In this document: piece by piece, positions 1 to 64,000 of the stretch
How the letters are laid out: each line of letters starts with the position of its first letter
Position numbering within the stretch: position 1 is the first letter of the stretch
Source: an uncultured Actinomycetes bacterium
Lineage (GTDB): Bacteria; Actinomycetota; UBA4738; HRBIN12
DNA: 64,000 nucleotides
Direction of reading: 5' to 3'
Assembly (NCBI GenBank): GCA_963723855.1
Contig: CAVRSI010000011.1
Coordinates: forward strand, 122,181-186,180
The notes under the pieces: generated by a model
The model's input: only the letters and a program-made list of their open reading frames with translations
Databases searched by the model: none
Told to the model about the DNA's origin: nothing
Made by a program: the position numbers and the translations under genes

Positions 1-4172
<4,172 letters not shown>

Positions 4173-4474
4173 AGAGAATCCGAGTCCCCGAGCCCGAGGG
4201 CTTGCCTCGAGCTTTGGGGGGTTCGTTTTCGGTTTGGAGTCGGCCCGACGGGAAAGCACTTCCCCCGGACCGATTTCAGCTGATCCCGCCCGTTGTCCGG
4301 ACGGTTTCAGTACTACCGTCTGCTGCACTCTGAGACACGGCGAACCGCGCCTCCCAGCTGACGGGAAAGCACTGGCTTTTGACACACTGTTCAGTTCTCA
4401 AGGTGCGAGGGGACGCGTGATCCCAGCTGATGACACCAGAAGAGGCACCTCAGGGTGGGGCGCGCCGGATAGGT

Positions 4475-4502
4475 ATCGTAGCAGCGTTCGCTGGGCCGTC
4501 AA
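4475..4502 (-). promoter_or_regulatory. Putative rRNA operon promoter (TTGACG-N16-TACGAT)
   Basis: Reverse complement of 4475-4502 reads TTGACGgcccagcgaacgctgcTACGAT, about 300 nt upstream of the 16S 5' end. The leader in between carries a duplicated AGTGCTTTCCCGTC motif (plus-strand copies at about 4240 and 4360). Confidence 0.5.
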
Positions 4503-4508
4503 CCGGGA

Positions 4509-5714
4509 CTAGGCCAGACGGCCGAACCAGCGCCGTCCGACCTGCAGGACCTTGCCGGCCAGCTCCTCGCGGCGCGCCTCGTACGAGGGATCGGTCACCG
4601 GTTCGTCGTCTAGCCTGACCCCGCCCTGCTCGATCCGCCGGCGGGCGTCGCCGTTGGAGGAGGCCAGGTCCAGGGCCACGAGCAGCCTCGGCAACCACAC
4701 CATCCCGTCTTCGGCGGCCCCGTCCGGGATCTGCACCTCGGGCACCACCTCAGGGAGCTCACGGTCGCGATGGACCCGGTTGAAGGCCTCCTCCGCGCGT
4801 GCCCCTGCGCCCGCCCCGTGATAGAGGTCCACCACCATCCGGGCCATCGCCCGCTTCTGGTCGTTGGCCTTCAGCGACCCATCTTCGAGACCCGACTCGA
4901 CGCCCGTGACCGCGTCCGTCGGCCGCCACGCCGCCAGCCACAGGTATTTGCCGATCAGCCCGTCGGGGATCCTCATCAGCTTGCCGAACATCTCGTCGGG
5001 TGCCTCCGTGATGCCCACGTAGTTCCCGAGCGATTGGCTCATCTTCTGGACCCCGTCGAGCCCCTCGAGGAGCGGCACGGTCATCGCGACCTGCGGGGCC
5101 TGATCCCACGAGCGTTGGAGCTCCCGCCCGACCAGCAGGTTGAAGAGCTGATCGGTTCCGCCCAGCTCGATGTCTGCCTCCACCGCCACCGAGTCATAGC
5201 CCTGCAGGAGCGGGTACATGAACTCCATGATCGAGATCGGACGGCCGTCCGCGTAGCGTGCCGCGAAGTCGTCGCGTTCGAGCATCCGAGCCACCGTGTA
5301 CGAAGACGTGAGCCGCAGCACGGCCTCCATGTCCATGCGCTCGAGCCACTCGGAGTTGTACCGGACCTCGAGTCGCTCGGTCGACAGGATCAGGCCGAAC
5401 TGCTCCAGGAGCCGCTCCGCGAATGCCTTGACGACGTCCTTGTCGAGTCGCGGGCGCGTCTCCGACTTCCCGGACGGATCGCCCACCCGGGCGGTGAAGT
5501 CGCCGACGATCAGCACCGCGACGTGCCCGGCGTCCTGGAACTGGCGGAGCTTGCGGAGCACGACGGCCCAACCGAGCGTCACATCCGATGCGGTGGGATC
5601 CAGCCCGAGCTTCACCCGCAACGGTCTTCCGAGCGCGAGCTTCTCCGCGAGTCCGCCTTCGGGAACGACCTCGGCGGTCCCGTCCTTCAGCAGGGCGAGA
5701 GCGTCGGGAGCCAT
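4509..5714 (-). CDS. tyrS: Tyrosyl-tRNA synthetase
   Basis: 401 aa ORF with class I motifs (KMSQS), tyrosine-binding region and a C-terminal S4-like domain. Confidence 0.95.
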   Translation of the reverse strand: MAPDALALLKDGTAEVVPEGGLAEKLALGRPLRVKLGLDPTASDVTLGWAVVLRKLRQFQDAGHVAVLIVGDFTARVGDPSGKSETRPRLDKDVVKAFAERLLEQFGLILSTERLEVRYNSEWLERMDMEAVLRLTSSYTVARMLERDDFAARYADGRPISIMEFMYPLLQGYDSVAVEADIELGGTDQLFNLLVGRELQRSWDQAPQVAMTVPLLEGLDGVQKMSQSLGNYVGITEAPDEMFGKLMRIPDGLIGKYLWLAAWRPTDAVTGVESGLEDGSLKANDQKRAMARMVVDLYHGAGAGARAEEAFNRVHRDRELPEVVPEVQIPDGAAEDGMVWLPRLLVALDLASSNGDARRRIEQGGVRLDDEPVTDPSYEARREELAGKVLQVGRRWFGRLA

Positions 5715-5765
5715 GGCGACCGGATGCTACCAGCGCGAACGGGAGCCACGGGTAGACTCGCTCAC

Positions 5766-8013
5766 GTGCGGAAGAGCTCGGGACTCCCCCTCGTTCTCTT
5801 CGTCGTCTTCGCGACCATCACGTCAGCGTGCGGCGGTCTCCCACGGCTGTCCGACTACCGCCAACGGTCGATCCCGCTCGCCCAGACCTCGTTCCTGTAT
5901 GCGTCCGACGGAAGCCTCATCACCGAGCTGCACGCCGGCGTGGACCGGGTGATCCTGTCTCGAACCCAGATGCCGCAGACGATCCGCGACGCGGTCGTCG
6001 CCATCGAGGACAAGCGCTTCTACTACCACCACGGGTTCGACCTGCGCGCGATCATCCGTGCGGCCTACGCGGACGTCTCCGCGGGCCAGATCGTCGAGGG
6101 TGGATCCACGATCACGCAGCAGCTCGTGAAGCAGCTGTACGTCGGTGACGACGAGACCCTGCGTCGGAAGATCGACGAGGCGGTGCTCGCCTGGCAGCTC
6201 GAGGACCGGCTCACCAAGGATCAGATCCTCACGAAATACCTCAACACGGTGTACTTCGGTCAGGGCGCGTACGGCATCCAGGCGGCCGCACGCTCGTACT
6301 TCGGGATCGACGCGAAGGACCTCACCCTCTCTCAGATCCGCCTTGCTGGCCGGGCTGATCCGCGCGCCGAACGACTTCGACCCGTTCGCCCACCCGGTGC
6401 ACGCACGCGTCAGGCGTAACAACGTGCTTCGGCAGATGCTCGACCAGGGGATGATCACGCCGTCCCAGAAGGACGAGGCCGTCGCCGAGCCGATCGAGCT
6501 CCACGCGTTCACGTCTCGTCAGCGGTACCCCTTCCCCTACTTCGTCGACTACTTCAAGCAATGGTTCCTCTCGAACCCGGCGTTCGGAAAGACGCGCGAG
6601 GACCGATACCAACTGCTGTTCACCGGCGGGCTCCGCATCACGACCACCATCGATCCCCAGTTCCAGCGGTACGCGCAGAGCGCGGTCCGCTCCGTGCTCC
6701 CGTATCCTGGCGACCCATCGGGCGCGATGACCGTGATCGACCCCCGGACGGGCTACGTCCGCGCGATGGTCGGCGGGGACGACGCCGACTACTGGAACGC
6801 CAACTCCGGCGACGGTCGCGTGAACCTCGCGACGGGAGGCAGCACCGGCCGGCAGGCGGGCTCGTCGTTCAAGCCGTTCGCCCTGGTGGCCGCGCTGGAG
6901 AACGGCATCTCGCCGAGCACGGTGTTCTCCGCGCCGTCCTCGATCGACATCCCGCTCGACAACGGCGAAGTGTGGCACGTGACCAACGCCGAGCCGAGCA
7001 ACTACGGCAGCCTCACTTTGGAGCAGGCGACGATCTCCTCGGTGAACACCGTGTACGCGCAGCTGATCGACGAGCTCGGCGCGCAGACCGTCATCGACGT
7101 CGCCAAGCGAATGGGGATCCGGTGCTGCCAGCGCGTCTCGGAGCCGAAGCGGCCGCTGCTCCCCTACCTGTCGGCCGTCCTCGGGACGAACGAGGTCAAC
7201 ACGCTCGAGATGAGCTCCGCGTACGGGACGCTCGCGACCGGCGGGCAACACGTCAACCCCATCCCGGTGATCAGCATCCTGGATGCGGACGGGCACCCGA
7301 TCTGGCAGGCGAACCCGAACCCCAAGCAGGTCGTCGACCCGGCCGTCGCGTCGGCCGCCAACCAGATCCTGCAGAAGGTCGTGCTGTACGGGACGGGGAC
7401 CGCCGCGAACATCGGGCGGCCGCAGATCGGCAAGACCGGTACGAACCAGAACTACGCGGACGCGTGGTTCGTCGGAGCCATCCCACAGCTGGTCGCCGCC
7501 GTCTGGGTGGGGTTCCCGCAGGGCCAGATCTCCATGTACGGAGGGTTCACGAGGATCACGGTGTTCGGAGGGACGTGGCCGGCGCAGATCTGGCGACTCT
7601 TCATGGAGAAGGCCGCGGCCACGTACCCGGTACGCAGCTTCCCGACACCGGACGTGAACTACGTGGCCGTGGCGGTCGACGTGACCCAGGACCCCTATTG
7701 CCTCCCGAACCAGTTCACGTTGCCGCAGAACATCCAGACCCTGGAGTTCATCGCGGGGACCGAGCCGACGCGCACGTGCACCGAGCCGTCCTCGCTGCAG
7801 TCGATACCCGTCCCGTCGGTCGTCGGACTCTCGCAGGCGGCCGCGATGACGATCCTCGGCGACGCCGGGTTCTACGTGAAGGTGGTCCTGGCCGTCTCGA
7901 CCCAACCGCCGGGCACGGTCATCTCCCAGAGCCCGTCGGCCGGCGTCTCCGCGTTCCAGACGAGCTCCGTCCTCATCACCGTGTCGAAGGATCTCTCGTC
8001 CCCGAGCGGCTAG
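5766..8013 (+). CDS. ponA: Class A penicillin-binding protein (transglycosylase/transpeptidase with C-terminal PASTA domain); apparent frameshift near 6345
   Basis: Glycosyltransferase motifs [10 protein letters not shown] and [11 protein letters not shown] sit in one frame (GTG at 5766; an alternative ATG is at 5724). The continuation [14 protein letters not shown]..., the transpeptidase domain and the PASTA domain are in a second frame (6145..8013). The two frames meet at about 6340-6350. Confidence 0.85.
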
Positions 8014-8632
8014 TGGCCCGCCCGCGGCGCTCGCGAGAGACGGAGGGATCTCCGTCCACCCAGAAGCGCCACGCATGTTCGAGACCCACGCGGATCCCGA
8101 CACGCGGGCCGGCGACGACGAGCGCGCTCGCCGCGGGGGTTCCCTCCGAGATCCAGATGTCGGCTCCGCGAACGAGGTCCGCGCCGTCCAACGATCGGTC
8201 GACGCCGAACGCCTGACAGAGCTTGGCGGGCCCGGAGCAGAGATCGCGATCCTTCGAGCGCCGCACGACGTTCTCGCATCTCGTCCAGCCCTTCGATCGG
8301 CTCGGCGGCACGAAGCAGCACCGCCATCCCCTCTCCCGCTCGGCCCGTGACGGCGTTCATGCAGAAATGCATGCCGTAGGTGAAGTACACGTACAGGTGG
8401 CCCGGTTCGCCGAACATCACGGCGTTCCGCGCCGTCCGCCCCCGGAAGGCGTGGCTCGCCGGGTCATCGGGCTCATACGCCTCGGTCTCCACGATGCGCG
8501 CCGCGAGCCGTGACCCGTCCCCCGAACGCGCCACGAGGATCCTGCCGAGCAGGTCGGGGGCGACCAGCGAGGACCGGCGCGCGTAGAAGCTCCGTGGGAG
8601 TCGCGGCCCGAGGGGTTGGCCGTTGCTCAGGC
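7976..8632 (-). CDS. mpg: DNA-3-methyladenine glycosylase (Mpg/AAG family); apparent frameshift near 8300; start codon uncertain
   Basis: The N-terminal part ([22 protein letters not shown]...[13 protein letters not shown]...) is in the 8010..8810 frame. The C-terminal part ([20 protein letters not shown]...WRFWVDGDP) is in the 7976..8311 frame. No canonical start lies near the expected N-terminus; CTG is the only candidate. Confidence 0.7.
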
Positions 8633-10351
8633 GGGTCGCCCCTTGCGGAGGAACCGGCGGAGCTTCGTCAGAGGCCACGTGTTGATGACATCGTCCTTGG
8701 TGAGCCAGCCGCGCTGCGCCGTCGCCACCCCGAAGCGCATCAATGACAGATGGACCGGCGAATGCGAGTCGGTGTTCACCGCGAACTTCGGTCCGTACCG
8801 CCGCGCCCACAGGATGTGCTCGTCCTTCAGGTCGAGCCTGTCGGGGAACGAGTTCACCTCGAGCGCCGTGCCCGTTCGGGCTGCCGCTTCGAAGACGGCC
8901 TCGAGGTCGAGGTCGATCGGAGGTCGCTTGCCGATCAAGCGCGCGGTGGGATGACCGATCACGTTCACGTAGGGGTTCTCCATGGCGCGGATCATGCGCG
9001 CGGTCAGTTCCTCGCGGGACTGGGTGAAGTGCGAGTGGATCGATGCCACCGTCAGGTCGAACCCGGCCAGGAAGTCGTCGGGCCAGTCGACGTTGCCGTC
9101 GGGGTCGATGTTCAGCTCGGTTCCGTGGAGGAGCGTCATGTCGTGCTCGGCCTGAAGCCCCCGCAGCTGTTCGCGTTGCGCGAGGATCTTGTCGTCGGTC
9201 ATCCGCTGCATCGCCAGGTTCGGCGCGTGATCGGTGACGGCGTAGTAGGCGTAGCCCAATGTCGCGGCGGTCTGCAGCATCTCGCCGAGGGGGGCCAGCC
9301 CGTCGGTCAGGTTCGTATGGGTGTGGAGGTCGCCGCGGAGGTCCTTGAGCTGCAGCACCTTCGGCAGCTCGCCGGCGACCGCCGCCTCGACCTCCCCGCG
9401 GTCCTCCCGGAGGGTCGGCTCGATGTACGGCAGCCCGAGACGCTCGTAGACCTCCTGCTCCGTCTCGGCGGCGAGGAGGTCTCCCGTCTTGGCGTCGAAC
9501 AGCCCGTACTCGTTCAGCTTCAGCCCGGCGCGCACCGCCCGCTCCCGGATGCGGACGTTGTGCGCCTTCGAGCCGGTGAAGTAGATCATCGCCGCACCCC
9601 AGACATCCTTCGGCACGACGCGGAGGTCCACCTGGAGGCCCCTATCGGTCACGATCGAGGACTTCGTGTCGCCGTGCGCGAGCACGCTGGTGACGGAAGG
9701 GAGCCCGACGAACGTGTCCATGATCGGCTCGGCCTGGCCGCTCGCGACCAAGAGGTCGACGTCCCCGATCGTCTCCCGCATCCTCCGCAGCGACCCTGCG
9801 TACGCCGCGCGACGGACCTGCTTGAGCGTGGAGAGCTCGGCCAGGAGCGCCTCGGCGACGTCGAGCGCGACGTTCACGAGCACGCGGCCGCCGGAGTCGG
9901 AGAGTTGTTGGAGACCACGCAGGATGTTCTCTTGGGTCTTGCCTCCGAACCCCTTGAGCGCCGCTACCCGTTCGTCCTCGATGGCCGCCACCAGCTCCGG
10001 GACGGATGAGACGTTCAGCTCCCGGTACAGGACCATCGCCTTCTTCGGGCCGAGGCCGGGGATCGACATCAGCTCGCGCACCCCCGGCGGGATCTGCGCC
10101 CGCAGCGCTTCGAGGTCCGCGAACGTGCCCGTCCGCTGGATCTCGACGATCTTCTCCCCGATCGACTTCCCGACGTTCGGGATCTGCAGGATCCCCTTCA
10201 CGTCGAGCTCCGATACATCGGCGTGATAGCCGCCCACGGAACGCGCCGCCTTCTCGTACGAGCGCGGCTTGTACGAGTCGTCGGTCAGGATCGAGAGCAG
10301 ATCCGCGAACTCGAGGAGGAGCCGTTCGACGTCGTCGTTCGCCCTCGCCAT
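8627..10351 (-). CDS. polX: DNA polymerase X family protein with C-terminal PHP phosphoesterase domain
   Basis: 574 aa ORF with an N-terminal Pol-beta-like HhH/fingers/palm region and C-terminal PHP motifs (HTHT..., DHAP...). Confidence 0.88.
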
Positions 10352-10363
10352 GCCGGACCTGCC

Positions 10364-11284
10364 TCAGGCCAGGTCGAACAGCATGAGCAAGAGCGCCTTC
10401 TGCGCGTGGAGCCGGTTCTCCGCCTGGTCCCACACGGCCGAGCGCGGGCCGTCGATCACCTCGGCGCTGATCTCCATGCCCCGGTGGGCGGGGAGGCAGT
10501 GCATCACGATCGCTCCCGGAGCGGCGAGGTCGACCAGCTTCTGGTCCAGCTGGTATCCGCGGAACACCAACTCGCGCTCGTCCGCCTCGTCCTCTTGCCC
10601 CATGCTCGCCCACACGTCGGTGTAGAGGACGTCGGCGCCGGTGGCCGCGTCGACCGGATCGTGGAGCAGGTCCACCGCGCCGCCCGTCTCCATCGCGATC
10701 TCCGTCGCCCGCTTGACCACCTGCGGGATCGGCTCGAACCCCGGCGGCGTCGCCACGCGGACCTTCATGCCGACCTTCGCGCCCGCGAGCAGCAGGGAGT
10801 GCGCGACGTTGTTGCCGTCCCCGAAGTAGGCGAGCGTGCGTCCCTCCGGCCCCCCCAGGCGTTCGCGGATCGTGAACAGGTCGGCGAGCGCCTGGCACGG
10901 ATGCTCGAAGTCGGAGAGGGAGTTGACGACCGAGACCGAAGAGGCAGACGCCAAGAGCTCGAGTCGCTCTTGCTCGAACGTCCTCAGCACGATGGCGTCC
11001 ACGTAGCGGCTGAGCACCCGCCCGGTGTCCTCGATGGTCTCGCCCCGTCCCAATTGGAGGTCCGTCGACGAGATCACCAGCGGATGGGCACCCAGCTCCG
11101 CCACGCCCACCTCGAACGACACCCTCGTTCGGGTGGACGGCTTCTCGAAGACCAGCGCCACCGAGCGTCCGCGAAGGCGGTCGGCGTACGCGTCGGGGTC
11201 GGCCTTCACCTTGCCCGACAGCTCGAGCAGCCCGATGAGCTCGGCCGGGGACAGGTCGTCGACGGAGAGGTAGTGACGCGCCAT
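10364..11284 (-). CDS. argF: Ornithine carbamoyltransferase
   Basis: 306 aa ORF with the STRTR carbamoyl-phosphate motif, the DVWASMGQE ornithine motif and HCLP. Confidence 0.9.
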   Translation of the reverse strand: MARHYLSVDDLSPAELIGLLELSGKVKADPDAYADRLRGRSVALVFEKPSTRTRVSFEVGVAELGAHPLVISSTDLQLGRGETIEDTGRVLSRYVDAIVLRTFEQERLELLASASSVSVVNSLSDFEHPCQALADLFTIRERLGGPEGRTLAYFGDGNNVAHSLLLAGAKVGMKVRVATPPGFEPIPQVVKRATEIAMETGGAVDLLHDPVDAATGADVLYTDVWASMGQEDEADERELVFRGYQLDQKLVDLAAPGAIVMHCLPAHRGMEISAEVIDGPRSAVWDQAENRLHAQKALLLMLFDLA

Positions 11285-11295
11285 CGGCGCGCAGT

Positions 11296-13696
11296 CTATA
11301 CGGGAGGCCGCGCTCGCGCTTCGTCGCCTCCGTCGCGGAGCTCGCCGCGCAGGTCCTGCGCGACCCGGGCACTGATGCGACCGACCGCCTCGTCGGCCTC
11401 GTCGCGCTCGAGCGTGCGGGAGGGGTCGCGGAACTCCACCGAGAACGCCAAGCTCTTCTTGCCGGCCGGCAACGGAGGTCCGGTGTGGACGTCGAACAGG
11501 ATGCAGGAGGCCACGAGGTCGCCGCCCGCCTCGCGGATGGCCGACACGACGGCGTCGTGCGGGACCGCTTCGTCGAGCACGAACGACAGGTCCCGGCGGA
11601 TGGGTGGGAACCTCGGGACGTCGCCGGCCTGCAGCGTCGTCGCGGCATGGCGCATGAGCGTCTCGATCTCGAGCTCCGCCGTGGCGATGCGCCCGGGGAC
11701 GTCGAGCGACTCCGCCACCCGCGGGTGGATCTCGCCGAGCACGCCGACGCGCGCGCCGTCGACCAGGACGAACGCCGAGCGACCCGGATGGAACAACGGG
11801 CCGGGAGGCTCACCCAGCGACCACACGATCCCGAGATCGGCCATCAACGCGTCGACCGCCCCCTTCGCATCGAAGAAGTCGTACTCGCGACGACCTGTCC
11901 AGGCGCTCTCGGCCGCTCCCGTGAACGCGAGGGCGGCCATGGGCCGCTCCTGGGGCTCCCCTTCGACCATCCGGAAGACCGTCCCGACCTCGAAGAGGGC
12001 GACGCTGCGCACCTGCCGGTAGGCGTTGCGGCGGATCGCGGCGAGCAGGCCCGGAGTGAGCCGCGTTCGGAGCCAGGGATCGTCGGCCTGCAGCGGGTTC
12101 GTGACGGCGATCGCATCGCCGTCGCCCGTCAGCGCCAGGTCCGCGTCGGATGCGAACGGGAACGACCGGACCTCCCGCAGCCCGGCCCGCATCAACGAGG
12201 TCCGGACACGGTGGCGGAACTCGTAGGCGTCCGGCATCCCTCCGGGCTGGCGGATCGCCGGGAGGGTCGATCCGACCCGGTCGTAGCCCTGGACGCGCAC
12301 GACCTCCTCGATCAGATCGACCTCGCGCTCGATGTCCACCCGATAGCCGGGCACCTCGACCGTCACGTCGTCGCCCGAGACCTCCGACCGCATCATCAGG
12401 CGTTCGAAGACCTGGGCCGCGTCCCCCGGCGAGACGTCGTAGCCGATCAGCGTCGTGGCCCGGCCGGCACGCATCGTCACGTGCCGCCGCTGCGGCACGG
12501 CTCCGGCCTCGACCGTGCCGCGAAGGACGCGGGCGCCGCACCACTCCGCCATCGAGACGGCACGCCCGATCCGCCCCGATCGACGCAGCCTCGGGATCGA
12601 CCCCGCGCTCGAACCGCATCGAAGCCTCGGTGGAGAGGTCGATCCGCCGTCGCGTCCTCTGGATCCCGCCGCGTTCGAAGGACGCCGCCTCGAGCAGGAC
12701 CTGATCGGTCGCGTCGGAGATCTCGGCGACGGAACCGCCCATCACGCCGGCGATGCCGACCGGACGCTCGAGGTCGCAGATCAGCAGGTCGTCGTCGGTG
12801 AGCGTCCGTTCGACGTCGTCGAGGGTGACCATCCGCTCGCCCTCGGCCGCCCGTCGCACGACGATCCCCGGGCCCTTGAGGAGCGCGAGATCGAACGGAT
12901 GCAGCGGTTGTCCGATCTCGAGCATCGCGTAGTTCGTGGCATCGACGGCGGCCGAGATCGGACGCATCCCCGCAGCGGTCAGGCGCGCCTGCACGCGGAC
13001 CGGCGATCTGGTGTGCCGAACGCCGCGAAGGATGCGAGCGACGTAGTGGGAGCACCGCTCCGGGTCGACGACGTCGACCGTGGCGACGCCTTCGGCGGGC
13101 TCCTCGTCCTCGACCACATCGATCGGCGGGAGCGTGAACGGGACCCCCGTCGCGGCCGCAACCTCCCGCGCCACGCCGATCACGGACAGGAAGTCGGCCC
13201 GGTTCGGCGTCACCTCGATATCGAGGACCGCGTCGTCCAGTCCCAGCGCCGCCTTCAGATCGTCGCCCGGCGTGAGGTCGTCGCCGAGGAGCAGGATGCC
13301 TTCATGGGTCGGCGCGATGCCCAACTCCATCGGCGAGCAGAGCATGCCTTCGGACACCACGCCCCGGATCTCGCGCGCGGTGAGCGGGGCCGGCAGCGCC
13401 GGTACCCGCGCGCCCGGTCCCGCGAGCGGTACGAGATCGCCCGCGACCATGTTGCGAACGCCGACGACAACCTCACGCTCCGACGAGCCGGTGCTCACGC
13501 GTGCCAGGCAGAGCTTGTCCGAGTTCGGATGGTCGCGGACCTCGAGGACCTTCGCGACGACGACGCCCTCGAGCCCGTCCCACGGGCGCTCGATCCGTTC
13601 GACCTCCGAGCCTTTCGACGTGAGGAGCTCGGCCAGATCCTCCGCCGAGAGGTCGACCGGGCAGCACTCGAGCAGCCAGGAGCGGACGATCTTCAT
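11296..13696 (-). CDS. pheT: Phenylalanyl-tRNA synthetase beta subunit; apparent frameshift near 12545
   Basis: The N-terminal 629 aa (MKIVRSWL... through B3/4 and B5 domains) is in the 11810..14314 frame. The C-terminal 418 aa, including the FDX-ACB domain, is in the 11296..12552 frame. Removing a single T near the ADRA/AVSMAEWCG junction would restore the frame. Confidence 0.9.
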
Positions 13697-14739
13697 GCGA
13701 CGCCTTGGAACTGCTCGAGGAAGCGCACGTCGCCCTCGACGAATAGCCGCATGTCCGGCACGCCGTACTGGATCATGGCGACCCGCTCGATCCCCAGGCC
13801 GAACGCGAACCCGGTGTACCGCTCGCTGTCGTACCCGCAATTCTCGAGCACCTTGGGATGGACCATGCCGGCGCCGAGCAGCTCGATCCAGCCGTTGCCG
13901 CACGTGCGGCACCCGACGCCGTCGCAGATGAAGCACGATACGGCGACCTGGGCCCCCGGCTCGACGAACGGGAAGTAGTCGGGGTTCAGGCGCACCTTGC
14001 GATCGCCCCCGAACATCGCTCGTGCGAACGTCTCCAGCGTCCCCTTCAGGTCGGCGAACGAGATGCCCTCGTCGACCGCCAGACATTCGACCTGATGGAA
14101 GACGGGCAGGTGCGTCGCGTCGGGGGTCTCCTGGCGATACACCCGACCGGGAGACACGATGTGGATCGGCGGATCCTGCGTCTCCATGGTGCGGATCTGC
14201 GCGGCGGACGTCTCGGTGCGCAGCAGGCGGCCGGGGATGTCGACGTAGAGCGAGTCCTTCATGGTCCGGGCGGGGTGGTCCGGCGGGATGTTCAGCGCCT
14301 CGAAGTTGTGCCAATCGTCCTCGATCTCCGGGCCCTCCACCACCTGGTAGCCCATCCGGGTGAAGACCTCGACGATCCGCCGCTCCACGATGGCGAGCGG
14401 GTTCAGGGATCCCGGACGCGGCCGGCGACCCGGGAGTGTCACGTCGACACCGTCGGCTTCGAGCAGGCGCGACTCGGCCGCCAGATCGAGCGCCGCTCTG
14501 CGCTCGTCGATCGCCGCCGTCAGCGCGTCGCGGACCTCGTTCGCGAGCATCCCCACGGCTTTGCGGTCCTCGTGGTCGAACGAGCCCAGGGCGCGTTGCG
14601 CCTCGGCGAAGCGGCCCTTCCGCCCGAGCACGGAGGACTTCGCGGCCTCCAGCTCCTCACGCGACGTCGCAGCGGCGATCGCCGCGAGGCCGCGGGCGCG
14701 CTCTTCCTCGAGGATCGTGCGGGCTTCGTTGGCGTCCAT
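13693..14739 (-). CDS. pheS: Phenylalanyl-tRNA synthetase alpha subunit
   Basis: About 348 aa starting MDANEARTIL, with class II aaRS motifs. It overlaps the pheT start by 4 nt (ATGA). Confidence 0.93.
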   Translation of the reverse strand: MDANEARTILEEERARGLAAIAAATSREELEAAKSSVLGRKGRFAEAQRALGSFDHEDRKAVGMLANEVRDALTAAIDERRAALDLAAESRLLEADGVDVTLPGRRPRPGSLNPLAIVERRIVEVFTRMGYQVVEGPEIEDDWHNFEALNIPPDHPARTMKDSLYVDIPGRLLRTETSAAQIRTMETQDPPIHIVSPGRVYRQETPDATHLPVFHQVECLAVDEGISFADLKGTLETFARAMFGGDRKVRLNPDYFPFVEPGAQVAVSCFICDGVGCRTCGNGWIELLGAGMVHPKVLENCGYDSERYTGFAFGLGIERVAMIQYGVPDMRLFVEGDVRFLEQFQGVA

Positions 14740-14768
14740 CTGGCCGCCGAGTCTAACAACGTCCCTGT

Positions 14769-16223
14769 TCAGCCCGGCGTTGTGAGTGGGATGTCCAGAT
14801 GGAACGACAGCCGGCCGTCCGCGACTTCCGCCCACGCGCGGCCGCCCTGCGCGCTCGCCACGCCGCGCGCCACGAACAGGCCGATCTTGCTGCCCGCGCC
14901 CGTCCCGGGCCGGCGTGCGGCGAACAGCGCCTCGGCATCGACGCTGGTGAGCTCGGTCCCGTCCCGCCACACGGTGAGCTGCAAGCGATCGCCGACGCGG
15001 CCCCCTTCGATCGTGATCGGCCCTTCTCGTCCCCACCAGGCCTGCGCCTCGATGAACGACAGCAGCGCGCTCTTCACGCGCGCGGGATCGGCGACGACGA
15101 CGTCGCCCTTCCCGGCCCAGCGCACCTCGGGATGCTCGGGGTCGCGTTTCACCGACGCGACGATCCCCCGACCCAGCTCCGTCAGATCGATCCGTTCCGG
15201 GAACATCTCGAGCGTGCCCGCTGCGACCCGGCCGGCGTCGACCAGCAGGCGCAGGATCGCGTCCATCCGGTCGGCGTCGTAGACGATGCCTCGGAGCATC
15301 AGCGCCCGCTGCTCCTCCGTCATGATCTCCCACCGCTTCTCCAGCGCGTAGCCGAAGCCCTTCATCGCCGTCAGGGGCGAGCGGATGTCGTGAGCGGCGG
15401 CGGCCACGATCGTCTCGAGCGCGACGGTGCCGCTTCGACGCCTCCGAGCCCATTCGAACAGACACACGGTGGCGGCGGCCGCGAGGTTGAGCGACTCCGC
15501 CTTGCCCTGATGCGGGACCCGAACCGTGGCGTCGGCCAGCGCGAGGACGTCGTCGGGCAGCCCGTGCGCCTCGTTGCCGAACACGAAGACGACCGGCACG
15601 CTCAGGTCCACAGCGTATAGGTCCTGTTCGCCGTGCCCATCCATCGCGAGCACCCGCATCCCCTTGTCGCGTGCCCCCTGGAGGACGGCTGCCGTTCCCT
15701 CGTCGCGGACGATCGGCAGATGGAAGATCGACCCCGCCGAGGATCGCACGGTCTTGGGGTTGTAGACATCCACCGAGCTGGCCGTGAACACGACTCCCCC
15801 GGCCCCGGCGGCGTCCGCCGACCGCAGCACCGTTCCGGCGTTGCCGGGGTCACGCACTTCGTGCAGCACCGCCACGCACCCGTCGCTCGGCAACGCGTCG
15901 GACCCGACGTCGAGGAACGGGCACACACCCACGATCCCCTGCGGCGTCACCGTGGACGTCAGCTTGGCCATCACGTCCGAGCTGACCTCGTTGACGTCGA
16001 CGCCCGACTGACGTGCGCGGACCGCCAGTGGGTCCGCCCCATCGCTCACGAACAGCGCGAGGAGGGCCTCGGGATGCTCCAGGGCCTCACCGACCCCCTG
16101 GGCTCCTTCGACCAGGAAGCGGCGATCGTCTTCGCGGAACGCGCGCTTCTTCAGGCGAACGGCCGCGGCGATCTTCGGGTTCTTGATGGACGTCAGCACG
16201 GCACCGGATCCGCCACGAGACAC
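14769..16223 (-). CDS. TrmH/SpoU-family rRNA 2'-O-methyltransferase (RlmB/TsnR-like) fused to a C-terminal histidine-kinase catalytic core (HisKA + HATPase_c)
   Basis: The N-terminal ~260 aa carry an L30e-like domain plus SpoU motifs (RDPGNAGTVLRS, FGNEAHGL, ESLNLAAAATVCLFE). The C-terminal ~220 aa carry an H-box (AAHDIRSPLTAMKGF) and G-box (GSKIGLFVARGVASAQGG). It is one continuous 484 aa ORF. Confidence 0.8.
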   Translation of the reverse strand: MSRGGSGAVLTSIKNPKIAAAVRLKKRAFREDDRRFLVEGAQGVGEALEHPEALLALFVSDGADPLAVRARQSGVDVNEVSSDVMAKLTSTVTPQGIVGVCPFLDVGSDALPSDGCVAVLHEVRDPGNAGTVLRSADAAGAGGVVFTASSVDVYNPKTVRSSAGSIFHLPIVRDEGTAAVLQGARDKGMRVLAMDGHGEQDLYAVDLSVPVVFVFGNEAHGLPDDVLALADATVRVPHQGKAESLNLAAAATVCLFEWARRRRSGTVALETIVAAAAHDIRSPLTAMKGFGYALEKRWEIMTEEQRALMLRGIVYDADRMDAILRLLVDAGRVAAGTLEMFPERIDLTELGRGIVASVKRDPEHPEVRWAGKGDVVVADPARVKSALLSFIEAQAWWGREGPITIEGGRVGDRLQLTVWRDGTELTSVDAEALFAARRPGTGAGSKIGLFVARGVASAQGGRAWAEVADGRLSFHLDIPLTTPG

Positions 16224-16248
16224 CCGAAGCGCATGGCTCCGGCTTCCG

Positions 16249-16614
16249 TCAGGATGCGGCGGGGAGTGCCGACTTCGCGGTCTCGACGAGCGATGCGAAC
16301 GCCGCCGGATCGTTCACCGCGAGATCGGCGAGGATCTTGCGGTCGACCTCGACGCCGGCGGTCTTGAGTCCGTTCATCAATCGCGAGTACGACAACCCGT
16401 GCGGCCGGGCGGCGGCGTTGATCCGCACGATCCAGAGCCGGCGGAACTGCGCCTTGCGATCGCGGCGATCGCGGTAGGCGTAGTTGCCGGAGTGCATGAC
16501 CTGTTCCTTGGCCACGCGGTAACGCGTGTTGCGGCTCCCCGTGTAGCCCTTCGCCTTCTCGAGGATCTCGCGGCGCTTCTTCTTCGCGTGGACCGATCGC
16601 TTCACCCGTGCCAT
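16249..16614 (-). CDS. rplT: 50S ribosomal protein L20
   Basis: 121 aa starting [18 protein letters not shown]. Confidence 0.95.
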
Positions 16615-16618
16615 ACGG

Positions 16619-16810
16619 TCATGCCCCCAACAGTCGCTTGATCTTCTTGCGCTCCGCGGTGACCTCCGACATGCCTTCGACACGCCGGCGCCGGCTGGAG
16701 CTCTTCTTCGTGAGCATGTGGTTGCCCGTCGCCTTGCGGTGGAGCAGCTTCCCGTTCCGCGTGATGCGGAACCGCTTCGCCGCCGAGCGGTTGGTCTTCA
16801 TCTTCGGCAT
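16619..16810 (-). CDS. rpmI: 50S ribosomal protein L35
   Basis: 63 aa starting [14 protein letters not shown]. Confidence 0.95.
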
Positions 16811-16817
16811 CTCGATG

Positions 16818-17372
16818 TCACCCTTCGTCGGATGCGGGTGCCGCACCTGAGTCGGTCTCGGCCACCTTGGCCTCGACCTGTTTCTTGGTGGGGGCGATCA
16901 CCATGATCATGTTGCGCCCCTCTTGCTTCGGCATGGACTCGACGACGATGGTATCGCCGAGCTCCGAGATCAGTTGGTCCAGGATCTTGCGTCCGAGGTC
17001 CGTGTGCGCCATCTCGCGCCCGCGGAACATGATGGTGATCTTGACCTTGGCTCCCGCCTTCAGGAACCGTTCGACGTGGCCCTTCTTCGTGGCGTAGTCG
17101 TGCCGGTCGATCTTGGGGCGGAACTTGATCTCCTTGACCTCGACCCGCGATTGCTTCTTGCGAGCCTCCTTCTGGCGGATGTCGCGTTCGTACTTGTACT
17201 TGCCGTAGTCCATGATCCTGCACACCGGCGGATCGGCCTGCGGCGCGACCTCCACGAGATCCAGGTCGAGGTCCCGAGCCTGTCTCAGAGCGTCCTGGGT
17301 GGAAACCACCCCGATCTGCTCACCGTCGGCCCCCACCAGACGAACCTGTGGAGACCTGATCCGGTCATTGAT
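16818..17372 (-). CDS. infC: Translation initiation factor IF-3, non-AUG (ATC) start
   Basis: The conserved IF-3 N-terminus INDRIRSPQVRLVGADGEQIGV is in frame with an in-frame TGA a few codons upstream. The only initiator-like codon is ATC at about 17372, consistent with the unusual IF-3 start codons known in other bacteria. Confidence 0.88.
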   Translation of the reverse strand: MNDRIRSPQVRLVGADGEQIGVVSTQDALRQARDLDLDLVEVAPQADPPVCRIMDYGKYKYERDIRQKEARKKQSRVEVKEIKFRPKIDRHDYATKKGHVERFLKAGAKVKITIMFRGREMAHTDLGRKILDQLISELGDTIVVESMPKQEGRNMIMVIAPTKKQVEAKVAETDSGAAPASDEG

Positions 17373-17403
17373 CCTCGGATCTTGCGAGACCCCGCATCAC
17401 CTC

Positions 17404-17500
17404 TTTCGAAAAACAAGCACCGGTCGAGCCGGTGCGCGGACGACACACGTTCTGCCCTGCTGGCCAGCCAGTATAGGTGCCGCCCGCCTCACGTGTCGAC
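17404..17500 (-). promoter_or_regulatory. infC leader: putative promoter (TCGACA-N18-TATACT) followed by an intrinsic-terminator-like hairpin (GCACCGG-CTCGA-CCGGTGC-TTGTTTTT)
   Basis: On the minus strand the promoter-like hexamers precede a perfect 7-bp GC stem plus T-tract (plus coordinates about 17408-17437). The infC start follows directly. Confidence 0.45.
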
Positions 17501-17506
17501 GACGCC

Positions 17507-17848
17507 TCACCAGTCGGGTTCGAGCGGTCTTCCGTACGCATCCTCGAGACGTTGGGTGTCGTCCTCGGTGGTGTATCCGTACGCGATCTCGAGCACCCTG
17601 CCTCGTGTGGTGCCGACGTTGCGGATGCGATGGGTCTCCTCGGCGGCGACCATGAACTCCTCGCCCGCCTGCGCCTCGACGACGCGGTTGCCGATCTCGA
17701 CCGTGAGACCGGGGTCGAGGACGACCCACATCTCGTCCCGCATGCGGTGGTAGTGAACGCTGGTCTCATGGGCGGGCTCCACCGTGATCATGCGAACGGA
17801 GGACGGCTGGTTGAGGGCGTAGGTCGCGACCTTGCCCCAGGGCTTGTC
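17507..17848 (-). CDS. Small cupin-domain protein
   Basis: About 113 aa from a GTG start with cupin motifs (PWGK..., HYH...E..., G.RV). It sits immediately downstream of ribH. Confidence 0.6.
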   Translation of the reverse strand, partial: DKPWGKVATYALNQPSSVRMITVEPAHETSVHYHRMRDEMWVVLDPGLTVEIGNRVVEAQAGEEFMVAAEETHRIRNVGTTRGRVLEIAYGYTTEDDTQRLEDAYGRPLEPDW

Positions 17849-17853
17849 GACGA

Positions 17854-18372
17854 TCACGGGGTCCCCCCTATCGTCACCGTCTGCTCGCTCCCCTCTCCGA
17901 TCCCGGCGTCGGGCAGCTGCTCCAGCACCGACACCATCGAGAGCACGGCGTCTGCCGCCTCCCAACCCTTGTTGCCGTGCGCGCCGCCGGCGCGATCCTC
18001 GGCCTGGGCCAGGTTCTCGACCGCGAGGACCTCGAAGATGACGGGGATGCCCGTGTCGCGGGCGACGTCGGCGATGCCTCTGGCCGCCTCGTTCGCTACC
18101 AGATCGAAATGCGCGGTCTCACCGCGGATCACCGCGCCCAGGCAGATGACGCCGTCGAACCGACCGGAGCGAGCGAACCGCTGCGCGACGAGCGGGATCT
18201 CGAACGCGCCCGGCACCCAGGCCACGTCGATGGCGTCGTCCGCCACCCCGAGGGCAGTCAGTCGGGCGACCGCCCCGTCGACGAGCTTGCGGGTGATGAC
18301 CTCGTTGAAGCGCGCCGCGACGATCGCGATCCGCCGGCCGGCACCCTGCGCGGGACCCTCGTAGACGTTCAC
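17854..18372 (-). CDS. ribH: 6,7-dimethyl-8-ribityllumazine synthase
   Basis: 172 aa with the typical RibH core ([10 protein letters not shown]..., GAFEIP). Confidence 0.9.
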
Positions 18373-19649
18373 CGTTCGCCCGCTCCATCCAGGACCGGCG
18401 CATCGGGCAGGCCGTCGAGCAGGTGACCCATCTTCTCTCGCTTGGTCCGCAGGTATCCGATGTTCTCGGGCGTGGGCTCGGTCTGGATCGGGATACGCGC
18501 GGAGATGGACAGCCCGTGCCCCTCGAGGCCGGCGCGCTTCGCAGGATTATTCGTGAGCAGCCGCATCGTCCGAACGCCGAGGTCGACCAGGATCTGCGCG
18601 CCGATCCCGTACTCGCGCGGATCGGCCGGGAACCCGAGGTCGGTGTTGGCCTGGACGGTGTCGCGGCCCTGGTCCTGCAGCTCGTACGCGCGGAACTTGT
18701 GGGTCAGCCCGATCGCCCTGCCCTCGTGCCCGCGGATGTAGAGGACGACGCCACGGCCCTCCTTGCCGATGATCTCCAACGACCGGTGCAGCTGCTCGCC
18801 GCAGTCGCACCGGAGCGACGCGAAGACATCCCCCGTCAAACACTCCGAGTGCACACGCGTCAGGACGTCTCGCCCGTCGCCGATGTCTCCGTGCACCAGG
18901 GCCACGTGCGTCCGGCCGTCCACGGCACTCTCGTACGCGTAGGAACGGAACTCGCCGTACGGGGTCGGGATGGTCGCCTCGGCCACCTTCGAGACGAGGA
19001 TCTCGTTCGCGCGCCGGTAGGCGATGAGGTCGGCGATCGAGATGATCTTCAGCCCGTGTTCGGCGGCGAAGCGCACCAGATCCGGCAGCCGGGCCATGGA
19101 GCCGTCCTCGTTGACCGTCTCGCAGAGGACCCCCGCCGGGTACAGCCCCGCGAGACGCGCCAGGTCGACGGACGCCTCGGTGTGACCCGCACGCTTGAGG
19201 ACGCCGCCCTCCCGGTAGCGAAGGGGGAAGATGTGCCCCGGACGGGAGAGGTCCTGCGGAACGGTGTCGGGATGGACGATCGCCTGGATCGTGCTGGCCC
19301 GGTCGGCCGCCGAGATCCCCGTGGTGACGCCCCGGCGCGCATCCACCGAGACGGTGAACGCCGTGTGGCGCTGATCGGTGTTGTCGGCCACCATCAACGG
19401 GATCTCCAGCTCGTCGAGGCGATCGCCGACCACGGGCATGCAGATCACGCCGCTCGAGTGCCGCACGATGAACGCGATCGCCTCGGGCGTCACCTTCTCC
19501 GCCGCCATGATCAGGTCGCCTTCGTTCTCTCGGTCGGCATCGTCGACGACGATCACCACCCGCCCGGCGCGGATGTCTTCGACCGCCTCCGGGATGGACG
19601 AGAACGGCGACGTCTCCGTGCCCGTGTGCTCCTGTTCGCTCATCGTCAT
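18369..19649 (-). CDS. ribBA: Bifunctional 3,4-dihydroxy-2-butanone-4-phosphate synthase / GTP cyclohydrolase II
   Basis: 426 aa starting MTMSEQEH. The DHBP synthase half is followed by GTP cyclohydrolase II zinc cysteines ([15 protein letters not shown]). Confidence 0.93.
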
Positions 19650-20272
19650 CGTCCTTCCATACCTTCGGCCATCTCTCCCCATTCTCCGGCGATCTCGTCT
19701 GCCATGAGCCGCTCGACGTATTTCGCGATCACATCGACTTCCAGGTTCACGACGTCCCCCGGAACGACCGTTCCCAGCGTGGTCACGGCGAGCGTGTGAG
19801 GGATCAACGCCACCTCGATAGCTTCGCCGGCGATCGCCGCGACCGTGAGGCTCACACCGTCCACCGAGACGGACCCTTTCTCCACGACGTAGCGGAGCAG
19901 TCCTTCCGGAACGCGAACGGCGATCACGGCGCCGCCGTCGTCGTCTCGGTCCATGCCGGTGACCTCGCCGACCCCGTCCACGTGCCCCTGCACGAGGTGG
20001 CCGCCGAGCCGCGCGGAGAGCGTCACCGGCCGCTCGAGGTTCACCGGGTCGCCGGGAGTGAGCCTGCCCAGGGTCGATCGATCGAGCGTCTCCGGCGACA
20101 GGTCGAACGAGAGGTCGCCGGCGCCTCTCGCGACCACCGTCAAGCACACCCCGTTCACCGCGACCGAGGCTCCGATGTCGCTATCGGTGACGACGGTCCG
20201 ACAGCCGACCACGAGCCGGGATGTGCCGGCTTCGAGCACGACGCCGCGCTCCTCAACGATCCCCGTGAACAT
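19646..20272 (-). CDS. ribE: Riboflavin synthase alpha subunit
   Basis: 208 aa ([10 protein letters not shown]...), two lumazine-binding repeats. Confidence 0.9.
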
Positions 20273-21380
20273 CCGCCTCCACCTTCAGGTCGTCCCCGAT
20301 CCGTTCCACGCTCACGATGCGGAGCCCTAGCGCCCGACCGATGGGCGCGAAGCCCTCCCCCATGAGGATCCCGGGCGCCTCCGCGCCGCCGACCAGCTTG
20401 GGCGCCAGGTAGAGCACGACCCGGTCGATCAGGCGTTGCTCCACGAAGCTCCATGCCAGGGTCGCTCCGCCCTCCAGCAGGACGCCCTGCACGTCGCGCT
20501 TGCCCAGATGCGCCAAGAGGTCGGGGAGACAGACGCCCCCCGTCTCGTCGGTATCGAACGACTCGACGTCGGCTCCGGCGGCCGTCCACCCATCGACCTC
20601 GCCGCGTGAGGCTCGGCCGGTCGTGGCGACGAGGGTCGGAGCCGATCCGTCGAAGACGCGGGCGTTCGCCGGGACGCGGCCGGACGCGTCGACGACGACG
20701 CGCAGCGGAGGACGGCCTCGGTAGGAGGGCTCGCGGACCGTGAGCGCGGGATCGTCGTCGACCACGGTGCCCGCGCCGACCACGATCGCGTCGGACGCGG
20801 CGCGGAGGCGGTGCGCGTCCTCGCGCGCGGCCTCACCCGTGATCCATCTGGACGACCGGTCCGTCGCGGCCGTCTTGCCGTCGAGCGACGCGGCGGTCTT
20901 CAAGGTGACGAGCGGGAGTCCCGTCACGACGTGGCGTTCGAACGCGGCATTCAACCTGCGGGATGCGTCTTGCAGGACGCCGTCCACGACGTCGACCCCG
21001 GAGACGCGCAGGCGCTCGAACCCGCGGCCGTCGACGAGGGGGTTCGGGTCACCCGCCGCGACGATCGCCCGTGCGACGCCCGCCTCGACGATCGCGGTCG
21101 TGCACGGCGGCGTCCGTCCCACGTGATCGCAGGGTTCGAGGGTGCAATAGAGGGTCGCGCCGCGGGCCAGCTCGCCCGCGGCCTCAAGCGCCCGTGCCTC
21201 GGCGTGCGGGGTACCTGGGCCCTCGTGCCAGCCCTCGCCCACCACACGGCCGTCGCGAACGACGACGGCGCCGACCATGGGGTTCGGGGAGACGAGGCCT
21301 CGTCCGAGTGCCGCGAGCTCCAGGGCGCGCCGCATGTGACGCTCGTGGTCCCCGTCCTGCGCTGCGCCTGGCGTCGTCAT
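20253..21380 (-). CDS. ribD: Bifunctional riboflavin biosynthesis deaminase/reductase
   Basis: Has the CMP/dCMP deaminase zinc motif (HAEARAL..., TLEPC) and a C-terminal reductase domain. Probable start is ATG at about 21380, preceded by GAGG. Confidence 0.88.
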   Translation of the reverse strand: MTTPGAAQDGDHERHMRRALELAALGRGLVSPNPMVGAVVVRDGRVVGEGWHEGPGTPHAEARALEAAGELARGATLYCTLEPCDHVGRTPPCTTAIVEAGVARAIVAAGDPNPLVDGRGFERLRVSGVDVVDGVLQDASRRLNAAFERHVVTGLPLVTLKTAASLDGKTAATDRSSRWITGEAAREDAHRLRAASDAIVVGAGTVVDDDPALTVREPSYRGRPPLRVVVDASGRVPANARVFDGSAPTLVATTGRASRGEVDGWTAAGADVESFDTDETGGVCLPDLLAHLGKRDVQGVLLEGGATLAWSFVEQRLIDRVVLYLAPKLVGGAEAPGILMGEGFAPIGRALGLRIVSVERIGDDLKVEADVHGDR

Positions 21381-21444
21381 CCTCGAGCCTTCCATCGGGG
21401 CGAGGATCGGGCGAACGCGGCGCGCGGCTCCGCGCACACGGCGG

Positions 21445-21580
21445 AACCGCCACCCCGTCTCCTCCCATCCCGACTTTCACGGTCGGTCCCGGAATCTCAC
21501 CGGATCAACCCTCGCGTGGCTCGCGAGGGGTCGCGGACTTTCACCGCCGGTGGGGAATCGCACCCCGCCCCGGAAACGAG
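21445..21580 (-). ncRNA. FMN riboswitch (RFN element) controlling the ribD-ribE-ribBA-ribH operon
   Basis: The minus strand reads TTCCGGGGCGGGGTGCGATTCCCCACCGGCGGTGAAAGTCCGCGACC...GGTTGATCCGGTGAGATTCCGGGACCGACCGTGAAAGTCGGGATGGGAGGAG. This matches the conserved RFN core blocks. Confidence 0.88.
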
Positions 21581-21642
21581 TTATCTCGAGAACGAGTATA
21601 CGAGCGAGCCCGTCGGCCGGTCCAGGCGTGCGCCGCGGCCCG

Positions 21643-22572
21643 TCAGGGGGCGCGGCGGTCGATCGCGTACGACGAGCCGCCGTCACGCTTGGCGAACTGC
21701 TTCATCTCGGTGGCCACCGCGACCGCCTCGCCGTAGTGGAGGAACGCGCGCCGGGCCGTCGTGGCGATGCCGACCGAGATGGCCACGAGCGGCACGTCCT
21801 GCATGACCCCCTTACGGTCCTCCATGCGGATGAACCCGCGATCGAGATCCTCGGACTCGTAGAAGCCCGAACGCGAGCCGTCGAACCGTTCGCAGATGCG
21901 CTTCGCGACCGCCTCGGCGAAGTCGGGGTTCACCACGGCCACGAAGTCGTCTCCACCCACGTGTCCGACGAAGCCTTCGCCCGGATCGAACTCGACGACG
22001 GCGTCCTGGATGATGCGCGCCGTCGCCTGGATCAGCCGGTCGCCGCGCACGAAGCCCTTCTGGTCGTTGTACGTCTTGAAGTTGTCGAGGTCGCAGTACA
22101 GCACCGCGAACGGTCGCGCCTCGCGCACCTGCCGTTCGATCTCCTCCTGGATCCGGATGTTCCCCGGCAAGCCCGTGAGCGGCGAGAGGTTGCGCATCTC
22201 CTTCGCGCGACGGAGCGTGCCCTTCACGCGCGCCAGGAGCTCGATCGGGTCGAACGGTTTGATGATGTAGTCGTCGGCGCCGGACTGCAGCCCGGTCACC
22301 TTGTCCGCGGAGAGCGCCTTGGCGGTCAGCATGATGATGCTGGTGTTCGCGGTCTGCGGGTTCTTGCGCAGTCGCTGCGCGACCTCGAAACCGTCGATGC
22401 GCGGCATCATCACGTCGAGGAGCACCAGGTCCGGACGGAGCTCCCCGGCCTTCTCGAGCGCCTCTTCGCCGTCGGCCGCGACGGCGACGTCGTAGCCGGC
22501 CGATCGGAGGTTCACCTCGACGAACCGCGCGATATCGGGATCGTCGTCGACGACGAGGATGGTCTCGGCCAT
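21643..22572 (-). CDS. Response regulator with receiver domain and GGDEF-type diguanylate cyclase domain (signature reads GGDDF)
   Basis: N-terminal REC domain (VVDDDPDIARFV...LLDVMMPRIDGFE...) followed by GGDEF-domain blocks (LTGLPGN..., DLDNFKTYND..., HVGGDDFVAVV). Confidence 0.85.
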   Translation of the reverse strand: MAETILVVDDDPDIARFVEVNLRSAGYDVAVAADGEEALEKAGELRPDLVLLDVMMPRIDGFEVAQRLRKNPQTANTSIIMLTAKALSADKVTGLQSGADDYIIKPFDPIELLARVKGTLRRAKEMRNLSPLTGLPGNIRIQEEIERQVREARPFAVLYCDLDNFKTYNDQKGFVRGDRLIQATARIIQDAVVEFDPGEGFVGHVGGDDFVAVVNPDFAEAVAKRICERFDGSRSGFYESEDLDRGFIRMEDRKGVMQDVPLVAISVGIATTARRAFLHYGEAVAVATEMKQFAKRDGGSSYAIDRRAP

Positions 22573-23238
22573 CTACGCTGCCACCTCTCCTCGCGCGATC
22601 GCGGCAAGCTCACGAGCGGCCGTCGTCGGATCGGGCGCCTGGAAGATCGCCGATGCGGCGACCAACACGGTGGCTCCCGCATCGACCGCGCGTTGCGCGT
22701 TGTCGATCTTGACCCCGCCGTCGAGCTCCACATCGGTGGACAGGCCGCGTCGGTCGACCTCGCCCCGCACGGCCTCCAGCCGCGGGTAGACGTCGGGGTT
22801 CAACTCCTGTCCCGACCAGCCCGGCCTGATGCTCATGAGCATCACGTCGTCCAGATCGTCCAGGTACGGGAAGACGGCGTCGACCGGTGTCTCCAGGTTG
22901 AGCGTCATCCCCACGCGCATGCCGGCGCCTCGAGCCTTGGCGATGACGGGCGCCGGGTCCGCGACCGCCTCGTGGTGGAACGACACGATGTCCAGACCCG
23001 CCTCCGCGAGGTCGTCGAACAGGGACTCCGGGGCCTCCACCATGAGGTGTCCGTGGAACGCGCGGTCGGTCACCGGCCGCAGCGAGGCAACGACCACGGG
23101 TCCGATCGTGAGCGGCGGGACGAAGTGCGCATCCATGACGTCGATATGGATTGCTTCGGCATACATCTCCACCAGCTTGACCTGGTCGGCGAGGTGCGCG
23201 AAGTCCGCGGACAGGATCGAGGCGGAGAGCTTGCCCAT
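22573..23238 (-). CDS. rpe: Ribulose-phosphate 3-epimerase
   Basis: About 221 aa starting MGKLSASILSADFAHL, TIM-barrel Rpe motifs. Confidence 0.9.
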   Translation of the reverse strand: MGKLSASILSADFAHLADQVKLVEMYAEAIHIDVMDAHFVPPLTIGPVVVASLRPVTDRAFHGHLMVEAPESLFDDLAEAGLDIVSFHHEAVADPAPVIAKARGAGMRVGMTLNLETPVDAVFPYLDDLDDVMLMSIRPGWSGQELNPDVYPRLEAVRGEVDRRGLSTDVELDGGVKIDNAQRAVDAGATVLVAASAIFQAPDPTTAARELAAIARGEVAA

Positions 23239-23260
23239 CCGGGCTATCGTACCCGCACCG

Positions 23261-24544
23261 TCAGGGGCGTTTGCGGAAGGCCGCCACGAACATGCCGTCC
23301 GAGCCGTGGCGGTGGGGCCACAGGCGCACCCGCGTCGCGGCCCCATCGGGACCCTCGATCTCGACGGGCTCCAGCTCGGGCCGATGGCGAACGAGCGCAT
23401 CGCATGCCGCGTCGGTCTCCGCGCGCGGGAAGGTGCACACCGAGTAGACGAGGCGGCCGCCCGGCCTGAGGCGATCGGCAGCGGCAGACGCGATCGCCAC
23501 CTGGAGCCGGGCGAGCGAGGAGAGGTCGCCGCGGCGCGGCCGCCACAGCAGCTCCGGTCGCCGCCGCGCCGACCCGATCCCGGAGCAGGGAGCATCGACG
23601 AGGACCCGGTCGAACGCCGCATCGACCGACGGCCGGGTCGCGTCCTGCGCCACGACGCCGACGGCCACGCCGAGCCGTTCCGCGGTGCTCTTGACGAGCG
23701 CCGCGCGCTCGGGTCGAACGTCGGCGGCGATGACGGTCCCCGACTCGCCGACGATGCACGCCGCGTGCGCCGCCTTCCCGCCGGGCGCCGCACAGACGTC
23801 GAGCACGCGGTCACCCGGCCGGGGATCGAGGGCTCCGACGACGAACGCGGATGCCTGGTCCTGCACGGCGAACCAGCCTTGCGCGAACCCGCGGAGCCTG
23901 GACGGATCGCCCCCATCGAGGAGCACGCAATCGGGATGCAGCTTCGCGGGATACGGGGTGTGCCCGCTCGCGCGCAAACCGCGGACGAACGCCTCGACGG
24001 TGGTCCTGCACGTGTTCGTCCTGAGGCTCAACGAACCCCGTTCGCCGAAGGCCTCCGCGGCTACCTCGGCCTCGGCGTCGCCGAGGATGCGGCGGAGCTC
24101 ACGCACCGCCCACGGGGACATGCCGGTGCGCATGAAGATGTCCTCGTCCGTGGCGCCCGTCGGCGGTGAGGGCGGGTCGTCGGCGATCTTCCGAAGGATC
24201 GCGTTCACGAACCCGCGCTCTCGAGGGGTCGCGAGATCGACCGACTCGGACACCGCGGCGTGTCGGGGGATCCGCATGAACAGCAGTTGGTACGCGCCGA
24301 GTCGCAGCGCGGCGCGGGCGCCGGGGCTCATCCTCGCGACCGACCGGGACGCCCGCTGGCCGATCGCACGATCGAGCCCGGGGATGTGGCGCAGCGTCCC
24401 CAGGGCCAGCTCCGTCGCGAGCGCCCGGTCGCGCGGGGTAAGGCGCGAACGCTCCAGGAGCGCGGGCAAGACCCGAGTGGAGTACGCGTCCTCGTCGGTG
24501 ACGCGACGCACCGTTTCGACCGCGACCGATCGCGCCGTGGTCAT
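23261..24544 (-). CDS. rsmB: 16S rRNA (cytosine-C5)-methyltransferase RsmB/Sun family
   Basis: N-terminal NusB-like domain plus SAM MTase motifs (DVCAAPGGK, DAPCSG, PGGRLVYSVCT). Confidence 0.88.
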   Translation of the reverse strand: MTTARSVAVETVRRVTDEDAYSTRVLPALLERSRLTPRDRALATELALGTLRHIPGLDRAIGQRASRSVARMSPGARAALRLGAYQLLFMRIPRHAAVSESVDLATPRERGFVNAILRKIADDPPSPPTGATDEDIFMRTGMSPWAVRELRRILGDAEAEVAAEAFGERGSLSLRTNTCRTTVEAFVRGLRASGHTPYPAKLHPDCVLLDGGDPSRLRGFAQGWFAVQDQASAFVVGALDPRPGDRVLDVCAAPGGKAAHAACIVGESGTVIAADVRPERAALVKSTAERLGVAVGVVAQDATRPSVDAAFDRVLVDAPCSGIGSARRRPELLWRPRRGDLSSLARLQVAIASAAADRLRPGGRLVYSVCTFPRAETDAACDALVRHRPELEPVEIEGPDGAATRVRLWPHRHGSDGMFVAAFRKRP

Positions 24545-25485
24545 GATCCGAGCCGCTCGCCCGTCAGATCTCGTACGCCGTGCGCCCAATCTGCGGCCGG
24601 CATCCGACGCCTCCCGGCTGCCGCGACCTCGAGCAGGATGATGGTCCCTGAGCCCGCCGCGACGACGACGCCCCGGCGATCGACCCGCATGATCGCTCCC
24701 GGCTCCTCCTCCTCCTCAGGTCCGGCCACAGCGGCTCGAAGGATCTTGAGGTCCTCACCCCTGAACCGCGTGGTCGCGCCCGGGTCCGGGGCGAACGCAC
24801 GGACACGTCGCACGAGCTCGTCGGCGGGCCGCGACCAATCGATCACACGGTCGACCGCCCCCAGCTTGGGTGCGAACGTCGCGACACCTTCCTGAGGCCT
24901 GGACGTCACCCTTCCCGCCGCGAGATCGGGTAGCAGTCGTGCGACCATCTCGGCTCCGATCCCGGCGAGGCGGGCGCCGAGCGAGCCCGCGTCGTCGTCC
25001 GATCCGATCGGCTCCTCACCGCGTGCCAGCACCGGCCCGGTGTCCAAGCCTTCGTCCATCTGCATCAGGGTCACGCCCGTGACGGGATCGCCCGCCAGGA
25101 TGGCGTGCTGGACCGGGCTCGCGCCTCGCCAGCGGGGCAGCAGCGAGAGATGAACGTTCACAGAGCCGAGCCGAGGAGCGCTCAACACCTCGCTCGACAG
25201 CAGCTCGCCGTAGGCCACGACGATCGAAACGTCGAGCGACAGCGCACGCAGCCGTTCCAGGAACCCGTCGTCTCTCGTCGTCTCCCGCTCCTCGAGTGGG
25301 AACGCGAGCGACCGCGCCGCGTCGGCGACGGCGGTCGCGGTCAGCCTCGAGCCCCTGCCGGCGGGGCGCGGTGGGTTCGTCACGACGAGGACCACGTCGA
25401 CGTCCGCGCTCAGGGCGAGCCGGTCGAGCGTTGGGACCGACCAGGGGTCGTTGCCCAGGAACGCCACCCGGACTGGCGAGGTCAC
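24541..25485 (-). CDS. fmt: Methionyl-tRNA formyltransferase
   Basis: 314 aa with Fmt N- and C-terminal domains (VNVHLSLLPRWRGASPVQ...). Confidence 0.9.
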   Translation of the reverse strand: MTSPVRVAFLGNDPWSVPTLDRLALSADVDVVLVVTNPPRPAGRGSRLTATAVADAARSLAFPLEERETTRDDGFLERLRALSLDVSIVVAYGELLSSEVLSAPRLGSVNVHLSLLPRWRGASPVQHAILAGDPVTGVTLMQMDEGLDTGPVLARGEEPIGSDDDAGSLGARLAGIGAEMVARLLPDLAAGRVTSRPQEGVATFAPKLGAVDRVIDWSRPADELVRRVRAFAPDPGATTRFRGEDLKILRAAVAGPEEEEEPGAIMRVDRRGVVVAAGSGTIILLEVAAAGRRRMPAADWAHGVRDLTGERLGS

Positions 25486-25488
25486 CGG

Positions 25489-26016
25489 CTACACCCCGTC
25501 GTCGTTGCGCCGCTTGCGGGGCTCGGCGAGACCCAGTTCGATGCGACGGAGCTCCGCCAGCACCGCCCTGCGACCCTCTTCGTCCAGACGGTCGATGAAC
25601 AACGTCCCCTCGAGGTGGTCCGTCTCGTGTTGGAAGATCCTGGCGAGCAACCCCTCACCCGCGACCTCCAGCGGCTCGCCCCGGAGGTCTTGCCCTCGGC
25701 AGACGATCTTCATGAAGCGGAGCGTCCGGTAGAACGGACCGGGGATGGACAGGCATCCCTCCTCCTCCAGGATCTCCCCTTCGGGACGCACCAGCTCGGG
25801 GTTCGCCATGAACATCGGTCCCGTGATGCCGTCGTCGAAGACGAACAGCCGCAGCGAGATGCCGACCTGGGGTCCGGCCAGGCCCACGCCGGGAGCGTCG
25901 TACATCGTCTCGAGCATGTCCTCGGACAGCCGCCGAAGCGCGTCGTCGAAGCGCTCGACGGGCTTCGCCGGCGTCTTCAGCACAGGGTCGCCCAGGGTGC
26001 GGATCGGGATGATCAC
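25489..26016 (-). CDS. def: Peptide deformylase
   Basis: 175 aa with motifs GLAGPQVG, EGCLS and HETDHL. Confidence 0.95.
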   Translation of the reverse strand: MIIPIRTLGDPVLKTPAKPVERFDDALRRLSEDMLETMYDAPGVGLAGPQVGISLRLFVFDDGITGPMFMANPELVRPEGEILEEEGCLSIPGPFYRTLRFMKIVCRGQDLRGEPLEVAGEGLLARIFQHETDHLEGTLFIDRLDEEGRRAVLAELRRIELGLAEPRKRRNDDGV

Positions 26017-26037
26017 GTCGGGTCCACCGTTCGTCGC

Positions 26038-27846
26038 CTAGAGGTGCGGTTCCGCCTCGACCCTCGCCACGACGTCGCGGGCGGCCAGCTCGCGGACCGT
26101 GCGACCGAGCTCGTTCACGCGACCCGGGTCGAGCGCGAGCAAGCATACCGTCTGGTCTCCGACCGACGATGCCAACATCGTGATCGGCTTGATGGCGGCG
26201 AGCTCAGCCTCGAGCCCGGCGCTGCCCGCCACGCGGAACACGGCAGATCCGACCGGGAACCCCGCCGCCTTCCGGCGCTCGGCTTCGTCCGCGTGGAACC
26301 GATCCGGGTTGCCGCGCACCAACGCCTGGATCGCGGGGTCGTTCGGGCGATCCGCCTGCACGATGGCCTTCCCCGCCGGCCGGGCCCAGGCGACCGCTTC
26401 CACCCAGGTCGCCAGCGCTCGCTCGCGTGCGGCGATCCCGGGCCGGCGCTCCGCGAGGTCGGCATCGAGGATCGCCACCAGCTCGAGATCGCCCGTCCCG
26501 AGATCGCGCACCGATTCCGGCCCTCCCACCACGATCTCGGCGGGTCTCGGCAGTCGTGCCCGGCCCGGGGACGAGATCCGTCGGACCGGCACCGGCGCGA
26601 CGGACGCGGCCCACTCCTCCACGCGCTCTGCTCCGCCACGGCGGAGCCCGAAGTCCGTCGCACCGCAATGCGCACAGCGCCCCGACGCCTCGCACACCAC
26701 ACATCGCACGATGCCCTCCTCCGATCGGAGGACGCCGCCACACGCCGCGCACGCCGCGGGCCGGCCGCACGATCGACATACCTGCGCGATGCCATAGCCG
26801 GGGAGCGGCGAGAAGATGAACCCCCGGTGGGTCTCGCGGAGCGCTCGGAGGAGTCGAGGGGCACGACCTTCCGGCCCGGCACGCACGACCTCCACGGGGG
26901 GCCACCGCCGCGTCGACGGCGCGACGCCTGTGAGGCCGAGCGCGTTCGCCTCCGACGACGGACACAGCGCCGAGAGCACGCAGGCTGCTCCGCTCTGCTG
27001 GGCCCGTCGCAGCGCGACATCCCGCACGTGGTAGTAGGGCGCGCGGTCCTCGCGATGGGCCGGATGGCTCTCCCGTGACACCACGATCGCCCCCAGATCG
27101 GGCACCGGCGCGAACACGCCCGGCCTCGTCCCCACGACGACGTCGTATCGCCCTTCCAGGATCTCCAGCCACCTCCGATATCGGGCTCGCCTGTCTCCCC
27201 CGACCAGCAGCCCCACGCGCTCGCCGAACGATTCGACGATCGCCGCCGCGGTCGCCGGGACCGGCGCCGCCTCGGGCACCAACACGATCGCGCGCCGCCC
27301 ACCCGCCAGACAGCCGCGAACGATCTCGACGGCCGCCGCGACCTCGTCCTCCGGCGCCGGCCGGAGGACGAATGCGCCCGAACCGGACGCGACGGCCGCC
27401 TGCAGACGGGGTCCATTGCGATACGAGGCGAAGAGGTCGGCGATCGAAGCCGCCGGAGCGCGGCCCCCGCCGCCATCCCCTGGCGCGTCGGCCCCGAACC
27501 ACTTCTCCTCGGACGCGACCCGGGGCGGCGCTACGCGCCCGATCACGGCGGCGAGCGGAGCGATGTAGCGCTCGCTCACCCACCGCATCAGCTCGAGCAT
27601 CGGCCCGTCGAAGAACCGGACGGGAGACACGACCTTCTTCACGTTCAGCGTCCGCGTGCCGAACATCTCCGCGGACTCCAGCACCCACCCGCGGACCAGC
27701 CGGCCGTGGAACGGAACCTGGACGAGCGACCCGACGCCCGCGTCGAGCTCGCCGGGGAGAAGGTACGTGAACGGCCTGTCGAGGCTGAGGATGGGACGGT
27801 CGATGCAGACGGCGACGGGACCCTCGAGGACGAGGCGGTCGTGCAC
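26038..27846 (-). CDS. priA: Primosomal protein N' (PriA), with apparently degenerate helicase ATPase motifs
   Basis: 602 aa with a PriA N-terminal DNA-binding region and a Cys-rich zinc-binding insertion (CRSCG...CAACG...CVVCE...CAHCG). The expected Walker A GxGKT and DEXH sequences are not recognisable. Confidence 0.8.
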   Translation of the reverse strand: MHDRLVLEGPVAVCIDRPILSLDRPFTYLLPGELDAGVGSLVQVPFHGRLVRGWVLESAEMFGTRTLNVKKVVSPVRFFDGPMLELMRWVSERYIAPLAAVIGRVAPPRVASEEKWFGADAPGDGGGGRAPAASIADLFASYRNGPRLQAAVASGSGAFVLRPAPEDEVAAAVEIVRGCLAGGRRAIVLVPEAAPVPATAAAIVESFGERVGLLVGGDRRARYRRWLEILEGRYDVVVGTRPGVFAPVPDLGAIVVSRESHPAHREDRAPYYHVRDVALRRAQQSGAACVLSALCPSSEANALGLTGVAPSTRRWPPVEVVRAGPEGRAPRLLRALRETHRGFIFSPLPGYGIAQVCRSCGRPAACAACGGVLRSEEGIVRCVVCEASGRCAHCGATDFGLRRGGAERVEEWAASVAPVPVRRISSPGRARLPRPAEIVVGGPESVRDLGTGDLELVAILDADLAERRPGIAARERALATWVEAVAWARPAGKAIVQADRPNDPAIQALVRGNPDRFHADEAERRKAAGFPVGSAVFRVAGSAGLEAELAAIKPITMLASSVGDQTVCLLALDPGRVNELGRTVRELAARDVVARVEAEPHL

Positions 27847-27862
27847 GCGCTTCCCCGGCCGG

Positions 27863-29053
27863 CTAGCTGACGGCGCGGCGGAGGTCGTCGACGCGGTCGG
27901 TCGCCTCCCAGGGGAACTCTTTGCGCCCGAAATGACCGTACGCAGCCGTCTCGCGGTAGATGGGGCGGGCGAGCTGCAGGTCGCGGATGATCGCGGCCGG
28001 CCGGAAGTCGAACAGGTCGCGAACCGCGTTCACGATCGCCTCCGGGTCGGCCTCCTCGGTGCCGAACGTGTCGACCATCAAGGAGACGGGATGGGCGGTC
28101 CCGATGGCGTACGCGACCTGGAGCTGACAGCGGTCGGCGAGGCCGGAGGCGACGACGTTCTTCGCCACGTACCGCGCCATGTACGCGGCGGAACGGTCGA
28201 CCTTGGTCGGGTCCTTCCCGGAGAAGGCCCCTCCGCCGTGCGGCGCCATGCCGCCGTAGGTGTCCACGATGATCTTGCGACCGGTGAGTCCGGTATCGGC
28301 CTTCGGTCCGCCGATCTCGAACCGTCCCGTTGGGTTCACGATGATCTTCGTGCCGGACACGTCGATCTCCGGGAGCTCATGAAGGATCGGCTCCACCACC
28401 TCGGCCACGATGTCGGGCTTGAGGAGCGTCTCGACGTCCACTTCCTCGCGGTGCTGCGATGAGATCAGGACCGTGTCCACGCGCACCGGCACGTTGCCTT
28501 CGTACGCGATGGTGACCATCGCTTTGCCGTCGGGACGCAGGTACGGAACCACGCCGGCGCGGCGGACGTCTGCCAGGCGACGGGCGAGCCGGTGCGCCAT
28601 GGCGATCGGGAGCGGCATCAGCTCTTCCGTCTCGCGGCAGGCGAAGCCGAACATCATGCCCTGATCTCCGGCGCCCAGATGGTCCAGCTCGTCCTCGGAA
28701 TGCCCCTCGCGGTGCTCCGTCGCGTCCTCGACCCCCCGGGCGATGTCGGGTGACTGGTCCTGGATCGCGGTCAGGACCCCGCAGGTCTCGCCGTCGAGTC
28801 CGAACTTCGCGTCCGTGTATCCCACCTCGGTCACCGTCCGACGCACCACCGAGGGGATGTCCACCCAGGCGTCGCACGTGATCTCGCCCGCCACGATCAC
28901 GAGCCCGGTCGTCACGAGGGACTCGCACGCGACGCGGCTGTTGGGGTCGGCCGTGAGCATCGCGTCGAGGACGGCGTCGGACAGCTGGTCGGCCAGCTTG
29001 TCGGGGTGTCCCTCGGTGACGGATTCCGAGGTGAAGAGGTGGCTGCGACTCAT
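27863..29053 (-). CDS. metK: S-adenosylmethionine synthetase
   Basis: About 397 aa starting [19 protein letters not shown], hallmark MAT motifs throughout. Confidence 0.95.
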
Positions 29054-29075
29054 GTCGGCGCGAGTATATCGGCCG

Positions 29076-30269
29076 TCACGGACGCGACCCGTCATGCCCG
29101 GCGAGGAGGCCGGCGACGCGGTCGCAGATCGCAGCGGCCAGCTCAGCCTTGGTCCAGGTGCGGAGAGGCTCGACCGGGCCGTCCGCCGACAGGATCATGG
29201 CCACGTTCGTGTCGGAGCCGAACCCCGTGCCTTCGCGACCGACCTCGTTCACGACCACCAGGTCCAGGTGCTTGGCCCTGAGCTTCTTCTCCCCCGCTGC
29301 CGCGAGATCGGACGTCTCCGCGGCGAACCCGACCAGGATGCGCGTGCCCTTGCGCTCACCGAGCTCACCGATGATGTCGGGCGTCGGCTCGAGGTGGAGA
29401 TCCGGAACGCCGGCCTCCTTCTTCAGCTTGCCCTCGGCGACGGCCTTCGGCCGGAAGTCGGCGACCGCGGCGGCCATCACGACGACGTGAGCCTCGTCCG
29501 CGGCGGTGAGGACCGCGCGCTGCATCTCCTCCGCCGTGTCGACGCGAACGATGGTCACACCAACGGGCGGCGCCACCGTGTCGGGACCGAGGATCAGCCG
29601 GACGTCCGCGCCGCGGGACGCCGCCTCCGCCGCGACCGCGACGCCCATCTTCCCCGTCGAGCGGTTCCCGATGAAGCGAACCGGATCGATCGGCTCCTGG
29701 GTCGGGCCCGCCGTGACGACCATCCGCACGCCGTCCAGGTCGCGGAGTCGCGGTCAGCGAGCGCTCGATCGCGCGGAAGATCTCTTGCGGCTCGGCCATC
29801 CGGCCGAGTCCCTCGTCGCCTGCGGCCAGCGCCCCCACGACCGGACCGACGAACAGGGCACCGCGCTCGCGCGAGCGTCGCGACGTTCGTGGCCGTCGCG
29901 GGATGCTGCCACATGCCGGTGTGCATCGCGGGGACGAGGATCAGCGGGCACGTCGCCTCGAGCAGCGTCGACGTGAGCAGGTCGTCGGCGATCCCCGTGC
30001 GCGAGCTTCGCGAGCACGTTGGCTGTGGCGGGGGCGACGACGGCGACGTCGATGTCGTGCGCCAGATGGACGTGGACGACCTCGCCGGGGTTATCCCAGA
30101 GCGAGGTCTGGACCGGATTGCCGGTGATCGCCGCGAACGTGTCCGCGCCGACGAACCGCTCGGCGGAGTGCGTCAGGATCACGCGGACGTCGGCGCCGGC
30201 TTCGACCAGGAGTCGAGCGAGCAACCCGGCCTTGTATGCAGCGATGCTCCCCGTGACGCCGAGCAACAC
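29076..30269 (-). CDS. coaBC: Bifunctional phosphopantothenoylcysteine decarboxylase / phosphopantothenate-cysteine ligase, disrupted by at least three frameshifts
   Basis: The CoaC N-terminus ([14 protein letters not shown]...LAKLAHG) is at 30269-~29990. The fragment [14 protein letters not shown] is in a second frame. [17 protein letters not shown] is in a third frame. The CoaB domain ([26 protein letters not shown]...) is in the 29076..29729 frame. Confidence 0.8.
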
Positions 30270-30291
30270 CCGTCGTCCGGAGAGCGACGTG

Positions 30292-30540
30292 CTACTCGTC
30301 CGCGGGCTCCTCGGTTCGCTCGTAGTCGATCTTCCCCTCGGCGATCTCTTCGAGGGCGATCGACAACGGCTTGTTCGTCAGGCCGCCGCTCTCGATCAAC
30401 GGCGGGATGAACTCCGCACGTCCCTCGCCGAGCTGGCTGTAGTACGAGTTGATCTCTCGTGCCCGCTTGGCAGCCAGGATCACGAGCGTGTACTTGGAGT
30501 CGACGGCTGCGAGCAGGTCGTCGATCTTGGGTTCGATCAT
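30292..30540 (-). CDS. rpoZ: DNA-directed RNA polymerase subunit omega
   Basis: 82 aa starting [10 protein letters not shown], with LAAKRAREI. Confidence 0.9.
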
Positions 30541-31152
30541 CTAGACGGTCTCCTCAGGGTGGCCGGAAGCATGGCCGGTTCGGGATGCTTCGATGATAGC
30601 AGCGACCTCGTCGGCCGCGCGCTGCAGGTCGTCGTTCACGACCACGTGATCGAACCAGCCGCGTTGGGTCATCTCCCAGGCCGCCGTGTCCAGACGCCTG
30701 GCGATCCGCTCGTCGTCTTCGGTCCCCCGGCCTCGCAAGCGCCGCTCGAGCTCCTCCATGGACGGGGGCGCGAGGAAGATCAGCGTCGCGTCGGGGACCT
30801 CGGCCCGCACCTGTTCGGCGCCTTTGACGTCGATCTCCAGGATGACGTCGCGTCCGGCGGCAAGCGAGTCATCAACGAACTGCCTCGGCGTGCCGGAGCG
30901 GTGATCCACGAACGGAGCCCATTCCAGGAGCTCGTCGTTGCGCAGCATCGCGTCGAACGCCGCCTCGGAGATGAAGTGGTACTCCCGGCCGTCCCGCTCG
31001 TTGGCCCGTGGAGCACGGGTCTTGACCGAGATCGAGTACGCGAGACGGCCATGGCCCTCGGCGCGATCCCGGTCGAGGAGCCGTCGGACGACGCTCCCCT
31101 TCCCGACTCCGGAGGGACCCGCGATGACGATCAGCTTGCCTCGTCGGGAGGC
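30541..31152 (-). CDS. gmk: Guanylate kinase
   Basis: P-loop GPSGVGKGSV plus the GMP-binding region. The probable start is TTG near 31150, since the upstream in-frame region belongs to the mihF tail. Confidence 0.82.
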   Translation of the reverse strand, partial: ASRRGKLIVIAGPSGVGKGSVVRRLLDRDRAEGHGRLAYSISVKTRAPRANERDGREYHFISEAAFDAMLRNDELLEWAPFVDHRSGTPRQFVDDSLAAGRDVILEIDVKGAEQVRAEVPDATLIFLAPPSMEELERRLRGRGTEDDERIARRLDTAAWEMTQRGWFDHVVVNDDLQRAADEVAAIIEASRTGHASGHPEETV

Positions 31153-31159
31153 CAAGCGG

Positions 31160-31474
31160 TTACTTCTTGAACTTCTCGAGGAGCATCTCGCGCTGCTTGG
31201 CCCCGAGGCCGCGGACGCGGCGGCTGACGGAGATGTCGAGCTCCTCCATGAGCTTCTGCGCGCGCACCTTCCCGACACCCGGGAGCGACTCGAGCACGTT
31301 GGACACCTTCATCTTGCCGACGATGTCGTCGCCCGACCTGGCCAGCACGTCCTTGAGCGTGAGCTTCCCGGACTTCAGCTCGCCCTTCAGCTCCGCGCGC
31401 TTCTTCCGCGCCTCGGCGGCCTTCGCGAGGGCTTGCGTGCGCTGCTCCGGTGTCAGGACGGGTAGGGCCATCAT
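31160..31474 (-). CDS. mihF: Actinobacterial integration host factor mIHF
   Basis: About 104 aa (MMALPVLTPEQRTQALAKAAEARKKRAELK...LPGVGKVRAQKLMEELDISVSRRVRGLG), a typical mIHF sequence. Confidence 0.8.
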   Translation of the reverse strand: MMALPVLTPEQRTQALAKAAEARKKRAELKGELKSGKLTLKDVLARSGDDIVGKMKVSNVLESLPGVGKVRAQKLMEELDISVSRRVRGLGAKQREMLLEKFKK

Positions 31475-31622
31475 GCGCTCCTTTGCGTATCGCGGATCGA
31501 GAACCCGGGCATACCCGCGGGTCAGAACCCGGCGAGTATACGCACCGCCGCGAGCGCGACACAACGCGAACATCGAACGCTGCCTGCGGGTTCGGACGCG
31601 ACCGTCCGCGCGTCGGCGAGGA

Positions 31623-32298
31623 TCAGCGCGTCTCGCGGAGGATCGCGCGGGCGACGCCGACCGGGTCGTCTGCATCGGTGATCGGCCGGCCGACGACGAT
31701 GTAGTCGGCTCCGCGCTCGATCGCGTCTGCGGGCGTCAGCACGCGCACCTGATCGTGACCGTTGCCCCCTGCGGGTCGGATGCCGGGGACGACGAGACAG
31801 AAGTCGTCGCCGCAGACGGCGCGCACGTCGCGCACGTCCTCGCCCGACACGACGACGCCATCGAGACCGCTCGCCTTCGCTTCGAACGCGAGCGAGGCGG
31901 GACTCGCGAGCCCCTCCCCCGACTGGCTCGACAACACGGTGACGGCGAGCACGAGCGGGAGCGGGACGTCCCGACTCCGTCGGCGCCACGGTCAGCGCCG
32001 CTTCGTGCCGCGCGCATCATCTCCTCGCCGCCGAGGGCGTGCACGTTGAACATCCGCACACCGAGCCTGGCGATGTTCGCGGACGCTCGCTCGACGGTGT
32101 TCGGGATGTCGTGCAGCTTCGCATCGGCGAAGACCGGCGCATGAGACGCGATGCGCTGCACGACCTCCGGGCCGGCCGACCAGAACAGCTCCAGCCCGAC
32201 CTTCAGCATGCCGACGTGCGGGGCGAGGCTCGAGGCCAGCGCGTCTGCCTGCTCGGCATCGGAGACGTCGAGCGCCACGACGAGCGGATTCTCCGGCC
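31623..32298 (-). CDS. pyrF: Orotidine 5'-phosphate decarboxylase; two closely spaced apparent frameshifts near 31940-31990
   Basis: The N-terminus MIPRPENPLVVALDVSDAEQ...GGEEMMRAAR is in one frame. HEAALTVAPTE is in a second. LPLVLAVTVLSSQ...DQVRVLTPADAIERGADYIVVGRPIT is in a third. Confidence 0.85.
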
Positions 32299-32304
32299 GC
32301 GGGA

Positions 32305-33300
32305 TCATGTCGTCGCGGGATCCGCGTGAAGCACGGCCGGCATCCGCAGACGCCCGCGCAGATCGGCCGGCGACGCGAACCGCTTCTCCTTGAGGTAGTT
32401 GGAGATGCCGCGCGCGACCTCGACGGGTGCGGAAGGATCGATCAACGTGGCGGTCCCCACCTGTACCGCCCACGCGCCGGCGAGCAGCATCTCGACGGCG
32501 TCCTCTCCCGACCGCACGCCGCCGACGGCGACGATCGGCGTGTCGGGCATCGCGCGCGCCACCTCGAACACCGCACGCAACGTCAACGGCTTCAACGCGG
32601 GGCCGGAGAGCCACCCTTCGACCGGACCGAGCGTCGGACGGAGCGTCGCGGCGTCGACGCCCATCGCCGGCGGGGAATCCAGCACGGTGACACCGTGCGC
32701 GCCCGCGCGGACGACGCCGCGGGCGAGCTCGACGATGTCCGGGGTGGACGAGGGCAGCTTGGCGAAGACGGGCACCATCGACATGCGCGCGACCGCCCCG
32801 ACGATCTCCGCCGCGCGGTCGGCATGCGCCCCGAGGACCATGCGCTCCAGCTCCTCGTCCGGATCCGACAGCCGAACCTCGAGCGCCGCGATCTCCGGGC
32901 GCCCCTGCAGCAGGCTCGTCAGTCGGACGTACTCCTCGAGCGTGCTCCCCGTGATGGACACGATCACGGCCGTCCCGGCACGGACGTAGCGAGGGAGCTC
33001 CTCCGCGATGAAGCCTTCGATGCCGGGGTTCTGCATCCCGGTCGCCCACGTGATGCCGGCCGGGGACTCCGCGATCCGCGGCGTGGGATCTCCCCTGCGA
33101 GGACGAAGCGTGATGCTCCGTGTCACGAGCGCGCCGACGCGACGTGTGTCGATCAGGCCGGTGAGCTCCCGGCCCGTTCCGGCGCACCCGGATGCGACCA
33201 TGACGGGCGTCGCGAGCGCCATCCCGGCCAGGTCGACGGCGATCGAGCGTTTCACCCCGGCCACGAGCGCACCACCGGCAGTCCCTCGGGAGGCGTGGGA
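32305..33300 (-). CDS. pyrD: Dihydroorotate dehydrogenase catalytic subunit (class 1B-like)
   Basis: Contains PVMVASGCAGTG..., TGMQNPGIEGF and IVSITGST. Start is approximate because of overlap with the upstream pyrK-like gene. Confidence 0.8.
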   Translation of the reverse strand, partial: SHASRGTAGGALVAGVKRSIAVDLAGMALATPVMVASGCAGTGRELTGLIDTRRVGALVTRSITLRPRRGDPTPRIAESPAGITWATGMQNPGIEGFIAEELPRYVRAGTAVIVSITGSTLEEYVRLTSLLQGRPEIAALEVRLSDPDEELERMVLGAHADRAAEIVGAVARMSMVPVFAKLPSSTPDIVELARGVVRAGAHGVTVLDSPPAMGVDAATLRPTLGPVEGWLSGPALKPLTLRAVFEVARAMPDTPIVAVGGVRSGEDAVEMLLAGAWAVQVGTATLIDPSAPVEVARGISNYLKEKRFASPADLRGRLRMPAVLHADPATT

Positions 33301-34124
33301 AGCATCGTCGGCGCATCGGACAGCCATCGGTCCCAGAGCACGCGCGCCGGGTTGAACACGGGGCCGTCGACGCAGGACCGAAGATGGTCGTAGCCGCTGC
33401 CGTCCTTGCGAGCCACGGGCACGACGCATGTGAAGCAGAGGCCGTACCCGCACGCCATCCGCTCCTCGACCGACACCTGGGCCGGGATCTGCCGCTCGCG
33501 GCAGAATCCGGCGATCCGCTCGAGCGTCTTGGTCGACGCTGCCGCGTAGAGCACCTGCACCCCGCATCGATCGGCCATCTCCGGCAACGCGTCGAGGACG
33601 GAGCCACGATCGCCCAGGCTGCCGTCCGACGTGACGATCTGGATCGTCTGCGACAGTCGCTTGCCCTCGATCGGCTTGAAGACCCGCTCCAGCGACTCGC
33701 CGCCGATGATCATGTCGACGCGCTTGTGTCGCGCGATCAGTTCTTGCGCCAGGAAGTAGAGCGATGCCGCGCCGTGCCCTTCCCCGACCAGGAGGCAGTT
33801 CGTGAGGCGCTTGGGGTAGGCGAAGCCCTTCCCCAGCGGTCCGATGACGTCCAGGAACTCGTGCGCGCGCGCCTTCCCGAGCCACTCCGTTCCCGGGCCG
33901 CTCGGATCGACGACGAACTCGAGCGTCCCCGCCCAACCGCCGCGTCGCGACGCCTGATGCACCGCGAAATGCCGGCGCAGCAGGAACTCGCGTCCCTCCG
34001 GCATCTGGATCGCCAAGAACTGACCCGGCCGCGCGCGCTCCGCGATCTCGGGCGCGACGAGCGTGATGGAGTGGTACGCGCCGAGCTTGCGCGTGGACAG
34101 GATCTCTGCGCGAACGCGTTTCAT
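33252..34124 (-). CDS. pyrK: Dihydroorotate dehydrogenase electron-transfer subunit (PyrK-like, FAD/NAD-binding with 2Fe-2S cysteines)
   Basis: Starts [29 protein letters not shown] and carries a C-terminal CGYGLCFTC cluster motif. Confidence 0.82.
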   Translation of the reverse strand: MKRVRAEILSTRKLGAYHSITLVAPEIAERARPGQFLAIQMPEGREFLLRRHFAVHQASRRGGWAGTLEFVVDPSGPGTEWLGKARAHEFLDVIGPLGKGFAYPKRLTNCLLVGEGHGAASLYFLAQELIARHKRVDMIIGGESLERVFKPIEGKRLSQTIQIVTSDGSLGDRGSVLDALPEMADRCGVQVLYAAASTKTLERIAGFCRERQIPAQVSVEERMACGYGLCFTCVVPVARKDGSGYDHLRSCVDGPVFNPARVLWDRWLSDAPTMLPTPPEGLPVVRSWPG

Positions 34125-37100
34125 CCGGCCTCGCCCGCCACCGACGCCGCCGCCTCCGCGAACGAGAGACGCGACTGCGACGCGCCCCCGCTCGCGGTTG
34201 CGTGGTGCTCCTGGATCGAGCGCGGTTCGCTCGGTCCACCTCGGAGCGCCTCGATGCCGCGAACGGCCGCGAACACGCCCGGCAGGGTGGTGATGCACGG
34301 TACCCCGGCCGTCGCGGTCGCCGTTCGGATGTAATAGCCGTCGCTCCGCGGACCGCGACCGAACGGCGTGTTGATCACGAGGTCCACCTTCCCACCGCGG
34401 ATCAGGTCCGCCACGTTGTGGGGTCCCTCGGACACCTTCGCGACCCGCTCCACGACGATGCCGGCTCGCTCCAGCACGCCGGCGGTGCCGCTCGTCGCGA
34501 CCAAGCGGAAGCCGAGATCGGCCAGCCGTTTCGCCGGGAAGACGATCGCCCGTTTGTCGCGGTTGGCCACCGACACGAACACGGTGCCACTCGTCGGAAG
34601 GCCGGCGCCGGTCGACACGAGCGCCTTCGCGAGCGCCATCCCGGGATCCCTGTCGATCCCCATGACCTCGCCGGTCGACTTCATCTCCGGCCCCAAGACC
34701 GTATCGACGCCGGGGAACCGGCCGAACGGCAGGACCGCCGCCTTCACCGCGGTGTACGGGAGATGCCGGTAGTGATGGGGGTCCGCCGGCAGCACGCCGT
34801 CGGCCGCAAGCTCCGCGAGCGTCCGGCCAGTGAGCACGAGCGTGGCGATCCGCGCGAGCGAGACGCCGATCGCCTTCGCGACGAACGGCACCGTACGGGA
34901 GGCGCGCGGGTTCGCCTCGAGGACCCATATCCGCTCGTCCTTGACCGCGAGCTGCAGGTTCAGCACCCCCTGGACGCCCAAGCGGCGCGCGAGACGACGG
35001 GTGATGTCTTCGATCTCGTCGAGCTCGTCGTCCGAGAGCGTGGCCGGAGGGATCTGGCACGACGAGTCGCCGGAGTGCACGCCTGCCTCTTCGATGTGCT
35101 CCATCACGGCGCCGATGAACACGTCGGCGCCGTCGCACACCGCGTCGACGTCGACCTCGATCGCGCCCTCGAGGAACCGGTCGATGAGGACCGGATGATC
35201 GGGCGAGGCCTCAGCGGCCGTCCTGACGAACGTCTCCAGGTCGTCGGCGTCGTAGACGATCTCCATCGCCCGTCCACCCAGGACGTAGGACGGCCGGACG
35301 ACCACCGGGAACCCGATGCGGGCGGCGATCGCCCGTGCCTCCGGCAAGGTCCGCGCCTCGCCGTGCGGCGGCGCGGCGATATCCAGCTCGGCGAGGAGCT
35401 CAGCGAACTTGCCGCGATCCTCGGCGAGGTCGATCGCCTCGGGACGCGTGCCCAGCACGGTGAACCCTTCCTCCTCGAGCGTGCGCGCCAACCTGAGCGG
35501 GGTTTGACCGCCGAACTGCACGATCACACCCACCGGCCGCTCCGCGTGGCAGACCGCGAGGACGTCCTCCGCGGTGACGGGTTCGAAGTACAACCGGCTC
35601 GACGTGTCGTAGTCGGTCGAGACGGTCTCGGGGTTGCTGTTGACCATGACCGACTCGAACCCGGCCTCCTCCAACGCGAACGCCGCGTGCACGCACGCGT
35701 AGTCGAACTCGATGCCCTGGCCGATCCGGTTCGGACCCGACCCCAGGATCACCACGCGCGGTCTCGACGAGGGAAGGACCTCGGTCTCCTCTTCGTACGT
35801 GGAGTAGTGGTACGGCGTGCGCGCCGCGAACTCGCCGGCGCACGTGTCGACGGTCTTGAAGACGGGAGCCACCCCGAGCGCCTCGCGATGACGTCGCACC
35901 GATGCATCGGTCGCGTCCGTCAGGTCCGCGATCCGCGGATCGGAAAGGCCCAAGCGCTTCGCCGCTCGCAGCTCGTCGGCGCCGAGGGTGGACAGCGGAC
36001 GGCCGCGGAGCGCGCTCGCGCCCTCGACCACCTGCGCGATCTGATCCACGAACCACGGATCGATCGACGAGACCTCTGCCACTTCATCGACCGTGTGACC
36101 CGCCAGCAACGCGGCCTCCACGAGGAGCAGCCGGCCCTCGGTGGCGGTCGCGACCGCCGCCAACGGTCCGGGAGTCGTCGCACCCAGATCGAAGCCGCCT
36201 TTCTCCAGACCACGCCACGCCTTGCCGAGCGCCTCTTTGAACGTGCGGCCGATCGCCATCACCTCGCCCGACCGACTTCATGGTCGACGTGAGCTCGGGG
36301 TCGGCTCCCGGGAACTTCTCGAACGCGAACCGCGGGATCTTCACGACCACGTAGTCGAGCGTCGGCTCGAACGCCGCCGGCGTCTCCCCGGTGATGTCGT
36401 TCGCGATCTCGTCCAGCCGGTAGCCGACCGCCAACAGCGCGGCGATCTTCGCGATCGGGAACCCGGTGGCCTTCGAGGCGAGCGCCGACGACCGGGACAC
36501 GCGCGGGTTCATCTCGATGAGGACCATGCGCCCGTCACGCGGGTGCACGGCGAACTGGACGTTGGAGCCGCCGGTCTCGACGCCGATCGCGCGGATGCAT
36601 CGGAGCGCCGCGTCCCGCATGAGCTGGTACTCCACGTCCGTCAGCGTCTGCACGGGAGCCACGGTGACGGAGTCGCCCGTGTGCACGCCCATCGGGTCGA
36701 CGTTCTCGATCGAGCAGATGATCACGCCGTTGTCGTCGCCGTCCCGCATGACCTCCAGCTCGAACTCCTTCCAGCCGGCGATCGACTCCTCGACCAAGAT
36801 CTCGCCGACCGGGGAGATCTCCAGGCTCCGCCGCGCCAGGTCCCCGAGCTCCTCGCGCGTGTGCGCGAACCCACTGCCGCCGCCCCCGAGCGTGAACGAC
36901 GGCCGGACGATCACCGGATAGCCGATCGCGTCGCCGAGCGCCAGCGCCTCGTCGAGGGTGTGCGCCACCTCCGCCCGCGGCACCTCGAGTCCGGCCTCGA
37001 GCATGGTCCGCTTGAACCCGCTGCGATCCTCGGCACGGTGGATCGCCTCCAGGCTCGCGCCGATCAGGCGGATCCCCAAGCGGTCCAGGTCGCCGGACTC

Positions 37101-37409
37101 GGCCAGCGCGACGGCGACGTTCAATCCCGTCTGACCACCGAGCGTCGGCAACAACGCATCCGGGCGCTCGCGCTCGAGCACGGCGAGCACGGATGCGGGA
37201 TCGAGCGGTTCGATGTACGTCCGGTCGGCGAACTGCGGGTCGGTCATGATCGTCGCGGGGTTGGAGTTCACCAGCGACACGTGGAACCCCTCGCGCCGAA
37301 GCACCTTGCACGCCTGGGTGCCCGAGTAGTCGAACTCGCACGCCTGCCCGATCACGATCGGCCCCGAGCCGATCACCATGATCGACCGGATGTCGGCGCG
37401 TCGCGGCAT
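34121..37409 (-). CDS. carB: Carbamoyl-phosphate synthase large subunit; apparent frameshift near 36268
   Basis: The N-terminal ~448 aa ([30 protein letters not shown]...) is in the 36084..37940 frame. The remaining ~713 aa ([11 protein letters not shown]... through the MGS-like domain) is in the 34121..36262 frame. The junction is KSVG|EVMAIGRTF, where an extra G in a GGG run breaks the frame. Confidence 0.93.
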
Positions 37410-38557
37410 CAGCTGTGCTCCATGAGATCGCGGAAGTCCTGGAACAGGTAGCGCGAATCGTGCGGTCCGGGCGCCGCCTCGGGGTGGTACTGCACCGAGA
37501 ACGCCGGGACGTCGACGCAGCGGAGCCCTTCGAGCGTGCCGTCGTTCAGGTTCCAGTGGGTGAGCTCCGCGTCGCCGTAGTCGGTCGCCGCCACCGGGAT
37601 CGCGCCTTCGGTGCGCGCCCATCCCTGCGGGTCGACGGCGAAGCCGTGGTTGTGACTGGTGATCTCCACGACGCCGGTCCGCAGGTTCTTCACCGGCTGG
37701 TTCACACCGCGATGGCCGAACCGCATCTTGAAGGTCCTTCCACCGAGGGCCAGCGCGAGCAGCTGGTGGCCGAGGCAGATCCCGAAGATCGGCACCTTGC
37801 CGATGAGGCCCCGGACGGCGGCGATGCCGTAGGACGTGACCGCGGGGTCGCCGGGCCCGTTCGACAGGAACACCCCGTCGAAGCCCCCGGCGGCGATCTC
37901 CGCGGCCGGGGTCTCCGCCGGGAACACGGTGGTCTCGCAACCGGTGGCGGCCAGCCGTCGCAGGATGTTGCGCTTCATGCCGTAGTCGTAGGCGGCGACC
38001 CGGTACACGGCGCCGTGCGAGCGGTCCACCGGGCCAGCGAGCGTCGCGGCCTCATACGGCTGGGCGGCCGACACCGTCCGCGCGAGATCGGCACCCTCCA
38101 TCCCCGGCGAGTCCTGGACCCGTTGCACCAGTGAGGCGGCGTCCACGTCGATCGTCGAGATCGCGGCGCGCATCGCCCCGTGTTCGCGGAGCCGGAGCGT
38201 GAGCCGTCGGGTGTCGATCCCCTCGATCCCTACCACGTTCGCGGTGGACAGCTCGTCGGCGAGGCTGCCGTCGGCTCGCCAGCTGGAGGCCCGGCGCGAC
38301 GCCTCCCGCACGACGAACCCCGACACCTGCACCCGGACCGACTCGGCGTCCTCGCGGTTGACGCCGTAGTTCCCTTGCTGCGGGGCGGTCATCGCCACGA
38401 TCTGTCCTGCGTACGACGGATCGGTCAGCACCTCCTGGTACCCGGCCATCCCGGTGTTGAAGACGGCCTCGCCGAACGCCTCCCCGTCCGCCCCGAACCC
38501 CGTTCCGGAGAAGACCGTGCCGTCCTCCAGGGCGAGGAGCGCCGGCGGTCCGGTCAT
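37409..38557 (-). CDS. carA: Carbamoyl-phosphate synthase small subunit (glutamine amidotransferase)
   Basis: About 382 aa starting [18 protein letters not shown], with the GATase triad region [10 protein letters not shown]. It is the downstream part of an 815-aa composite ORF in the track. Confidence 0.93.
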
Positions 38558-39852
38558 CTGGTGGCCTTCCCGTTCGTCACGGTCAGCTCGCCCCGCAACA
38601 TCGTGTGGACGACCCTGCCGCGCACCGTCCTGCCGAGGAACGCCGAGTTCCGGCTCTTCGACACGAAGGGCGCCTCCACGACCCACTCGACCCGTGGGTC
38701 GAACACCACGAGGTTGGCGGGCCGGCCCGGCTCGATCGGCCCGCCGTGCTCGGCCGCCCCAAGGATGCGAGCCGGCGTCGTCGACAACGCCTCGAGCGCG
38801 CGGGACATGGTCAGGATGCCCGGCTCGACGAGCTCCGTGAGGACGGCCGCGAGCGCCGTTTCCAGTCCGATCGTTCCGGGCGGCGACTGATCGAACTCGG
38901 CCTCCTTCTCCTCGACCGCGTGGGGCGCGTGGTCCGTCGCGATCGCGTCGATGGTCCCGTCGGCCACGCCCGCGCGGAGCGCGTCGCGATCCTCGGGGCT
39001 CCGGAGCGGCGGGTTCACCTTGAGGTTCGTGTCGTAGGTGACGAGGTCGTCGTCGGTGAACACCAGATGGTGCGGGGTCACCTCGGCGGTCACACGGATA
39101 CCCTCGGCCTTGGCGCGACGCACCAGCTCGACGGAGCGGGCCGACGACAGGTGGCAGACGTGGAGCCGCGTGCCGGTCATCCGCGCGATCGCGAGGTCCC
39201 GGGCGACGATCGACTTCCTCCGCCTCGGCGGGCTGGCCCCGCAGCCCCAAGGAGTAGGAGTGGAAGCCCTCGTGCATCTGGCCGTTCTCGGCGAGCGACG
39301 CGTCCTCGCAATGCTCGGCGATGACCACGTCGTCGAACGCCTTCGCGTAGACGAGCGCGTTGCGCAGGAGGCGCGCCGTGGGCACGCATCTCCCGTCGTC
39401 GCTGAACATCCGAACTCCCGCCTCGACCATCTCGCCGATCTCCGCGAGCGACTCGCCGTCGAGGCCCTTCGTGATCGCGCCCACCGGGAACACGTCGCAG
39501 AGGCCCGCGGCCGCGGCCAGGTCCCGGACCTCATGGACGACGCCCGCGTGATCGGCGACCGGTTCCGTGTTGGCCATCGGCGCGACCGCCGTGTACCCGC
39601 CGATCGCGGCCGCCCGCGTGCCGGTCTCGATCGTCTCCTTGTGCTCGAACCCCGGCTCCCGCAGATGCGTGTGCATGTCGACCAGGCCCGGGGACACGAT
39701 GAGTCCGGCGCAGTCGATGACCTCTGCGTCGCCCGCCTCGAGGGCACCCTCTCCGATCGCGGCCACCCACCCGCCCTCGACGAGGACGTCCCCGACGACA
39801 TCCACGTCGGCTGCCGGGTCGACGATCCTGCCGCCCCGCAGGATCAGTGCGG

Positions 39853-39856
<4 letters not shown>
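38554..39856 (-). CDS. pyrC: Dihydroorotase; apparent frameshift near 39222
   Basis: The N-terminus [14 protein letters not shown]...[10 protein letters not shown]... is in one frame up to ...GQPAEAEEV. The continuation [22 protein letters not shown]...DHAPH... is in the 38554..39801 frame. Deleting one base restores the frame. Confidence 0.9.
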
Positions 39857-41400
<1,544 letters not shown>

Positions 41401-41549
41401 TAAAGGGTGGTTCCTCGTGACCGCAGCATAGCAACTCGATCCGGCGCCCGACAGCATCGGCCAGCGCCTATCGGCGGCGGTATCCGTGCCTGTGGGCGTA
41501 GACTAGGGTGTGTCGACAGACACCTCCGAGCTGAAAGGCGGTCTGCCAG

Positions 41550-41816
41550 ATGGAATGGGGCATCGTCGCGGTGATCGCGGTCGCCGTCATCTTCGGCGTC
41601 AACAAGTTGCCGGACATCGCGCGCAACTTCGGGCGCGCCCAGGGTGAGTTCAAGAAGGGCCTGAAGGAAGGCGCCGTGGACGACGACGGCGGAGTCCACC
41701 GAGCCGAAGAGCGAGTCCTAGTCCGCTCCGGCGTCCACCTGGGTCTGCGGTCCGGTTCCCGGGCGACCCAGCTCCCGGGCGATCCGCCCGAGGATCCCGT
41801 TCACGTACCGTCGTGA
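41550..41816 (+). CDS. tatA: Twin-arginine translocase protein TatA/E
   Basis: Starts MEWGIVAVIAVAVIFGVNKLPDIARNFGRAQGEFKKG. The 3' end is uncertain because the ORF overlaps the convergent nusB by about 100 nt. Confidence 0.7.
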   Translation: MEWGIVAVIAVAVIFGVNKLPDIARNFGRAQGEFKKGLKEGAVDDDGGVHRAEERVLVRSGVHLGLRSGSRATQLPGDPPEDPVHVPS

Positions 41817-42163
41817 CTCGTCGGACGACAGCTCCGTCGCCGCCTCCACCGCCTCGCTGATCGCGACCGACGTGGGGATGTCGGGCCGGTGCATCAGCTC
41901 GAAGACGGCCACACGCATGATGGTTCGGTCGAGGGTCGCCATGCGCGCCACGGTCCAGCCCTCGGAGTGCTCCTCCAGCAAGGGGTCGATCTCCGAGAGA
42001 TGGTCCTGCACGCCCCGCACGAGCTCCTCGGCGAACGGCGACACCGAGCGGCCGGCCTCCCGCCAATCGGCGAGCACCGCGTCCCCCGGCGTCTCGGTGA
42101 TGTCGGACTGGTACAGGATGTCGAGCGCGGTTCGCCTGGCCTCGCGCCGGTTGGTCACGCCTT
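41718..42163 (-). CDS. nusB: Transcription antitermination factor NusB
   Basis: About 148 aa from a GTG start ([19 protein letters not shown]...). The GTG overlaps the efp stop (GTGA). Confidence 0.85.
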
Positions 42164-42722
42164 CACGCGCTCGATGTACTCGCCCGTCCGCGTGTCGACC
42201 TTGATCTTCTCGCCCTCCTCCACGAAGAGCGGCACCTGCACGACGATCCCGGTCTCGAGCTTCGCCGGCTTGTAGGCGCCGGTCCGCGTGTCGCCCTTCA
42301 CGCCCGGGTCCGTCTCGGTGATCGGTGAGGACCATCGAGGCCGGCAGGTCGACGCCGATGGGCACGCCCTCGTGCACGGTCACCTGCGCCTGGCCGCCCT
42401 CCACGAGGTAGCCGCCGGCGTCGCCCACGAGCGCTCCCGGAACGTGGATCTGGTCGTACGTCTCGAGATCCATGAACACGTAGTCCTCGCCGTCGCCGTA
42501 GAGGTACTGCATGTCCTTGCGCTCGACGATGGCCAGGCCGACCTTCACCCCGGCGTTGAACGTCTTCTCCGCGACGGCCCCCGTCTTCAGGTTCCGCAGC
42601 TTCGTCCGCACGAAGGCGCCGCCCTTCCCGGGCTTCACGTGCTGGAACTCGATCACCTGGAAGAGCGTGCCGTCCAGCTCGAGGGTCATCCCGTTCTTCA
42701 GTTCGTTCGTGGAAACACTCAC
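42160..42722 (-). CDS. efp: Elongation factor P; apparent +1 frameshift near 42318
   Basis: The N-terminus [48 protein letters not shown]... is in frame until ...SMVLT. The C-terminus [55 protein letters not shown] is in the adjacent frame. An extra base lies in ACCGATCACC. Confidence 0.9.
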
Positions 42723-42737
42723 CGACGTCTCGCTCCC

Positions 42738-43801
42738 CTACAGCTCGATCAGTTCGCGGATGGACGTCCCGATGACGCGACACCCGTCGTCGCCGACCTC
42801 CACCATGTCCTCGATCCGCACGCCGCCCAAGCCCGGCACGTAGATGCCCGGCTCCACGGTCATGACCGCCCCGACCGGAAGGACGTCCTCGCCGTCGCGC
42901 CGGAAGTTCGGTCCCTCGTGGATGTCCAGCCCGACGCCGTGACCCAGCCCGTGGGTGAAGAACGAGCCGTATCCGGCGTCGTCGATGACGCCCCGAGCGA
43001 CGGCGTCGATCTGACCGCCGGTCGTGCCTGCGTGCGTGGCGTCGATCGCCGCCTGCTGCGCCTGGCGCACCACATCGTGGATCTTCCGAAGCTCCGCCGG
43101 CGGTGAGCCGAACGCGATGGTGCGGGTCATGTCGGCGTGGTAGCCGCCGCACAGCCCCGCGAAGTCCATCTTGATCACGTCGCCCTCCTCCAGCACCCGG
43201 TGGGTGGGGTGATGATGCGGCTCCGCGGACTGCTCACCGAACGCCACGATCGATTCGAACGACAGCCCGTCGGCCCCGGCTCGACGGAGCGCGTGCTCCA
43301 GCTCCAGGGCGACCTGGCGTTCGGTCATCCCGACCGCGAGCGTCTCGAGGATCTCCTCGAACGCGGCGTCGGTGCACGACTGCGCCTCGTCGAGCAGCGC
43401 GATCTCCTCCGCGTCCTTCACCCACCGAAGGCGCTCGACGGCCTCCCCCATCTCGACGAACTCGACGTCGGGGGCCTTGTCCTGCAGCTTCCGGAGCTCG
43501 CTCACCGTCACCTCGTGCGGTTCGAACCCCAGCCTGCCGATGCCGAGCGCGACGACACGCATCCGCGAGCGGCTCGGTCGAACCCGTCCAGGTACGTCAC
43601 ACGCTCCATATCCGGCACTTCATGACGTGACTGCTCGGTGTACCGCCCGTCGGTGAAGAAGAGACCCGCTGCCGGTGTCACGATCGTCTGTGCGTTCGAG
43701 CCGGTGAAGCCCGTCAGGTACCGGACGTTCGTCAACCGCGTCACGAGCATGGCGTCGACCGCCTGCTCCTCGATCGCGGGGATCAGTGCGTCGCGCCTCA
43801 C
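42738..43801 (-). CDS. Xaa-Pro aminopeptidase (M24B family); apparent frameshift near 43560
   Basis: The N-terminal creatinase-like domain (GTG start; ...AMLVTRLTNVRYLTGFTGSNAQ...FFTDGRYTEQ) is in the 43508..44668 frame. The catalytic domain with metal ligands (HGLGHGVGLDIHE..., E...E) is in the 42738..43562 frame. Confidence 0.85.
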
Positions 43802-44232
43802 TCGGTGATCCACGGCATCGCCTCCAGAGCCAGATGATAGCCACCGGCCCCGAGGCCGATGATGGACGCGCGGCAGACGCCGGCGACGACCGACGTCCGA
43901 CGGAACTCTTCCCGCGCATGGATGTTCGTCATGTGCACCTCCAGGACCGGGATCCCGCAGGCCTCGATCGCATCTCGGAGCGCGTAGGAGTAGTGGGTCA
44001 GGGCCCCGGGATTCACGACGATCGCGTCGATCCCGTCGGCGCGCGCGCCATGGAACCACCCGACGAGCTCGCCCTCGTGATCGGACTGGCGCCATGAGAC
44101 GTCGTGCTCCATCTCGCGCCCCCGATCCGTCACCGCGCCCATGATCTGCGCCAACGTCTGGGTGCCGTACGTCTCGGGCTCCCGGGTCCCGAGCGCACCG
44201 AGGTTCGGGCCGAACAGATAGAGGATCTTCAT
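43798..44232 (-). CDS. aroQ: 3-dehydroquinate dehydratase, type II
   Basis: 144 aa starting MKILYLFGPNLG, typical type II DHQase. Confidence 0.95.
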   Translation of the reverse strand: MKILYLFGPNLGALGTREPETYGTQTLAQIMGAVTDRGREMEHDVSWRQSDHEGELVGWFHGARADGIDAIVVNPGALTHYSYALRDAIEACGIPVLEVHMTNIHAREEFRRTSVVAGVCRASIIGLGAGGYHLALEAMPWITE

Positions 44233-44259
44233 GCGCCCGCTCCCATGTCGTTGAGCACC

Positions 44260-45310
44260 TTACGAGCCTCGTCGTCGGTGACGTCGTCGACCACGATCGG
44301 ACGTCCGATGTCTTGCAGGAGGACGAAGCGAACACCACCGCGGATACTTCTTGTCGAGCCTGAAGGCCGAGAGGATGTCGTCGGGGTCCGGAAGCGATCC
44401 GTCCGTCTCCAGCCCGAACGAGGCGAGCAGCCTCCCGGTGCGTGCGGCCAGGCCGTCGGGCGCCACGTCGCGGGCCTCCGCCAGCCGCGCCGCGAACACC
44501 ATGCCGACGGACACGGCCTCGCCGTGGGAACGGCCCGCGAACGCGTCCAGCCGCTCCAACGCGTGCCCGAGCGTGTGTCCGTAGTTGAGGATCAGGCGCC
44601 GACCGTCGTCCCGCTCGTCCTCTGCCACGATCTGGGCCTTCGCGGCGACGCAGCGAGCCACGATCCACTCGAGGGTCGCCGGGTCCCGCGCCAACACCGC
44701 CCCCGGGTCGCGCTCCAGCACGTCCAGGAGCCCACCGTCGAGGATCAGGGCGTACTTCACGACCTCCGACAGGCCGGAGCGGAACTCTCGCTCGCCGAGG
44801 GTTGCCAACGTGTCCACGTCGGCGACGACGAGCCGAGGTTGCGCGAACGCCCCTACGAGGTTCTTGCCCTCCGGAAGGTTGACGGCCGCCTTCCCGCCGA
44901 TCGCGGCGTCGACCTGTGCGAGCAGCGTGGTCGGCACCTGGACGAACGGGACGCCCCGCATGTACGTCGACGCGACGAACCCGGCGAGATCGCCGACCGC
45001 TCCCCCTCCCAGCGCGATCACGGGATCGTCACGATGGGCCTCCTGGGTCGCGAGCTGGTGCAGCAACGTCTCGTACACGCGCAGGGTCTTCGCGTCCTCG
45101 CCCGCGGGAACGACCAAGGGAACCGTGGCGAGGCCCGCCTCGCTCAGGGACGCCGCGAGCGGCTCCAGCCATCGAGCCGACACCGTGCCGTCGGCGACGA
45201 CGAACGCGGTGGAGGCGCCCGGGCAGCTCGGGGAGCAAGGAGCCGACCGACGCGATCGTGCCCGAGCCGACGCAGACGTCGTAGGACCGCCCCGGGATCG
45301 GGACGGTCAC
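44260..45310 (-). CDS. aroB: 3-dehydroquinate synthase; apparent frameshift near 45215 in a CCCGGG run
   Basis: The N-terminal ~32 aa ([31 protein letters not shown]) is in one frame. The remainder ([20 protein letters not shown]...[11 protein letters not shown]...) is in the 44260..45183 frame. Confidence 0.88.
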
Positions 45311-45804
45311 GCGGACCAACGAAGCTCCTCCACGATGGCGTCGGCGACCTCGGCGGGCGAGGCGGTCCCGTCGACCACGTGCGCCGCGAACTCGCGGTAG
45401 AGCGGCTCCCGAGCCGCCAGGAGGCGTTCCAGGTCGCCCTCCGTCCGGATGAGCGGCCGGTCCGCCGCGGGACGCACACGGGACCGGAGATCCTCGAGCG
45501 GCACGTCGAGGAACACCGCCACGCCGGTGTTCCGCAGGGTGATGCGGTTGGCGGGCTCCAGGACGACGCCGCCGCCGCACGCCACCACGGCCGGGTCGTG
45601 CATGCTCGCGTCCGTCAGCGCGGCGGCCTCCCGGGCGCGGAAGGCCGCCTCTCCCTCGGCGGCGAAGATGTCGGCGACGCTCGACCCCGTCTCGCGCTCG
45701 ATCTCCGAGTCGAGGTCGATGAACGGGACGCCCAACCGCCCCGCGAGCTCCTTGCCCACGACCGACTTGCCCGCTCCCGGCATCCCCACCAGGTAGACGA
45801 TCAT
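45307..45804 (-). CDS. aroK: Shikimate kinase
   Basis: About 165 aa starting [22 protein letters not shown]-loop kinase. Confidence 0.9.
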
Positions 45805-46953
45805 GCGAGCGTCTCCACGTACGCGTCCAGGTTCCGCCGCACCTCGGCCAGCGAGTCCCCGCCGAACTTCTCCACGACGGCGTTCGCGAGCTCGAACGCG
45901 ACGACCGCCTCGCCGACGACCCCTCCGGCCGGCACCGCGCACACGTCCGTCCGCTGCTTGATGGCGACCGCGGCCGCGCCCGTGGCCAGGTCCACGGTGG
46001 CGAGCGGACGGGGAACCGTGGAGAACGGCTTCATGGCGGCGCGCAGGCGGATCGGCTGGCCCGTCGACATGCCGCCCTCGATGCCCCCCGCGCGAGCCGT
46101 CTTGCGCCCGATGCGCCCGTCCCGGACGCACGATCTCGTCGTGGGCGTTCGATCCGGTCCGGCCGGCCGACGCGAACCCGTCGCCCACCTCCACGCCCTT
46201 CACCGACTGGATGCTCATCAGGGCCAGCGCGAGCCGCGCGTCGAGCTTGCGGTCGTAGTGCACGTACGAGCCGAGCCCGGGAGGCGCGCCGTACGCCACC
46301 ACCTCGAAGACCCCGCCGACCGTGTCCTTCGACCGCCGGATCCGATCGATCTCGGCGACCATCCGGTCGGCGGTCGCCTCGTCCGTGCAGCGCACCGGCG
46401 ATGCGTCGATCGCGTCCAGGTCGGCCAGGACCGGGACGCGCGACCGCGCCGGGACCTTCACGCTTCCGATCTGCACGACGTGTGAGAGCACGCCGATCCC
46501 GATCTCCGCGAGGAACGCCTTGCAGCAGGCCCCGACGGCGACCCGCGCGGCCGTCTCGCGCGCGCTCGCCCGCTCCAAGACGTTGCGCACGTCGTCGAAG
46601 CCGTACTTCTGCGTCCCGACCAGGTCCGCATGGCCCGGCCGCGGACGGGTGAGGCGCGCATCCGGATCCTCGGCGCCCTCGACGGCCATCAGGTCCGCGT
46701 ACTTCGCCTCGAACTCCACGTTGGGGATCGTGATGGCGATCGGGGAGCCCAGGCTGGTCCCGTGGCGGACGCCCGTCAAGATCTCGAACCGGTCGGCCTC
46801 GAACCGCTGCCGGCCTCCGCGCCCGTAGCCATGGCGGCGCCTCGCGAGCTCCCCGGCGATCTCCTTGGGAACGATCCCCACACCCGCCGGGAGGCCCTCC
46901 ACGATCGCGACCAGCGCTTTGCCGTGCGATTCGCCGGCCGTGAGCATCCGCAA
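45801..46953 (-). CDS. aroC: Chorismate synthase; apparent frameshift near 46112
   Basis: The N-terminal ~270 aa ([25 protein letters not shown]...) is in the 45307..46965 frame. The C-terminus ([24 protein letters not shown]...DAYVETLA) is in the 45801..46070 frame. One base is missing in CCGGG/ACGGG. Confidence 0.9.
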
Positions 46954-47014
46954 CATGGCGTTCATCTTACGGACCGGCCGAGGCGCCGGATGGGCGGGGG
47001 CGTGGTCTTGATGG

Positions 47015-47050
47015 GGCGGGGGCGGCCCCGAAGAACGAGGCCGCCCCCGC
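47015..47050 (-). terminator. GC-rich stem-loop (GGGGCGGCC-loop-GGCCGCCCC) between the pil MNOP-like operon and aroC
   Basis: There is a perfect 9-bp inverted repeat with no U-tract, so intrinsic termination is uncertain. Confidence 0.35.
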
Positions 47051-47100
47051 GCCGGCGACCGCTCCCCCCGTGGGCGGATCGCCGGGACCCGGAACCCGTC

Positions 47101-47760
47101 TACTTCGACGGGACGAAGCAGAGCGTGAAGGACTGATCTCCGAACAGGAACGTGGCACAGTCGCCGGCGACGTCCCGCAGCTCGAAGTTCCCCCCCGCGA
47201 ACGTGTCCCCTTCAGCCGGGTGGTAGACCGTGCCGTCGACCGACGACCGAGGCGTGCTGCACGCCGTTGGAGGTGTACGTGTCGATCAGCACCACCTCAT
47301 GACCGCCGATGGTCGTCGACGATCCGTTCGTCGGCGGCAGGGTCGGCCCGGTCGGTCCGGGGCCGGTCGTCCCACCGGTGGACCCCGTCGGCCCGGGACC
47401 CGTCGTCCCACCGGTGGACCCAGACGGCCCCGACGGCCCGGGTCCGGTGCCGGTGCCGCCGGTGGACCCTCCGGGCGCCGGGAACTGCGGCGGGATCGAG
47501 AACGGATCGCGCCCGGAGAAGATCGGGCTCGGGGCGGGTCCGCCGCTCTGCGACGGGGACACGCTGCCGGTCGGTCCGGTCGACGGAACGCCGGTGACGC
47601 CGGTCGGACCACCGCTCACCGATGGCCCCACCGAGAGCGGCGGCAAGGCCGATCCGCCGCCCTTCCCCAGCTGACCGAGAAGGAGCAGCGCGAGGACCAG
47701 CACGCCGGCCACGATGCCCCCGATCTTCAGCGCCTTACGGTCGCGTTCGTTGAGAGGCAT
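47101..47760 (-). CDS. PilP-like type IV pilus protein: N-terminal TM helix, Gly/Pro/Ser/Thr-rich tandem-repeat linker and a small C-terminal domain; apparent frameshift near 47225
   Basis: Reads [28 protein letters not shown]..., then a linker ([13 protein letters not shown] x2), then ...[19 protein letters not shown]. The continuation [46 protein letters not shown] (stop about 47101) is in the adjacent frame. Confidence 0.5.
47351..47421 (-). repeat. Two copies of a 36-bp in-frame tandem repeat encoding [12 protein letters not shown] inside the PilP-like gene
   Basis: Near-identical 35/36-nt units at 47351-47385 and 47387-47421. Confidence 0.8.
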
Positions 47761-47763
47761 CCG

Positions 47764-48414
47764 TCAGGCTCCTGGCTTCGTCTCGGCTGCCGGCGAAGGG
47801 CTCGTGGGCGCGGTCGTCGCGGTCGTCGCGCCGGCCGCAGAGGTCGGGCCAGGCGATGAACCCGGGCCAGCGCTCTCGTCGCTCGTGTAGATGTCGACCG
47901 AGGCGGTGAGGGTCAACAGGCTCGAGTTGCTTTCGGAGGGCGAGGGCGAGATCGACACCGCGGTCGTCTTCGCGGCGCGCGGGAGCGTCTCGACCTTGAA
48001 CAGGAACTCCGTGAGCGCGAAGTAGGAACCGGTGGTTGAGATGGCGTTGGCCACGGTGGACAGTCCCGTGGCCGGGTCGAAGATGGGATTGGTCGGCGTG
48101 ATCGTGACGACGTCGACCCCCGACTCCACGGCTGCGTTCTGCATCAGCAGCATGAACCCTTGCTGGTCGACGGTCGGCGGGATCGCTTGCTGGACCTTCC
48201 GGATGGTCTCCCGGTTCGCCGGGGCCTCTGCCTGGGCCGCCTGAAGAGCCGCCAATTGCGCACCCAAGGTCGCCTGCTGACCCTGCGCCTCCGCGAGAGC
48301 GGCGTTCGCATCCTTCACCTGACCCATCTTCGGCAGCACCAGGAAGAACCCCACCAGCACGACCGCGGCGGCGGCGGCGATCCCGGCGAACAGCGGCGCG
48401 CGCTTACCCCCCAC
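47764..48414 (-). CDS. pilO: Type IV pilus assembly protein PilO
   Basis: Has a TM helix (LFAGIAAAAAVVLVGFFLVL), a coiled-coil region and a periplasmic domain. Probable GTG start at about 48414. Confidence 0.7.
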   Translation of the reverse strand: MGGKRAPLFAGIAAAAAVVLVGFFLVLPKMGQVKDANAALAEAQGQQATLGAQLAALQAAQAEAPANRETIRKVQQAIPPTVDQQGFMLLMQNAAVESGVDVVTITPTNPIFDPATGLSTVANAISTTGSYFALTEFLFKVETLPRAAKTTAVSISPSPSESNSSLLTLTASVDIYTSDESAGPGSSPGPTSAAGATTATTAPTSPSPAAETKPGA

Positions 48415-49034
48415 CCTGCACGTCCCCTCGGCCGCGAGGCGTGAGCGCGTCCTCCGAAAGGTCGACCCCGCTGGTGAAGGTGTACAAGCCCGGTATTCGG
48501 ACCGGTCTCGGTGGCGCTCGAGACCCAAGGGTTGACCCATCCCTTAACCGATTCGAGCCTCGTGATCCAGCTCGCTAGGCTTTCGAACCCGTCCGCCGCC
48601 CCGCCGGCGGTGAACGACCCCACGAACGTCGTGGTGGTCGACGCCGCGGCTGTCCCGGTCACCGGCGCCGTGAGCGAGGCACTGAACGAAGAGAGGTACG
48701 CGTCCGATGGGATCGTGCGGGAGAGGTCCATCAGCATCTCCGAGAACGACACTTCGCCGACATACGCCTTCGCGAGCAGCGCCTCCTGCGCGGCGGCCTG
48801 CTCCTGGAGCTGCTGGAACTCCTGCAGCTGACCGATCTGAGCCTGGAGCTGCTGGTTCGTTGCGTTCTGTGCCGCGATGTCGTCGTTGATGCCCGCCAGC
48901 TTCTGGCTCTGCAGGAACCAGAAGGCGATGAGCAGCACGACCACCGCCGCACCGGCCCCGACGATCAGTGTGGTCTGCTGTTTGGTCTTCTGCCGTGCGC
49001 GAAGCTCAGGGGGAAGGAGGTTGACCTGACTCAC
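48404..49034 (-). CDS. pilN: Type IV pilus assembly protein PilN; possible frameshift near its 3' end (about 48460)
   Basis: Starts MSQVNLLPPELRARQKTKQQT with a TM helix. The ORF tail after ...SSATETGPNTG looks out of frame. The adjacent frame gives LYTFTSGVDLSEDAL... ending at TAA 48404, 8 nt before the pilO GTG. Confidence 0.8.
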
Positions 49035-50086
49035 GCGAAATGCCTCCCGGGGATGCCCAGGCCGACGGCCACCGCGAGCACCGGCTCCGCTTCGGCAAGC
49101 GCCTCCTCAGACAGGGACAGCTGCGACTTGGCCCGGCGGAACACGTGGCCGCGCTCGATCGTCGCGGGAACCCGTTCCTGCAGGAGCTCCAGGAAGCCCT
49201 GCAGCTTCGACCCGCCGCCGATCACCAGGACCCGCCCGATCCGGGCCCCACGCGTCTGGGCCGTGTAGAACTCGAGCGAGGACCGAACCTCGTCGACGAA
49301 GTTCTGCGCCCGCTGCATGGCGGCGCGATGGACCTCTTCCAGGTCGGGACCGCCCTCGACGGCCTCGCCGCGCTTCAGACGCTCGGCGACGTCGGCCTCG
49401 ACCCCGAAGTTCCGGGCGATCGCCAACGTGATGTCCCGGCCGCCCGACGGCAGGATCCGGACGAACCGCGTCACGCCCTTCTCGTGGACCAGGATGTTCG
49501 TGACCGTGGCGCCGATATCGACGATGGCCTCTTCGCCACCCTCTTCGTCCTCCATGCCGACCTCCGGCATGCCGACCGCGCGCGCCATGGCGAACGGAAC
49601 CAGGTCGACGCCGATCGGCTCGAGCTTCGCGGCGAGCGCGACATCGACGACCGTGTTCACCATCGCGCGCTGCGCGGCGACGAGGATGAGGCGCAGCATG
49701 CGGCGCCCCTCCTGCTCGAACTCTCCGAGCGGATCGAAGTCCAGGACGGCGTCCTCGACCGGCATGGGGATGAACTCCTGCGCCTGGAACCCGAGCGACG
49801 CTCGGAGCTCCTTCTCGGGGAGCCACGGGAGCGCGATCTCGCGCACCACCACCCGTTGGTTCCCGACACCCATGTAGACCTGCCGGCTCTTGAAGCCTCC
49901 GCGCTGCCAGAGCTCGCGCAACGCCTCGCTGACGACCTCGGGCTGGCGGATCTCGCCCGCCTCGACCGCCCCCTCCGGCAACGGCACCTGCGCCGCCCGA
50001 ACGACCACGGGGGTGTCGCCGCCCTGGAGCTCGGCGGCGCGCACGGCCGTCGCGCCGATATCCAGTCCGACCCGTACCTTCGCCAT
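49031..50086 (-). CDS. pilM: Type IV pilus assembly ATPase-like protein PilM
   Basis: 351 aa starting MAKVRVGLDIGATAVRAAEL, an actin-like fold typical of PilM. Confidence 0.9.
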   Translation of the reverse strand: MAKVRVGLDIGATAVRAAELQGGDTPVVVRAAQVPLPEGAVEAGEIRQPEVVSEALRELWQRGGFKSRQVYMGVGNQRVVVREIALPWLPEKELRASLGFQAQEFIPMPVEDAVLDFDPLGEFEQEGRRMLRLILVAAQRAMVNTVVDVALAAKLEPIGVDLVPFAMARAVGMPEVGMEDEEGGEEAIVDIGATVTNILVHEKGVTRFVRILPSGGRDITLAIARNFGVEADVAERLKRGEAVEGGPDLEEVHRAAMQRAQNFVDEVRSSLEFYTAQTRGARIGRVLVIGGGSKLQGFLELLQERVPATIERGHVFRRAKSQLSLSEEALAEAEPVLAVAVGLGIPGRHFA

Positions 50087-50293
50087 CTACGGACCCTCCG
50101 TCCGAACGGAGCGCTCCTCCAGGAAGCGCTCCAGGTCTGTCTCGCGCAGCCGGTAGTTCTTGCCGACGCGCACGGCCGGAAGCTCGCCGCTCTTGATCAG
50201 CCGGTAGACCGTCATGTTCGAGACCCGCATCGCGTTCGCGACCTCGGACACGGTCAGGAGACCGCCCGGAACGAACGGCTGCGACTCGCTCAC
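50087..50293 (-). CDS. Small MerR/excisionase-family HTH DNA-binding protein (BldC-like, 68 aa)
   Basis: GTG start; reads LTVSEVANAMRVSNMTVYRLIKSGELPAVRVGKNYRLRETDLERFLEE. It sits immediately upstream of pilM and is preceded by the SD GGAGGAGGG. Confidence 0.7.
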   Translation of the reverse strand: MSESQPFVPGGLLTVSEVANAMRVSNMTVYRLIKSGELPAVRVGKNYRLRETDLERFLEERSVRTEGP

Positions 50294-50327
50294 GCGGTCA
50301 CCCTCCTCCGAGTGCTCTTGTTGTCAC

Positions 50328-50383
50328 CTCATGTGGCACTTGTGCCACGTTGGTGCTCATGTGCCTCAAGTGGCACGATGAGG
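50328..50383 (-). promoter_or_regulatory. Operator-like array upstream of the HTH gene: two 23-bp units, each an inverted repeat of GTGGCAC/GTGCCAC half-sites
   Basis: Unit one is CTCAT-GTGGCAC-TT-GTGCCAC (50328-50348, perfect 16-bp palindrome). Unit two is CTCAT-GTGCCTC-AA-GTGGCAC (50355-50376). Confidence 0.6.
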
Positions 50384-50743
50384 CCCCTTACCAAACACCA
50401 GGGAGCAACCGCAGTCAAACATCTCGCACAGGGAAGTTTCCGCAGGTCCGAACGGGTGTTCGGACAAGACCAGCTGCGCTCGGTCCCGAGAGTGGGTCGG
50501 CCTGCTGCCGGATTCATGTAAGAAGGGTGCCGAACCTGTTCAGTTAAGATTGACACCGCCGACGTACGGTGGCAGGAGTGGCGCAGGTCGATGCCACAAC
50601 ATCGCCCAGTTCGACGCCTTCCTCACGCCGAAATGGATAGGTCGGAACCGGACTTAGGACGAAGGGACGGCCGGAAGAGCACCTTTTTGCCGCTGTTGCG
50701 CCCTGGTCGGGTGACATAGATTGACCCAGTGAGGAAGCTTCCG

Positions 50744-51138
50744 ATGACGAAACGACGGTCGATCGCACGGGGGCTCGGGCAAGCAGTCGCCCGTTCGCAA
50801 CGCCCGCCCTTCCCCGATTGCCCGACCTCGAGACCGAGGGACCGGTGCATCAGCTGCTCATGTCCGGGGAGCGCGATGACGGCGGCTGGGGCCTCATCGG
50901 GGCGTTCTGGCTCTCGGTCGACGGCCGGCGCGGCGGGTTCATCGTGTCTCCGGGATTCCTTGGCATGGTAGCGAGATGGTCCGCAGCCTTCGAAGCGCGC
51001 TCGACCGCGGCTGGACCGAGGAGCGGATACTTCTCCTGCTGGGAGGGTCAGGTCGGCACCGTTGGCACCTACATGATCGATCCCGAGACGCCCGCGGAGA
51101 ACCTGGTCGAAGTCGCCCGCCGTGTAGGGGCGCTCTAG
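50744..51138 (+). CDS. Hypothetical small protein (possibly frameshifted between 50729 and 50818 frames)
   Basis: An SD (GTGAGGAAG) precedes the ATG at 50744. The downstream frame 50818..51138 has high GC3 and a plausible sequence (...GWGLIGAFWLSVDGRRGGFIVSPGFLGMVARW...). No recognisable domain. Confidence 0.3.
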
Positions 51139-51469
51139 CGGCGATCGGTGGTCATCCGCTTCCAGGCGCTCCGCTTCCCGCCAGCGTTGCCCTATCGGGC
51201 TCGCGTTCCATGTCCATCGCGATGCGTACTCAGCGATCGGTATCGAGAACACGATCCTTTCCGGTGGGGCAGAACGGGTGTCAGGATGTCGTGGCTGCCT
51301 AGTCCCGTACGCTCGGAGCGGAGCCGCAGAGAGGTAGGCGACCCCTGAGCCCTCGCCACCAGGCGGCGGCGCACGCCTCTCGATGGGTTGCGGCAAGAGG
51401 TCCGGCTGAGGACCCGTGCCGCCGCTCGGGTCACGTTGCCGTCGGCGAGACGTCCTGCGACAACGCGCC

Positions 51470-52288
51470 TTAACCGTCCGCGTTTGCCTCACTCTCACCG
51501 TGGAGGGACGGGTTGCTGATCAGTTCGGCGATGGCTAGCCCAAGCAGAACCAGTCGTCGTCGGGGAGGATCCCGCCTGCTGCGACGGCGCCGGCGCTTGC
51601 TGGCCCAAGATCTCAAGACAGATGCATCGGCTTCGCCAAGGCTTGGCGCATTCACCAAGGTGCCTTGAACAACCACCCCGATCGTGCAGGTGCCGCCGAC
51701 GCTGTAATAGAAATCCCCATTGAGTGCGGTGTTGATCGCCCCTGTCACGTTGAAATCGCCGAACACGCTCCTGTAACAAGTAGGTGCTCCGGCTGGTGGG
51801 GTGATATTGGCCGTCGTCGTAGCAGTCGTCGATGTGAGCAGGTATCTGCCCGCGTTCGCGTCCAGGGTGATGCCGGTAGCTGTCACCGAGATGCCTGTTC
51901 CGGGGCCGATGGACGCGAAGGTCGCGCTTGCGGCCGAGCAGGTCACGACGTCGGGCGAGATCACCCCGGTCAGCGAGCAGAGGGTCATCGTGGCCGCATT
52001 CGCGCCGTCGTAGACCTTGTCGGCCGCAGTCACGGTTGCGGTCACCGGCCGATACAGCGTCCCGCCTTTGGCCCCATAGCCTATGCAGAGCGCCTCACTT
52101 GGAAACGTTGTTCCGTCCGCGCGGACGAGCGTTTGCCAGCCGCCCTTCTGACAGAGTTTCGCATTCGTGGAGTTGCTGCCAGCGAAAGCGATTCCGACGT
52201 TGACGACGAGCATCACAACCACAAGGCCGAACGTCGCCACGATCGAGACCATGCGTCGAGCCCTTCGGCGCTCACGTCTCGCCCTCAT
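51470..52288 (-). CDS. Secreted/membrane-anchored protein with an MBG/YDG-type adhesin-repeat signature, in a lower-GC island
   Basis: Has an Arg-rich N-terminus plus hydrophobic segment (MVSIVATFGLVVVMLVVNVGIAFA) and a Cys-containing region. It carries a KVYDG...LTGVISPDVVTCSAASATFAS...GRYLLTSTTATTTANIT block typical of MBG/YDG repeats. Local GC is about 55-60%. The C-terminal ~60 aa may be out of frame. Confidence 0.5.
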   Translation of the reverse strand: MRARRERRRARRMVSIVATFGLVVVMLVVNVGIAFAGSNSTNAKLCQKGGWQTLVRADGTTFPSEALCIGYGAKGGTLYRPVTATVTAADKVYDGANAATMTLCSLTGVISPDVVTCSAASATFASIGPGTGISVTATGITLDANAGRYLLTSTTATTTANITPPAGAPTCYRSVFGDFNVTGAINTALNGDFYYSVGGTCTIGVVVQGTLVNAPSLGEADASVLRSWASKRRRRRSRRDPPRRRLVLLGLAIAELISNPSLHGESEANADG

Positions 52289-52656
52289 GATTCACCCTTC
52301 TTCATGGTGCCCGAACCGTCATGACGTCTCGCCCGATCCAGGGACTTGACAACCCCCCTTCCGTCCTACTATCGACCGGAGACAGCGCCTCGCCCCATCG
52401 GTCTTCGGTCGGCGAATCCGGGCCACAAGGCGTAGCACTCGCCAATCAGTCAGCGTGAACACCTAAGCAACTGAGGGCTTGCATGACTCGGAAGACATCA
52501 CTCGGGATGAAGCAAGCCGGGTCCATCGGAGGATTGGGACCTTATCGGCTCCTTGTGTCGCCGCCTTCACCGGTCTCCTCTGTCGTCGCCTTCACGTGGT
52601 AAACGGCCTCGACTCCACGGAAGGAACTTGGCCGATCGGCCCGAGCGGGGCAAGCC

Positions 52657-53436
52657 TCACGATTCGCGCTCACGTGACCGAACGGAGGTACCAGTCTGCG
52701 ATCGTCGCACCCCAAGCGTCGCTGTGATGGCGCCCGCCGCAAGGAACGGCCCGAATGGGATCGCGCTCTTTCGCCCGCGGCCGGCGAGCAGGGCGACGAG
52801 GCCTCCCAGACCCCCGAGCAAGACTGCGACGCCGGCCGCCACAGCGACGCAGCGCAAGCCGAGCGCTCCCATCATCAAGCCGATCAGCGCCGTCAGTTTC
52901 ACGTCGCCCATGCCGAGGCCTCGAGGCGCTATCAACGCGATGAGCATGAACAGACCCCCGTAGGCGAGCACACCCACGATCGCGCGCAGCGGGGCCAGCG
53001 GTTGGCCGATCGCCCACCCGAGGACGATCGCGGCGGCGAACGCTGGGAACGCGGGATAGGTGATCCGGTTAGGGATGATGCGATGCTCCAGGTCGATGGC
53101 ACCCACGGCGAGCATCGTCGCGCAGAAGGCGACAGAACCACGATCAGATGAGATCTGTGGATAAACGATGGCGACCCCCGCGAACAAGGCCGCGGTCCCC
53201 CCCTCCAGCACGGGATATCGGACCGGGATCGGTGCACGGCACGAGCGACACCGACCGCCGAGAAGGAGCCACGAAAGGACCGGGATGTTGTCGCGACTCT
53301 TGATCTCGGCACCGCAGTGCGGGCAGCGCGACCGCGGTGAGACGATCGATTCCTTCTTCGGGATCCGGTCGACGACGACGGTCAGGAAGCTCCCGACAGC
53401 GAGTCCGAACGGTACCGCGACGAGGGCACGGATCAC
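52657..53436 (-). CDS. pilD: Type IV prepilin peptidase (A24 family) PilD
   Basis: Has N-terminal zinc cysteines (CPHCGAEI...CRSCRAPI), catalytic Asp motifs including GMGDVKL, and multiple TM segments. Confidence 0.9.
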   Translation of the reverse strand: MIRALVAVPFGLAVGSFLTVVVDRIPKKESIVSPRSRCPHCGAEIKSRDNIPVLSWLLLGGRCRSCRAPIPVRYPVLEGGTAALFAGVAIVYPQISSDRGSVAFCATMLAVGAIDLEHRIIPNRITYPAFPAFAAAIVLGWAIGQPLAPLRAIVGVLAYGGLFMLIALIAPRGLGMGDVKLTALIGLMMGALGLRCVAVAAGVAVLLGGLGGLVALLAGRGRKSAIPFGPFLAAGAITATLGVRRSQTGTSVRSRERES

Positions 53437-53475
53437 GCGTCACTCACGCGCAAACCTTAGCGCCCCTACCAGACC

Positions 53476-54957
53476 GGACCATGGAACCTACGAGGCCTCG
53501 CGCACGTACGCGATGTCCTCGCGGAACGAAGTGATGGTGCCGTAGCCCGGAACGAGCACCGGGCGGAACGTCATCGTGTAGTTGTTCCCGATGACGACAG
53601 TGCCGCCCATGACCTGGCCGTAGTAGTTGTTCTGGTTGTTCATGTTCGCCGCGCAGGGTGTGTAGAAGAAGACCTGGGTGTTGGAGTCGAAGTTCGTGAG
53701 GTTCCCGACGCTGACGTCCTTGCTTGACGTGCCTGTCGGGCAGGGAGATGGAGCGGGCCATGTGCTGATGAAGAAGATGCTCTCGGTCGCGGAGGCTCCG
53801 TTCCAATTGGATTTCTGCTGGAGGTTGATGCCCCAGTCCGTGATGATCGCTAGGTTCCCATTGACACCTATCGTCTTGTTGTTGCCGTTCGAGAACGTGC
53901 AGGGGGTCGCGCCGGGTCAATCCGCACGACGAAGCTCCCAGACCAGGAACCCTCGACGAACGATCGGGCCTGACTGCAGGCGTCTCCCACCGAGAACGTA
54001 TTGCCTCCGCATGTCGTGGACGCCGACGCGCCAAACGTGCATACCGTGTATCCCGCATTGACCCAGTTCGTTTGGTCCGTCGCCGTGAACGTGATCTGAG
54101 GGAAGGGTTGGGTCGGAGGCCTGGGCGACACGGTGTTCGTGTATGACGTTCCGGCCACGGAGACCCCGCTGATCGTCGTGCCCGCAGTAGCGCTGTTGCC
54201 GATCGATTCGCTGCCGCCGATCGAGGAGCTTGAAGAGGTGACGCTGCCCGAGACGCTCGTGGGGTTGGCCATGGTCACACTGTCGTTGGCCCACAGGTTC
54301 CCCTGGATGTTCGAGTTGTTTGAGATCGACGCCGCCCCGTATGGGATGTAGACGTTGCCGCGAATGCGTGGCGTGTTCGTGATGACGAGGTCGCCGTTCA
54401 ATATGTACACGTCGCCGTCGTTCCCGTTATTGCCGTAGATGTCGAAGTTGTTCGGGAAGTTCGCGCCATTGTTGGTAAGGACGGCGGCTCCGAAGCCCCC
54501 GTAGACAGGCATTAGTCGGATGTAGGTCTGCATCGTCCTCGGGGTTTGACCGCCAACCGTTCCCGTAGTGGTGATGAATACCGACGACGGGTAAACCGCG
54601 TCGGTAAAGGGACAGTTCATCACGTGCGCAGGGGTAAGCAAACCACTGGCGTCGTAAAAGGTCGGCGTCGCAGTGAAGCTAGCGCTCGCCGGCGCGCTCG
54701 CGATCGACTGGGTCACGGGGTTACAGCTCAGCGTCGTAACCGGGGTGGACTGCAGGAGCGCGTAGTAGTAGTTCGCGCCGGATTCGGCGGCGTCTACTGA
54801 GGTCAGCCTTTGCCGGTCGTAGCCAGTGGACTGCGCGTCGTGGATCGACTGCGCGACGATCACGGTGGACAGGATCAGCAGCACCATGCTCACGAGGAGG
54901 GCGATCACCATCGCCATTCCTTCCTCTCCGCTCGATCGGATGCGCATCGTTAGCTCC
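53476..54957 (-). CDS. Large PilX/PilY-like pilus-associated protein (about 490 aa); apparent frameshift at a C5 run near 53905
   Basis: The SD TAAGGAG precedes an ATG at about 54957. It starts MRIRSSGEEGMAMVIALLVSMVLLILSTVIVAQS and has Asn/Gly-rich beta-solenoid-like repeats (NGANFPNNFDIYGNNGNDGDVYILNGDLVITN...). The C-terminal ~140 aa (GVNGNLAIITDWGINLQQK...FREDIAYVREAS) is in the adjacent frame. Confidence 0.5.
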
Positions 54958-54984
54958 TTACGGTTCACGTTGGCACGTTCGTGG

Positions 54985-55580
54985 GCAGGGTGGCGCAGAC
55001 GGCGAGCGGATAGCCGAACGAGGTGTTTCGGCCCGTCACCGAGGTCTGCAGTCTTTGGGTCGCATTGGCGGACCCCGTCGGGGTCCGAGTTGACGAGGAA
55101 CTGCACCGTCATCGTCCGCCCGGTAGGATCAAGCGTGAATGCGCTCTGTGATTGGGCGCGGTTCAAGATGCCGTCGGCAACGACCTGCCAGGTCAAGGCT
55201 CCCGGCGTGATGTTCGGCTTCCAATACCCGTACATCAGCTGGTTCTGACTGTTGATCGTCCACAGAGCGCAGCGGCTGATGTCATCCTGTGCTGAGTAGG
55301 CCTGGGTGTAGATGAGGAACGTATACCCTGCGGCGTTGGGCGGGTACAGGAGATTGCCGGAGCGCACCTGGCGGTCGATCGTCTGCATGGCGAGGCGGAC
55401 CTGGTTGATCGTTCTGGACCGCACGTCCTCGTTCACGCTTGCCTTCTGGATCGATGTCAAGGTCGATAGCAGGATCACCATGGCGATCGACAGGATGCTC
55501 ATGGCAACCACTAGCTCGACGAGCGTCATGCCTCCGTGTTCGTGGAGGCGCTGCCGTAGCTTGGCGATCCGATTCGCCAT
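54985..55580 (-). CDS. Minor pilin with prepilin-type N-terminal cleavage/methylation domain
   Basis: Starts MANRIAKLRQRLHEHGG|MTLVELVVAMSILSIAMVILLS (G-1, E+5). Its 3' end is unresolved because the track ORF runs into the next gene, so a terminal frameshift is likely. Confidence 0.65.
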
Positions 55581-55585
55581 CCCTA

Positions 55586-57369
55586 TCACCCGGCCGCCGG
55601 CGCGGGAGCGTAGACACTTCGCGTGAGCATCGTCCCCATGTTGATAGCGATGTTCAGGTTTATCGCCGTCGCCCCGTCGACGATCACCACGTAGTGCACC
55701 GTCGCCTTGAAGGGCGTCACGCTTGAGTCCTCGGCCGTGCACTGGGTGAGCGTCGCGCTCGGCGTGCACGTCCGGGTCGAGCCGGACGTGGCTGCTTGGA
55801 TCCCGAGCTCACCGAGATGGTCACCGTGACAACGTGCCCGCCGACCGTGGCGGTCTGGGTCGCGGGAGGCGCAACGATGTTGTTGAGCAGCGCATCTGTC
55901 ACCGAGCGAGAGGTGTAGCTTGCACCGTTCCAGTAGGAGATCGTGCCGGCCGACGGGGCGGCCGCCGGCGCGGCCGTGGTCGTCGACCCCGCCTGGGAGG
56001 TCGCGCTGTCCCGGTATCCGGTCATCGAGAGCAGGTAGCCAGTCCAACCGGCCGGCGCGCCGACCGCCGCCGGGAAGGCGCCGATGTTCACCTGGCCGAT
56101 GTTCCGGGTGGCCGACCGCGACGCTGCCGTCCTTGCCGGGGTCCACCTGGCGATTGACGAAGGACGTGTTTGGGTTGCTCGCGGCCGCGTCGACGCTCGC
56201 AAGCGCCGCGGTGCCGAGGCCCCCAGCAAGTCCATTGAGAGTCATGGAGGCCGTCAGAGGCGCCTCCCTGCTGGATCCGCCCGCCGACGCAAGGGAGGTT
56301 ATCGGTCTCAGCCGTATCGGTCGGGGGCGGGCAGACGTTGGTTCCCCCGGCAGCGACCGCGGCGTCGGCCAAGCCGGCGTCATTCGGTGGCGCTCCAGGT
56401 CGATGGACGTCGAGCCGTTGGTGGACGAAACCGCACCGCCTAGGCCCGAAACCGGCAGACTCGTACCGTAGGTGAGGGCGGGTGCTCCCGGGTCTGAGTC
56501 CGCGGCGCTCGCCGTCGTGAGCGTACCGGCGTCCGTCCGTGTGCCAGCCCCATCTGTCACCGAGACCTGGGACTCCGAGAACGACGCCCGACCTACCGTC
56601 ACTTGCTCGTTCTGAAGGTTCGACTCCGTTCCAGTCAGACCGAGGTAGCCGCTCGTGAAGTTGTTCAGGCCCTGGATCGACCCGCTGATATCGATATGCG
56701 CTGCCGGCACCTGCGCGAGGCCGTAAAAGGACGGTTGGCACGGAGCCGCGAATGGGTGGGTCGACGAGCTCAGGCACCCACTCGGCGACGAGAACAGGCT
56801 CTGGATCTGAACGAGGTTGTTGGCCTTGTTCGGGTAGGCAGCGCTTGTCCAGCTAATCATGACGGTGACCCGGTACGGGGTCATCGCGGGGCAGGTGGCC
56901 GTCACCGAAGGGCAGTCGTTAGTGACGTAGGTCTGCCAGTTGAAAGCGATGTTATTCGTCGTCGCGGTCGCGGCGATCGTGCCGGTGTGTGGATTGATCC
57001 ACGGCGTCGAAGGCACGCCACCGGAGTTCACGATCCGCTCGCCTGAGCAGGACTGGAACCGGTAGACGATCGGTGTCCCCCCACAGTTCGCGATGTTCGG
57101 GTCTGTTAGATCACTGCTGGACAGCCCCGTCTGGATCTTCGAGTACGCCTGCCCTCGGATGGTCTCCATGATCTGGTCCGCGATGCCGTCGGCGGTGACA
57201 CGCTCGCGGCCGTAGGCGATCGAGTGGAACCCGAGGGTCGCCGTGTACGCCATCGCGACCATGGCGGCGAAGATGATCGTGATCGCGATCATCGTCTCGA
57301 TGATGGTGAATCCGCGCTGGTCGTCTTTGGCGAGCGCAGACAGGCGCCTTGCAGTATCGCCCGGGTCAT
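55586..57369 (-). CDS. Large minor pilin / pilus tip protein with prepilin leader; several apparent frameshifts (leader at about 57349, body at about 56400 and about 55760)
   Basis: The ATG at 57369 (SD GGGAAGGA) gives MTRAILQ in one frame. The joined reading would be RRLSALAKDDQRG|FTIIETMIAITIIFAAMVAMAY. The body is Thr/Ser-rich and its pieces lie in at least two frames before the common stop at about 55586. Confidence 0.55.
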
Positions 57370-57723
57370 ACGGTCCTTCCCTATGTCAACAGCTGTCGAG
57401 TAATGGGTCGGCAACTCGGCTGGCCGGCTTGAGGTCATCTGGGGGATATCCCGCGGATCGGGTAGGTCGAACGACTCAGGTTCCTTGGGTACCGGACCGT
57501 GGCAGGATTCCTTGAGGGAGGACGACACCTCGTCTGATACACATGCCCAAGAGAACGGAGCACACAGAAGGGGCGGCCCGGAGGCCGCCCCTTGCGTGTG
57601 TGCCGTTCCTGATCGTCTGTTACGGAATGCGGGTGCCGCGGCCGCAGCAGCAGCGGTGCCTGTGCAGTTGGCCGGCGCGCGGTGGAACCATAGGTGGTGC
57701 CTCCGGCAGCCGAGTCTTTGATC

Positions 57724-58122
57724 TAGTAGCAGGTACCCGACGCGGACAGGCGGTCCGCCGACCAAGAATTGTGTTTGGGGCGCCGTAATGTCGGCGGCAC
57801 CGGCCGGAGCGGTGCATCCATCGTCTGTGGCAGCCGGGGCGCCGCCACGTAGCACAGCGACGGCTCGACCGTCTTCAGGCCGGTCGCGGCCGGTCGTCTG
57901 CGACCTGCGTATGGTGCTGGCGTCCGTGTAGATCGTCTTCGCAGCCACGAGGGCGTTGCGAAGGTCGGACTGCGCCGCGCGGTTCTGGGCCCGGGTACGG
58001 GCGCCCAGGAACGTCGGCAGTGCGATGGCGATCAGGATGCCGATGATCAGAACGACCACCATCAGCTCGATGAGGGTGAAGCCGTCCTCATCCTGCTTGC
58101 GCTCGAAATAGCGCTTGAGCAT
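57724..58122 (-). CDS. pilA: Type IVa major pilin paralog 1; apparent frameshift near 57905
   Basis: Starts MLKRYFERKQDEDG|FTLIELMVVVLIIGILIAIALPTFLGARTRAQNRAAQSDLRNALVAAKTIYTDAST, preceded by SD GGAAGGGAG. The Cys-containing C-terminal segment (...EPSLCYVAAP...GTCY) is in another frame. Confidence 0.8.
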
Positions 58123-58172
58123 CTGCGTCAACTCCCTTCCTTGGATCTCGTGGCACGCCCGTGCGGCGCACC

Positions 58173-58808
58173 CTACTGGGTCAGGGTTTCGGCGTCTGCG
58201 GCATCCTGCTTGAGGGCTCGGCGCTCGTCCGTCCATGAATACCTGGGAACGGGTAGGACGCGGGCTACCAGCCGGCGGCGGCGGGGCTGTCGCGGCGGTC
58301 GCGGTTCGCCGCTGCCCACGTCGCCGTGCAGTTCGGCGGCCGTCGTCTTCCCGTACTTGGTCCCGGTCGTGCCGTCGAGGATCACGAAGCACGTGCTGCG
58401 ACGCCGACAGCCGAGCCGCGGAGAACTGCGTCGCCGTCGAGTGGACGCTGATCGACCCGATCCCGCTCCCGCTGGCGCACGCCGGGAGCGACGGGGTTCG
58501 TCGCCGCCGATGCCTGCCGTTGGCACGTAACACATGTTCGGGATGATCGTGACGAGCCCGTGCCGGACTCGTCGGCGGATGTGAACGTGGCGTTGTCCGT
58601 GTACAGGATCCGCGCCGCCAGGACCGCGTTCCGCAGGTCCGATCTGGGCGGCGCGGTCCTGGAACCTCGCCCGCACGCCGAGGAACGTCGGCAGGCCCAT
58701 CACGATCAGGATGGCGAGGATCATCACGACGACCATCAACTCGATGAGCGTGAAGCCGTCCTCGTCCTCGTCGCAAGCCGTCTGCCAGGTTCGGAGCACC
58801 GGTGCCAC
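58173..58808 (-). CDS. pilA: Type IVa major pilin paralog 2; multiple apparent frameshifts
   Basis: GTG start with SD GAGAGGAG; reads MAPVLRTWQTACDEDEDG|FTLIELMVVVMILAILIVMGLPTFLGVRARFQDRAAQ. The continuations SDLRNAVLAARILYTDNATF... and ...IIPNMCYVPTAG... are in other frames. The 3' end is uncertain. Confidence 0.7.
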   Translation of the reverse strand: MAPVLRTWQTACDEDEDGFTLIELMVVVMILAILIVMGLPTFLGVRARFQDRAAQIGPAERGPGGADPVHGQRHVHIRRRVRHGLVTIIPNMCYVPTAGIGGDEPRRSRRAPAGAGSGRSASTRRRRSSPRLGCRRRSTCFVILDGTTGTKYGKTTAAELHGDVGSGEPRPPRQPRRRRLVARVLPVPRYSWTDERRALKQDAADAETLTQ

Positions 58809-58982
58809 CTCCTCTCGCTCGTCAGCGTCGACGGCCGGGGACCCGTCCGTCGCACCGTCTTTCACGAGATATCGGCACGGATGCCGTCGAGGGTTGACCC
58901 CTCCGGCCCGCCGACGCGGACCGGAGGGACAAGAGCCAACGTTCGACGTACGTAGAACCGGCGGATCACTACGTACGTGGCC

Positions 58983-60199
58983 TTACTGGATCAGCTTGAT
59001 GATGTTGAACATCGGCATGTAGAGCGCGATGACCGCGGCTCCCACGGCTCCTCCGATGATCGCGATCAGGAGCGGCTCGATCAGCGACGTCAGGGCGTCG
59101 ACCGACGCCTCGACCTCCTGGTCGTAGAACTTCGCGACCTTCTCGAGCATGGTGTCGACCTGGCCGGTCTCCTCACCCACCGCGAGCATCTGCACGACCA
59201 TCGGCGGGAACACGGCGTGCCTCGCGAGCGGCTTGGCGATCGACTCACCTTCGCGGACGCTCGCCTGCACGTCGACGACCGCCTTCGACATCACCTTGTT
59301 GTTCACGGTGTCCGCGACGATGTCCAGCGCCTGCAGGATCGGGAACGCCCGAGCGCAGCAGCATCGCCGGCCGTGCTGGAGAAGCGGGACAGCGCGGTCT
59401 TGTGGAAGAGCGTGCCGAAGATCGGGATCTTCAGCTTGAGCGCGTCGAGCGTCGCCCGTCCGGCTTCCGTCTTCTTGTACCGCCTGAAGAGGAACGACGA
59501 ACACGAACGTGAGCATGATGAGGAGTCACCAGTACTTCTTCACCGCGTCCGAGGCCATGAGCAGGACCCGGGTCGGCAGCGGCAGCGTGCCGCCGAGCTG
59601 CGTGTAGATGGTCTTGAACTGCGGCACGACGAACAGCAGCATCGCCGACATGATCAGGACGACCAGCGCGACGACCGCGACCGGGTACGTCATGGCCGAC
59701 TTGATCTTCTGCCGCAGGTGCACCTCGCGCTCGAGCACGTCGGCCAGCCGGAGCAGCACGTCGTCCAACATCCCGCCCGTCTCGCCCGACTTGACCATGG
59801 CGATGTAGAGGTCGTTGAACGCCTTGGGGAACTTCGCCATGGCCACGGACAGGCTCGAGCCCTGCTCGACGTCGTTGCGGACGAGCGTCAGGGTCTTCGC
59901 GAGCTCCTTGTTGCTGACCTGGTCGGACAGGATCGACAGCGCGCGCAGGATCGGCAGGCCGGAGTTGACCATGGTGGCGAACTGCCGGGAGAAGATCGCG
60001 ACTTCCTTGAGCTTGATCTTCGCCGGCCTGATGTTGATCTCGAGGTTGAGGCCCTTCTTCTCCTTGCCGACCTCGAGCGGGGTGTACCCCATCTCGCGGA
60101 GGCGCTCGAGGACCAGGCGCTCGTTGTCGGCGACGAGGGTCCCCGTGACGAGGTTCCCGGACTTGTCCCGGACCTTGTACTGCGTAGGACTCAGACATA
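58983..60199 (-). CDS. pilC: Type IV pilus inner-membrane platform protein PilC (GspF family); at least three apparent frameshifts (about 60185, 59530, 59400)
   Basis: The ATG overlaps the pilT stop. The first GspF repeat (...FSRQFATMVNSGLPILRAL...) is in the 59526..60482 frame. The second repeat (...FPILQALDIVADTVNN...LIEPLLIAIIGGAVGAAVIALYMPMFNIIKLIQ) is in the 58983..59516 frame. The central TM segment is in a third frame. Confidence 0.85.
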
Positions 60200-61357
60200 G
60201 TCGCCTCCCGACATCATCGAGCCCATCGCCATGGCTCCGCCGCCGTCCATCGGAGGCGGAGCGGAGGCGCCGCCGACCAGCCGCTGGAGCTCCTCGGGGT
60301 CGTGGCAGCGCTCGAACGCCACCTGCTGGTTGATGCGGCCGGCCTTCACGTGCGCGGCGATCGACATGTCCATCGTCTGCATCCCGTACCGGCCGCCGGC
60401 CTGCATCGCGGAGTAGATCTGGTGGACCTTGCCCTCGCGGATCAGGTTGCGGATGGCCGGGGTCGTGACCAGCACCTCGCACGCCGCGACGCGTCCCTGG
60501 CCGTCGGTCGTCTGGAGCAGCTGCTGCGTGACGACACCCTGAAGCGTGGTCGCCAGCTGCACCCGCACCTGCTGCTGCTGGTGCGGTGGGAACACGTCGA
60601 TGATGCGGTCGATCGTCTGCGGCGCGTCCTGCGTGTGCAGGGTCGCGAAGACCAGGTGGCCGGTCTCGGCCGCCGTGATCGCGGTCGAGATCGTCTCGAG
60701 GTCTCGCATCTCACCGACCAGGATGACGTCGGGGTCCTGACGCAGGACGTGCTTCAGGGCCTGGCCGAACCCGTGCGTGTCGGCGCCGACCTCGCGCTGG
60801 TTCACGATGCACTTCTTGTGCTTGTGCAGGAACTCGATCGGGTCCTCGACGGTCATGATGTGGCCGGCCCGCTCCTCGTTGACCACGTCCACCATGCCGG
60901 CGAGCGTGGTCGACTTGCCCGAACCCGTCGGGCCCGTCACCACGACGAACCCACGCGGGAACCGGGCGAGGTCGGCGACCACGCCCGGGAGGCCGAGGTC
61001 TTCGAGCTTCTTGATCTCGAACGGGATGAGCCGGAACGCCGCGCCGAGCGCGTCGCGCTGCTGGTAGACGTTCACACGGAAGCGCGCCTGACCCGGCAGG
61101 GAGTAGGACATGTCCAGCTCCAGCTCCTGCTCGAACCGCTCGCGGAGCTTCTGCGGCAGGATCGCGTAGATCATGCCCTGAAGCGCCCGGGGCGTCAGCG
61201 GAGGATACTTCTCCAGCCGCTCCAGCTCGCCGTTCACACGCACGACGGGCGGGGTCCCCACCGTGAGGTGGAGGTCCGAACCGCCAACCTCCAAGAGCGC
61301 CGTGAGCAGCTCCGGGATCGGGATATTCACGTCGTCTTGATCTGCTTGCATCACCAT
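60191..61357 (-). CDS. pilT: Twitching motility ATPase PilT
   Basis: 388 aa with Walker A GPTGSGKST, the PilT AIRNLIRE motif, and an intact frame. Confidence 0.95.
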   Translation of the reverse strand: MVMQADQDDVNIPIPELLTALLEVGGSDLHLTVGTPPVVRVNGELERLEKYPPLTPRALQGMIYAILPQKLRERFEQELELDMSYSLPGQARFRVNVYQQRDALGAAFRLIPFEIKKLEDLGLPGVVADLARFPRGFVVVTGPTGSGKSTTLAGMVDVVNEERAGHIMTVEDPIEFLHKHKKCIVNQREVGADTHGFGQALKHVLRQDPDVILVGEMRDLETISTAITAAETGHLVFATLHTQDAPQTIDRIIDVFPPHQQQQVRVQLATTLQGVVTQQLLQTTDGQGRVAACEVLVTTPAIRNLIREGKVHQIYSAMQAGGRYGMQTMDMSIAAHVKAGRINQQVAFERCHDPEELQRLVGGASAPPPMDGGGAMAMGSMMSGGDYV

Positions 61358-61358
61358 C

Positions 61359-63041
61359 TCACTTCACCACCCTTGCGATCTCTCCGATGGATGTCCGGCC
61401 CATGCGGGCCTTCTCCAGACCGTCGTCACGAAGCGTCATCATTCCCTGCTCGATCCCGGTCTTCCGGATCTCATCGGCAGATGCCCGGTCGACCGTGAGC
61501 CGTTGGATCTCCTCCGTCATCGGCATGACCTCGTACAGACCTGCACGTCCGCGGTAGCCCGTGTTCGAGCATGCCGAGCAGCCGGCCGGATGGAACAGCG
61601 TGTCGATCTCCGGGATCAGCCAGTCCGGGTAGCCGGCGGCCACCAGTTCCGCGTGCTCGGGCTTGTACGCCTCCTTGCATCGCTCGCAGAGCATCCGGAA
61701 GAGGCGCTGGGCGACGACGCAGTCGATCGCGGACGCCACCAGGAACGTCTCGACCTCCATCTCCACCAGCCGCGAGATGGCCGATGCGGCGTCGTTCGTG
61801 TGCAGCGAGGAAAGGACGAGGTGACCGGTGAGGGCGGCCTCGATCGCGATCGTGGCCGTCTCCTTGTCGCGGATCTCACCGATCAGCACGATGTCCGGGT
61901 CGGCACGAAGGATCGACCGCAGGGCCGACGCGAAGGTGAGCCCGGCCTTCGGGTTCACCTGCATCTGGTTCACGCCGTCCAGGCGGTACTCGACCGGGTC
62001 CTCGACCGTGATGATGTTGCGGTCTTCCTGGTTCAAGATGTTGAGCGTCGCGTACATGGTGGTCGACTTCCCCGAACCGGTCGGCCCGGTCACCAGGATC
62101 GCGCCGTACGGCTTGCTGAACGACGCGGAGAACCGCTTGTAGGCGTCGTCGGAGAAGCCCAGATCCTCGAGGCGAAGGAGCGCCTGGGACTTGTCCAGGA
62201 CGCGGATGACGATCTTCTCGCCGTAGACCGTGGGGAGCGTCGCGACACGCAGATCGAGCGTGCGCCCGCCGACCCGCATGCTGATGCGGCCGTCCTGCGG
62301 CACCCGCTTCTCCGCGATGTTCAGGTCGGCCATGACCTTCAGCCGGCTGATCAGGCCGCCCTGGATGTTCTTGGGCGAGTGCATGACGTCGTGGAGCACG
62401 CCGTCCACGCGGAACCGGACGCGGACGTCCCGCTCGGTCGGCTCGATGTGGACGTCGGAGGCCCGGTCGCCCACCGACTGGGTCATGATCGCCTGCACGA
62501 GCTTGACGATCGGTGCTTCCTCGAGCGCCGCCTCCAGCTGTTCATCGTCGCCCTCGAGCTGTTCGGAAGCCTGCGACGCAAGGGCTTCGACCTGCCCGTC
62601 CATGCCGGCGAACTTCTGGATCGCCTGCTCGACGTCGGCGGCCGTCGCCACCACCGGCTGGACGTCGCGGTTCGTGATCGTGCGGATGTCGTCCAGCGCG
62701 TAGACGTTCGCGGGGTCCGACATCGCGACCAGGAGCTTGCCGTCGCGTTCCCCGATCGGGATCGCGCGGTACCGGCGCGCGAGCGCATCCGGCAGCAACA
62801 TCGTGGACGAGGGATCGATGTGATAGTCGGCCAGGTCGACGAACTCCAACCCGACCTGCTCGGCGAGGGCGCGGACCAGGTCCGCCTCCTTGATCAACCC
62901 GAGGTCGATCAGGACGCGGCCGAGCGACTTGGGGGTCTTGCGATGCTCCTCGAGCGCCTGCTCCAGTTGCGCAGCAGTGATGAGACCCTGTTCGATCAGG
63001 ATCTGTCCGAGTTGCTTCGCCTTTCGCTTGACCGTAGTCAT
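61359..63041 (-). CDS. pilB: Type IV pilus assembly ATPase PilB (GspE family)
   Basis: 560 aa with N-terminal GSPII domains, Walker A GPTGSGKST, and a tetracysteine zinc motif (CERC...CSAC). Confidence 0.95.
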   Translation of the reverse strand: MTTVKRKAKQLGQILIEQGLITAAQLEQALEEHRKTPKSLGRVLIDLGLIKEADLVRALAEQVGLEFVDLADYHIDPSSTMLLPDALARRYRAIPIGERDGKLLVAMSDPANVYALDDIRTITNRDVQPVVATAADVEQAIQKFAGMDGQVEALASQASEQLEGDDEQLEAALEEAPIVKLVQAIMTQSVGDRASDVHIEPTERDVRVRFRVDGVLHDVMHSPKNIQGGLISRLKVMADLNIAEKRVPQDGRISMRVGGRTLDLRVATLPTVYGEKIVIRVLDKSQALLRLEDLGFSDDAYKRFSASFSKPYGAILVTGPTGSGKSTTMYATLNILNQEDRNIITVEDPVEYRLDGVNQMQVNPKAGLTFASALRSILRADPDIVLIGEIRDKETATIAIEAALTGHLVLSSLHTNDAASAISRLVEMEVETFLVASAIDCVVAQRLFRMLCERCKEAYKPEHAELVAAGYPDWLIPEIDTLFHPAGCSACSNTGYRGRAGLYEVMPMTEEIQRLTVDRASADEIRKTGIEQGMMTLRDDGLEKARMGRTSIGEIARVVK

Positions 63042-63193
63042 GTCGGGCTACCGGCGTCCGTTCGGTCTAGGTCGTCAGGAACTAACTTCGTCATCACCGC
63101 TCTCGACCTGAAGCAGGCCCGAGAACTCTTTGGCCAACATGACCGGATCGACCTCGGCGTCGGCGTCGAGCTCCATCGGAGGTGGCGTGTCCG

Positions 63194-63916
63194 TTACCGT
63201 TGCGTTCGTTCGTATCGGAGGCGTCGCCGCCGGCCGCTCCTTCCGCGTCCGGGCCGGACGTCGACGTGCCCTCCGCTCCGGCGGCTGCCCTTCTTCCCGG
63301 AGCCGCCGTTCGCGGCGCGCTCGACGGCATCCGCCGGGTCGGAACCGGACCCCTCCGCACCGGCCGCATCCCCCGAGCGGCCGACACCGCTTGCAACCGC
63401 GGCCATCGCCTCCTCGGTGGACGCGGCGGGCTTGCCGTCCGCGGCGGGCTGGGCGGTCCGAGCCCAATGTCGTGCCTGGGCGCTGTCGGGGGCCGGCGGG
63501 GTCGCGGACGAGTCGCCGTTCGTCGACTGCTTGTAGGACGACGTCGGCGATTTGCCCCGGGGCCCACCCGACGCCTCGGGGACGCGGAGCGTGTCGCGGC
63601 GGTTCCGGGACTCCTCGGCGGAGGTCAGGATGCCCTCGAGCTGATCGATCACCAGGCCGGGGCGGACGCCGGCGTTGGCCACGGCGAATGCACCGTACGC
63701 GGGCCGTCTGACGTAGACCCAGACCTGGTCGCCGAATTCGACGAAGCTGCGCTCGGGGTCCCCGAGCGAAGCGAACCTGACCCAGGCCGGCTTCACGGCC
63801 GTCTCGTCGTCCGGGTAGGACCCGAGGATCAGCCCGTCCCTGGAAAGGATGAGACAGCCGCGCACGTCGGCGACGCCGCCCGCGATGCGATACGCGAGCG
63901 CCGAGTAGTCATCCAT
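63194..63916 (-). CDS. Roadblock/LC7 (MglB-like) domain protein with a low-complexity C-terminal tail
   Basis: The N-terminal ~100 aa (DYSALAYRIAGGVADVRGCLILSRDGLILGSYPDDE...) match the roadblock/LC7 fold. The tail is Gly/Ser/Arg-rich and may be partly out of frame. The gene lies directly upstream of pilB at the window edge. Confidence 0.65.
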   Translation of the reverse strand: MDDYSALAYRIAGGVADVRGCLILSRDGLILGSYPDDETAVKPAWVRFASLGDPERSFVEFGDQVWVYVRRPAYGAFAVANAGVRPGLVIDQLEGILTSAEESRNRRDTLRVPEASGGPRGKSPTSSYKQSTNGDSSATPPAPDSAQARHWARTAQPAADGKPAASTEEAMAAVASGVGRSGDAAGAEGSGSDPADAVERAANGGSGKKGSRRSGGHVDVRPGRGRSGRRRRLRYERTQR

Positions 63917-64000
63917 ATGTCACCCCTCACATCGTCGGACCGTGGCGAACGCTTGAGCATCCGGCCCGGATGAAGCGGTGAACGGCCGCAGGCGCGGGGG

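What the first reader, a model, noticed from the sequence alone, without database searches (positions are those of the whole stretch)
50087..50390. BldC-like 68-aa HTH regulator gene with an elaborate double-palindrome operator, placed at the head of pilMNO
The small MerR/excisionase-type HTH gene sits directly upstream of pilM and is probably co-transcribed with it. Upstream of it, in a 56-bp stretch, are two related 23-bp units. Each is made of inverted GTGGCAC/GTGCCAC half-sites preceded by CTCAT; the first is a perfect 16-bp palindrome. This looks like an autoregulatory operator for a dimeric HTH protein and suggests dedicated transcriptional control of pilus assembly genes. In Streptomyces, BldC-type proteins are developmental regulators.
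Basis: seen in the sequence. Interest (0 to 1): 0.65.

Follow-up and report, generated by a model that had tools for sequence, protein, structure and literature searches.

The report
BldC-like regulator with 9-bp repeat array
A tiny DNA-binding protein gene fused to the front of the pilus-assembly genes pilMNO is preceded by a conserved row of 9-base repeats. This looks like a self-regulating switch of the BldC type (many protein copies lining up head-to-tail on DNA), not a pair of palindromic operators.

Summary
The 68-aa gene (50087-50293, minus strand) is real. It encodes an HTH_17/excisionase-family winged helix-turn-helix protein, and its stop codon abuts the pilM ATG. Its closest solved relative, in sequence and in predicted fold, is BldC, but it fails NCBI's BldC family cut-off.

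The upstream repeat is also real. It is better described as about 6-7 phased 9-10-bp units (CATGTGNCA, 50322-50385) than as two palindromic operators. In 80 related species (pilD-HTH-pilMNO synteny in 79), the same position holds 3-10 direct repeats, SATGTKRCA. Of neighbouring units, 54% are exactly 9 bp apart, and the repeats are strongly strand-biased. The palindromic look appears only in the clade where unit position 1 is C.

The arrays overlap a conserved TTGACN-17-TWNNNT promoter-like element and fill the ~97-nt leader. None occurs elsewhere in 702 kb of flanks or in the 64-kb window.

Each BldC protomer binds a 9-bp direct repeat, head-to-tail. Its interface residues (E17, R23, G44 here) and its TG-reading arginine (R31 here) are invariant in this family.

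Best reading: a cooperative, head-to-tail autoregulator of the HTH-pilMNO operon. A wider pilus regulon is not supported. DNA binding is untested.

The parts
50087..50293 (-). 68-aa stand-alone winged-HTH gene (HTH_17 / excisionase family, BldC-like fold). GTG start, TAG stop abutting the pilM ATG.
   Evidence: ORF. Pfam HTH_17 63.9 bits and TIGR01764 68.5 bits. More than 1100 homologues, many over 80% identical. AF2 model at pLDDT 80; best PDB matches are BldC chains.
50301..50309 (-). Shine-Dalgarno GGAGGAGGG, 7 nt upstream of the GTG start.
   Evidence: Read from the sequence. Conserved as GGAGG / GGGAG in relatives.
50322..50385 (.). Array of about 6-7 phased 9-10-bp units. On the + strand: CATGTGGCA 50330, CTTGTGCCA 50339, CGTTGGTGCT 50348, CATGTGCCT 50358, CAAGTGGCA 50367, GATGAGGCC 50377. 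On the - strand: GAGGTGACA 50330-50322. Orientation is ambiguous in this clade.
   Evidence: The homologous position in 71 of 80 related loci holds an array.
50390..50395 (-). -10-like hexamer TTTGGT (TTTCGT in all other near-clade loci), embedded in the repeat-like unit GGTGTTTGG (50391-50399).
   Evidence: Invariant block in alignment A2 and in conspecific strains. TTGACN-16..18-TWNNNT is present in 73 of 77 loci. The assignment as a promoter is an inference; the E. coli-consensus scanner found nothing.
50413..50418 (-). -35-like hexamer TTGACT, embedded in the repeat-like unit GATGTTTGA (50415-50423, PWM score 8.7), 27 nt (3 x 9) from the unit over the -10.
50435..50443 (-). Conserved box GCGGAAACT (GCCGAAAGT in distant relatives), 12-20 nt upstream of the -35-like hexamer.
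   Evidence: visual conservation across both clades. Function unknown.
50447..50464 (.). Inverted repeat TCCGAAC-GGGT-GTTCGGA at the distal edge of the conserved promoter module.
   Evidence: Conserved in near-clade loci. It may be a second operator or the pilD terminator stem.
49031..50086 (-). pilM, translationally coupled to the HTH gene.
   Evidence: PilM_2 165.7 bits, TIGR01175 193.5 bits. Immediately downstream of the HTH gene in 79 of 80 loci. Gap of -1 or 0 nt in 64 of 78 loci.
48315..49034 (-). pilN-like gene (overlaps the pilM stop). The last ~55 codons may be out of frame.
   Evidence: Weak PilN/GspM matches. Conserved synteny.
47764..48540 (-). pilO (ORF as listed; the true start is probably internal).
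   Evidence: PF04350 32.9 bits. Synteny.
47212..47760 (-). Pro/Gly-rich membrane protein, the conserved last gene of the HTH-pilMNO unit.
   Evidence: ORF. Homologue downstream of pilO in many loci.

Best explanation
The 68-aa protein is a stand-alone winged-HTH of the BldC structural type. I propose that several copies bind cooperatively, head-to-tail, one per 9-bp unit (consensus SATGTKRCA; CATGTGNCA in this organism). The units overlap the -35 hexamer and spacer of the gene's own promoter and fill the transcribed leader down to the ribosome-binding site. The resulting nucleoprotein filament would feed back, most probably negatively, on transcription of the HTH-pilM-pilN-pilO-(Pro/Gly-rich protein) operon. 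That would set the dose of the pilus assembly platform independently of the upstream pilB-pilT-pilC-pilin-pilD genes.

Shown: the gene, its fold class, its coupling to pilM, the family-wide 9-bp array and its exclusive position.

Inferred: that this protein is what binds the array, that binding is head-to-tail, the promoter assignment, and the sign of regulation.
For: 1. Fold and sequence.
- The best solved-structure match by sequence is BldC (6amk/6ama, E about 1e-3).
- The AF2 model (pLDDT 80) superposes on BldC-DNA complex chains at 1.0 A rmsd over 49 columns, with TM 0.80-0.87 normalised to the target and 39-41% identity.
- Next come RacA, Pukovnik Xis and RdfS. Per the literature read (PMC5859096, PMC12266134), BldC and Xis assemble on direct repeats, whereas RacA binds as a symmetric dimer.

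2. BldC mechanism. Each BldC protomer binds a 9-bp direct repeat, head-to-tail (PMC5859096).

3. Residues conserved in all or nearly all of 108 family sequences.
- Head-tail interface counterparts: E16->E17, R22->R23, V23->V24, G44->G44, L11->L12; F21->M22 and W31->L32 stay hydrophobic.
- The YpG-reading Arg30->R31.
- The invariant core of every unit is a TG step (T 1.00, G 0.99).

4. Array statistics.
- 439 units in 78 loci, about 5-8 per locus against 0.97 in shuffles.
- 195 of 361 successive gaps are exactly 9 nt, against 1.1% in shuffles.
- Autocorrelation peaks at lags 9, 18 and 27.
- Seed-free 6-mers are enriched 20-35 fold, with strong strand bias.

5. Exclusivity.
- All 85 arrays scoring at least 24 in 702 kb lie within 450 nt upstream of the first HTH gene; none lies elsewhere.
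- This holds under cross-validation: 36/38, 38/38 and 28/28 loci.

6. Position. TTGACN-16..18-TWNNNT is present in 73 of 77 loci. Units lie over the -35 hexamer and spacer, and from +27 to +90 of a leader with a median length of 97 nt.

7. Operon structure. pilD-HTH-pilM-N-O synteny holds in 79 of 80 species. The stop and start codons abut or overlap in 64 of 78 loci.

8. Co-conservation. The recognition helix (SNMTVYRLIK) and the unit core ATGTG are both invariant across clades, while flanking unit positions drift.
Against: - No binding data of any kind exist. The link between this protein and the array rests on adjacency and on analogy with BldC.
- The protein fails the curated BldC family threshold (25.8 bits against 77).
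- It lacks BldC's His46 (Asn46 here) and Lys26 (Met27 here). Its wing is one residue shorter.
- The units are not AT-rich.
- In this window and its closest relatives the array is quasi-palindromic and scores better on the strand opposite to the gene. Here, symmetric binding cannot be told from head-to-tail binding.
- The -10-like hexamer (TTTGGT / TTTCGT) is a poor match to TANNNT, and the consensus promoter scan found nothing.
- A test for covariation between variable protein residues (37, 41, 46) and unit position 1 gave only weak trends confounded by phylogeny.
- The sign of regulation is a guess.
Confidence: 0.6

Rival explanations
1. The GTGGCAC-N2-GTGCCAC elements are two palindromic operators. 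Each is bound by a symmetric dimer of the HTH protein, giving classical repressor-type autoregulation.
For: In this window and its near clade the units are self-complementary: 7+2+7 at 50333-50348 and 6/7+2+7 at 50361-50376. The array scores equally well or better on the opposite strand. RacA, a structural neighbour, binds as a symmetric dimer (PMC5859096).
Against: The protein has no dimerisation domain (68 aa, a single wHTH). Half-site centres would be only 9 bp apart, which is the spacing of BldC direct repeats. In 48 more distant loci with an identical recognition helix, the units are GATGTGGCA in one orientation and not palindromic. The palindromes follow automatically from C at unit position 1. 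The two 'operators' in the window have opposite arm order.
Confidence: 0.15
2. The array is bound by some other factor, for example a response regulator or nucleoid-associated protein encoded elsewhere. The small HTH protein then does something else, such as regulating distant genes or partnering PilM.
For: Nothing here demonstrates which protein binds the array. Additional conserved elements upstream of the -35 hexamer show that other inputs are likely. These are the inverted repeat at 50447-50464, the GCGGAAACT box, and an AT-rich palindrome AATTACAT-CT-ATGTAATT in distant relatives.
Against: Arrays were found only directly upstream of the HTH gene in 702 kb. The 9-bp period matches the only structurally characterised relative. 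Response regulators that bind direct repeats usually use 10-11-bp spacing (general knowledge). The protein's DNA-reading residues and the repeat core are jointly invariant.
Confidence: 0.13
3. The repeats act in the mRNA leader rather than in DNA. They could form a structured attenuator or thermometer, provide sites for an RNA-binding protein, or encode an upstream peptide. The 9-nt period equals three codons, and in L065 the array reads as a Met-rich 23-codon uORF that ends at the start codon.
For: Most units lie downstream of the predicted -10 hexamer, inside the leader, and run into the SD and start codon. Some leaders fold better than shuffles (z = -3.5, -3.1, -2.4).
Against: Folding z-scores are inconsistent across the family (+2.1, +1.0, -0.5; -1.4 for the window). 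There is no Rfam match. Units also sit over the -35 hexamer and spacer, and upstream of the promoter, where they are not transcribed. Many units contain in-frame TGA, so a peptide is not conserved.
Confidence: 0.07
4. The gene is a remnant excisionase / recombination directionality factor, and the repeats are its recombination-site arm sites. This would relate to the 2.2-kb strain-specific insertion next to it.
For: TIGR01764 'excise' is the best-scoring model. Xis and RdfS are structural neighbours and also form filaments on direct repeats. A 2.2-kb insertion ends 70 nt from the promoter.
Against: The pilD-HTH-pilM arrangement is fixed in 79 of 80 species and there is no integrase nearby. The gene is translationally coupled to pilM. 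The insertion is absent from all other strains, while the array is identical in them.
Confidence: 0.03

Closest known systems
BldC of Streptomyces (PDB 6AMA, 6AMK; Schumacher et al. 2018, PMC5859096)
   Same: Same size (68 aa) and the same single-domain winged HTH, with no coiled coil or effector domain. It is the best sequence and fold match. The Glu-Arg salt bridge, the Gly44 of the head-tail interface and the YpG-reading Arg are conserved. The candidate target consists of variable numbers of 9-bp direct repeats, as for BldC.
   Different: The protein is below the NCBIfam BldC cut-off (25.8 against 77 bits). The wing is one residue shorter, with His46->Asn, Arg47->Tyr and Lys26->Met. The repeat core is ATGTG...CA, not AATT....C. 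It is hard-wired to one operon (its own, with pilMNO) rather than standing alone with a pleiotropic developmental regulon. Arrays are longer (up to about 10 units) and cover the promoter plus the whole leader. Binding has not been shown.
Mycobacteriophage D29 Gp36 (PMC12266134)
   Same: A small MerR-like / BldC-like wHTH. It binds GC-containing direct repeats and represses the genes downstream. It acts on very few sites.
   Different: It is a phage protein. Its repeats carry a GCGGC motif and are spaced 15-19 nt apart, not 9. No sequence relationship was tested here.
Excisionases / recombination directionality factors (Pukovnik Xis 4J2N, RdfS 8DGL, lambda Xis)
   Same: The same HTH_17 / TIGR01764 domain. 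They are structural neighbours (TM 0.63-0.66). They form cooperative head-to-tail filaments on direct repeats.
   Different: There is no integrase or mobile element here. The chromosomal synteny inside a type IV pilus cluster is fixed.
Classical MerR-family activators (CueR, BmrR, CadR)
   Same: The N-terminal wHTH fold (CadR, HiNmlR at TM about 0.57-0.63).
   Different: There is no dimerisation coiled coil and no effector domain. The promoter spacer is 17 nt, not 19. The sites are repeats, not a single dyad in the spacer.

Membership tests
BldC family (structural family of Schumacher et al. 2018) | The protein consists only of a MerR-like winged HTH (~68 aa), with no coiled-coil or effector domain. 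| tested here: met
   68 aa. The AF2 model has the topology b-a-a-b-b-a. Pfam finds only HTH_17, at residues 12-62.
BldC family (structural family of Schumacher et al. 2018) | Fold superposes on BldC. | tested here: met
   In Foldseek against the PDB, the top 7 hits are BldC chains. Rmsd is 1.0 A over 49 columns, TM is 0.66 (query) and 0.80-0.87 (target), and identity is 39-41%.
BldC family (structural family of Schumacher et al. 2018) | Head-to-tail interface residues: the Glu16-Arg22 salt bridge, Gly44, and the hydrophobic cluster (Leu11, Phe21, Val23, Trp31, Ile40, Leu43). | tested here: met
   By alignment the counterparts are E17, R23, G44, L12, M22, V24, L32, V41 and V43. E17, R23, G44, M22 and L32 are invariant or nearly so in 108 sequences. 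Thr42 has no counterpart because of a one-residue deletion. This is an inference from alignment, not from a complex structure.
BldC family (structural family of Schumacher et al. 2018) | The recognition-helix arginine that makes the YpG contact (Arg30). | tested here: met
   R31 is invariant in 108 sequences. Every repeat unit has an invariant TG.
BldC family (structural family of Schumacher et al. 2018) | The wing His46 reads a narrowed AT-rich (AATT) minor groove. | tested here: not met
   His46 is replaced by Asn46 (Gly or Ser in a few sequences), and Arg47 by Tyr47. The units contain only an AT dinucleotide, not AATT.
BldC family (structural family of Schumacher et al. 2018) | Binds variable numbers of 9-bp direct repeats as a cooperative multimer. 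| tested here: inconclusive
   Arrays of 3-10 units with a 9-bp period lie directly upstream of the gene in 71 of 80 loci. Binding itself cannot be tested with these tools.
NCBIfam NF033787 HTH_BldC (sequence subfamily, i.e. BldC orthologues) | Score at or above the curated cut-off of 77 bits. | tested here: not met
   25.8 bits. The protein is not a BldC orthologue.
Excisionase / RDF (TIGR01764, HTH_17) | Domain model match. | tested here: met
   TIGR01764 at 68.5 bits (cut-off 28.8). PF12728 at 63.9 bits (cut-off 27)..
Excisionase / RDF (TIGR01764, HTH_17) | Association with an integrase and a mobile element, with a role in excision. | tested here: not met
   No integrase was found among the ORFs of the pilus cluster and its flanks that were scanned against Pfam. 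pilD-HTH-pilM synteny is fixed in 79 of 80 species.
Classical MerR regulators | A C-terminal coiled-coil dimerisation helix plus an effector-binding domain, and a dyad operator in a 19-bp promoter spacer. | tested here: not met
   The protein ends after the wHTH. PF00376 MerR scores 17.2 bits, below its 28.2 cut-off. The spacer is 17 nt.

The most novel reading that the evidence does not exclude
The regulator may be more than an autorepressor. It is made in fixed ratio with PilM through stop/start-coupled translation. In a third of species it is duplicated in tandem. Its operator array runs from the -35 hexamer to the start codon. The protein could therefore report the assembly state of the pilus platform: free protein polymerises on the array, while protein captured by PilM or the platform does not. 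This would be a feedback circuit of the FlgM/sigma-28 type for type IV pili in monoderm Actinomycetota. It would also be the first physiological role for a BldC-like protein outside Streptomyces.
Probability: 0.08. Interest if true: 0.75.

Novelty: new member of a known kind. Interest (0 to 1): 0.48.

Why it matters
BldC-like single-domain HTH proteins are widespread, yet the BldC structure paper (PMC5859096, 2018) described the roles of BldC homologues as unknown. This family offers a clean, testable case. It has one protein, one operon and one conserved 9-bp array whose unit number varies naturally from 3 to 10. It also has a clade in which the array has become symmetric.

It also identifies a dedicated, internally promoted regulatory module for the PilMNO assembly platform in type IV pilus clusters of uncultured soil Actinomycetota. 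In the literature I searched I found no dedicated regulator described for type IV pilus assembly genes in Actinomycetota.

For the scan itself there is a practical lesson. A 'palindromic operator' seen in a single genome can be the local appearance of a direct-repeat array.

Tried and rejected
1. Further GTGGCAC-N2-GTGCCAC sites in the window. The only other hit with up to 2 mismatches is at 58793-58808 (GGAGCACCGGTGCCAC). With 0.52 expected and 13% of shuffles giving at least 2 hits, it is not significant.

2. Array scan of the whole window. Nothing else exceeds the null.

3. Metagenome-wide pattern scan for five phased TGTK units. This was wasted. The regulon question therefore remains open beyond +/-5 kb of the gene.

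4. Known RNA families. None is present in 50200-51600 at E up to 5, apart from two chance-level hits.

5. Leader RNA structure. Z-scores range from -3.5 to +2.1, so no common structure was found.

6. E. coli-type promoter and terminator scan of 49900-51600. No hits. The promoter assignment rests on conservation only.

7. Covariation of protein residues 37, 41 and 46 with unit position 1. Only a weak trend was found (0.45 against 0.28 C), and it follows the phylogeny. It is not used as evidence.

8. Literature searches for an HTH/excisionase gene in actinobacterial pil clusters, and for BldC homologues linked to pili. Nothing relevant was found.

9. An analysis bug. In some searches the best HSP was chosen by comparing unlike quantities. 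That accident exposed the second HTH paralogue. All statistics quoted come from the corrected runs.
Full report
**What is at the coordinates**

On the minus strand there is a 68-codon ORF at 50087..50293 (GTG start, TAG stop). A GGAGGAGGG ribosome-binding site lies at 50301-50309. The stop codon is immediately followed by the ATG of a 351-aa PilM (49031..50086; PF11104 at 165.7 bits, TIGR01175 at 193.5 bits). After pilM come pilN- and pilO-like genes and a Pro/Gly-rich membrane protein.

The small protein matches HTH_17 (63.9 bits) and TIGR01764, the 'excisionase family DNA-binding protein' model (68.5 bits). Against the curated BldC subfamily model it reaches only 25.8 bits, with a cut-off of 77.

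The whole neighbourhood is one minus-strand type IV pilus cluster with no secretin: pilB, pilT, pilC, several N-methyl pilin-like genes, pilD, the HTH gene, pilMNO, then aroC/aroK. So the HTH gene heads an internal pilMNO unit of a monoderm-type pilus cluster.

**The repeat in the window**

- The first unit contains GTGGCAC-TT-GTGCCAC (50333-50348). This is a 7+2+7 inverted repeat, not a perfect 16-bp palindrome.
- The second unit, GTGCCTC-AA-GTGGCAC, has the arms in the opposite order and one mismatch.
- GTGSCAC alone is not enriched in the 64 kb (8 found, 10 expected). The signal is the clustering.

**Relatives change the picture**

The protein has more than 1100 homologues, many over 80% identical, all from uncultured Actinomycetota. 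A scan of one genome per species returned 80 loci. In 79 of them the order is pilD, a ~200-300-nt gap, HTH, pilM, pilN, pilO. The stop of the last HTH gene and the pilM start abut or overlap by one base in 64 of 78 loci. Twenty-seven loci carry two tandem HTH paralogues before pilM.

The region between pilD and the HTH gene is not alignable across the whole set. Nevertheless every clade has rows of short repeats there.

*Seed-free statistics*
- Autocorrelation peaks at lags 9, 18 and 27: 0.354, 0.343 and 0.316. Other multiples of three give about 0.29-0.30.
- Hexamers such as GATGTG, ATGTGG, TGTGAC and CAGATG are enriched 19-35 fold.
- They are strongly strand-biased: 82 against 6, 66 against 10, 64 against 6, and 60 against 2 for their reverse complements.

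*The refined 9-mer model, S-A-T-G-T-K-R-C-A*
- It finds 439 units in 78 loci: 4.6 per single-HTH locus and 7.8 per double-HTH locus, against 0.97 in shuffles.
- 195 of 361 successive gaps are exactly 9 nt; another 22 are 18 nt and 11 are 27 nt. In shuffles 1.1% of gaps are 9 nt.

*Exclusivity*
- All 85 arrays scoring at least 24 in the 702 kb held lie within 450 nt upstream of the first HTH gene, in 71 of 80 loci. None lies elsewhere.
- This is not circular. Models trained on half of the loci place the best array of each ~10-kb test locus upstream of the HTH gene in 36/38 and 38/38 cases.
- A model trained only on the distant clade does so in 28/28 nearer loci. In the 64-kb window it picks 50330 (30.0, against 18.9 for the next best).
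- Within the window nothing else exceeds the simulated null (33.0 against a null maximum of 25.1).

**Why it looks palindromic here**

The unit consensus differs by clade:
- CA-CATGTGgCA-CA in the clade of the window;
- GATGTGnCA in the middle clade;
- ca-GATGTGgca-ga in the distant clade (48 loci).

With C at unit position 1, head-to-tail copies of CATGTGNCA are their own reverse complement except for the weakly specified central base. They create CACATGTG and TGTGNCACA dyads.

Accordingly, only the window and about a dozen near relatives score as well or better on the opposite strand. In the window the best register is on the plus strand:
- CATGTGGCA at 50330
- CTTGTGCCA at 50339
- CGTTGGTGCT at 50348
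- CATGTGCCT at 50358
- CAAGTGGCA at 50367
- GATGAGGCC at 50377

The 28-nt higher-order repeat is 9+9+10. The protein's recognition helix (SNMTVYRLIK) is identical in all clades. The simplest assumption is therefore one binding mode throughout, and only the direct-repeat reading fits all clades.

**Position relative to the promoter (inferred)**

A TTGACN-16..18-T(A/T)NNNT element is present in 73 of 77 loci, ending a median of 97 nt before the start codon.
- In the window it is TTGACT (50418-50413), a 17-nt spacer, then TTTGGT (50395-50390).
- The block GRTGTTTGACT-N13-CTGRTGTTTCGT is invariant in the near clade. It is identical in five conspecific strains, except that only the window has TTTGGT instead of TTTCGT.
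- Both hexamers sit inside unit-like 9-mers 27 nt (3 x 9) apart.
- Units cluster over the -35 hexamer and spacer, and from about +27 to +90 of the leader. They run into the Shine-Dalgarno sequence and, in some loci, the start codon.
- The E. coli-consensus scanner finds no promoter. The promoter is therefore an inference from conservation.

**Comparison with BldC**

By sequence, the best solved relatives are the two BldC-DNA complexes (E about 1e-3). An AlphaFold model (pLDDT 80) matches BldC chains best: rmsd 1.0 A over 49 columns, TM 0.80-0.87 on the target, 39-41% identity. RacA, Pukovnik Xis and RdfS follow.

The BldC paper (PMC5859096) reports the following:
- Each protomer binds a 9-bp direct repeat, AATTXXXX(C), and protomers stack head-to-tail.
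- The interface uses Phe21/Val23/Trp31 against Leu11/Ile40/Thr42/Leu43/Gly44, plus a Glu16-Arg22 salt bridge.
- Arg30 reads a TG (YpG) step, and His46 in the wing reads the AT-rich minor groove.
- E16R, G44E, R30A and H46E impair binding.

Mapped onto this family:
- E17, R23, V24, G44, L12, R31 and R48 are conserved, mostly invariant in 108 sequences.
- F21 and W31 are replaced by Met and Leu, so they stay hydrophobic.
- Lys26 becomes Met, His46 becomes Asn and Arg47 becomes Tyr. The wing is one residue shorter.

The oligomerisation surface and the TG-reading arginine are thus kept, while the AT-tract reader is not. This fits units with an invariant TG and no AATT.

The protein is therefore BldC-like in architecture and probably in mechanism. 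It is not a BldC orthologue, and nothing links it to development.

**Mechanism proposed**

Several protomers assemble head-to-tail on the 9-bp units across the promoter and leader of the protein's own operon. They feed back on its transcription. Repression is the likelier sign, given the overlap with the -35 hexamer and spacer and the roadblock position. This would set PilM/N/O dosage from an internal promoter.

Confidence is about 0.6. The weak links are the identity of the binding protein, the binding geometry in this quasi-symmetric clade, the promoter assignment and the sign of regulation.

**Rivals**

1. Symmetric dimers on palindromes (0.15). This fits this clade only.
2. Another factor binds the array (0.13). 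It cannot be excluded. Extra conserved elements upstream of the -35 hexamer show that other inputs exist.
3. An RNA-level leader element (0.07). Folding z-scores are inconsistent (-3.5 to +2.1; -1.4 for the window). There is no Rfam family. Units also occur in untranscribed DNA.
4. An excisionase remnant (0.03). This is contradicted by the fixed synteny and the absence of an integrase.

**Regulon**

None is found in the window. None is found within 5 kb either side of the gene in 80 species, a range that covers pilD, the minor pilins and pilMNO. My attempt to look more widely in metagenomes failed through a badly chosen pattern. Whole-genome scans of related complete genomes remain to be done.

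**Novelty and score**

I found no description of this gene family or its array. It is a new member of a known kind: BldC-type single-domain wHTH proteins that act on direct repeats. It has a new repeat sequence, a new and very tight genomic association, and unusually long arrays.

It is a neat, experimentally tractable system rather than a surprise in kind. Interest is about 0.48.

Noticed in passing
window 50465-52656: A 2.2-kb strain-specific insertion lies between pilD and the HTH promoter. It carries a secreted YDG-domain protein gene (51470-52288, minus strand) and about 1 kb (50465-51470) with no frame-specific GC3 signal. In L001 and in four contigs encoding the identical HTH protein (L201-L204), pilD ends about 170-210 nt from the HTH start. 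DNA upstream of pilD is also unalignable between strains, so the pilin region is variable.
   Followed up: partly
window 50447-50464 and 50435-50443; L025-L080 about 50 nt upstream of the -35 hexamer: There are further conserved elements upstream of the -35-like hexamer. In the window's clade there is an inverted repeat, TCCGAAC-N4-GTTCGGA. In the distant clade, within GC-rich genomes, there is a striking AT-rich palindrome, AATTACAT-CT-ATGTAATT; each arm fits BldC's AATTXXXX(C) unit. Both are followed by a shared GCCGAAAGT / GCGGAAACT box. They may be sites for a second regulator.
   Followed up: partly
L025, L037, L042-L045, L047, L049-L054, L057-L059, L062, L064, L065, L067, L069, L071, L073-L075, L079, L080: Twenty-seven of 80 species have two tandem paralogues of the HTH gene (63 and ~70 aa; e.g. 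L065 5001-5192 and 5193-5429) in front of pilM. These loci have the longest arrays (mean 7.8 units against 4.6).
   Followed up: partly
L065 4929-5003: Because the period is three codons, the array here reads as an in-frame, Met-rich 23-codon upstream ORF (MGKMGWMRRMLKLWNMSQMWEMC*). Its TAG abuts the HTH start codon. It is not conserved in other clades, where many units contain TGA.
   Followed up: no
window 50390-50395: The window has TTTGGT where every other near-clade locus, including conspecific strains, has the invariant TTTCGT. This is a single C-to-G change in the putative -10 hexamer of this strain.
   Followed up: no
window 58983-60200 (minus strand): pilC is interrupted. There is an in-frame stop at 59526-59528, followed by ~50 codons that read as PilC only in another frame, so a pair of frameshifts. 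T2SSF domains lie on both sides. This is either long-read consensus error or a pilC pseudogene. The last ~55 codons of the pilN ORF (48315-48480) also look out of frame.
   Followed up: partly
window 1-4175 and 21453-21581: On the minus strand there is an rRNA operon: 23S cut at the window edge (1-2400) and 16S (2647-4175). There is also an FMN riboswitch (108 bits).
   Followed up: no
window 45307-46965 (minus strand): A single 552-aa ORF carries both chorismate synthase (residues 5-294) and shikimate kinase (396-548) domains. It is either an aroC-aroK fusion or two genes merged by a missed stop or frameshift.
   Followed up: no

Follow-up and report, generated by a model that had tools for sequence, protein, structure and literature searches.

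Between two type IV pilus operons of an uncultured high-GC bacterium lies a gene-poor stretch of lowered GC content (positions 50300-52650 of the 64,000-nt stretch of DNA that we analyzed, hereafter the window), and we asked whether this segment is an imported island carrying an adhesin, as the original prediction held, or an ordinary part of the pilus locus. Our analysis makes the latter likely. The segment appears to be the chromosomal junction of the two operons in a high-GC soil bacterium, one running from the pilin genes to pilD and the other from an HTH gene into pilMNO, with a gene for a YDG-domain secreted protein, a gene of 130 aa and non-coding scars between them, rather than an imported island (Table 1).

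Table 1. Features at the junction of the two pilus operons, in window coordinates
Feature	Position	Strand	Evidence
pilD (prepilin peptidase)	52657-53436	-	Pfam A24_N_bact E=6.9e-33, Peptidase_A24 E=1.2e-13
Variable spacer after pilD	52443-52656	-	Alignment A5; inverted repeat
YDG upstream region, ~150 nt, aligning in 5/5 loci	52289-52442	-	
YDG-domain secreted protein gene, frame-corrected, 251 aa + stop	51535-52288	-	Pfam, orthologue alignments, frame repair
Signal peptide (predicted), residues 1-36	52181-52288	-	Inspection and hydropathy scan
Two-Cys N-module, residues 37-80	52049-52180	-	
YDG domain, residues 81-156	51821-52048	-	Pfam YDG 46.7 bits, cutoff 25, E=3.8e-12; motif KVYDG
Four-Cys C-terminal domain, from residue ~161	51538-51808	-	
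Two 1-nt deletions (between 51624/51623; at 51609/51608)	51608-51624	-	DNA and protein alignments against 4/4 orthologues
Non-coding DNA between convergent YDG and 130-aa genes	51139-51534	.	Flat GC3 plot
Gene of 130-aa hypothetical-protein family, 5' end approximate	50746-51138	+	GC3 signal on + strand
Phosphoesterase (PF04185) gene relic	50507-50644	.	blastn to L003
Upstream region of HTH_17-pilMNO operon	50294-50481	-	TTGACT hexamer, two adjacent dyads
HTH_17/excisionase-family DNA-binding protein, 68 aa	50087-50293	-	Pfam HTH_17 E=1.6e-17; TIGR01764 E=4.7e-19
pilM, first structural gene of pilMNO operon	49031-50086	-	Pfam PilM_2 E=1.8e-48

The last gene of the upstream pilin/minor-pilin operon, pilD, is syntenic with pilD of two related metagenomic loci (L001 and L003), and a cut gene preceding the YDG gene in a third (L004) aligns to pilD. 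At the opposite end, the HTH_17 stop codon runs straight into the pilM start codon (TAGATG). L003 and L004 likewise have this gene immediately before pilM, and the PilM proteins of the window and L003 are 97% identical. The placement of the YDG gene between pilD and the HTH_17-pilM pair was confirmed, and so was the low coding density: no frame signal appears in the GC3 plot over 50260-50740, 51160-51600 and 52240-52640, and after frame correction the non-coding segments (50294-50745, 51139-51534 and 52289-52656) amount to ~52% of the flagged region. This ~1.2 kb would comprise two upstream regions together with the scars of deleted genes, namely a phosphoesterase gene and the tail of an fn3 gene.

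The YDG protein carries a basic and hydrophobic N-terminal segment and multiple cysteines, in line with the signal or anchor segment and the Cys-rich segment originally noted. By inspection and a hydropathy scan, its N-terminus reads MRARRERRRARR, followed by a 23-residue hydrophobic core and then AFA|GS; the leaders of its homologues are shorter and classic, ending in ALA|GGGNS. Signal peptidase I would be expected to cleave at AFA|GS (near A36|G37), although the h-region is long and the segment is possibly an uncleaved signal anchor instead. Pilin features were absent (no N_methyl match in Pfam and no class III leader with G at -1 and E at +5), as were a lipobox (L-[AS]-[GA]-C) in the leader and an LPXTG or TM anchor at the orthologue C-terminus, which ends in ...GGDLPDDDWFCLG*. 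This combination points to a protein most likely released or just loosely surface-associated, and we infer a binding protein whose cysteines would form stabilizing disulfide bonds.

An orthologue, P0003, scored 46.1 bits against the same YDG model. Searches with the Pfam MBG families (MBG, MBG_2 and MBG_3) gave no match in the YDG protein at E<=1, and no second YDG-like segment was found in the window, so that of the "MBG/YDG repeat" first described there stands a single YDG (Ig-like) domain with its KVYDG motif. The flanking modules matched no Pfam family and no NCBIfam model. The N-module, with the motif CQKGGWQTL...C.(S/G)Y, is common in soil actinobacterial secreted proteins; MAGs, among them those of Gaiellaceae and Solirubrobacteraceae, and 78 soil metagenome contigs encode it joined to unrelated passenger domains. 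The four-Cys C-terminal domain is rare, with 13 clusters among 1.8 billion representatives, mostly small proteins in which it goes with this N-module or else with a PKD or HYR domain. An AlphaFold2 model built from four close orthologues reached a pLDDT of 36; adding the C-domain family raised that domain to 79-94, making the model confident for the C-domain alone. The model had no structural match in PDB or BFVD, the two sets compared, and phmmer found no match for the protein among PDB sequences. A literature search on bacterial YDG/MBG domains returned almost only papers on eukaryotic SRA/YDG proteins. A lone YDG domain placed within a family of small secreted two-module proteins appears to be a previously undescribed architecture.

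Four metagenomic orthologues were recovered (L001-L004), all of 251 aa, 76-96% identical and each directly after pilD. Scans of genome and metagenome contigs yielded no further full-length orthologues, N-module relatives alone being retrieved. The YDG gene is under purifying selection (dN/dS 0.31-0.48). Between L003 and L004, dS is 0.27 for YDG vs 0.91 for pilM; between L001 and L003, it is 0.22 for YDG vs ~0.09 for its neighbours. Such divergence, unlike that of the flanks, suggests that some horizontal exchange of the segment among relatives has probably occurred, and the confinement of full-length orthologues to a very narrow clade would fit a possible older acquisition of the gene. We picture it as a clade-specific and probably monocistronic gene with its own upstream region.

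Does this position make the protein a partner of the pilus? The original prediction of a pilus-associated adhesin or secreted substrate is possible, with gene position within a narrow clade as its one basis. We judge it rather unlikely that the protein works together with the type IV pilus, whether as a soluble factor that leaves the cell through or alongside the pilus machine, like TcpF and CofJ in type IVb systems, or as an adhesin docking on the pilus. Such a role would agree with the gene following pilD directly, and on the same strand, in all orthologous loci recovered, with a predicted Sec-type rather than pilin leader, and with the occurrence of YDG domains typically in adhesin-type passenger proteins (10.1101/2024.05.07.592589); moreover, the YDG gene and a 485-aa minor-pilin-like gene both contain local hot spots of divergence in loci that are nearly identical elsewhere. 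However, the synteny was seen just among close relatives (dS 0.2-0.3), which makes it weak, a spacer of 240-370 nt separates pilD from the YDG gene, and the downstream DNA is variable. Other N-module loci were without pil genes within the sequence fetched, the context of other C-domain proteins came from one short contig (contigs of ~900 nt), and no known family of pilus-associated proteins showed similarity to the YDG protein. As a proposal about function, it does not conflict with the anatomy of an operon junction. It is improbable that the three-module protein is a dedicated actinobacterial type IV pilus accessory, that is, a soluble adhesin or effector with pilus-dependent release or display; were it so, the cysteine modules would be new extracellular domain families, and the N-module would be an N-terminal handle on diverse passenger domains, widely used by soil Actinomycetota.

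The reading frame of the YDG gene required correction. The open reading frame as called (51470-52288, minus strand) encodes 272 aa; owing to two 1-nt deletions, it is spurious in being 21 residues too long, running out of frame over its last ~50 residues and ending at 51470. Reinsertion of both missing bases gave a colinear 251-aa product, and the true stop is the TAG at 51535-51537. The gene first proposed is thus real, of exported type and equipped with one YDG domain, but its C-terminal ~50 residues were misread. We consider both deletions to be most likely assembly errors because aroC, aroB and pepP are frame-broken too; frame breaks also occur in pilN and in the window's minor-pilin genes. 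We think there is only a slim chance that the frameshifts are real and that the window copy is either a pseudogene or a variant whose remodelled C-terminus lacks the last two conserved cysteines. The two deletions lie 15 nt apart, both within the C-domain, in a region clearly undergoing gene loss, which would suit such decay; against it, frame breaks also affect aroC, aroB and pepP, the sequence past the indels matches the orthologues closely as far as the conserved stop codon, and L002, a 96%-identical relative, has the gene intact.

The original prediction also drew on composition. Relative to a background GC of 0.696 (sd 0.029, taken from 4-50 kb), the values in 300-nt windows were 0.59-0.62 at 50150-50750, 0.65-0.69 at 50750-51650 and 0.61-0.66 at 51500-52700, a patchy profile that dips ~3 sd below background at its lowest point. 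GC is also 0.61-0.67 at 53-62 kb, the entire pilin/minor-pilin/pilC part of the pilus cluster; there is therefore no discrete island at 50300-52650. The reported GC drop is real, with dips to 0.59-0.66, but it is patchy, shallower than the "55-60%" claimed and extends beyond the flagged region. The GC3 of the YDG gene (0.76-0.77 vs 0.80-0.93 in neighbour genes) is the lowest of the locus, a mild difference, and its low overall GC arises mainly at codon position 1, as in the pilin genes. The lowest-GC DNA consists of non-coding upstream sequence and deletion scars rather than imported genes. Lower GC would thus come from non-coding, decaying DNA combined with a secreted protein rich in Thr, Ser, Ala and Asn, the pilin genes showing a like effect.

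A horizontally acquired low-GC island carrying an adhesin is very unlikely, even though GC falls by up to ~3 sd, the YDG gene has the lowest GC3, divergence is mosaic, the gene content beside it differs between loci and its family is very narrowly distributed. The YDG gene occupies the same slot after pilD in 4/4 related contigs, its position being conserved in all relatives, and it is under purifying selection with a mild GC3 offset that, at 0.76, is still typical of a high-GC host. No tRNA was found within the 64-kb window, and no integrase, transposase or other mobility family scored above the Pfam cutoff in the ORFs scanned. Repeats bracket just the small 52476-52656 spacer, the lowest-GC parts are non-coding scars and the same GC level spans the whole pilus cluster. 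A genomic island would be expected to be restricted to certain strains, to have mobility genes and borders of tRNA or repeats, and to stand out in codon composition. The locus does not fit that profile, although its divergence is mosaic.

The spacer after pilD (52443-52656) occurs in the window, L002 and L004, whereas L001 and L003 lack it. Most of its length lies between the arms of an imperfect inverted repeat (52476-52491 and 52641-52656); the identification of this spacer as a MITE (52476-52656) was dropped, as neither the window nor the other fetched loci held further copies. The adjacent upstream region (52289-52442) presumably holds the promoter, 5' UTR and AAGGG ribosome-binding site of the YDG gene, and its JC distance of 0.18-0.21 equals the dS of that gene, so that no constraint is evident.

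On the far side of the YDG gene, gene content up to the HTH gene varies across loci. The "unassigned small ORFs" described there resolve into one gene on the plus strand, unrelated to the YDG gene. It encodes a protein 65% identical to the 130-aa protein of L003 (tblastn E=6.6e-44), bears a compensated frameshift pair near 50960 and 51029, and belongs to a widespread family with 421 homologues and no Pfam or NCBIfam match. An overlapping minus-strand ORF (50623-51498, 291 aa) was rejected, since its GC3 phase fits the plus strand and its sole Pfam match lies below the cutoff. Two scars accompany this gene. The segment 51373-51484 shares homology with the 3' end, plus the flank beyond it, of an fn3-protein gene retained in L001 (76.8% over 112 nt against L001:14719-14826, blastn) and is therefore a deletion scar. 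The phosphoesterase relic aligns to L003:11828-11923 (69%, E=1.4e-5) and L003:11513-11540 (89%, blastn) and keeps the peptide NIAQFDAFL; L003 has the whole gene, and at its end L001 carries a cut-off gene that shares this C-terminal sequence.

Upstream of the HTH_17 gene, a dyad, GTGGCAC-NN-GTGCCAC, lies at 50333-50348 with an imperfect copy at 50361-50376, and we infer that these may be candidate operator sites; the dyad GTGGCACNNGTGCCAC shows no enrichment over the rest of the window (8 matches vs 5.3 expected). The HTH_17 upstream region shows 80.5% aligned identity to that of L003, the neutral level, and the non-coding DNA is conserved no better than synonymous sites. That these stretches encode small RNAs, as first suggested, or a riboswitch-like leader controlling the YDG or pilMNO genes is extremely unlikely, for although the ~150 nt preceding YDG and the ~190 nt preceding the HTH gene can be aligned between loci and the latter holds dyad repeats, Rfam 15 gave 0 matches at E<=1 across 49500-53500, the YDG leader showed no sign of stable structure (MFE z-scores -0.4 to +1.6 in five loci), leader divergence equals synonymous divergence, and a promoter/terminator scan was negative for both kinds of site. 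Given these z-scores and a divergence at the neutral level, we dropped the idea of a structured leader RNA.

Taken together, the main value of this work is a correction: a compositional dip resembling an acquired adhesin island is, in our likely reading, an operon junction with gene-decay scars in an indel-rich assembly. The finding is ordinary overall, with a modest new domain architecture, and it brings forward two putatively cysteine-stabilized extracellular modules without Pfam or NCBIfam models, the N-module being abundant in soil actinobacterial secretomes. Were the YDG protein to depend on the pilus, it would add a rare case of a secreted factor that is linked to the pilus without being a pilin, here from uncultured high-GC soil bacteria.

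Several known systems offer partial parallels. The YDG protein resembles type IV pilins and minor pilins in its gene position beside pilD and in its hydrophobic N-terminal segment; unlike them, it lacks G at -1, E at +5 and an N_methyl match, and the segment ends in a predicted AxA signal-peptidase-I site. TcpF of Vibrio cholerae and CofJ of ETEC are reportedly soluble factors from type IVb pilus operons, secreted with the help of the pilus. With these, the YDG protein shares its non-pilin nature, a predicted Sec-type leader and a location within a type IV pilus gene cluster; by contrast, no sequence or fold similarity to them was detected, the pilus class and organism differ, and any pilus dependence of the YDG protein is a prediction from gene position.

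Proteins with YDG domains (PF18657) are usually large MBG/YDG-repeat adhesins or haemagglutinin-type T5bSS passengers. The YDG protein resembles such surface and secreted proteins in that residues 81-156 score above the model cutoff and carry the KVYDG...TANIT signature, and its nearest YDG counterparts in the database are segments of multi-repeat proteins, among them P0005 and P0010. It differs from the repeat adhesins in having one YDG copy, no MBG domain and 251 aa vs hundreds to thousands of residues, in placing the YDG domain between two unannotated cysteine modules, and in a host whose pilus genes are of monoderm type (Gram-positive-like). A parallel in overall build is found in P0106, P0108, P0112, P0116 and related small secreted proteins, which have a signal peptide, the CQxxGWxTLxRxDGxxFxNxGxCVSY module and the four-Cys C-domain (alignment A6). 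In those proteins the modules are joined directly or with a PKD or HYR domain between them, whereas the YDG insert belongs to the pilD-linked clade alone.

The minus-strand ORF at 51470-52288, lying between pilD and the HTH_17-pilM pair, matches the Pfam family YDG (PF18657) over residues 81-156 with 46.7 bits (cutoff 25), whereas no MBG family matches it even at E<=1; the gene thus has a single YDG domain, and the MBG/YDG repeats named in the original prediction are not supported. A search of 5.8 billion proteins returned four full-length relatives with 76-96% identity. P0002, P0003 and P0004 have 251 aa each, and P0001, called at 239 aa, starts at an internal Met in a locus where the full 251-aa ORF is present; a fifth relative, P0006, is frame-damaged, and all remaining matches cover only the N-terminus or the YDG segment. 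Through protein and DNA alignments, we observed that, compared with all four relatives, the window gene is short of two bases, the first between 51624 and 51623, the second at 51609/51608, which puts the final ~50 residues of the 272-aa ORF in the wrong frame. Putting the two bases back yields a colinear 251-aa product ending in ...DDDWFCLG, with a stop at 51535-51537. Pairwise dN/dS values of 0.31-0.48 indicate that the gene is functional, although less constrained than pilM or pilC (0.04-0.05). It follows pilD in the same orientation in 4/4 related metagenomic contigs (L001-L004). Conservation, purifying selection and positional linkage to pilD are shown for the gene, whose product combines an export-type leader with one YDG domain.

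The protein begins with MRARRERRRARR, followed by a hydrophobic core of 23 residues and AFA|GS; a pilin leader, lipobox and LPXTG motif are absent from it. Residues 37-80 form a two-Cys N-terminal module (AKLCQKGGWQTLVRADGTTF...C.GYGAKGG), which recurs directly after the signal peptide, with unrelated passenger domains, in proteins from Gaiellaceae, Solirubrobacteraceae and other MAGs. The module was present in 78 soil-metagenome contigs, and many soil-bacterial proteins (L005-L010, L012-L089) carry the pattern GGGNS..AK.CQKGGWQTL..DG..F.N.G.CVSY..GG after their signal peptide. One of them, from a Solirubrobacteraceae MAG (L009), is 535 aa long and contains four tandem repeats of ~107 aa. For the C-terminal domain, the last 90 residues were run exhaustively with HMMER against 1.84 billion representatives and gave 13 clusters at E<=0.001, mostly small proteins (103-207 aa) with this domain at the C-terminus; one fragment also carries a PKD domain, and one larger protein alternates three copies with HYR domains. 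Four Cys are conserved, C171, C201 and C224 being invariant and C249 nearly so. Several of the small proteins also have the N-terminal module, which indicates that the pilD-linked protein belongs to a two-module family with an inserted YDG domain. Neither module matches Pfam or NCBIfam; AlphaFold2 modelled the C-terminal domain at pLDDT 79-94 from a 15-sequence alignment, and Foldseek found no structural match to the model in PDB or BFVD.

By tblastn of intact L003 proteins against the window, frame switches were found in aroC, aroB (three frames), pepP, pilN and two minor-pilin-like genes (210 and 481 aa), and the 130-aa hypothetical-protein gene carries a compensated indel pair. The density over the two segments tabulated below is ~1 indel per 1.5-2 kb, which suggests a long-read assembly that was not polished; breaks so frequent in housekeeping genes are better read as assembly indels than as pseudogenes. 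Frame correction is consequently needed before ORFs in the window are interpreted.

Coordinates of features, and gene content between the YDG gene and HTH_17-pilM
Feature	Location	Detail
Coding periodicity	50755-51110	plus-strand phase
Coding periodicity	51610-52230	phase of minus-strand ORF
Flat codon-position signal	50260-50740, 51160-51600, 52240-52640	
Frame-switching genes	42741-49034 and 53491-55580	versus intact orthologues
Low L001/L003 identity	L001 7707-7834, 8340-8560	485-aa minor-pilin-like gene
Low L001/L003 identity	L001 10046-10350	5' half of YDG gene
YDG to HTH_17-pilM	L004	no genes
YDG to HTH_17-pilM	window and L002	130-aa gene, opposite strand
YDG to HTH_17-pilM	L003	130-aa gene and phosphoesterase
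YDG to HTH_17-pilM	L001	~4 kb extra genes ahead of 130-aa gene

The claimed fall to 55-60% GC proved real as dips but patchy and less deep. In 300-nt sliding windows, GC is 0.59-0.62 over 50150-50750, returns to 0.65-0.69 over 50750-51650 and is 0.61-0.66 over 51500-52700, against a background of 0.696 (sd 0.029; same statistic, 4-50 kb). Nor is the low GC local: 1-kb bins stay at 0.61-0.67 from 50 to ~62 kb, across pilD, minor-pilin-like genes, pilins and pilC. The low coding density was borne out, the GC-by-codon-position plot being periodic at two places only and flat over three stretches. The other low-GC stretch (57-60%, 1-4 kb) is due to an rRNA operon on the minus strand at 1-4175, with a complete 16S gene, a 23S gene truncated at the window edge, and a spacer in which no tRNA was found.

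No tRNA was found in the window, no integrase or transposase family exceeded the Pfam cutoff in the ORFs scanned, and bracketing repeats surround only the small spacer 52476-52656. The YDG gene has a GC3 of 0.76-0.77 versus 0.80-0.93 in its neighbours, and its low total GC lies chiefly at codon position 1, as in pilin genes. Between L001 and L003, YDG dS is 0.22 versus ~0.09 in flanking genes, the excess being concentrated in the 5' half; between L003 and L004 it is 0.27, versus 0.91 for pilM. L001 and L003, otherwise 93-99% identical, fall to 68-85% in local patches; such hot spots of divergence are typical of surface proteins that recombine or diversify. Recombinational exchange is common for surface-protein genes, and the mosaic divergence suggests that relatives exchanged the pilD-YDG segment in this way; it does not indicate the foreign, horizontally acquired island originally proposed.

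Gene content between YDG and HTH_17-pilM differs among loci. In L001 the extra block (11020-14772) has genes for a 186-aa Cys-rich protein with a Tat signal (RRQALK), a 283-aa protein whose HPr-kinase-like match is weak, and a secreted fn3 protein. The window retains a 112-nt remnant of the fn3 gene's 3' end (51373-51484) and two phosphoesterase-gene fragments (50507-50644, peptide NIAQFDAFL kept), so that part of the "intergenic" DNA is deletion scar. With 421 matches, the 130-aa protein falls into a large hypothetical-protein family, whose genes in other genomes adjoin ftsK, sometimes in tandem, without pilus genes nearby; tandem paralogues lie beside ftsK in recA-cinA-ftsK-rnj regions (L090/L091:6482-7387, L092:7001-7393), and the adjacent L092 recA has a LAGLIDADG intein. 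The 68-aa HTH_17 gene directly abuts pilM (TAGATG), is syntenic in L003 and L004, and looks like a pilMNO operon member rather than a mobile-element excisionase. Just upstream of this operon (50333-50376), a 25-nt sequence occurs as a pair of direct repeats spaced 28 nt apart; both include a dyad (GTGGCAC-NN-GTGCCAC in one, its imperfect copy in the other). The repeats are mostly kept in L003 and in part in L004, and the dyads are candidate operators. L001, L002 and L003 have a PMT-family protein O-mannosyltransferase gene (L001:3537-4865) between their pilin and minor-pilin genes; tblastn gives no match to it in any part of the window (corresponding site ~57350-57650), so that close relatives may differ in their capacity to glycosylate pilins.

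Small RNAs, also proposed for the non-coding DNA, found no favour: Rfam gave no match there at E<=1, and the 150-nt leader of the YDG gene is no more stably folded than its shuffled versions. Leader divergence (JC 0.18-0.21) equals gene dS, and its alignability is therefore uninformative on constraint. An FMN riboswitch lies at 21453-21581 on the minus strand (108 bits, above the gathering threshold).

Collectively, the flagged region is a junction between operons of an ordinary kind, subject to gene flux; the small secreted protein that it encodes is modestly novel, and the assembly through which all this is seen is rich in indels. By its position this protein could plausibly act with the pilus, but such a role is unlikely overall, since YDG-pilD synteny is shallow and the other loci with the N-terminal module lack pil genes within the sequence fetched. 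The leader is presumably cleaved, the eight Cys probably form disulfides, and the protein would act as a binding module outside the cell; YDG domains are typically carried on adhesin-type passengers (10.1101/2024.05.07.592589).

Follow-up and report, generated by a model that had tools for sequence, protein, structure and literature searches.

A probable pilus-tip complex with two unusually large minor pilins in an uncultured actinobacterium

The type IVa pilus operon of an uncultured actinobacterium appears to include a minor-pilin set in which two of the three subunits are unusually large. In the window, by which we mean the whole stretch of 64,000 nucleotides that was analysed, positions 53488-57369 of the minus strand encode three consecutive prepilin-like proteins, here G3, G4 and G5, once seven frame breaks are corrected. 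We think it probable that the three make up the minor pilins of a retractile type IVa pilus in a monoderm, most likely the assembly-nucleating, tip-located core of the GspI-J-K / PilV-W-X kind, and in our best reading G5 is the cap and G3 a second bulky tip head, probably an adhesive one. A tip or adhesin complex had been suggested in an earlier, sequence-only reading of this DNA; it is the best reading because the three genes belong to a type IVa pilus operon and immediately precede the gene for the prepilin peptidase. The features are as follows.

61359-63041 (-): PilB; first of the pilus motor/platform genes, which together span 58983..63041 (-)
60191-61357 (-): PilT
58983-~60200 (-): PilC
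57600..58800 (-): two tandem pilin paralogues (EDGFTLIELMVVV..), presumed major pilins, heavily frameshifted
55586..57369 (-): G3, large modular minor pilin, ~594 aa
55589..56736 (-): C-terminal all-β module of G3, placed from the AF2 model of a homologue
54966..55580 (-): G4, minor pilin of ordinary size, ~204 aa
53488..54947 (-): G5, cap pilin in the PilX/GspK position, ~486 aa
54095..54500 (-): Asn/Gly/Ser/Thr-rich β-solenoid coils of G5, residues ~150-285, placed from AF2, fold matches and composition
52657..53436 (-): prepilin peptidase (PilD, A24 family), directly downstream of G5
47764..50086 (-): alignment-complex genes PilM (49031-50086), PilN and PilO

The operon order is PilB-PilT-PilC-pilin-pilin-G3-G4-G5-PilD...PilM-N-O, with the cognate prepilin peptidase and the assembly machinery (PilB, PilT, PilC, PilM-N-O) in the same operon as G3 to G5. 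The minor pilins had been placed downstream of pilA in the sequence-only reading, and a pilin does lie upstream, but as two tandem paralogues and not as a single pilA. At an intact syntenic locus (L001), the counterparts of these paralogues measure 176 and 173 aa.

What kind of subunit is G5? It starts with ATG at 54947, with AAGGAG upstream, and its N-terminus, MRIRSSGEEG/MAMVIALL (the slash follows the leader Gly), has the leader Gly and the helix without Glu5. The family consensus is ERG/VAMIVAL, and 118 homologues have Ile or Val at position +5. The traits of a GspK/PilX-type cap are present, namely the missing Glu5, the last place in the run of minor-pilin genes and a bulky extra domain, AF2 giving a pilin plus a solenoid. 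Membership by sequence is another matter: NCBIfam T2SS_GspK gives 13.5 bits against a cut-off of 130, on the N-terminus only, and G5 does not belong to Pfam PilX_N or T2SSK, PF14341 being precomputed on only one of 120 homologues. Some sources call homologues PilX.

The AF2 model of a G5 homologue (pLDDT 89.8, pTM 0.79) has a long helix (residues 8-67), a pilin sheet (78-147), a β-solenoid with short strands (154-253), an alpha/beta region and terminal strands (471-484). When this model was compared with the PDB by Foldseek, the top three matches were chains of the Thermus tip pilin ComZ (6qvi; E 2e-7 to 4e-5, probability 1.0), aligned over about 580 columns, followed by ice-binding solenoids and then by the C-domains of Caldicellulosiruptor tapirins. 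Structure prediction, which the sequence-only reading had named as a check, has thus yielded a β-solenoid whose best structural match is a tip pilin. The NG-rich peptide quoted in that reading corresponds to G5 residues ~160-191; the solenoid it foresaw in both large proteins holds for G5, whereas G3 carries a different all-β module. Searches by sequence give a fainter picture. The profile of the 118 homologues recovered solenoid repeats only from the PDB sequences, without ComZ at E<=1, and Pfam/NCBIfam returned weak bactofilin and YdcK solenoid matches.

The tapirins (PDB 4WA0, 6N2C) resemble G5 in their β-helix C-domain, the fold match being weak (E 5e-3). Their genes belong to a type IV pilus locus, and they attach to cellulose. 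As far as we know, they lack a class III signal peptide and do not count among the pilins.

The Thermus thermophilus tip pilin ComZ (PDB 6QVI) contains a solenoid as an insertion (PMC6561018). Like ComZ, G5 is a GspK-like pilin that joins a pilin-like domain and a large triangular β-solenoid in one chain, and it too is encoded last in its minor-pilin gene run; the order of sheet, solenoid and terminal strands in the G5 model is compatible with a ComZ-like insertion. Pilins of this type, G5 included, are too bulky for the shaft and would therefore be tip subunits. The two differ in that no sequence similarity is detectable (11-12% identity in the structural alignment), in a global TM of about 0.3 (0.26-0.31), and in that G5 is acidic and belongs to a monoderm actinobacterium without a secretin.

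Does G5 then serve DNA uptake? ComZ, its best structural match, is a DNA-binding protein with a GspI-like pilin as its partner (PMC6561018), and PilT-driven retraction is present, so that a competence pilus with G5 as a ComZ-like DNA receptor at its tip deserves a hearing. DNA binding by ComZ, however, uses Lys98 and Lys233. Mature G5 has a pI of 4.6 and only three Lys, none of them in the solenoid, for which reason DNA binding of the ComZ type is doubtful; G3 is acidic as well. The profile search gave no homology of G5 to ComZ, and inspection of ORFs between 38 and 64 kb of the window turned up neither comEA nor comEC. We consider the competence explanation unlikely, and a relationship to ComP, raised in the sequence-only reading, found no support.

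The N-termini of G3 and G4 are those of conventional pilins. G3 starts with ATG at 57369, with GGAAGGA upstream, and its leader, MTRAILQ..DDQRG/FTIIE, is a class III signal peptide with Glu5 present and the cleavage site G/FTIIE at about 57311/57310. That of G4, MANRIAKLRQRLHEHGG/MTLVEL (...GG/MTLVE), is likewise a class III signal peptide with Glu5. N_methyl (Pfam PF07963), whose cut-off is 21.2, scores 24.1 bits on G3 and 26.1 bits on G4; both proteins also exceed the cut-off of TIGR02532, and the two families (A4, A5) show little or no variation at the leader Gly and Glu5. Together with the Glu5-less start of G5, these N-termini agree with the class III or PilX-type starts that had been read from the sequence. 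G4 is otherwise an ordinary minor pilin, with a ..TGRNTS.. motif at its C-terminus; Pfam/NCBIfam found N-terminal pilin motifs only in 33 homologues, and the family profile matched only N-terminal helices among PDB sequences. Matches of G3 and G4 to PilV, GspI, PpdC, ComGE and HpsB/C are N-terminal only and all below threshold, and they do not fix the I, J or K subtype.

Most of G3 is of a different character. Its pilin module (residues ~20-195) is followed by a conserved Cys-flanked hinge, SSPSGC..THPFAAPCQPSFYG (~195-217), and behind the hinge by an all-β C-terminal module of ~380 aa. In the AF2 model of a homologue (P0121; pLDDT 88.8) the pilin module occupies residues 20-195 and a separate β module residues 214-587, with low confidence at the hinge (208-210); the module consists of about 27 strands, connected up-and-down. 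This is the layout of a modular type IV pilin, with an N-terminal pilin module, a short linker and a separate extra module, although the extra module is not a recognisable domain that also occurs outside pilins. Used alone as a query, it found 304 cluster representatives and lies in them, with few exceptions, at residues ~200-600 and behind a pilin module. Neither Pfam nor NCBIfam matched the module in 11 family members, where N-terminal pilin motifs were all that was found, and the family profile matched N-terminal helices only among PDB sequences. Foldseek of the model against the PDB gave only outer-membrane barrels, at TM 0.1-0.2 and with rmsd above 20 Å, and because of these values we treat them as no match; BFVD yielded no match at E<=0.001. 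In the model, then, outer-membrane β-barrels seem to be the sole, and poor, structural neighbours of the module. Comparison of the module's thirds by hhalign revealed no internal repeats, and hhalign of the G3 family with the G5 family aligned the signal peptide and helix region only.

How might these subunits work together? The adjoining prepilin peptidase would cut behind the leader Gly in G3 and G4 and probably behind Gly10 in G5, and the three would associate in the membrane through their N-terminal helices. It is known that a K subunit without Glu5 caps the HIJK complex (PMC9934059, PMC8179133). From its missing Glu5 and rigid β-solenoid, we propose that G5 can be the topmost subunit only, where it would cap or plug the tip with a solenoid built into the pilin fold, as in Thermus ComZ and cyanobacterial PilX. 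The ~380-aa all-β module of G3 would be displayed beside the cap as the second tip head, by way of the Cys-flanked hinge. Underneath, the two pilin paralogues would polymerise, driven by PilB, and PilT would retract the fibre. Both heads are acidic and rich in Asn, Ser, Thr and Gly. They most likely mediate adhesion to a surface, a polymer or a cell, and the tip proteins may set substrate specificity, as the sequence-only reading had suggested.

Comparison with known systems is instructive. The resemblance to GspI-GspJ-GspK and PilV-PilW-PilX lies in the gene order, with a bulky Glu5-less subunit last and machinery genes adjoining, and in the weak N-terminal PilV, GspI and PpdC matches of G3 and G4, none of which reaches a family-model cut-off. 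It ends where the α-domain of GspK is replaced by a solenoid in G5, where the I-position protein is about 590 aa long rather than about 120-180 aa, and where no H-like (GspH/FimU-like) fourth subunit was found. In cyanobacteria, the solenoids of PilX have been proposed as a tip plug that replaces PilY1, and a dedicated PilV partner co-occurs with PilX (bioRxiv 10.64898/2026.02.12.705559). PilX-Com and PilX-EPS/HpsA are subunits in the PilX position with a β-solenoid resembling ice-binding proteins, as is G5, and HpsB/HpsC are among the weak N-terminal matches of G3 and G4, far below cut-offs. The partner here, G3, differs in bearing a 380-aa extra module, and the likeness to the cyanobacterial proteins stops short of demonstrated homology.

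A parallel among monoderms is Streptococcus sanguinis, which has two major pilins and three minor pilins, two of the latter being large modular proteins. The minor pilins form a tip adhesin complex, for which a role in priming assembly and in presenting adhesive heads has been proposed (PMC9934059, PMC8179133). PilA-PilB-PilC with PilE1/PilE2 and the present set are alike in being a monoderm type IVa pilus with tandem major pilins encoded in one operon, and in having two large modular subunits among three minor pilins and one subunit without Glu5. In S. sanguinis, however, the modules are recognisable vWA and lectin modules on short linkers, whereas here there is a solenoid within a K-like pilin plus an unclassified β module; and in S. 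sanguinis it is the small subunit that lacks Glu5.

All of this presumes that the genes are what the corrected frames say. The sequence-only reading was right to worry about frame breaks in all three genes, as they are present in the window sequence: third-codon-position GC frame plots and tblastn frames place five in G3 (at about 57340, 56410, 56270, 56115 and 55805), one in G4 (about 55085) and one in G5 (about 53910). Are they errors or decay? Seven breaks in 3.9 kb and further ones in both pilin genes, together with intact PilB, PilT and PilM, are what one might see if these were decaying pseudogenes of a defunct pilus with real frameshifts. Yet breaks also affect housekeeping genes of the window that are essential (aroC/aroK, efp/nusB, pyrC/carA), and PilC too; the corrected frames contain no in-frame stops or deletions; and dN/dS is 0.15-0.29 in every segment of them, indicating purifying selection. 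Related MAG contigs from long-read soil assemblies give fragmented matches too, and mixed strains, through errors in the consensus, could account for the excess of breaks in the variable cassette. Given the broken housekeeping genes and the dN/dS values, the breaks are most likely consensus errors, and decay strikes us as quite improbable.

Could the large proteins instead be non-pilin tip adhesins or mechanosensors of the PilY1/PilC type, a likeness that the sequence-only reading had also entertained? They are large, are encoded in a pilus operon and have repetitive β-rich sequence. Both, however, have pilin N-termini, Pfam shows no β-propeller (PF05567/IPR008707), and neither of the predicted folds, one a solenoid and the other a meander sheet, is a propeller; nor was a PilY1 encoded or matched in the window region examined. 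This explanation is very improbable. That the long ORFs are artefacts of reading across frames, hiding several short ordinary minor pilins, is suggested by the frame breaks of the window copy but can be dismissed almost entirely, as intact homologues of 580-640 aa and 460-500 aa number in the hundreds, each protein has one N-terminal methylation motif only, and the AF2 models are confident single chains.

The homologues leave the lengths in little doubt. More than 100 uninterrupted full-length homologues exist for G3 and for G5. Frame-corrected G3 is colinear over its full length with intact homologues of 580-640 aa (up to 85% identity, E=0), and G5 with intact homologues of 460-500 aa (up to 83%, E 5e-257); in locus L001, G3, G4 and G5 are 602, 210 and 485 aa. 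The two unusually large pilins, of about 490 and about 590 aa, that were noticed in the broken sequence are thus borne out, and the frame breaks resolve to large ORFs rather than to several short pilins. The order G3-G4-G5-prepilin peptidase-pilM is kept in about 50 Actinomycetota MAG loci, and there is no cultured representative of the clade among the matches.

What evolutionary role might such a tip have? The G3-G4-G5 cassette is mosaic and has diverged faster than its flanks, and between close relatives the heads of G3 and G5 diverge far faster than the machinery genes. Since the cassette is apparently exchanged between strains as a unit, it could be a rapidly diversifying recognition device. 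It is possible, and we offer it tentatively, that the G3 module is a previously undescribed fold of ~27 long antiparallel strands, carried exclusively on the PilV-position pilin, and that with the ComZ-like cap it makes a two-headed tip, peculiar to a large clade of uncultured soil and groundwater Actinomycetota, that acts as a diversifying recognition device and not as a simple plug. The targets of such a tip could be a polymer, a partner cell or prey, or it could have a role as a phage-receptor decoy.

To our knowledge the type IV pili of Actinomycetota are almost unstudied. A bulky solenoid cap that replaces PilY1, known from Thermus and cyanobacteria, would seem to occur in monoderm actinobacteria as well; here it comes with another giant pilin, a modular one with an extra module that is unclassified. 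The architecture is in keeping with current models of tip complexes built from minor pilins and overturns no concept. For learning what these soil bacteria attach to, the two heads are well-modelled targets (pLDDT about 90), and the G3 module, with about 300 clusters, is a candidate for a new Pfam-type domain family.

The folds, operon context and conservation of G3, G4 and G5, three neighbouring minor-pilin-like genes, support the core of the sequence-only reading, namely that unusually large minor pilins may form a pilus tip or adhesin complex. Genes were called by translating all three frames, plotting third-codon-position GC by frame and reading the DNA directly. In the window (63-72% G+C), a type IVa pilus operon occupies ~47.7-63.0 kb of the minus strand, listed here with the gene that follows it:

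63041-61359, minus: PilB
61357-60191, minus: PilT
~60200-58983, minus: PilC
~58800-57600, minus: two tandem pilin paralogues
57369-55586, minus: G3, ~594 aa, ATG at 57369 preceded by GGAAGGA
55580-54966, minus: G4, ~204 aa, leader ..HEHGG/MTLVELVVAM
54947-53488, minus: G5, ~486 aa, ATG at 54947 preceded by AAGGAG
53436-52657, minus: prepilin peptidase (PilD), after G3-G4-G5
51470-52288, minus: YDG-domain secreted or membrane-anchored protein (YDG-type repeat ..KVYDGANAAT..), adjoining the peptidase downstream
50087-50293, minus: 68-aa helix-turn-helix ORF (..LLTVSEVANAMRVSNMTVYRLIKSGELPAVRVGKNYRL..), excisionase/MerR-like, directly upstream of pilM
50086-47764, minus: PilM-PilN-PilO
47212-47760, minus: 182-aa protein just after pilO, with a membrane helix at the N-terminus and a Pro/Gly/Thr/Ser-rich low-complexity region behind it

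The helix-turn-helix ORF could regulate the pilMNO part, and the 182-aa protein may serve the monoderm machine as a PilP-like or cell-wall-spanning part. The YDG protein (PF18657) is kept at the equivalent place in L001, a related locus (GCA_936415725.1). Downstream of the operon lies a housekeeping block, aroC-aroK-aroB, efp-nusB and pyrR-pyrB-pyrC-carA. The tandem pilin paralogues have nearly identical N-terminal halves (EDGFTLIELMVVV...TRAQNRAAQSDLRNA), and the pair recalls PilE1/PilE2 of the heteropolymeric S. sanguinis pilus.

Are the large ORFs real? The re-called coordinates and sizes match the span of 53476-57369 and the lengths of ~590 and ~490 aa first read from the sequence, and the NG-rich peptide quoted there lies in G5. 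The frame breaks reported for all three genes are likewise present: five frame changes are needed in G3 (near 57340, 56410, 56270, 56115 and 55805), and one each in G4 (~55085) and G5 (~53910). Frame-corrected G5 retrieved 201 proteins, and nearly every one of the best 120 is 460-500 aa long and covers 97-100% of the query (top identity 83%, E 5e-257); corrected G3 retrieved 186, mostly 575-640 aa, at full coverage and up to 85% identity. The closest homologues are colinear with the corrected proteins across every inferred junction, the sole difference being a ~6-residue gap at one of them. L001 is an intact syntenic contig, reading PilB-PilT-PilC-pilin(176)-pilin(173)-[PMT, opposite strand]-602 aa-210 aa-485 aa-prepilin peptidase. 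The large ORFs are therefore real, and a set of several short ordinary pilins is excluded by these uninterrupted, colinear homologues and by L001.

The frame breaks are most likely artefacts. Breaks also affect PilC (58983-60200), the aroC/aroK fusion-like ORF (46965-45307), efp/nusB (42722-41718) and pyrC/carA (39856-37409); PilB, PilT and PilM are intact. The broken essential housekeeping genes and the intact pilus genes together point to a noisy assembly whose consensus errors are more frequent where strains vary. Mixed-strain consensus errors are a plausible cause, because the pilin and minor-pilin region, where breaks are denser than in PilB, PilT and PilM, is also the most strain-variable. 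Matches by tblastn are similarly fragmented in many related contigs, which come from long-read soil MAGs. Each corrected frame segment of G3-G5 is under purifying selection, with dN/dS against L001 of 0.15-0.29 (PilT, 0.13; PilB, 0.06).

The N-terminus of G5 is MRIRSSGEEG/MAMVIALLVSMVLL, and the family consensus, ERG/VAMIVAL, has a nearly invariant leader Gly and no Glu at +5, an absence that is a hallmark of the GspK/PilX cap subunit (PMC9934059). The matches in Pfam and NCBIfam were weak: GspK at the N-terminus, and the solenoid-type families bactofilin (E 0.004) and YdcK. When the family profile was run against PDB sequences, it returned the same solenoid proteins. In an AlphaFold2 model of the homologue P0002 (81% identical to G5; first of 118 input sequences; pLDDT 89.8, pTM 0.79), residues 8-67 form a helix and 78-147 a four-stranded sheet; strands of 3 residues follow one another over 154-253, as is typical of a beta-solenoid, before an alpha/beta region that closes with long strands. 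In a Foldseek search of the PDB, three Thermus thermophilus ComZ chains (6QVI) rank first (E 2e-7 to 4e-5, probability 1.0, ~580 aligned columns); behind them, at least three orders of magnitude weaker, come ice-binding solenoids and the tapirin C-domains 4WA0 and 6N2C. ComZ, a GspK-like pilin into which a solenoid is inserted, binds PilA2 (GspI-like) and DNA, and its position at the pilus tip has been argued on steric grounds (PMC6561018). All cyanobacterial PilX homologues are reported to share this solenoid-pilin architecture, and solenoid PilX has been proposed to substitute there for the PilY1 plug (2026 preprint, bioRxiv 10.64898/2026.02.12.705559). Given the Glu5-less N-terminus, the solenoid model and the top fold match, G5 as modelled has the architecture of a ComZ-like cap and, by inference, would occupy its position too. 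Membership of a ComZ sequence family is rejected, with identity of 11-12%, a global TM of ~0.3 and ComZ missed by the profile. The comparisons with PilY1 and ComP made in the sequence-only reading found no support.

The signal peptide of G3 (MTRAILQ..AKDDQRG/FTIIETMIAITIIF) is a canonical class III one with Glu5. N-terminal matches of G3 to PilV, GspI and HpsB are weak, and sources name its homologues PulG or PilV. The AlphaFold2 model of its homologue P0121 (85-87% identical; first of 115 input sequences; pLDDT 88.8, pTM 0.67) comprises a pilin module (~20-195) and ~27 up-and-down beta-strands spanning 214-587. Between the modules lies a nearly invariant motif, SSPSGC-x4-THPFAAPCQP(S/F)FYG, flanked by two conserved Cys (G3 residues ~194-217, window ~56790-56720); it coincides with the sole low-confidence stretch inside the model (hinge 208-210), and a disulfide-locked hinge and a processing site are both possibilities. 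A second conserved Cys pair brackets CPPPTDTAETDxLPC. The beta module had no Pfam or NCBIfam match (11 members tested) and none among PDB sequences; Foldseek found nothing in BFVD and otherwise only outer-membrane barrels (TM 0.1-0.2, rmsd above 20 Å), which we count as no match. No internal repeats were found in it, and G3 and G5 have nothing in common past the N-terminus. An exhaustive phmmer search with the module alone against 1.84 billion cluster representatives (E<=0.001) found 304 proteins in which, fragments aside, it nearly always occupies residues ~200-600 of 560-640 aa, that is, behind a pilin module. G3 thus fits the defined class of modular pilins (PMC8179133), with a beta module for which the libraries searched have no entry so far.

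G4 is a minor pilin of ordinary size in which the leader Gly and Glu5 are invariant and a C-terminal TGRNTS motif is conserved; family models (PpdC, GspI, ComGE, HpsC) match its N-terminus only, all below cut-offs, and it may be of I or J type.

How might these proteins work together? Protein features, folds, operon context, conservation and selection are observed; the steps are drawn from GspI-J-K and PilV-W-X and from the S. sanguinis PilABC complex. PilD would process the three proteins, which would nucleate assembly in the membrane and finish at the pilus tip. G5, being bulky and without Glu5, would be the terminal subunit, with the G3 module as a second head beside it; the shaft would be built from the two pilin paralogues and the fibre retracted by PilT. 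S. sanguinis is a close parallel, as it also has two major and three minor pilins, two of the latter large. An adhesive role of the tip heads is most likely, because they are acidic, rich in Asn, Ser, Thr and Gly and rapidly diverging, and because solenoid neighbours bind ice or cellulose. The main rival is a role in competence, where ComZ offers lysine-mediated DNA binding; G5 is acidic (pI 4.6) and has 3 Lys, none within the solenoid, a composition that argues against binding of that kind. The system combines a ComZ/PilX-solenoid-type cap with a modular pilin whose module is unclassified, and does so in a phylum-level context that is poorly studied.

Comparison of window 53400-59400 with two related loci reveals opposite patterns. 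L002 has 99% amino-acid identity in PilM and 88-95% nucleotide identity over the pilin genes (57800-59400), falling to ~60% amino-acid identity over G3-G5 and 67-77% nucleotide identity there and over PilD, whereas L001 has 79-92% nucleotide identity over cassette and PilD and 70-83% over the pilins. The slot between the second pilin and G3 also varies: it is empty in the window (~57600-57369, ~230 bp), holds an opposite-strand PMT-family (protein O-mannosyltransferase-like) glycosyltransferase in L001 (6059-7387), and in L002 (2045-5426) a frameshifted PMT and a secreted protein of 653 aa, whose propeller-like repeats read WFTE..GN.IGRIT and whose Ig-like segments are duplicated. These patterns suggest that pilin and minor-pilin cassettes are exchanged modularly between relatives by recombination. 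In these relatives the PMT could glycosylate pilins; tblastn found no PMT gene within the window.

Scanning one genome per GTDB species gave 65 loci, nearly all titled uncultured Actinomycetota or Actinomycetes MAGs. By tblastn with the window proteins, the order G3-G4-G5-peptidase-PilM holds in ~50 of the 65, and where contigs extend far enough, PilT lies ~2 kb upstream of G3. Some MAGs have a second, more divergent G5-like gene (32-38% identity) elsewhere on the same contig, as in L059 and L064, second loci of the genomes to which L031 and L054 belong. For L059 tblastn found no G3, G4, PilD or PilM partner. L064 retains the full PilT-G3-G4-G5-PilD-PilM set and so seems to be a complete locus in its own right, which suggests that some genomes may encode more than one variant of the cap.

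Follow-up and report, generated by a model that had tools for sequence, protein, structure and literature searches.

Results

Genes and Features of the Pilus Locus

The stretch of DNA analyzed here, in the following called the window, has a length of 64 kb and a GC content of 68%, and all genes close to its right end lie on the minus strand. This end carries the motor genes of a type IV pilus cluster that also comprises genes for pilins, a prepilin peptidase and the components PilM, PilN and PilO (Table 1). The gene directly upstream of pilB, as well as its product, is referred to as X. The preliminary description of this DNA had correctly noted that a gene directly precedes pilB at the edge of the window; pilB, pilT and pilC lie on the same strand.

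Table 1. Features annotated in the window. Positions are those of the window; (-) denotes the minus strand.
Feature	Position (strand)	Remarks
23S rRNA	1..2400 (-)	Cut by window end; rRNA operon 1..4175
16S rRNA	2647..4175 (-)	Complete
FMN riboswitch	21453..21581 (-)	108 bits; upstream of riboflavin-biosynthesis-like ORFs
pilO	47764..48540 (-)	Far end of pilus cluster
pilN-like	48315..49034 (-)	Far end of pilus cluster
pilM	49031..50086 (-)	Far end of pilus cluster
pilD, prepilin peptidase	52657..53436 (-)	
Pilin/minor-pilin genes between pilD and pilC	53868..55769, 58173..58865 (-)	N_methyl matches
pilC, platform protein	58983..60200, split reading to 60482 (-)	Two T2SSF halves
pilT, retraction ATPase	60191..61357 (-)	TIGR01420, 487 bits
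pilB, extension ATPase	61359..63041 (-)	MshEN-type N-terminus and T2SSE; TIGR02538, 651 bits
X, full gene (probable extent)	63075..63916 (-)	279 aa after deletion of 1-nt insertions 63286 and 63195
ORF of the preliminary description	63194..63916 (-)	Frameshift-truncated; last ~30 codons out of frame
Roadblock/LC7-fold domain of X (predicted)	63587..63916 (-)	Residues 1 to ~110; AlphaFold2, Foldseek, conservation, sub-threshold Pfam
Linker of X, disordered	63159..63586 (-)	Pro/Ala/Glu/Ser/Gly-rich; low pLDDT; holds both frameshifting insertions
C-terminal helix motif of X and stop	63075..63158 (-)	AEVDPVMLAKEFSGLLQVESGDDEVSS; frame differs from N-terminal domain in window

Two ORFs are located between pilD and pilM (50623..52288, minus strand); one of them carries a YDG domain (PF18657, E 4e-12), and the second gave a weak Exo_endo_phos match. 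Residues 1-62 of PilB (62850..63041, minus strand) pass the NCBIfam model of the MshE-type c-di-GMP-binding motif, with 68 bits vs. a cut-off of 38 bits. The canonical MshEN motif has 'RLG' at a place where the PilB repeats have Q or S ahead of L-G ('KQLG', 'KSLG'), and the same holds for PilB of two related loci, L045 and L065. c-di-GMP may still be bound there, or a different ligand, e.g., the helix of X, may have taken its place.

Shikimate-pathway genes appear to lie at 43801..47211 (minus strand), with an aroK-type Walker A motif 'GMPGAGKS' in the ORF 45310..47211, and an EF-P-like ORF at 41721..42737. The gene order past the latter is presumably nusB, pyr, gmk, metK, priA and fmt, as judged by partial translations and the usual order in actinomycetes. 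The pilus cluster appears between the shikimate-pathway genes and aroE, which by homology lies just outside the window. With aroE on one side and shikimate genes on the other, the cluster thus looks inserted in the conserved actinomycete block alaS-ruvX-mltG-aroE ... aroC-aroK-aroB.

Reading Frame and Ends of X

The ORF 63194..63916 on the minus strand (240 aa), from which X was first described, is present and coding-like, with codon-position GC1/2/3 values of 0.71/0.61/0.87, but its 3' end had been placed wrongly. Three public contigs (L003 = L007, L004 and L005) encode a PilB with 100% identity to that of the window. A DNA alignment of the window with these close relatives, which are 97% identical to it overall in the X region, revealed two single-base insertions (an extra A each) at 63286 and 63195 that are private to the window. 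After deletion of both insertions, a protein of 279 aa was obtained, with the same C-terminus (...AEVDPVMLAKEFSGLLQVESGDDEVSS) as in the relatives and a stop codon at 63075-63077, i.e., 33 nt ahead of the ATG of pilB. An intact 279-aa ORF of X is present in L003, L005, L006 and L007. Since the two deletions restore the protein of the relatives, the real X gene most probably extends over 63075..63916 on the minus strand, and the 3' end at 63194 appears to be an artefact. In the window as assembled, the C-terminal motif sits in another frame (ORF 63075..63467) than the N-terminal domain. An exact look-up of the 240-aa ORF gave no match because this ORF is frameshifted. The ORF 63182..63973 on the opposite strand was taken for a high-GC shadow ORF and set aside.

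For comparison, 87 loci were fetched, of which 86 have both X and pilB. The motif was present at the DNA level in all 86 loci, in frame in 74 and frame-shifted in 12. In the window, pilC (58983..60482) is also broken, by an in-frame stop and about 55 aa that are out of frame between two compensating indels; it is intact in L005 (403 aa). These defects, the two private insertions in X and the overlapping split ORFs that are common elsewhere in the window (e.g., 10367..11809 with 11299..12741, and 26041..28029 with 27866..29194) would fit a genome in which the frameshifts are real, X and pilC are pseudogenes and the pilus system is decaying. However, the motif past the shifts is still 100% identical to that of the relatives at the protein level, and the DNA around it is invariant. 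Moreover, all 12 frame-shifted related loci stem from long-read assemblies, whereas those of short-read assemblies are intact. Essential housekeeping genes of the window look split as well, which points to assembly indel errors, and the many overlapping split ORFs suggest that such errors are pervasive in this assembly. Decay of the pilus system is considered improbable, and assembly indels are the likeliest cause of the frameshifts in X and pilC of the window. If the shifts were real, X of this genome would be without its C-terminal helix.

X Is Linked to pilB

The usual gene order in the related loci is rarA - DUF948 - alaS - ruvX - mltG - aroE - X - pilB - pilT - pilC, and the upstream order aroE, mltG, ruvX, alaS was seen in about 75 of 80 species. 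pilB follows directly 3' of X in 85 of the 86 loci, mostly with a stop-to-start gap of 22-40 nt, and a remote family member of 480 aa (E 9e-30) likewise abuts pilB. This linkage bears out the earlier assignment of X to the head of a pilB-pilT-pilC operon. The spacer between aroE and X is about 90 nt overall and 92 nt in the closest relatives, and the window stops within it.

Some loci deviate from this order. aroE is missing in L016-18 and L086, and X stays with pilB there. In L045, genes resembling larB/larC/larE of nickel-pincer cofactor synthesis (7130..9883 of that locus) lie between aroE and X, and X abuts pilB. L065, on the complete chromosome OY969934.1, is the only locus with a gene between X and pilB, encoding an 837-aa STAND-type ATPase/TPR protein. 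Upstream of X and on the opposite strand, L065 carries a chemosensory cluster of MCP, cheW and cheA genes (5300..13800 of that locus); Che-type input to this pilus system is possible in this one species. Where the gene order breaks, X tracks pilB and not aroE.

The adjacency of aroE and X is widely conserved too, as would be expected if X were a generic Roadblock scaffold unrelated to pili, e.g., one tied to aroE/mltG that stands beside pilB by inherited gene order. This is very improbable, since X remains with pilB in L016-18, L045 and L086, the tight spacing of 22-40 nt is toward pilB, and the X family co-occurs with this pilus cluster in 86 of 86 loci having both genes. Judged by gene order, a clade of uncultured Actinomycetota probably has a type IVa pilus motor operon of the form X-pilB-pilT-pilC, with X conserved as its first gene. 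The short gap suggests that X and pilB are co-transcribed. Scans for a consensus sigma-70 promoter and an intrinsic terminator around X gave no match and were uninformative.

N-Terminal Domain of X

Three parts can be distinguished in X: the first ~110 aa form the N-terminal domain, a disordered linker comes next, and the C-terminus carries an acidic helix motif that is conserved. An L-S-R-D-G beta-hairpin, W45, W66, Y74 and R85-P-G are near-invariant in the N-terminal domain. The assignment to Roadblock/LC7 (MglB-like) proteins made in the preliminary description held at the level of the fold but not at that of the Pfam threshold. Pfam PF03259 (Robl_LC7) matched the window protein with 16.1 bits, below the cut-off of 23, and over residues 15-40 only. 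Among 38 family members, the same model gave a sub-threshold match in 34 (best E 3.6e-4) and a match above cut-off in none, and no competing Pfam family was seen. The NCBIfam search returned no family for X, and no Roadblock entry was reached in an HMM search of the PDB sequences. COG2018 ('regulator of Ras-like GTPase activity', Roadblock/LC7/MglB) is the JGI label of two members. Two further matches were set aside as probable noise or very remote similarity, namely a marginal profile match to the PDB sequence of 2o5h, an uncharacterized Neisseria protein (E 0.004), and a match of two members to DUF596 (E ~0.1).

AlphaFold2 modeled the N-terminal 122 residues with 38 homologues at a pLDDT of 85.5, and the domain of a full-length short-linker homologue with 88 sequences at a pLDDT of about 97. 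The topology was alpha-beta-beta-alpha-beta-beta-beta-alpha in both models. In two Foldseek searches of the PDB, Roadblock/LC7-type proteins, including Ragulator/LAMTOR, filled nearly all of the top 50; the exceptions were coatomer zeta at rank 16 in one search and profilin at rank 49 in the other. The best matches were the CvnB-like Streptomyces structures 3kye and 3leq (E 4e-6). MglB of Myxococcus and Thermus was matched as well (6h5b, 6hjm and 1j3w; E ~3e-5, with 2.8e-5 for 6h5b_B). MglC (7ct3), Asgard Roadblock proteins and LAMTOR were also matched. Thus, the models confirm a predicted Roadblock/LC7 fold of the N-terminal domain at fold level, below the Pfam threshold. A domain of this fold would be expected to dimerize.

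Linker and C-Terminal Helix of X

The linker varies in length from 25 to 312 aa across the family (median 116), and its sequence is poorly conserved. Directly after the Roadblock domain, past helix alpha3, the family alignments show a second semi-conserved segment, LRVP[ED]A..APSGKPRTSLH, whose P and R reach a conservation of at least 90%; the window protein has a degenerate form of it (LRVPEASGGPRGKSPTSSY, residues ~108-125).

A conserved motif (...EVDRVLLAQEFSRLLQ) and, after it, an acidic tail make up the end of the homologues. The consensus of the helix motif is [VI]-D-[RP]-phi-x-L-A-[KRQ]-E-F-x-x-L-L-Q and lies about 9-11 residues from the end, with a D/E tail after it. D and E of the motif are invariant, and L, F, L and L are at least 90% conserved. 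AlphaFold2 predicted the C-terminal helix with a pLDDT of about 85 in the full-length homologue. The DNA of motif and tail (from alignment column 822 onward) is identical in the window and its three relatives (4/4), whereas the linker diverges.

The median net charge is -6 for the tail and about -4 for the N-terminal domain. Docking of the helix on its own domain or on the membrane is therefore unlikely, and a basic partner would be needed. As judged from the sequences, a basic external partner for the C-terminal helix is more plausible than the protein's own acidic domain. A membrane-targeting amphipathic helix was also considered and rejected: the hydrophobic moment of 0.12-0.20 was no better than that of shuffled sequences, and the tail is strongly acidic.

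Distribution of the X Family

When a profile was run against 1.84 billion cluster representatives, 318 proteins in total were matched, 291 of them with E <1e-10. Canonical MglB and CvnB were not reached by this search. By these profiles, the X family appears to be closed, sharply bounded and distinct from canonical MglB and CvnB. The members that were looked up are unnamed or annotated as 'hypothetical' and stem from uncultured Actinomycetota. With each GTDB species represented by a single genome, 154 carriers of X were found; the best 80 of these are MAGs without exception, and the long-read MFD soil project contributed many of them.

Search for a Partner GTPase or Conservon

The preliminary description had predicted a cognate small GTPase gene just beyond position 63916. 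In order to find such a gene, the 64-kb window and 1.32 Mb of flanking DNA from 80 species were scanned for ORFs with a Walker A motif and [NT]KxD at the right spacing, and no small-GTPase ORF was found in either. In a tblastn search, an MglA query (97% identical to annotated MglA) had no match below E 0.01 in the 1.32 Mb of flanks, and in the window no match surpassed E 2. In the protein database, this query matched at least 8000 myxobacterial-type proteins. No mglA lies within +/-10 kb of X in the 80 species, and across the 86 loci no MglA-family GTPase gene is coupled to X within about four genes, the distance used by Wuichet and Sogaard-Andersen. The synteny exceptions L045 (larB/larC/larE) and L065 (che, STAND-ATPase/TPR) hide no GTPase either.

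A conservon at this position fared no better. The scan gave no GTPase ORF, and no histidine kinase adjacent to X was seen in the gene calls of the inspected loci, the cheA-like kinase of L065 being part of the chemosensory cluster. Of the conservon components, this check covered the kinase (CvnA) and the GTPase (CvnD). The neighbors of X are aroE/mltG and pilB/pilT/pilC and not those of a cvnA-cvnB-cvnC-cvnD locus.

In the relatives, the place beyond 63916 is taken by aroE, mltG, ruvX, alaS, DUF948 and rarA. The view that a cognate GTPase or a conservon (cvnA/C/D-like) just upstream of 63916 forms an operon-level switch with X draws on the general rule that MglB/CvnB genes usually stand next to their GTPase, and on that rule only. 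Against it, the closest relatives, with a 100% identical PilB, have aroE 92 nt upstream, then mltG, ruvX and alaS; about 75 of 80 species share this order; the exceptions bring in larBCE or che genes and no GTPases; and both the motif and the tblastn scans were negative. An adjacent partner of this kind is barely tenable. Since the scans were negative in the relatives' flanks and in the window, the prediction of an adjacent GTPase is refuted; the absence of a GTPase within a few kb upstream, as found in the relatives' flanks, is the very result that the preliminary description had named as speaking against it.

Discussion

X Compared with Known Roadblock Systems

Roadblock domains form dimers that serve as platforms for the regulation or scaffolding of NTPase machines. 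MglB is the GAP/GEF of the small GTPase MglA in Myxococcus xanthus and Thermus thermophilus, and MglA-MglB control pilus polarity or extension/retraction in Myxococcus. MglC is an orphan Roadblock paralogue of M. xanthus that acts as an adaptor and binds MglB and RomR.

X shares with MglB the Roadblock/LC7 fold (Foldseek E 3e-5 to 1e-4), a flexible C-terminal extension ending in a D/E-rich helix and a connection to type IV pili, which is functional for MglB and given by operon position for X. In MglB, the helix is a tethered binding element. The negatively charged C-terminal helix beyond the Roadblock domain is thus a trait of both proteins, but the tether is much longer in X (25-312 aa) than in MglB (about 15 aa). 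The two also differ in that MglB is encoded in an mglBA operon, whereas X is the first gene of pilBTC with no mglA within +/-10 kb, and in that X remains below the Robl_LC7 cut-off, with no HMM link to MglB. Like X, MglC has a Roadblock fold (7ct3 among the top matches) and is an orphan without a coupled GTPase; in contrast, it is a bare Roadblock domain of ~120 aa, without linker or C-terminal helix, and not in a pil operon. Of the MglC partners, neither MglB nor RomR was encountered at the X loci examined.

CvnB of S. avermitilis (3kye, 3leq) belongs to the same phylum and is the best structural match of X (E 4e-6, TM 0.64-0.76), but it shares only about 15-19% identity, its architecture is different, and no cvnA/cvnD neighbors were seen at X. 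Dynein LC7/Roadblock and LAMTOR/Ragulator share only the fold with X (E about 1e-4 to 1e-3). They are dimeric platforms that dock helical peptides or partners and scaffold NTPase machines; in contrast to X, they are eukaryotic and lack a tethered C-terminal helix. Archaeal type IV pilus loci repeatedly encode Roadblock proteins of arCOG02603 (Makarova et al. 2016; PMC4858521). These represent a different domain of life, and their likeness to X is one of genomic context alone: Roadblock proteins are associated with type IV filament loci time and again, and no GTPase is mentioned for them. What is new in X is the sequence family, its fixed place at the head of pilBTC and the lack of a coupled GTPase gene; the Roadblock fold and an MglB-like layout were known.

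X as a Candidate Regulator of the Pilus Motor

We tentatively propose, as a reading whose chances we put slightly short of even, that X, an orphan Roadblock protein with MglB architecture, serves the pilus motor as an adaptor or regulator, its helix engaging a basic site on a motor component. The N-terminal Roadblock domain would form the usual dimeric platform. Each protomer would bear a long, flexible Pro/Ala/Glu linker with the conserved acidic helix at its end. On its tether, this helix may serve as the ligand of a basic site, most likely on PilB, with PilT, PilM and PilC as alternatives. X might thus recruit, position or gate the motor ATPase directly. The MglB architecture, i.e., a Roadblock dimer with a D/E-rich C-terminal helix, would have been redeployed without an adjacent MglA. 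There are precedents for such a protein: of 749 MglB homologues, 328 (44%) are orphans, and one actinobacterial clade consists of orphans only (PMC4316618); the D/E-rich helix of MglB binds its partner while tethered (PMC6785124); and Roadblock proteins occur repeatedly in archaeal pilus loci (PMC4858521). Both the partner of X and a regulatory effect on the motor are what we infer here.

As the main alternative, X could regulate, in the manner of a true MglB, a GTPase whose gene lies elsewhere, and this module would control pilus polarity or extension/retraction. MglB is among the top structural matches of the Roadblock fold, and two members bear the JGI label COG2018. The D/E-rich C-terminal helix of MglB, on its flexible tether, binds an allosteric pocket of MglA (PMC6785124), so that the closest precedent for a Roadblock domain with an acidic C-terminal helix is small-GTPase binding. 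Orphan MglA proteins such as SofG regulate PilB/PilT positioning (PMC4316618). However, no GTPase was found within +/-10 kb in 80 species, nor in the 64-kb window, the profiles of the X family and of canonical MglB/CvnB do not reach each other, and the linker of X is 5-20 times longer than that of MglB. A distant GTPase partner is therefore regarded as unlikely.

A more far-reaching form of the motor proposal is that X acts as a GTPase-independent dimer whose acidic helix binds and gates a hexameric ATPase of the PilB/PilT type. This would constitute an undescribed class of type IV pilus regulator and is viewed as possible but somewhat unlikely. According to an idea ascribed to Koonin and Aravind, Roadblock/LC7 proteins reportedly regulate NTPases in general. 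If gating of the ATPase by X were true, it would represent a bacterial case of this idea and would parallel the unexplained Roadblock proteins of archaeal pilus loci.

Significance for Type IV Pili of Actinomycetota

How monoderm Actinomycetota regulate their type IV pili has, to our knowledge, hardly been described. The polarity and activation modules known so far, MglA/MglB/SgmX and FimX/PilZ, are those of diderm bacteria. A search of the accessible literature found no paper in which type IV pili of Actinobacteria are connected with a Roadblock protein. A practical limit is that the carriers of X found so far are uncultured MAGs, as determined for the best 80 of 154. The presence of an operon-linked X without a neighboring GTPase may mean either direct control of an ATPase by a Roadblock protein or a split MglA/MglB system. 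Either outcome would widen the known uses of Roadblock platforms in prokaryotes, and X would offer a handle on the uncharacterized 'orphan MglB' genes as well as on the Roadblock genes of archaeal pilus loci.
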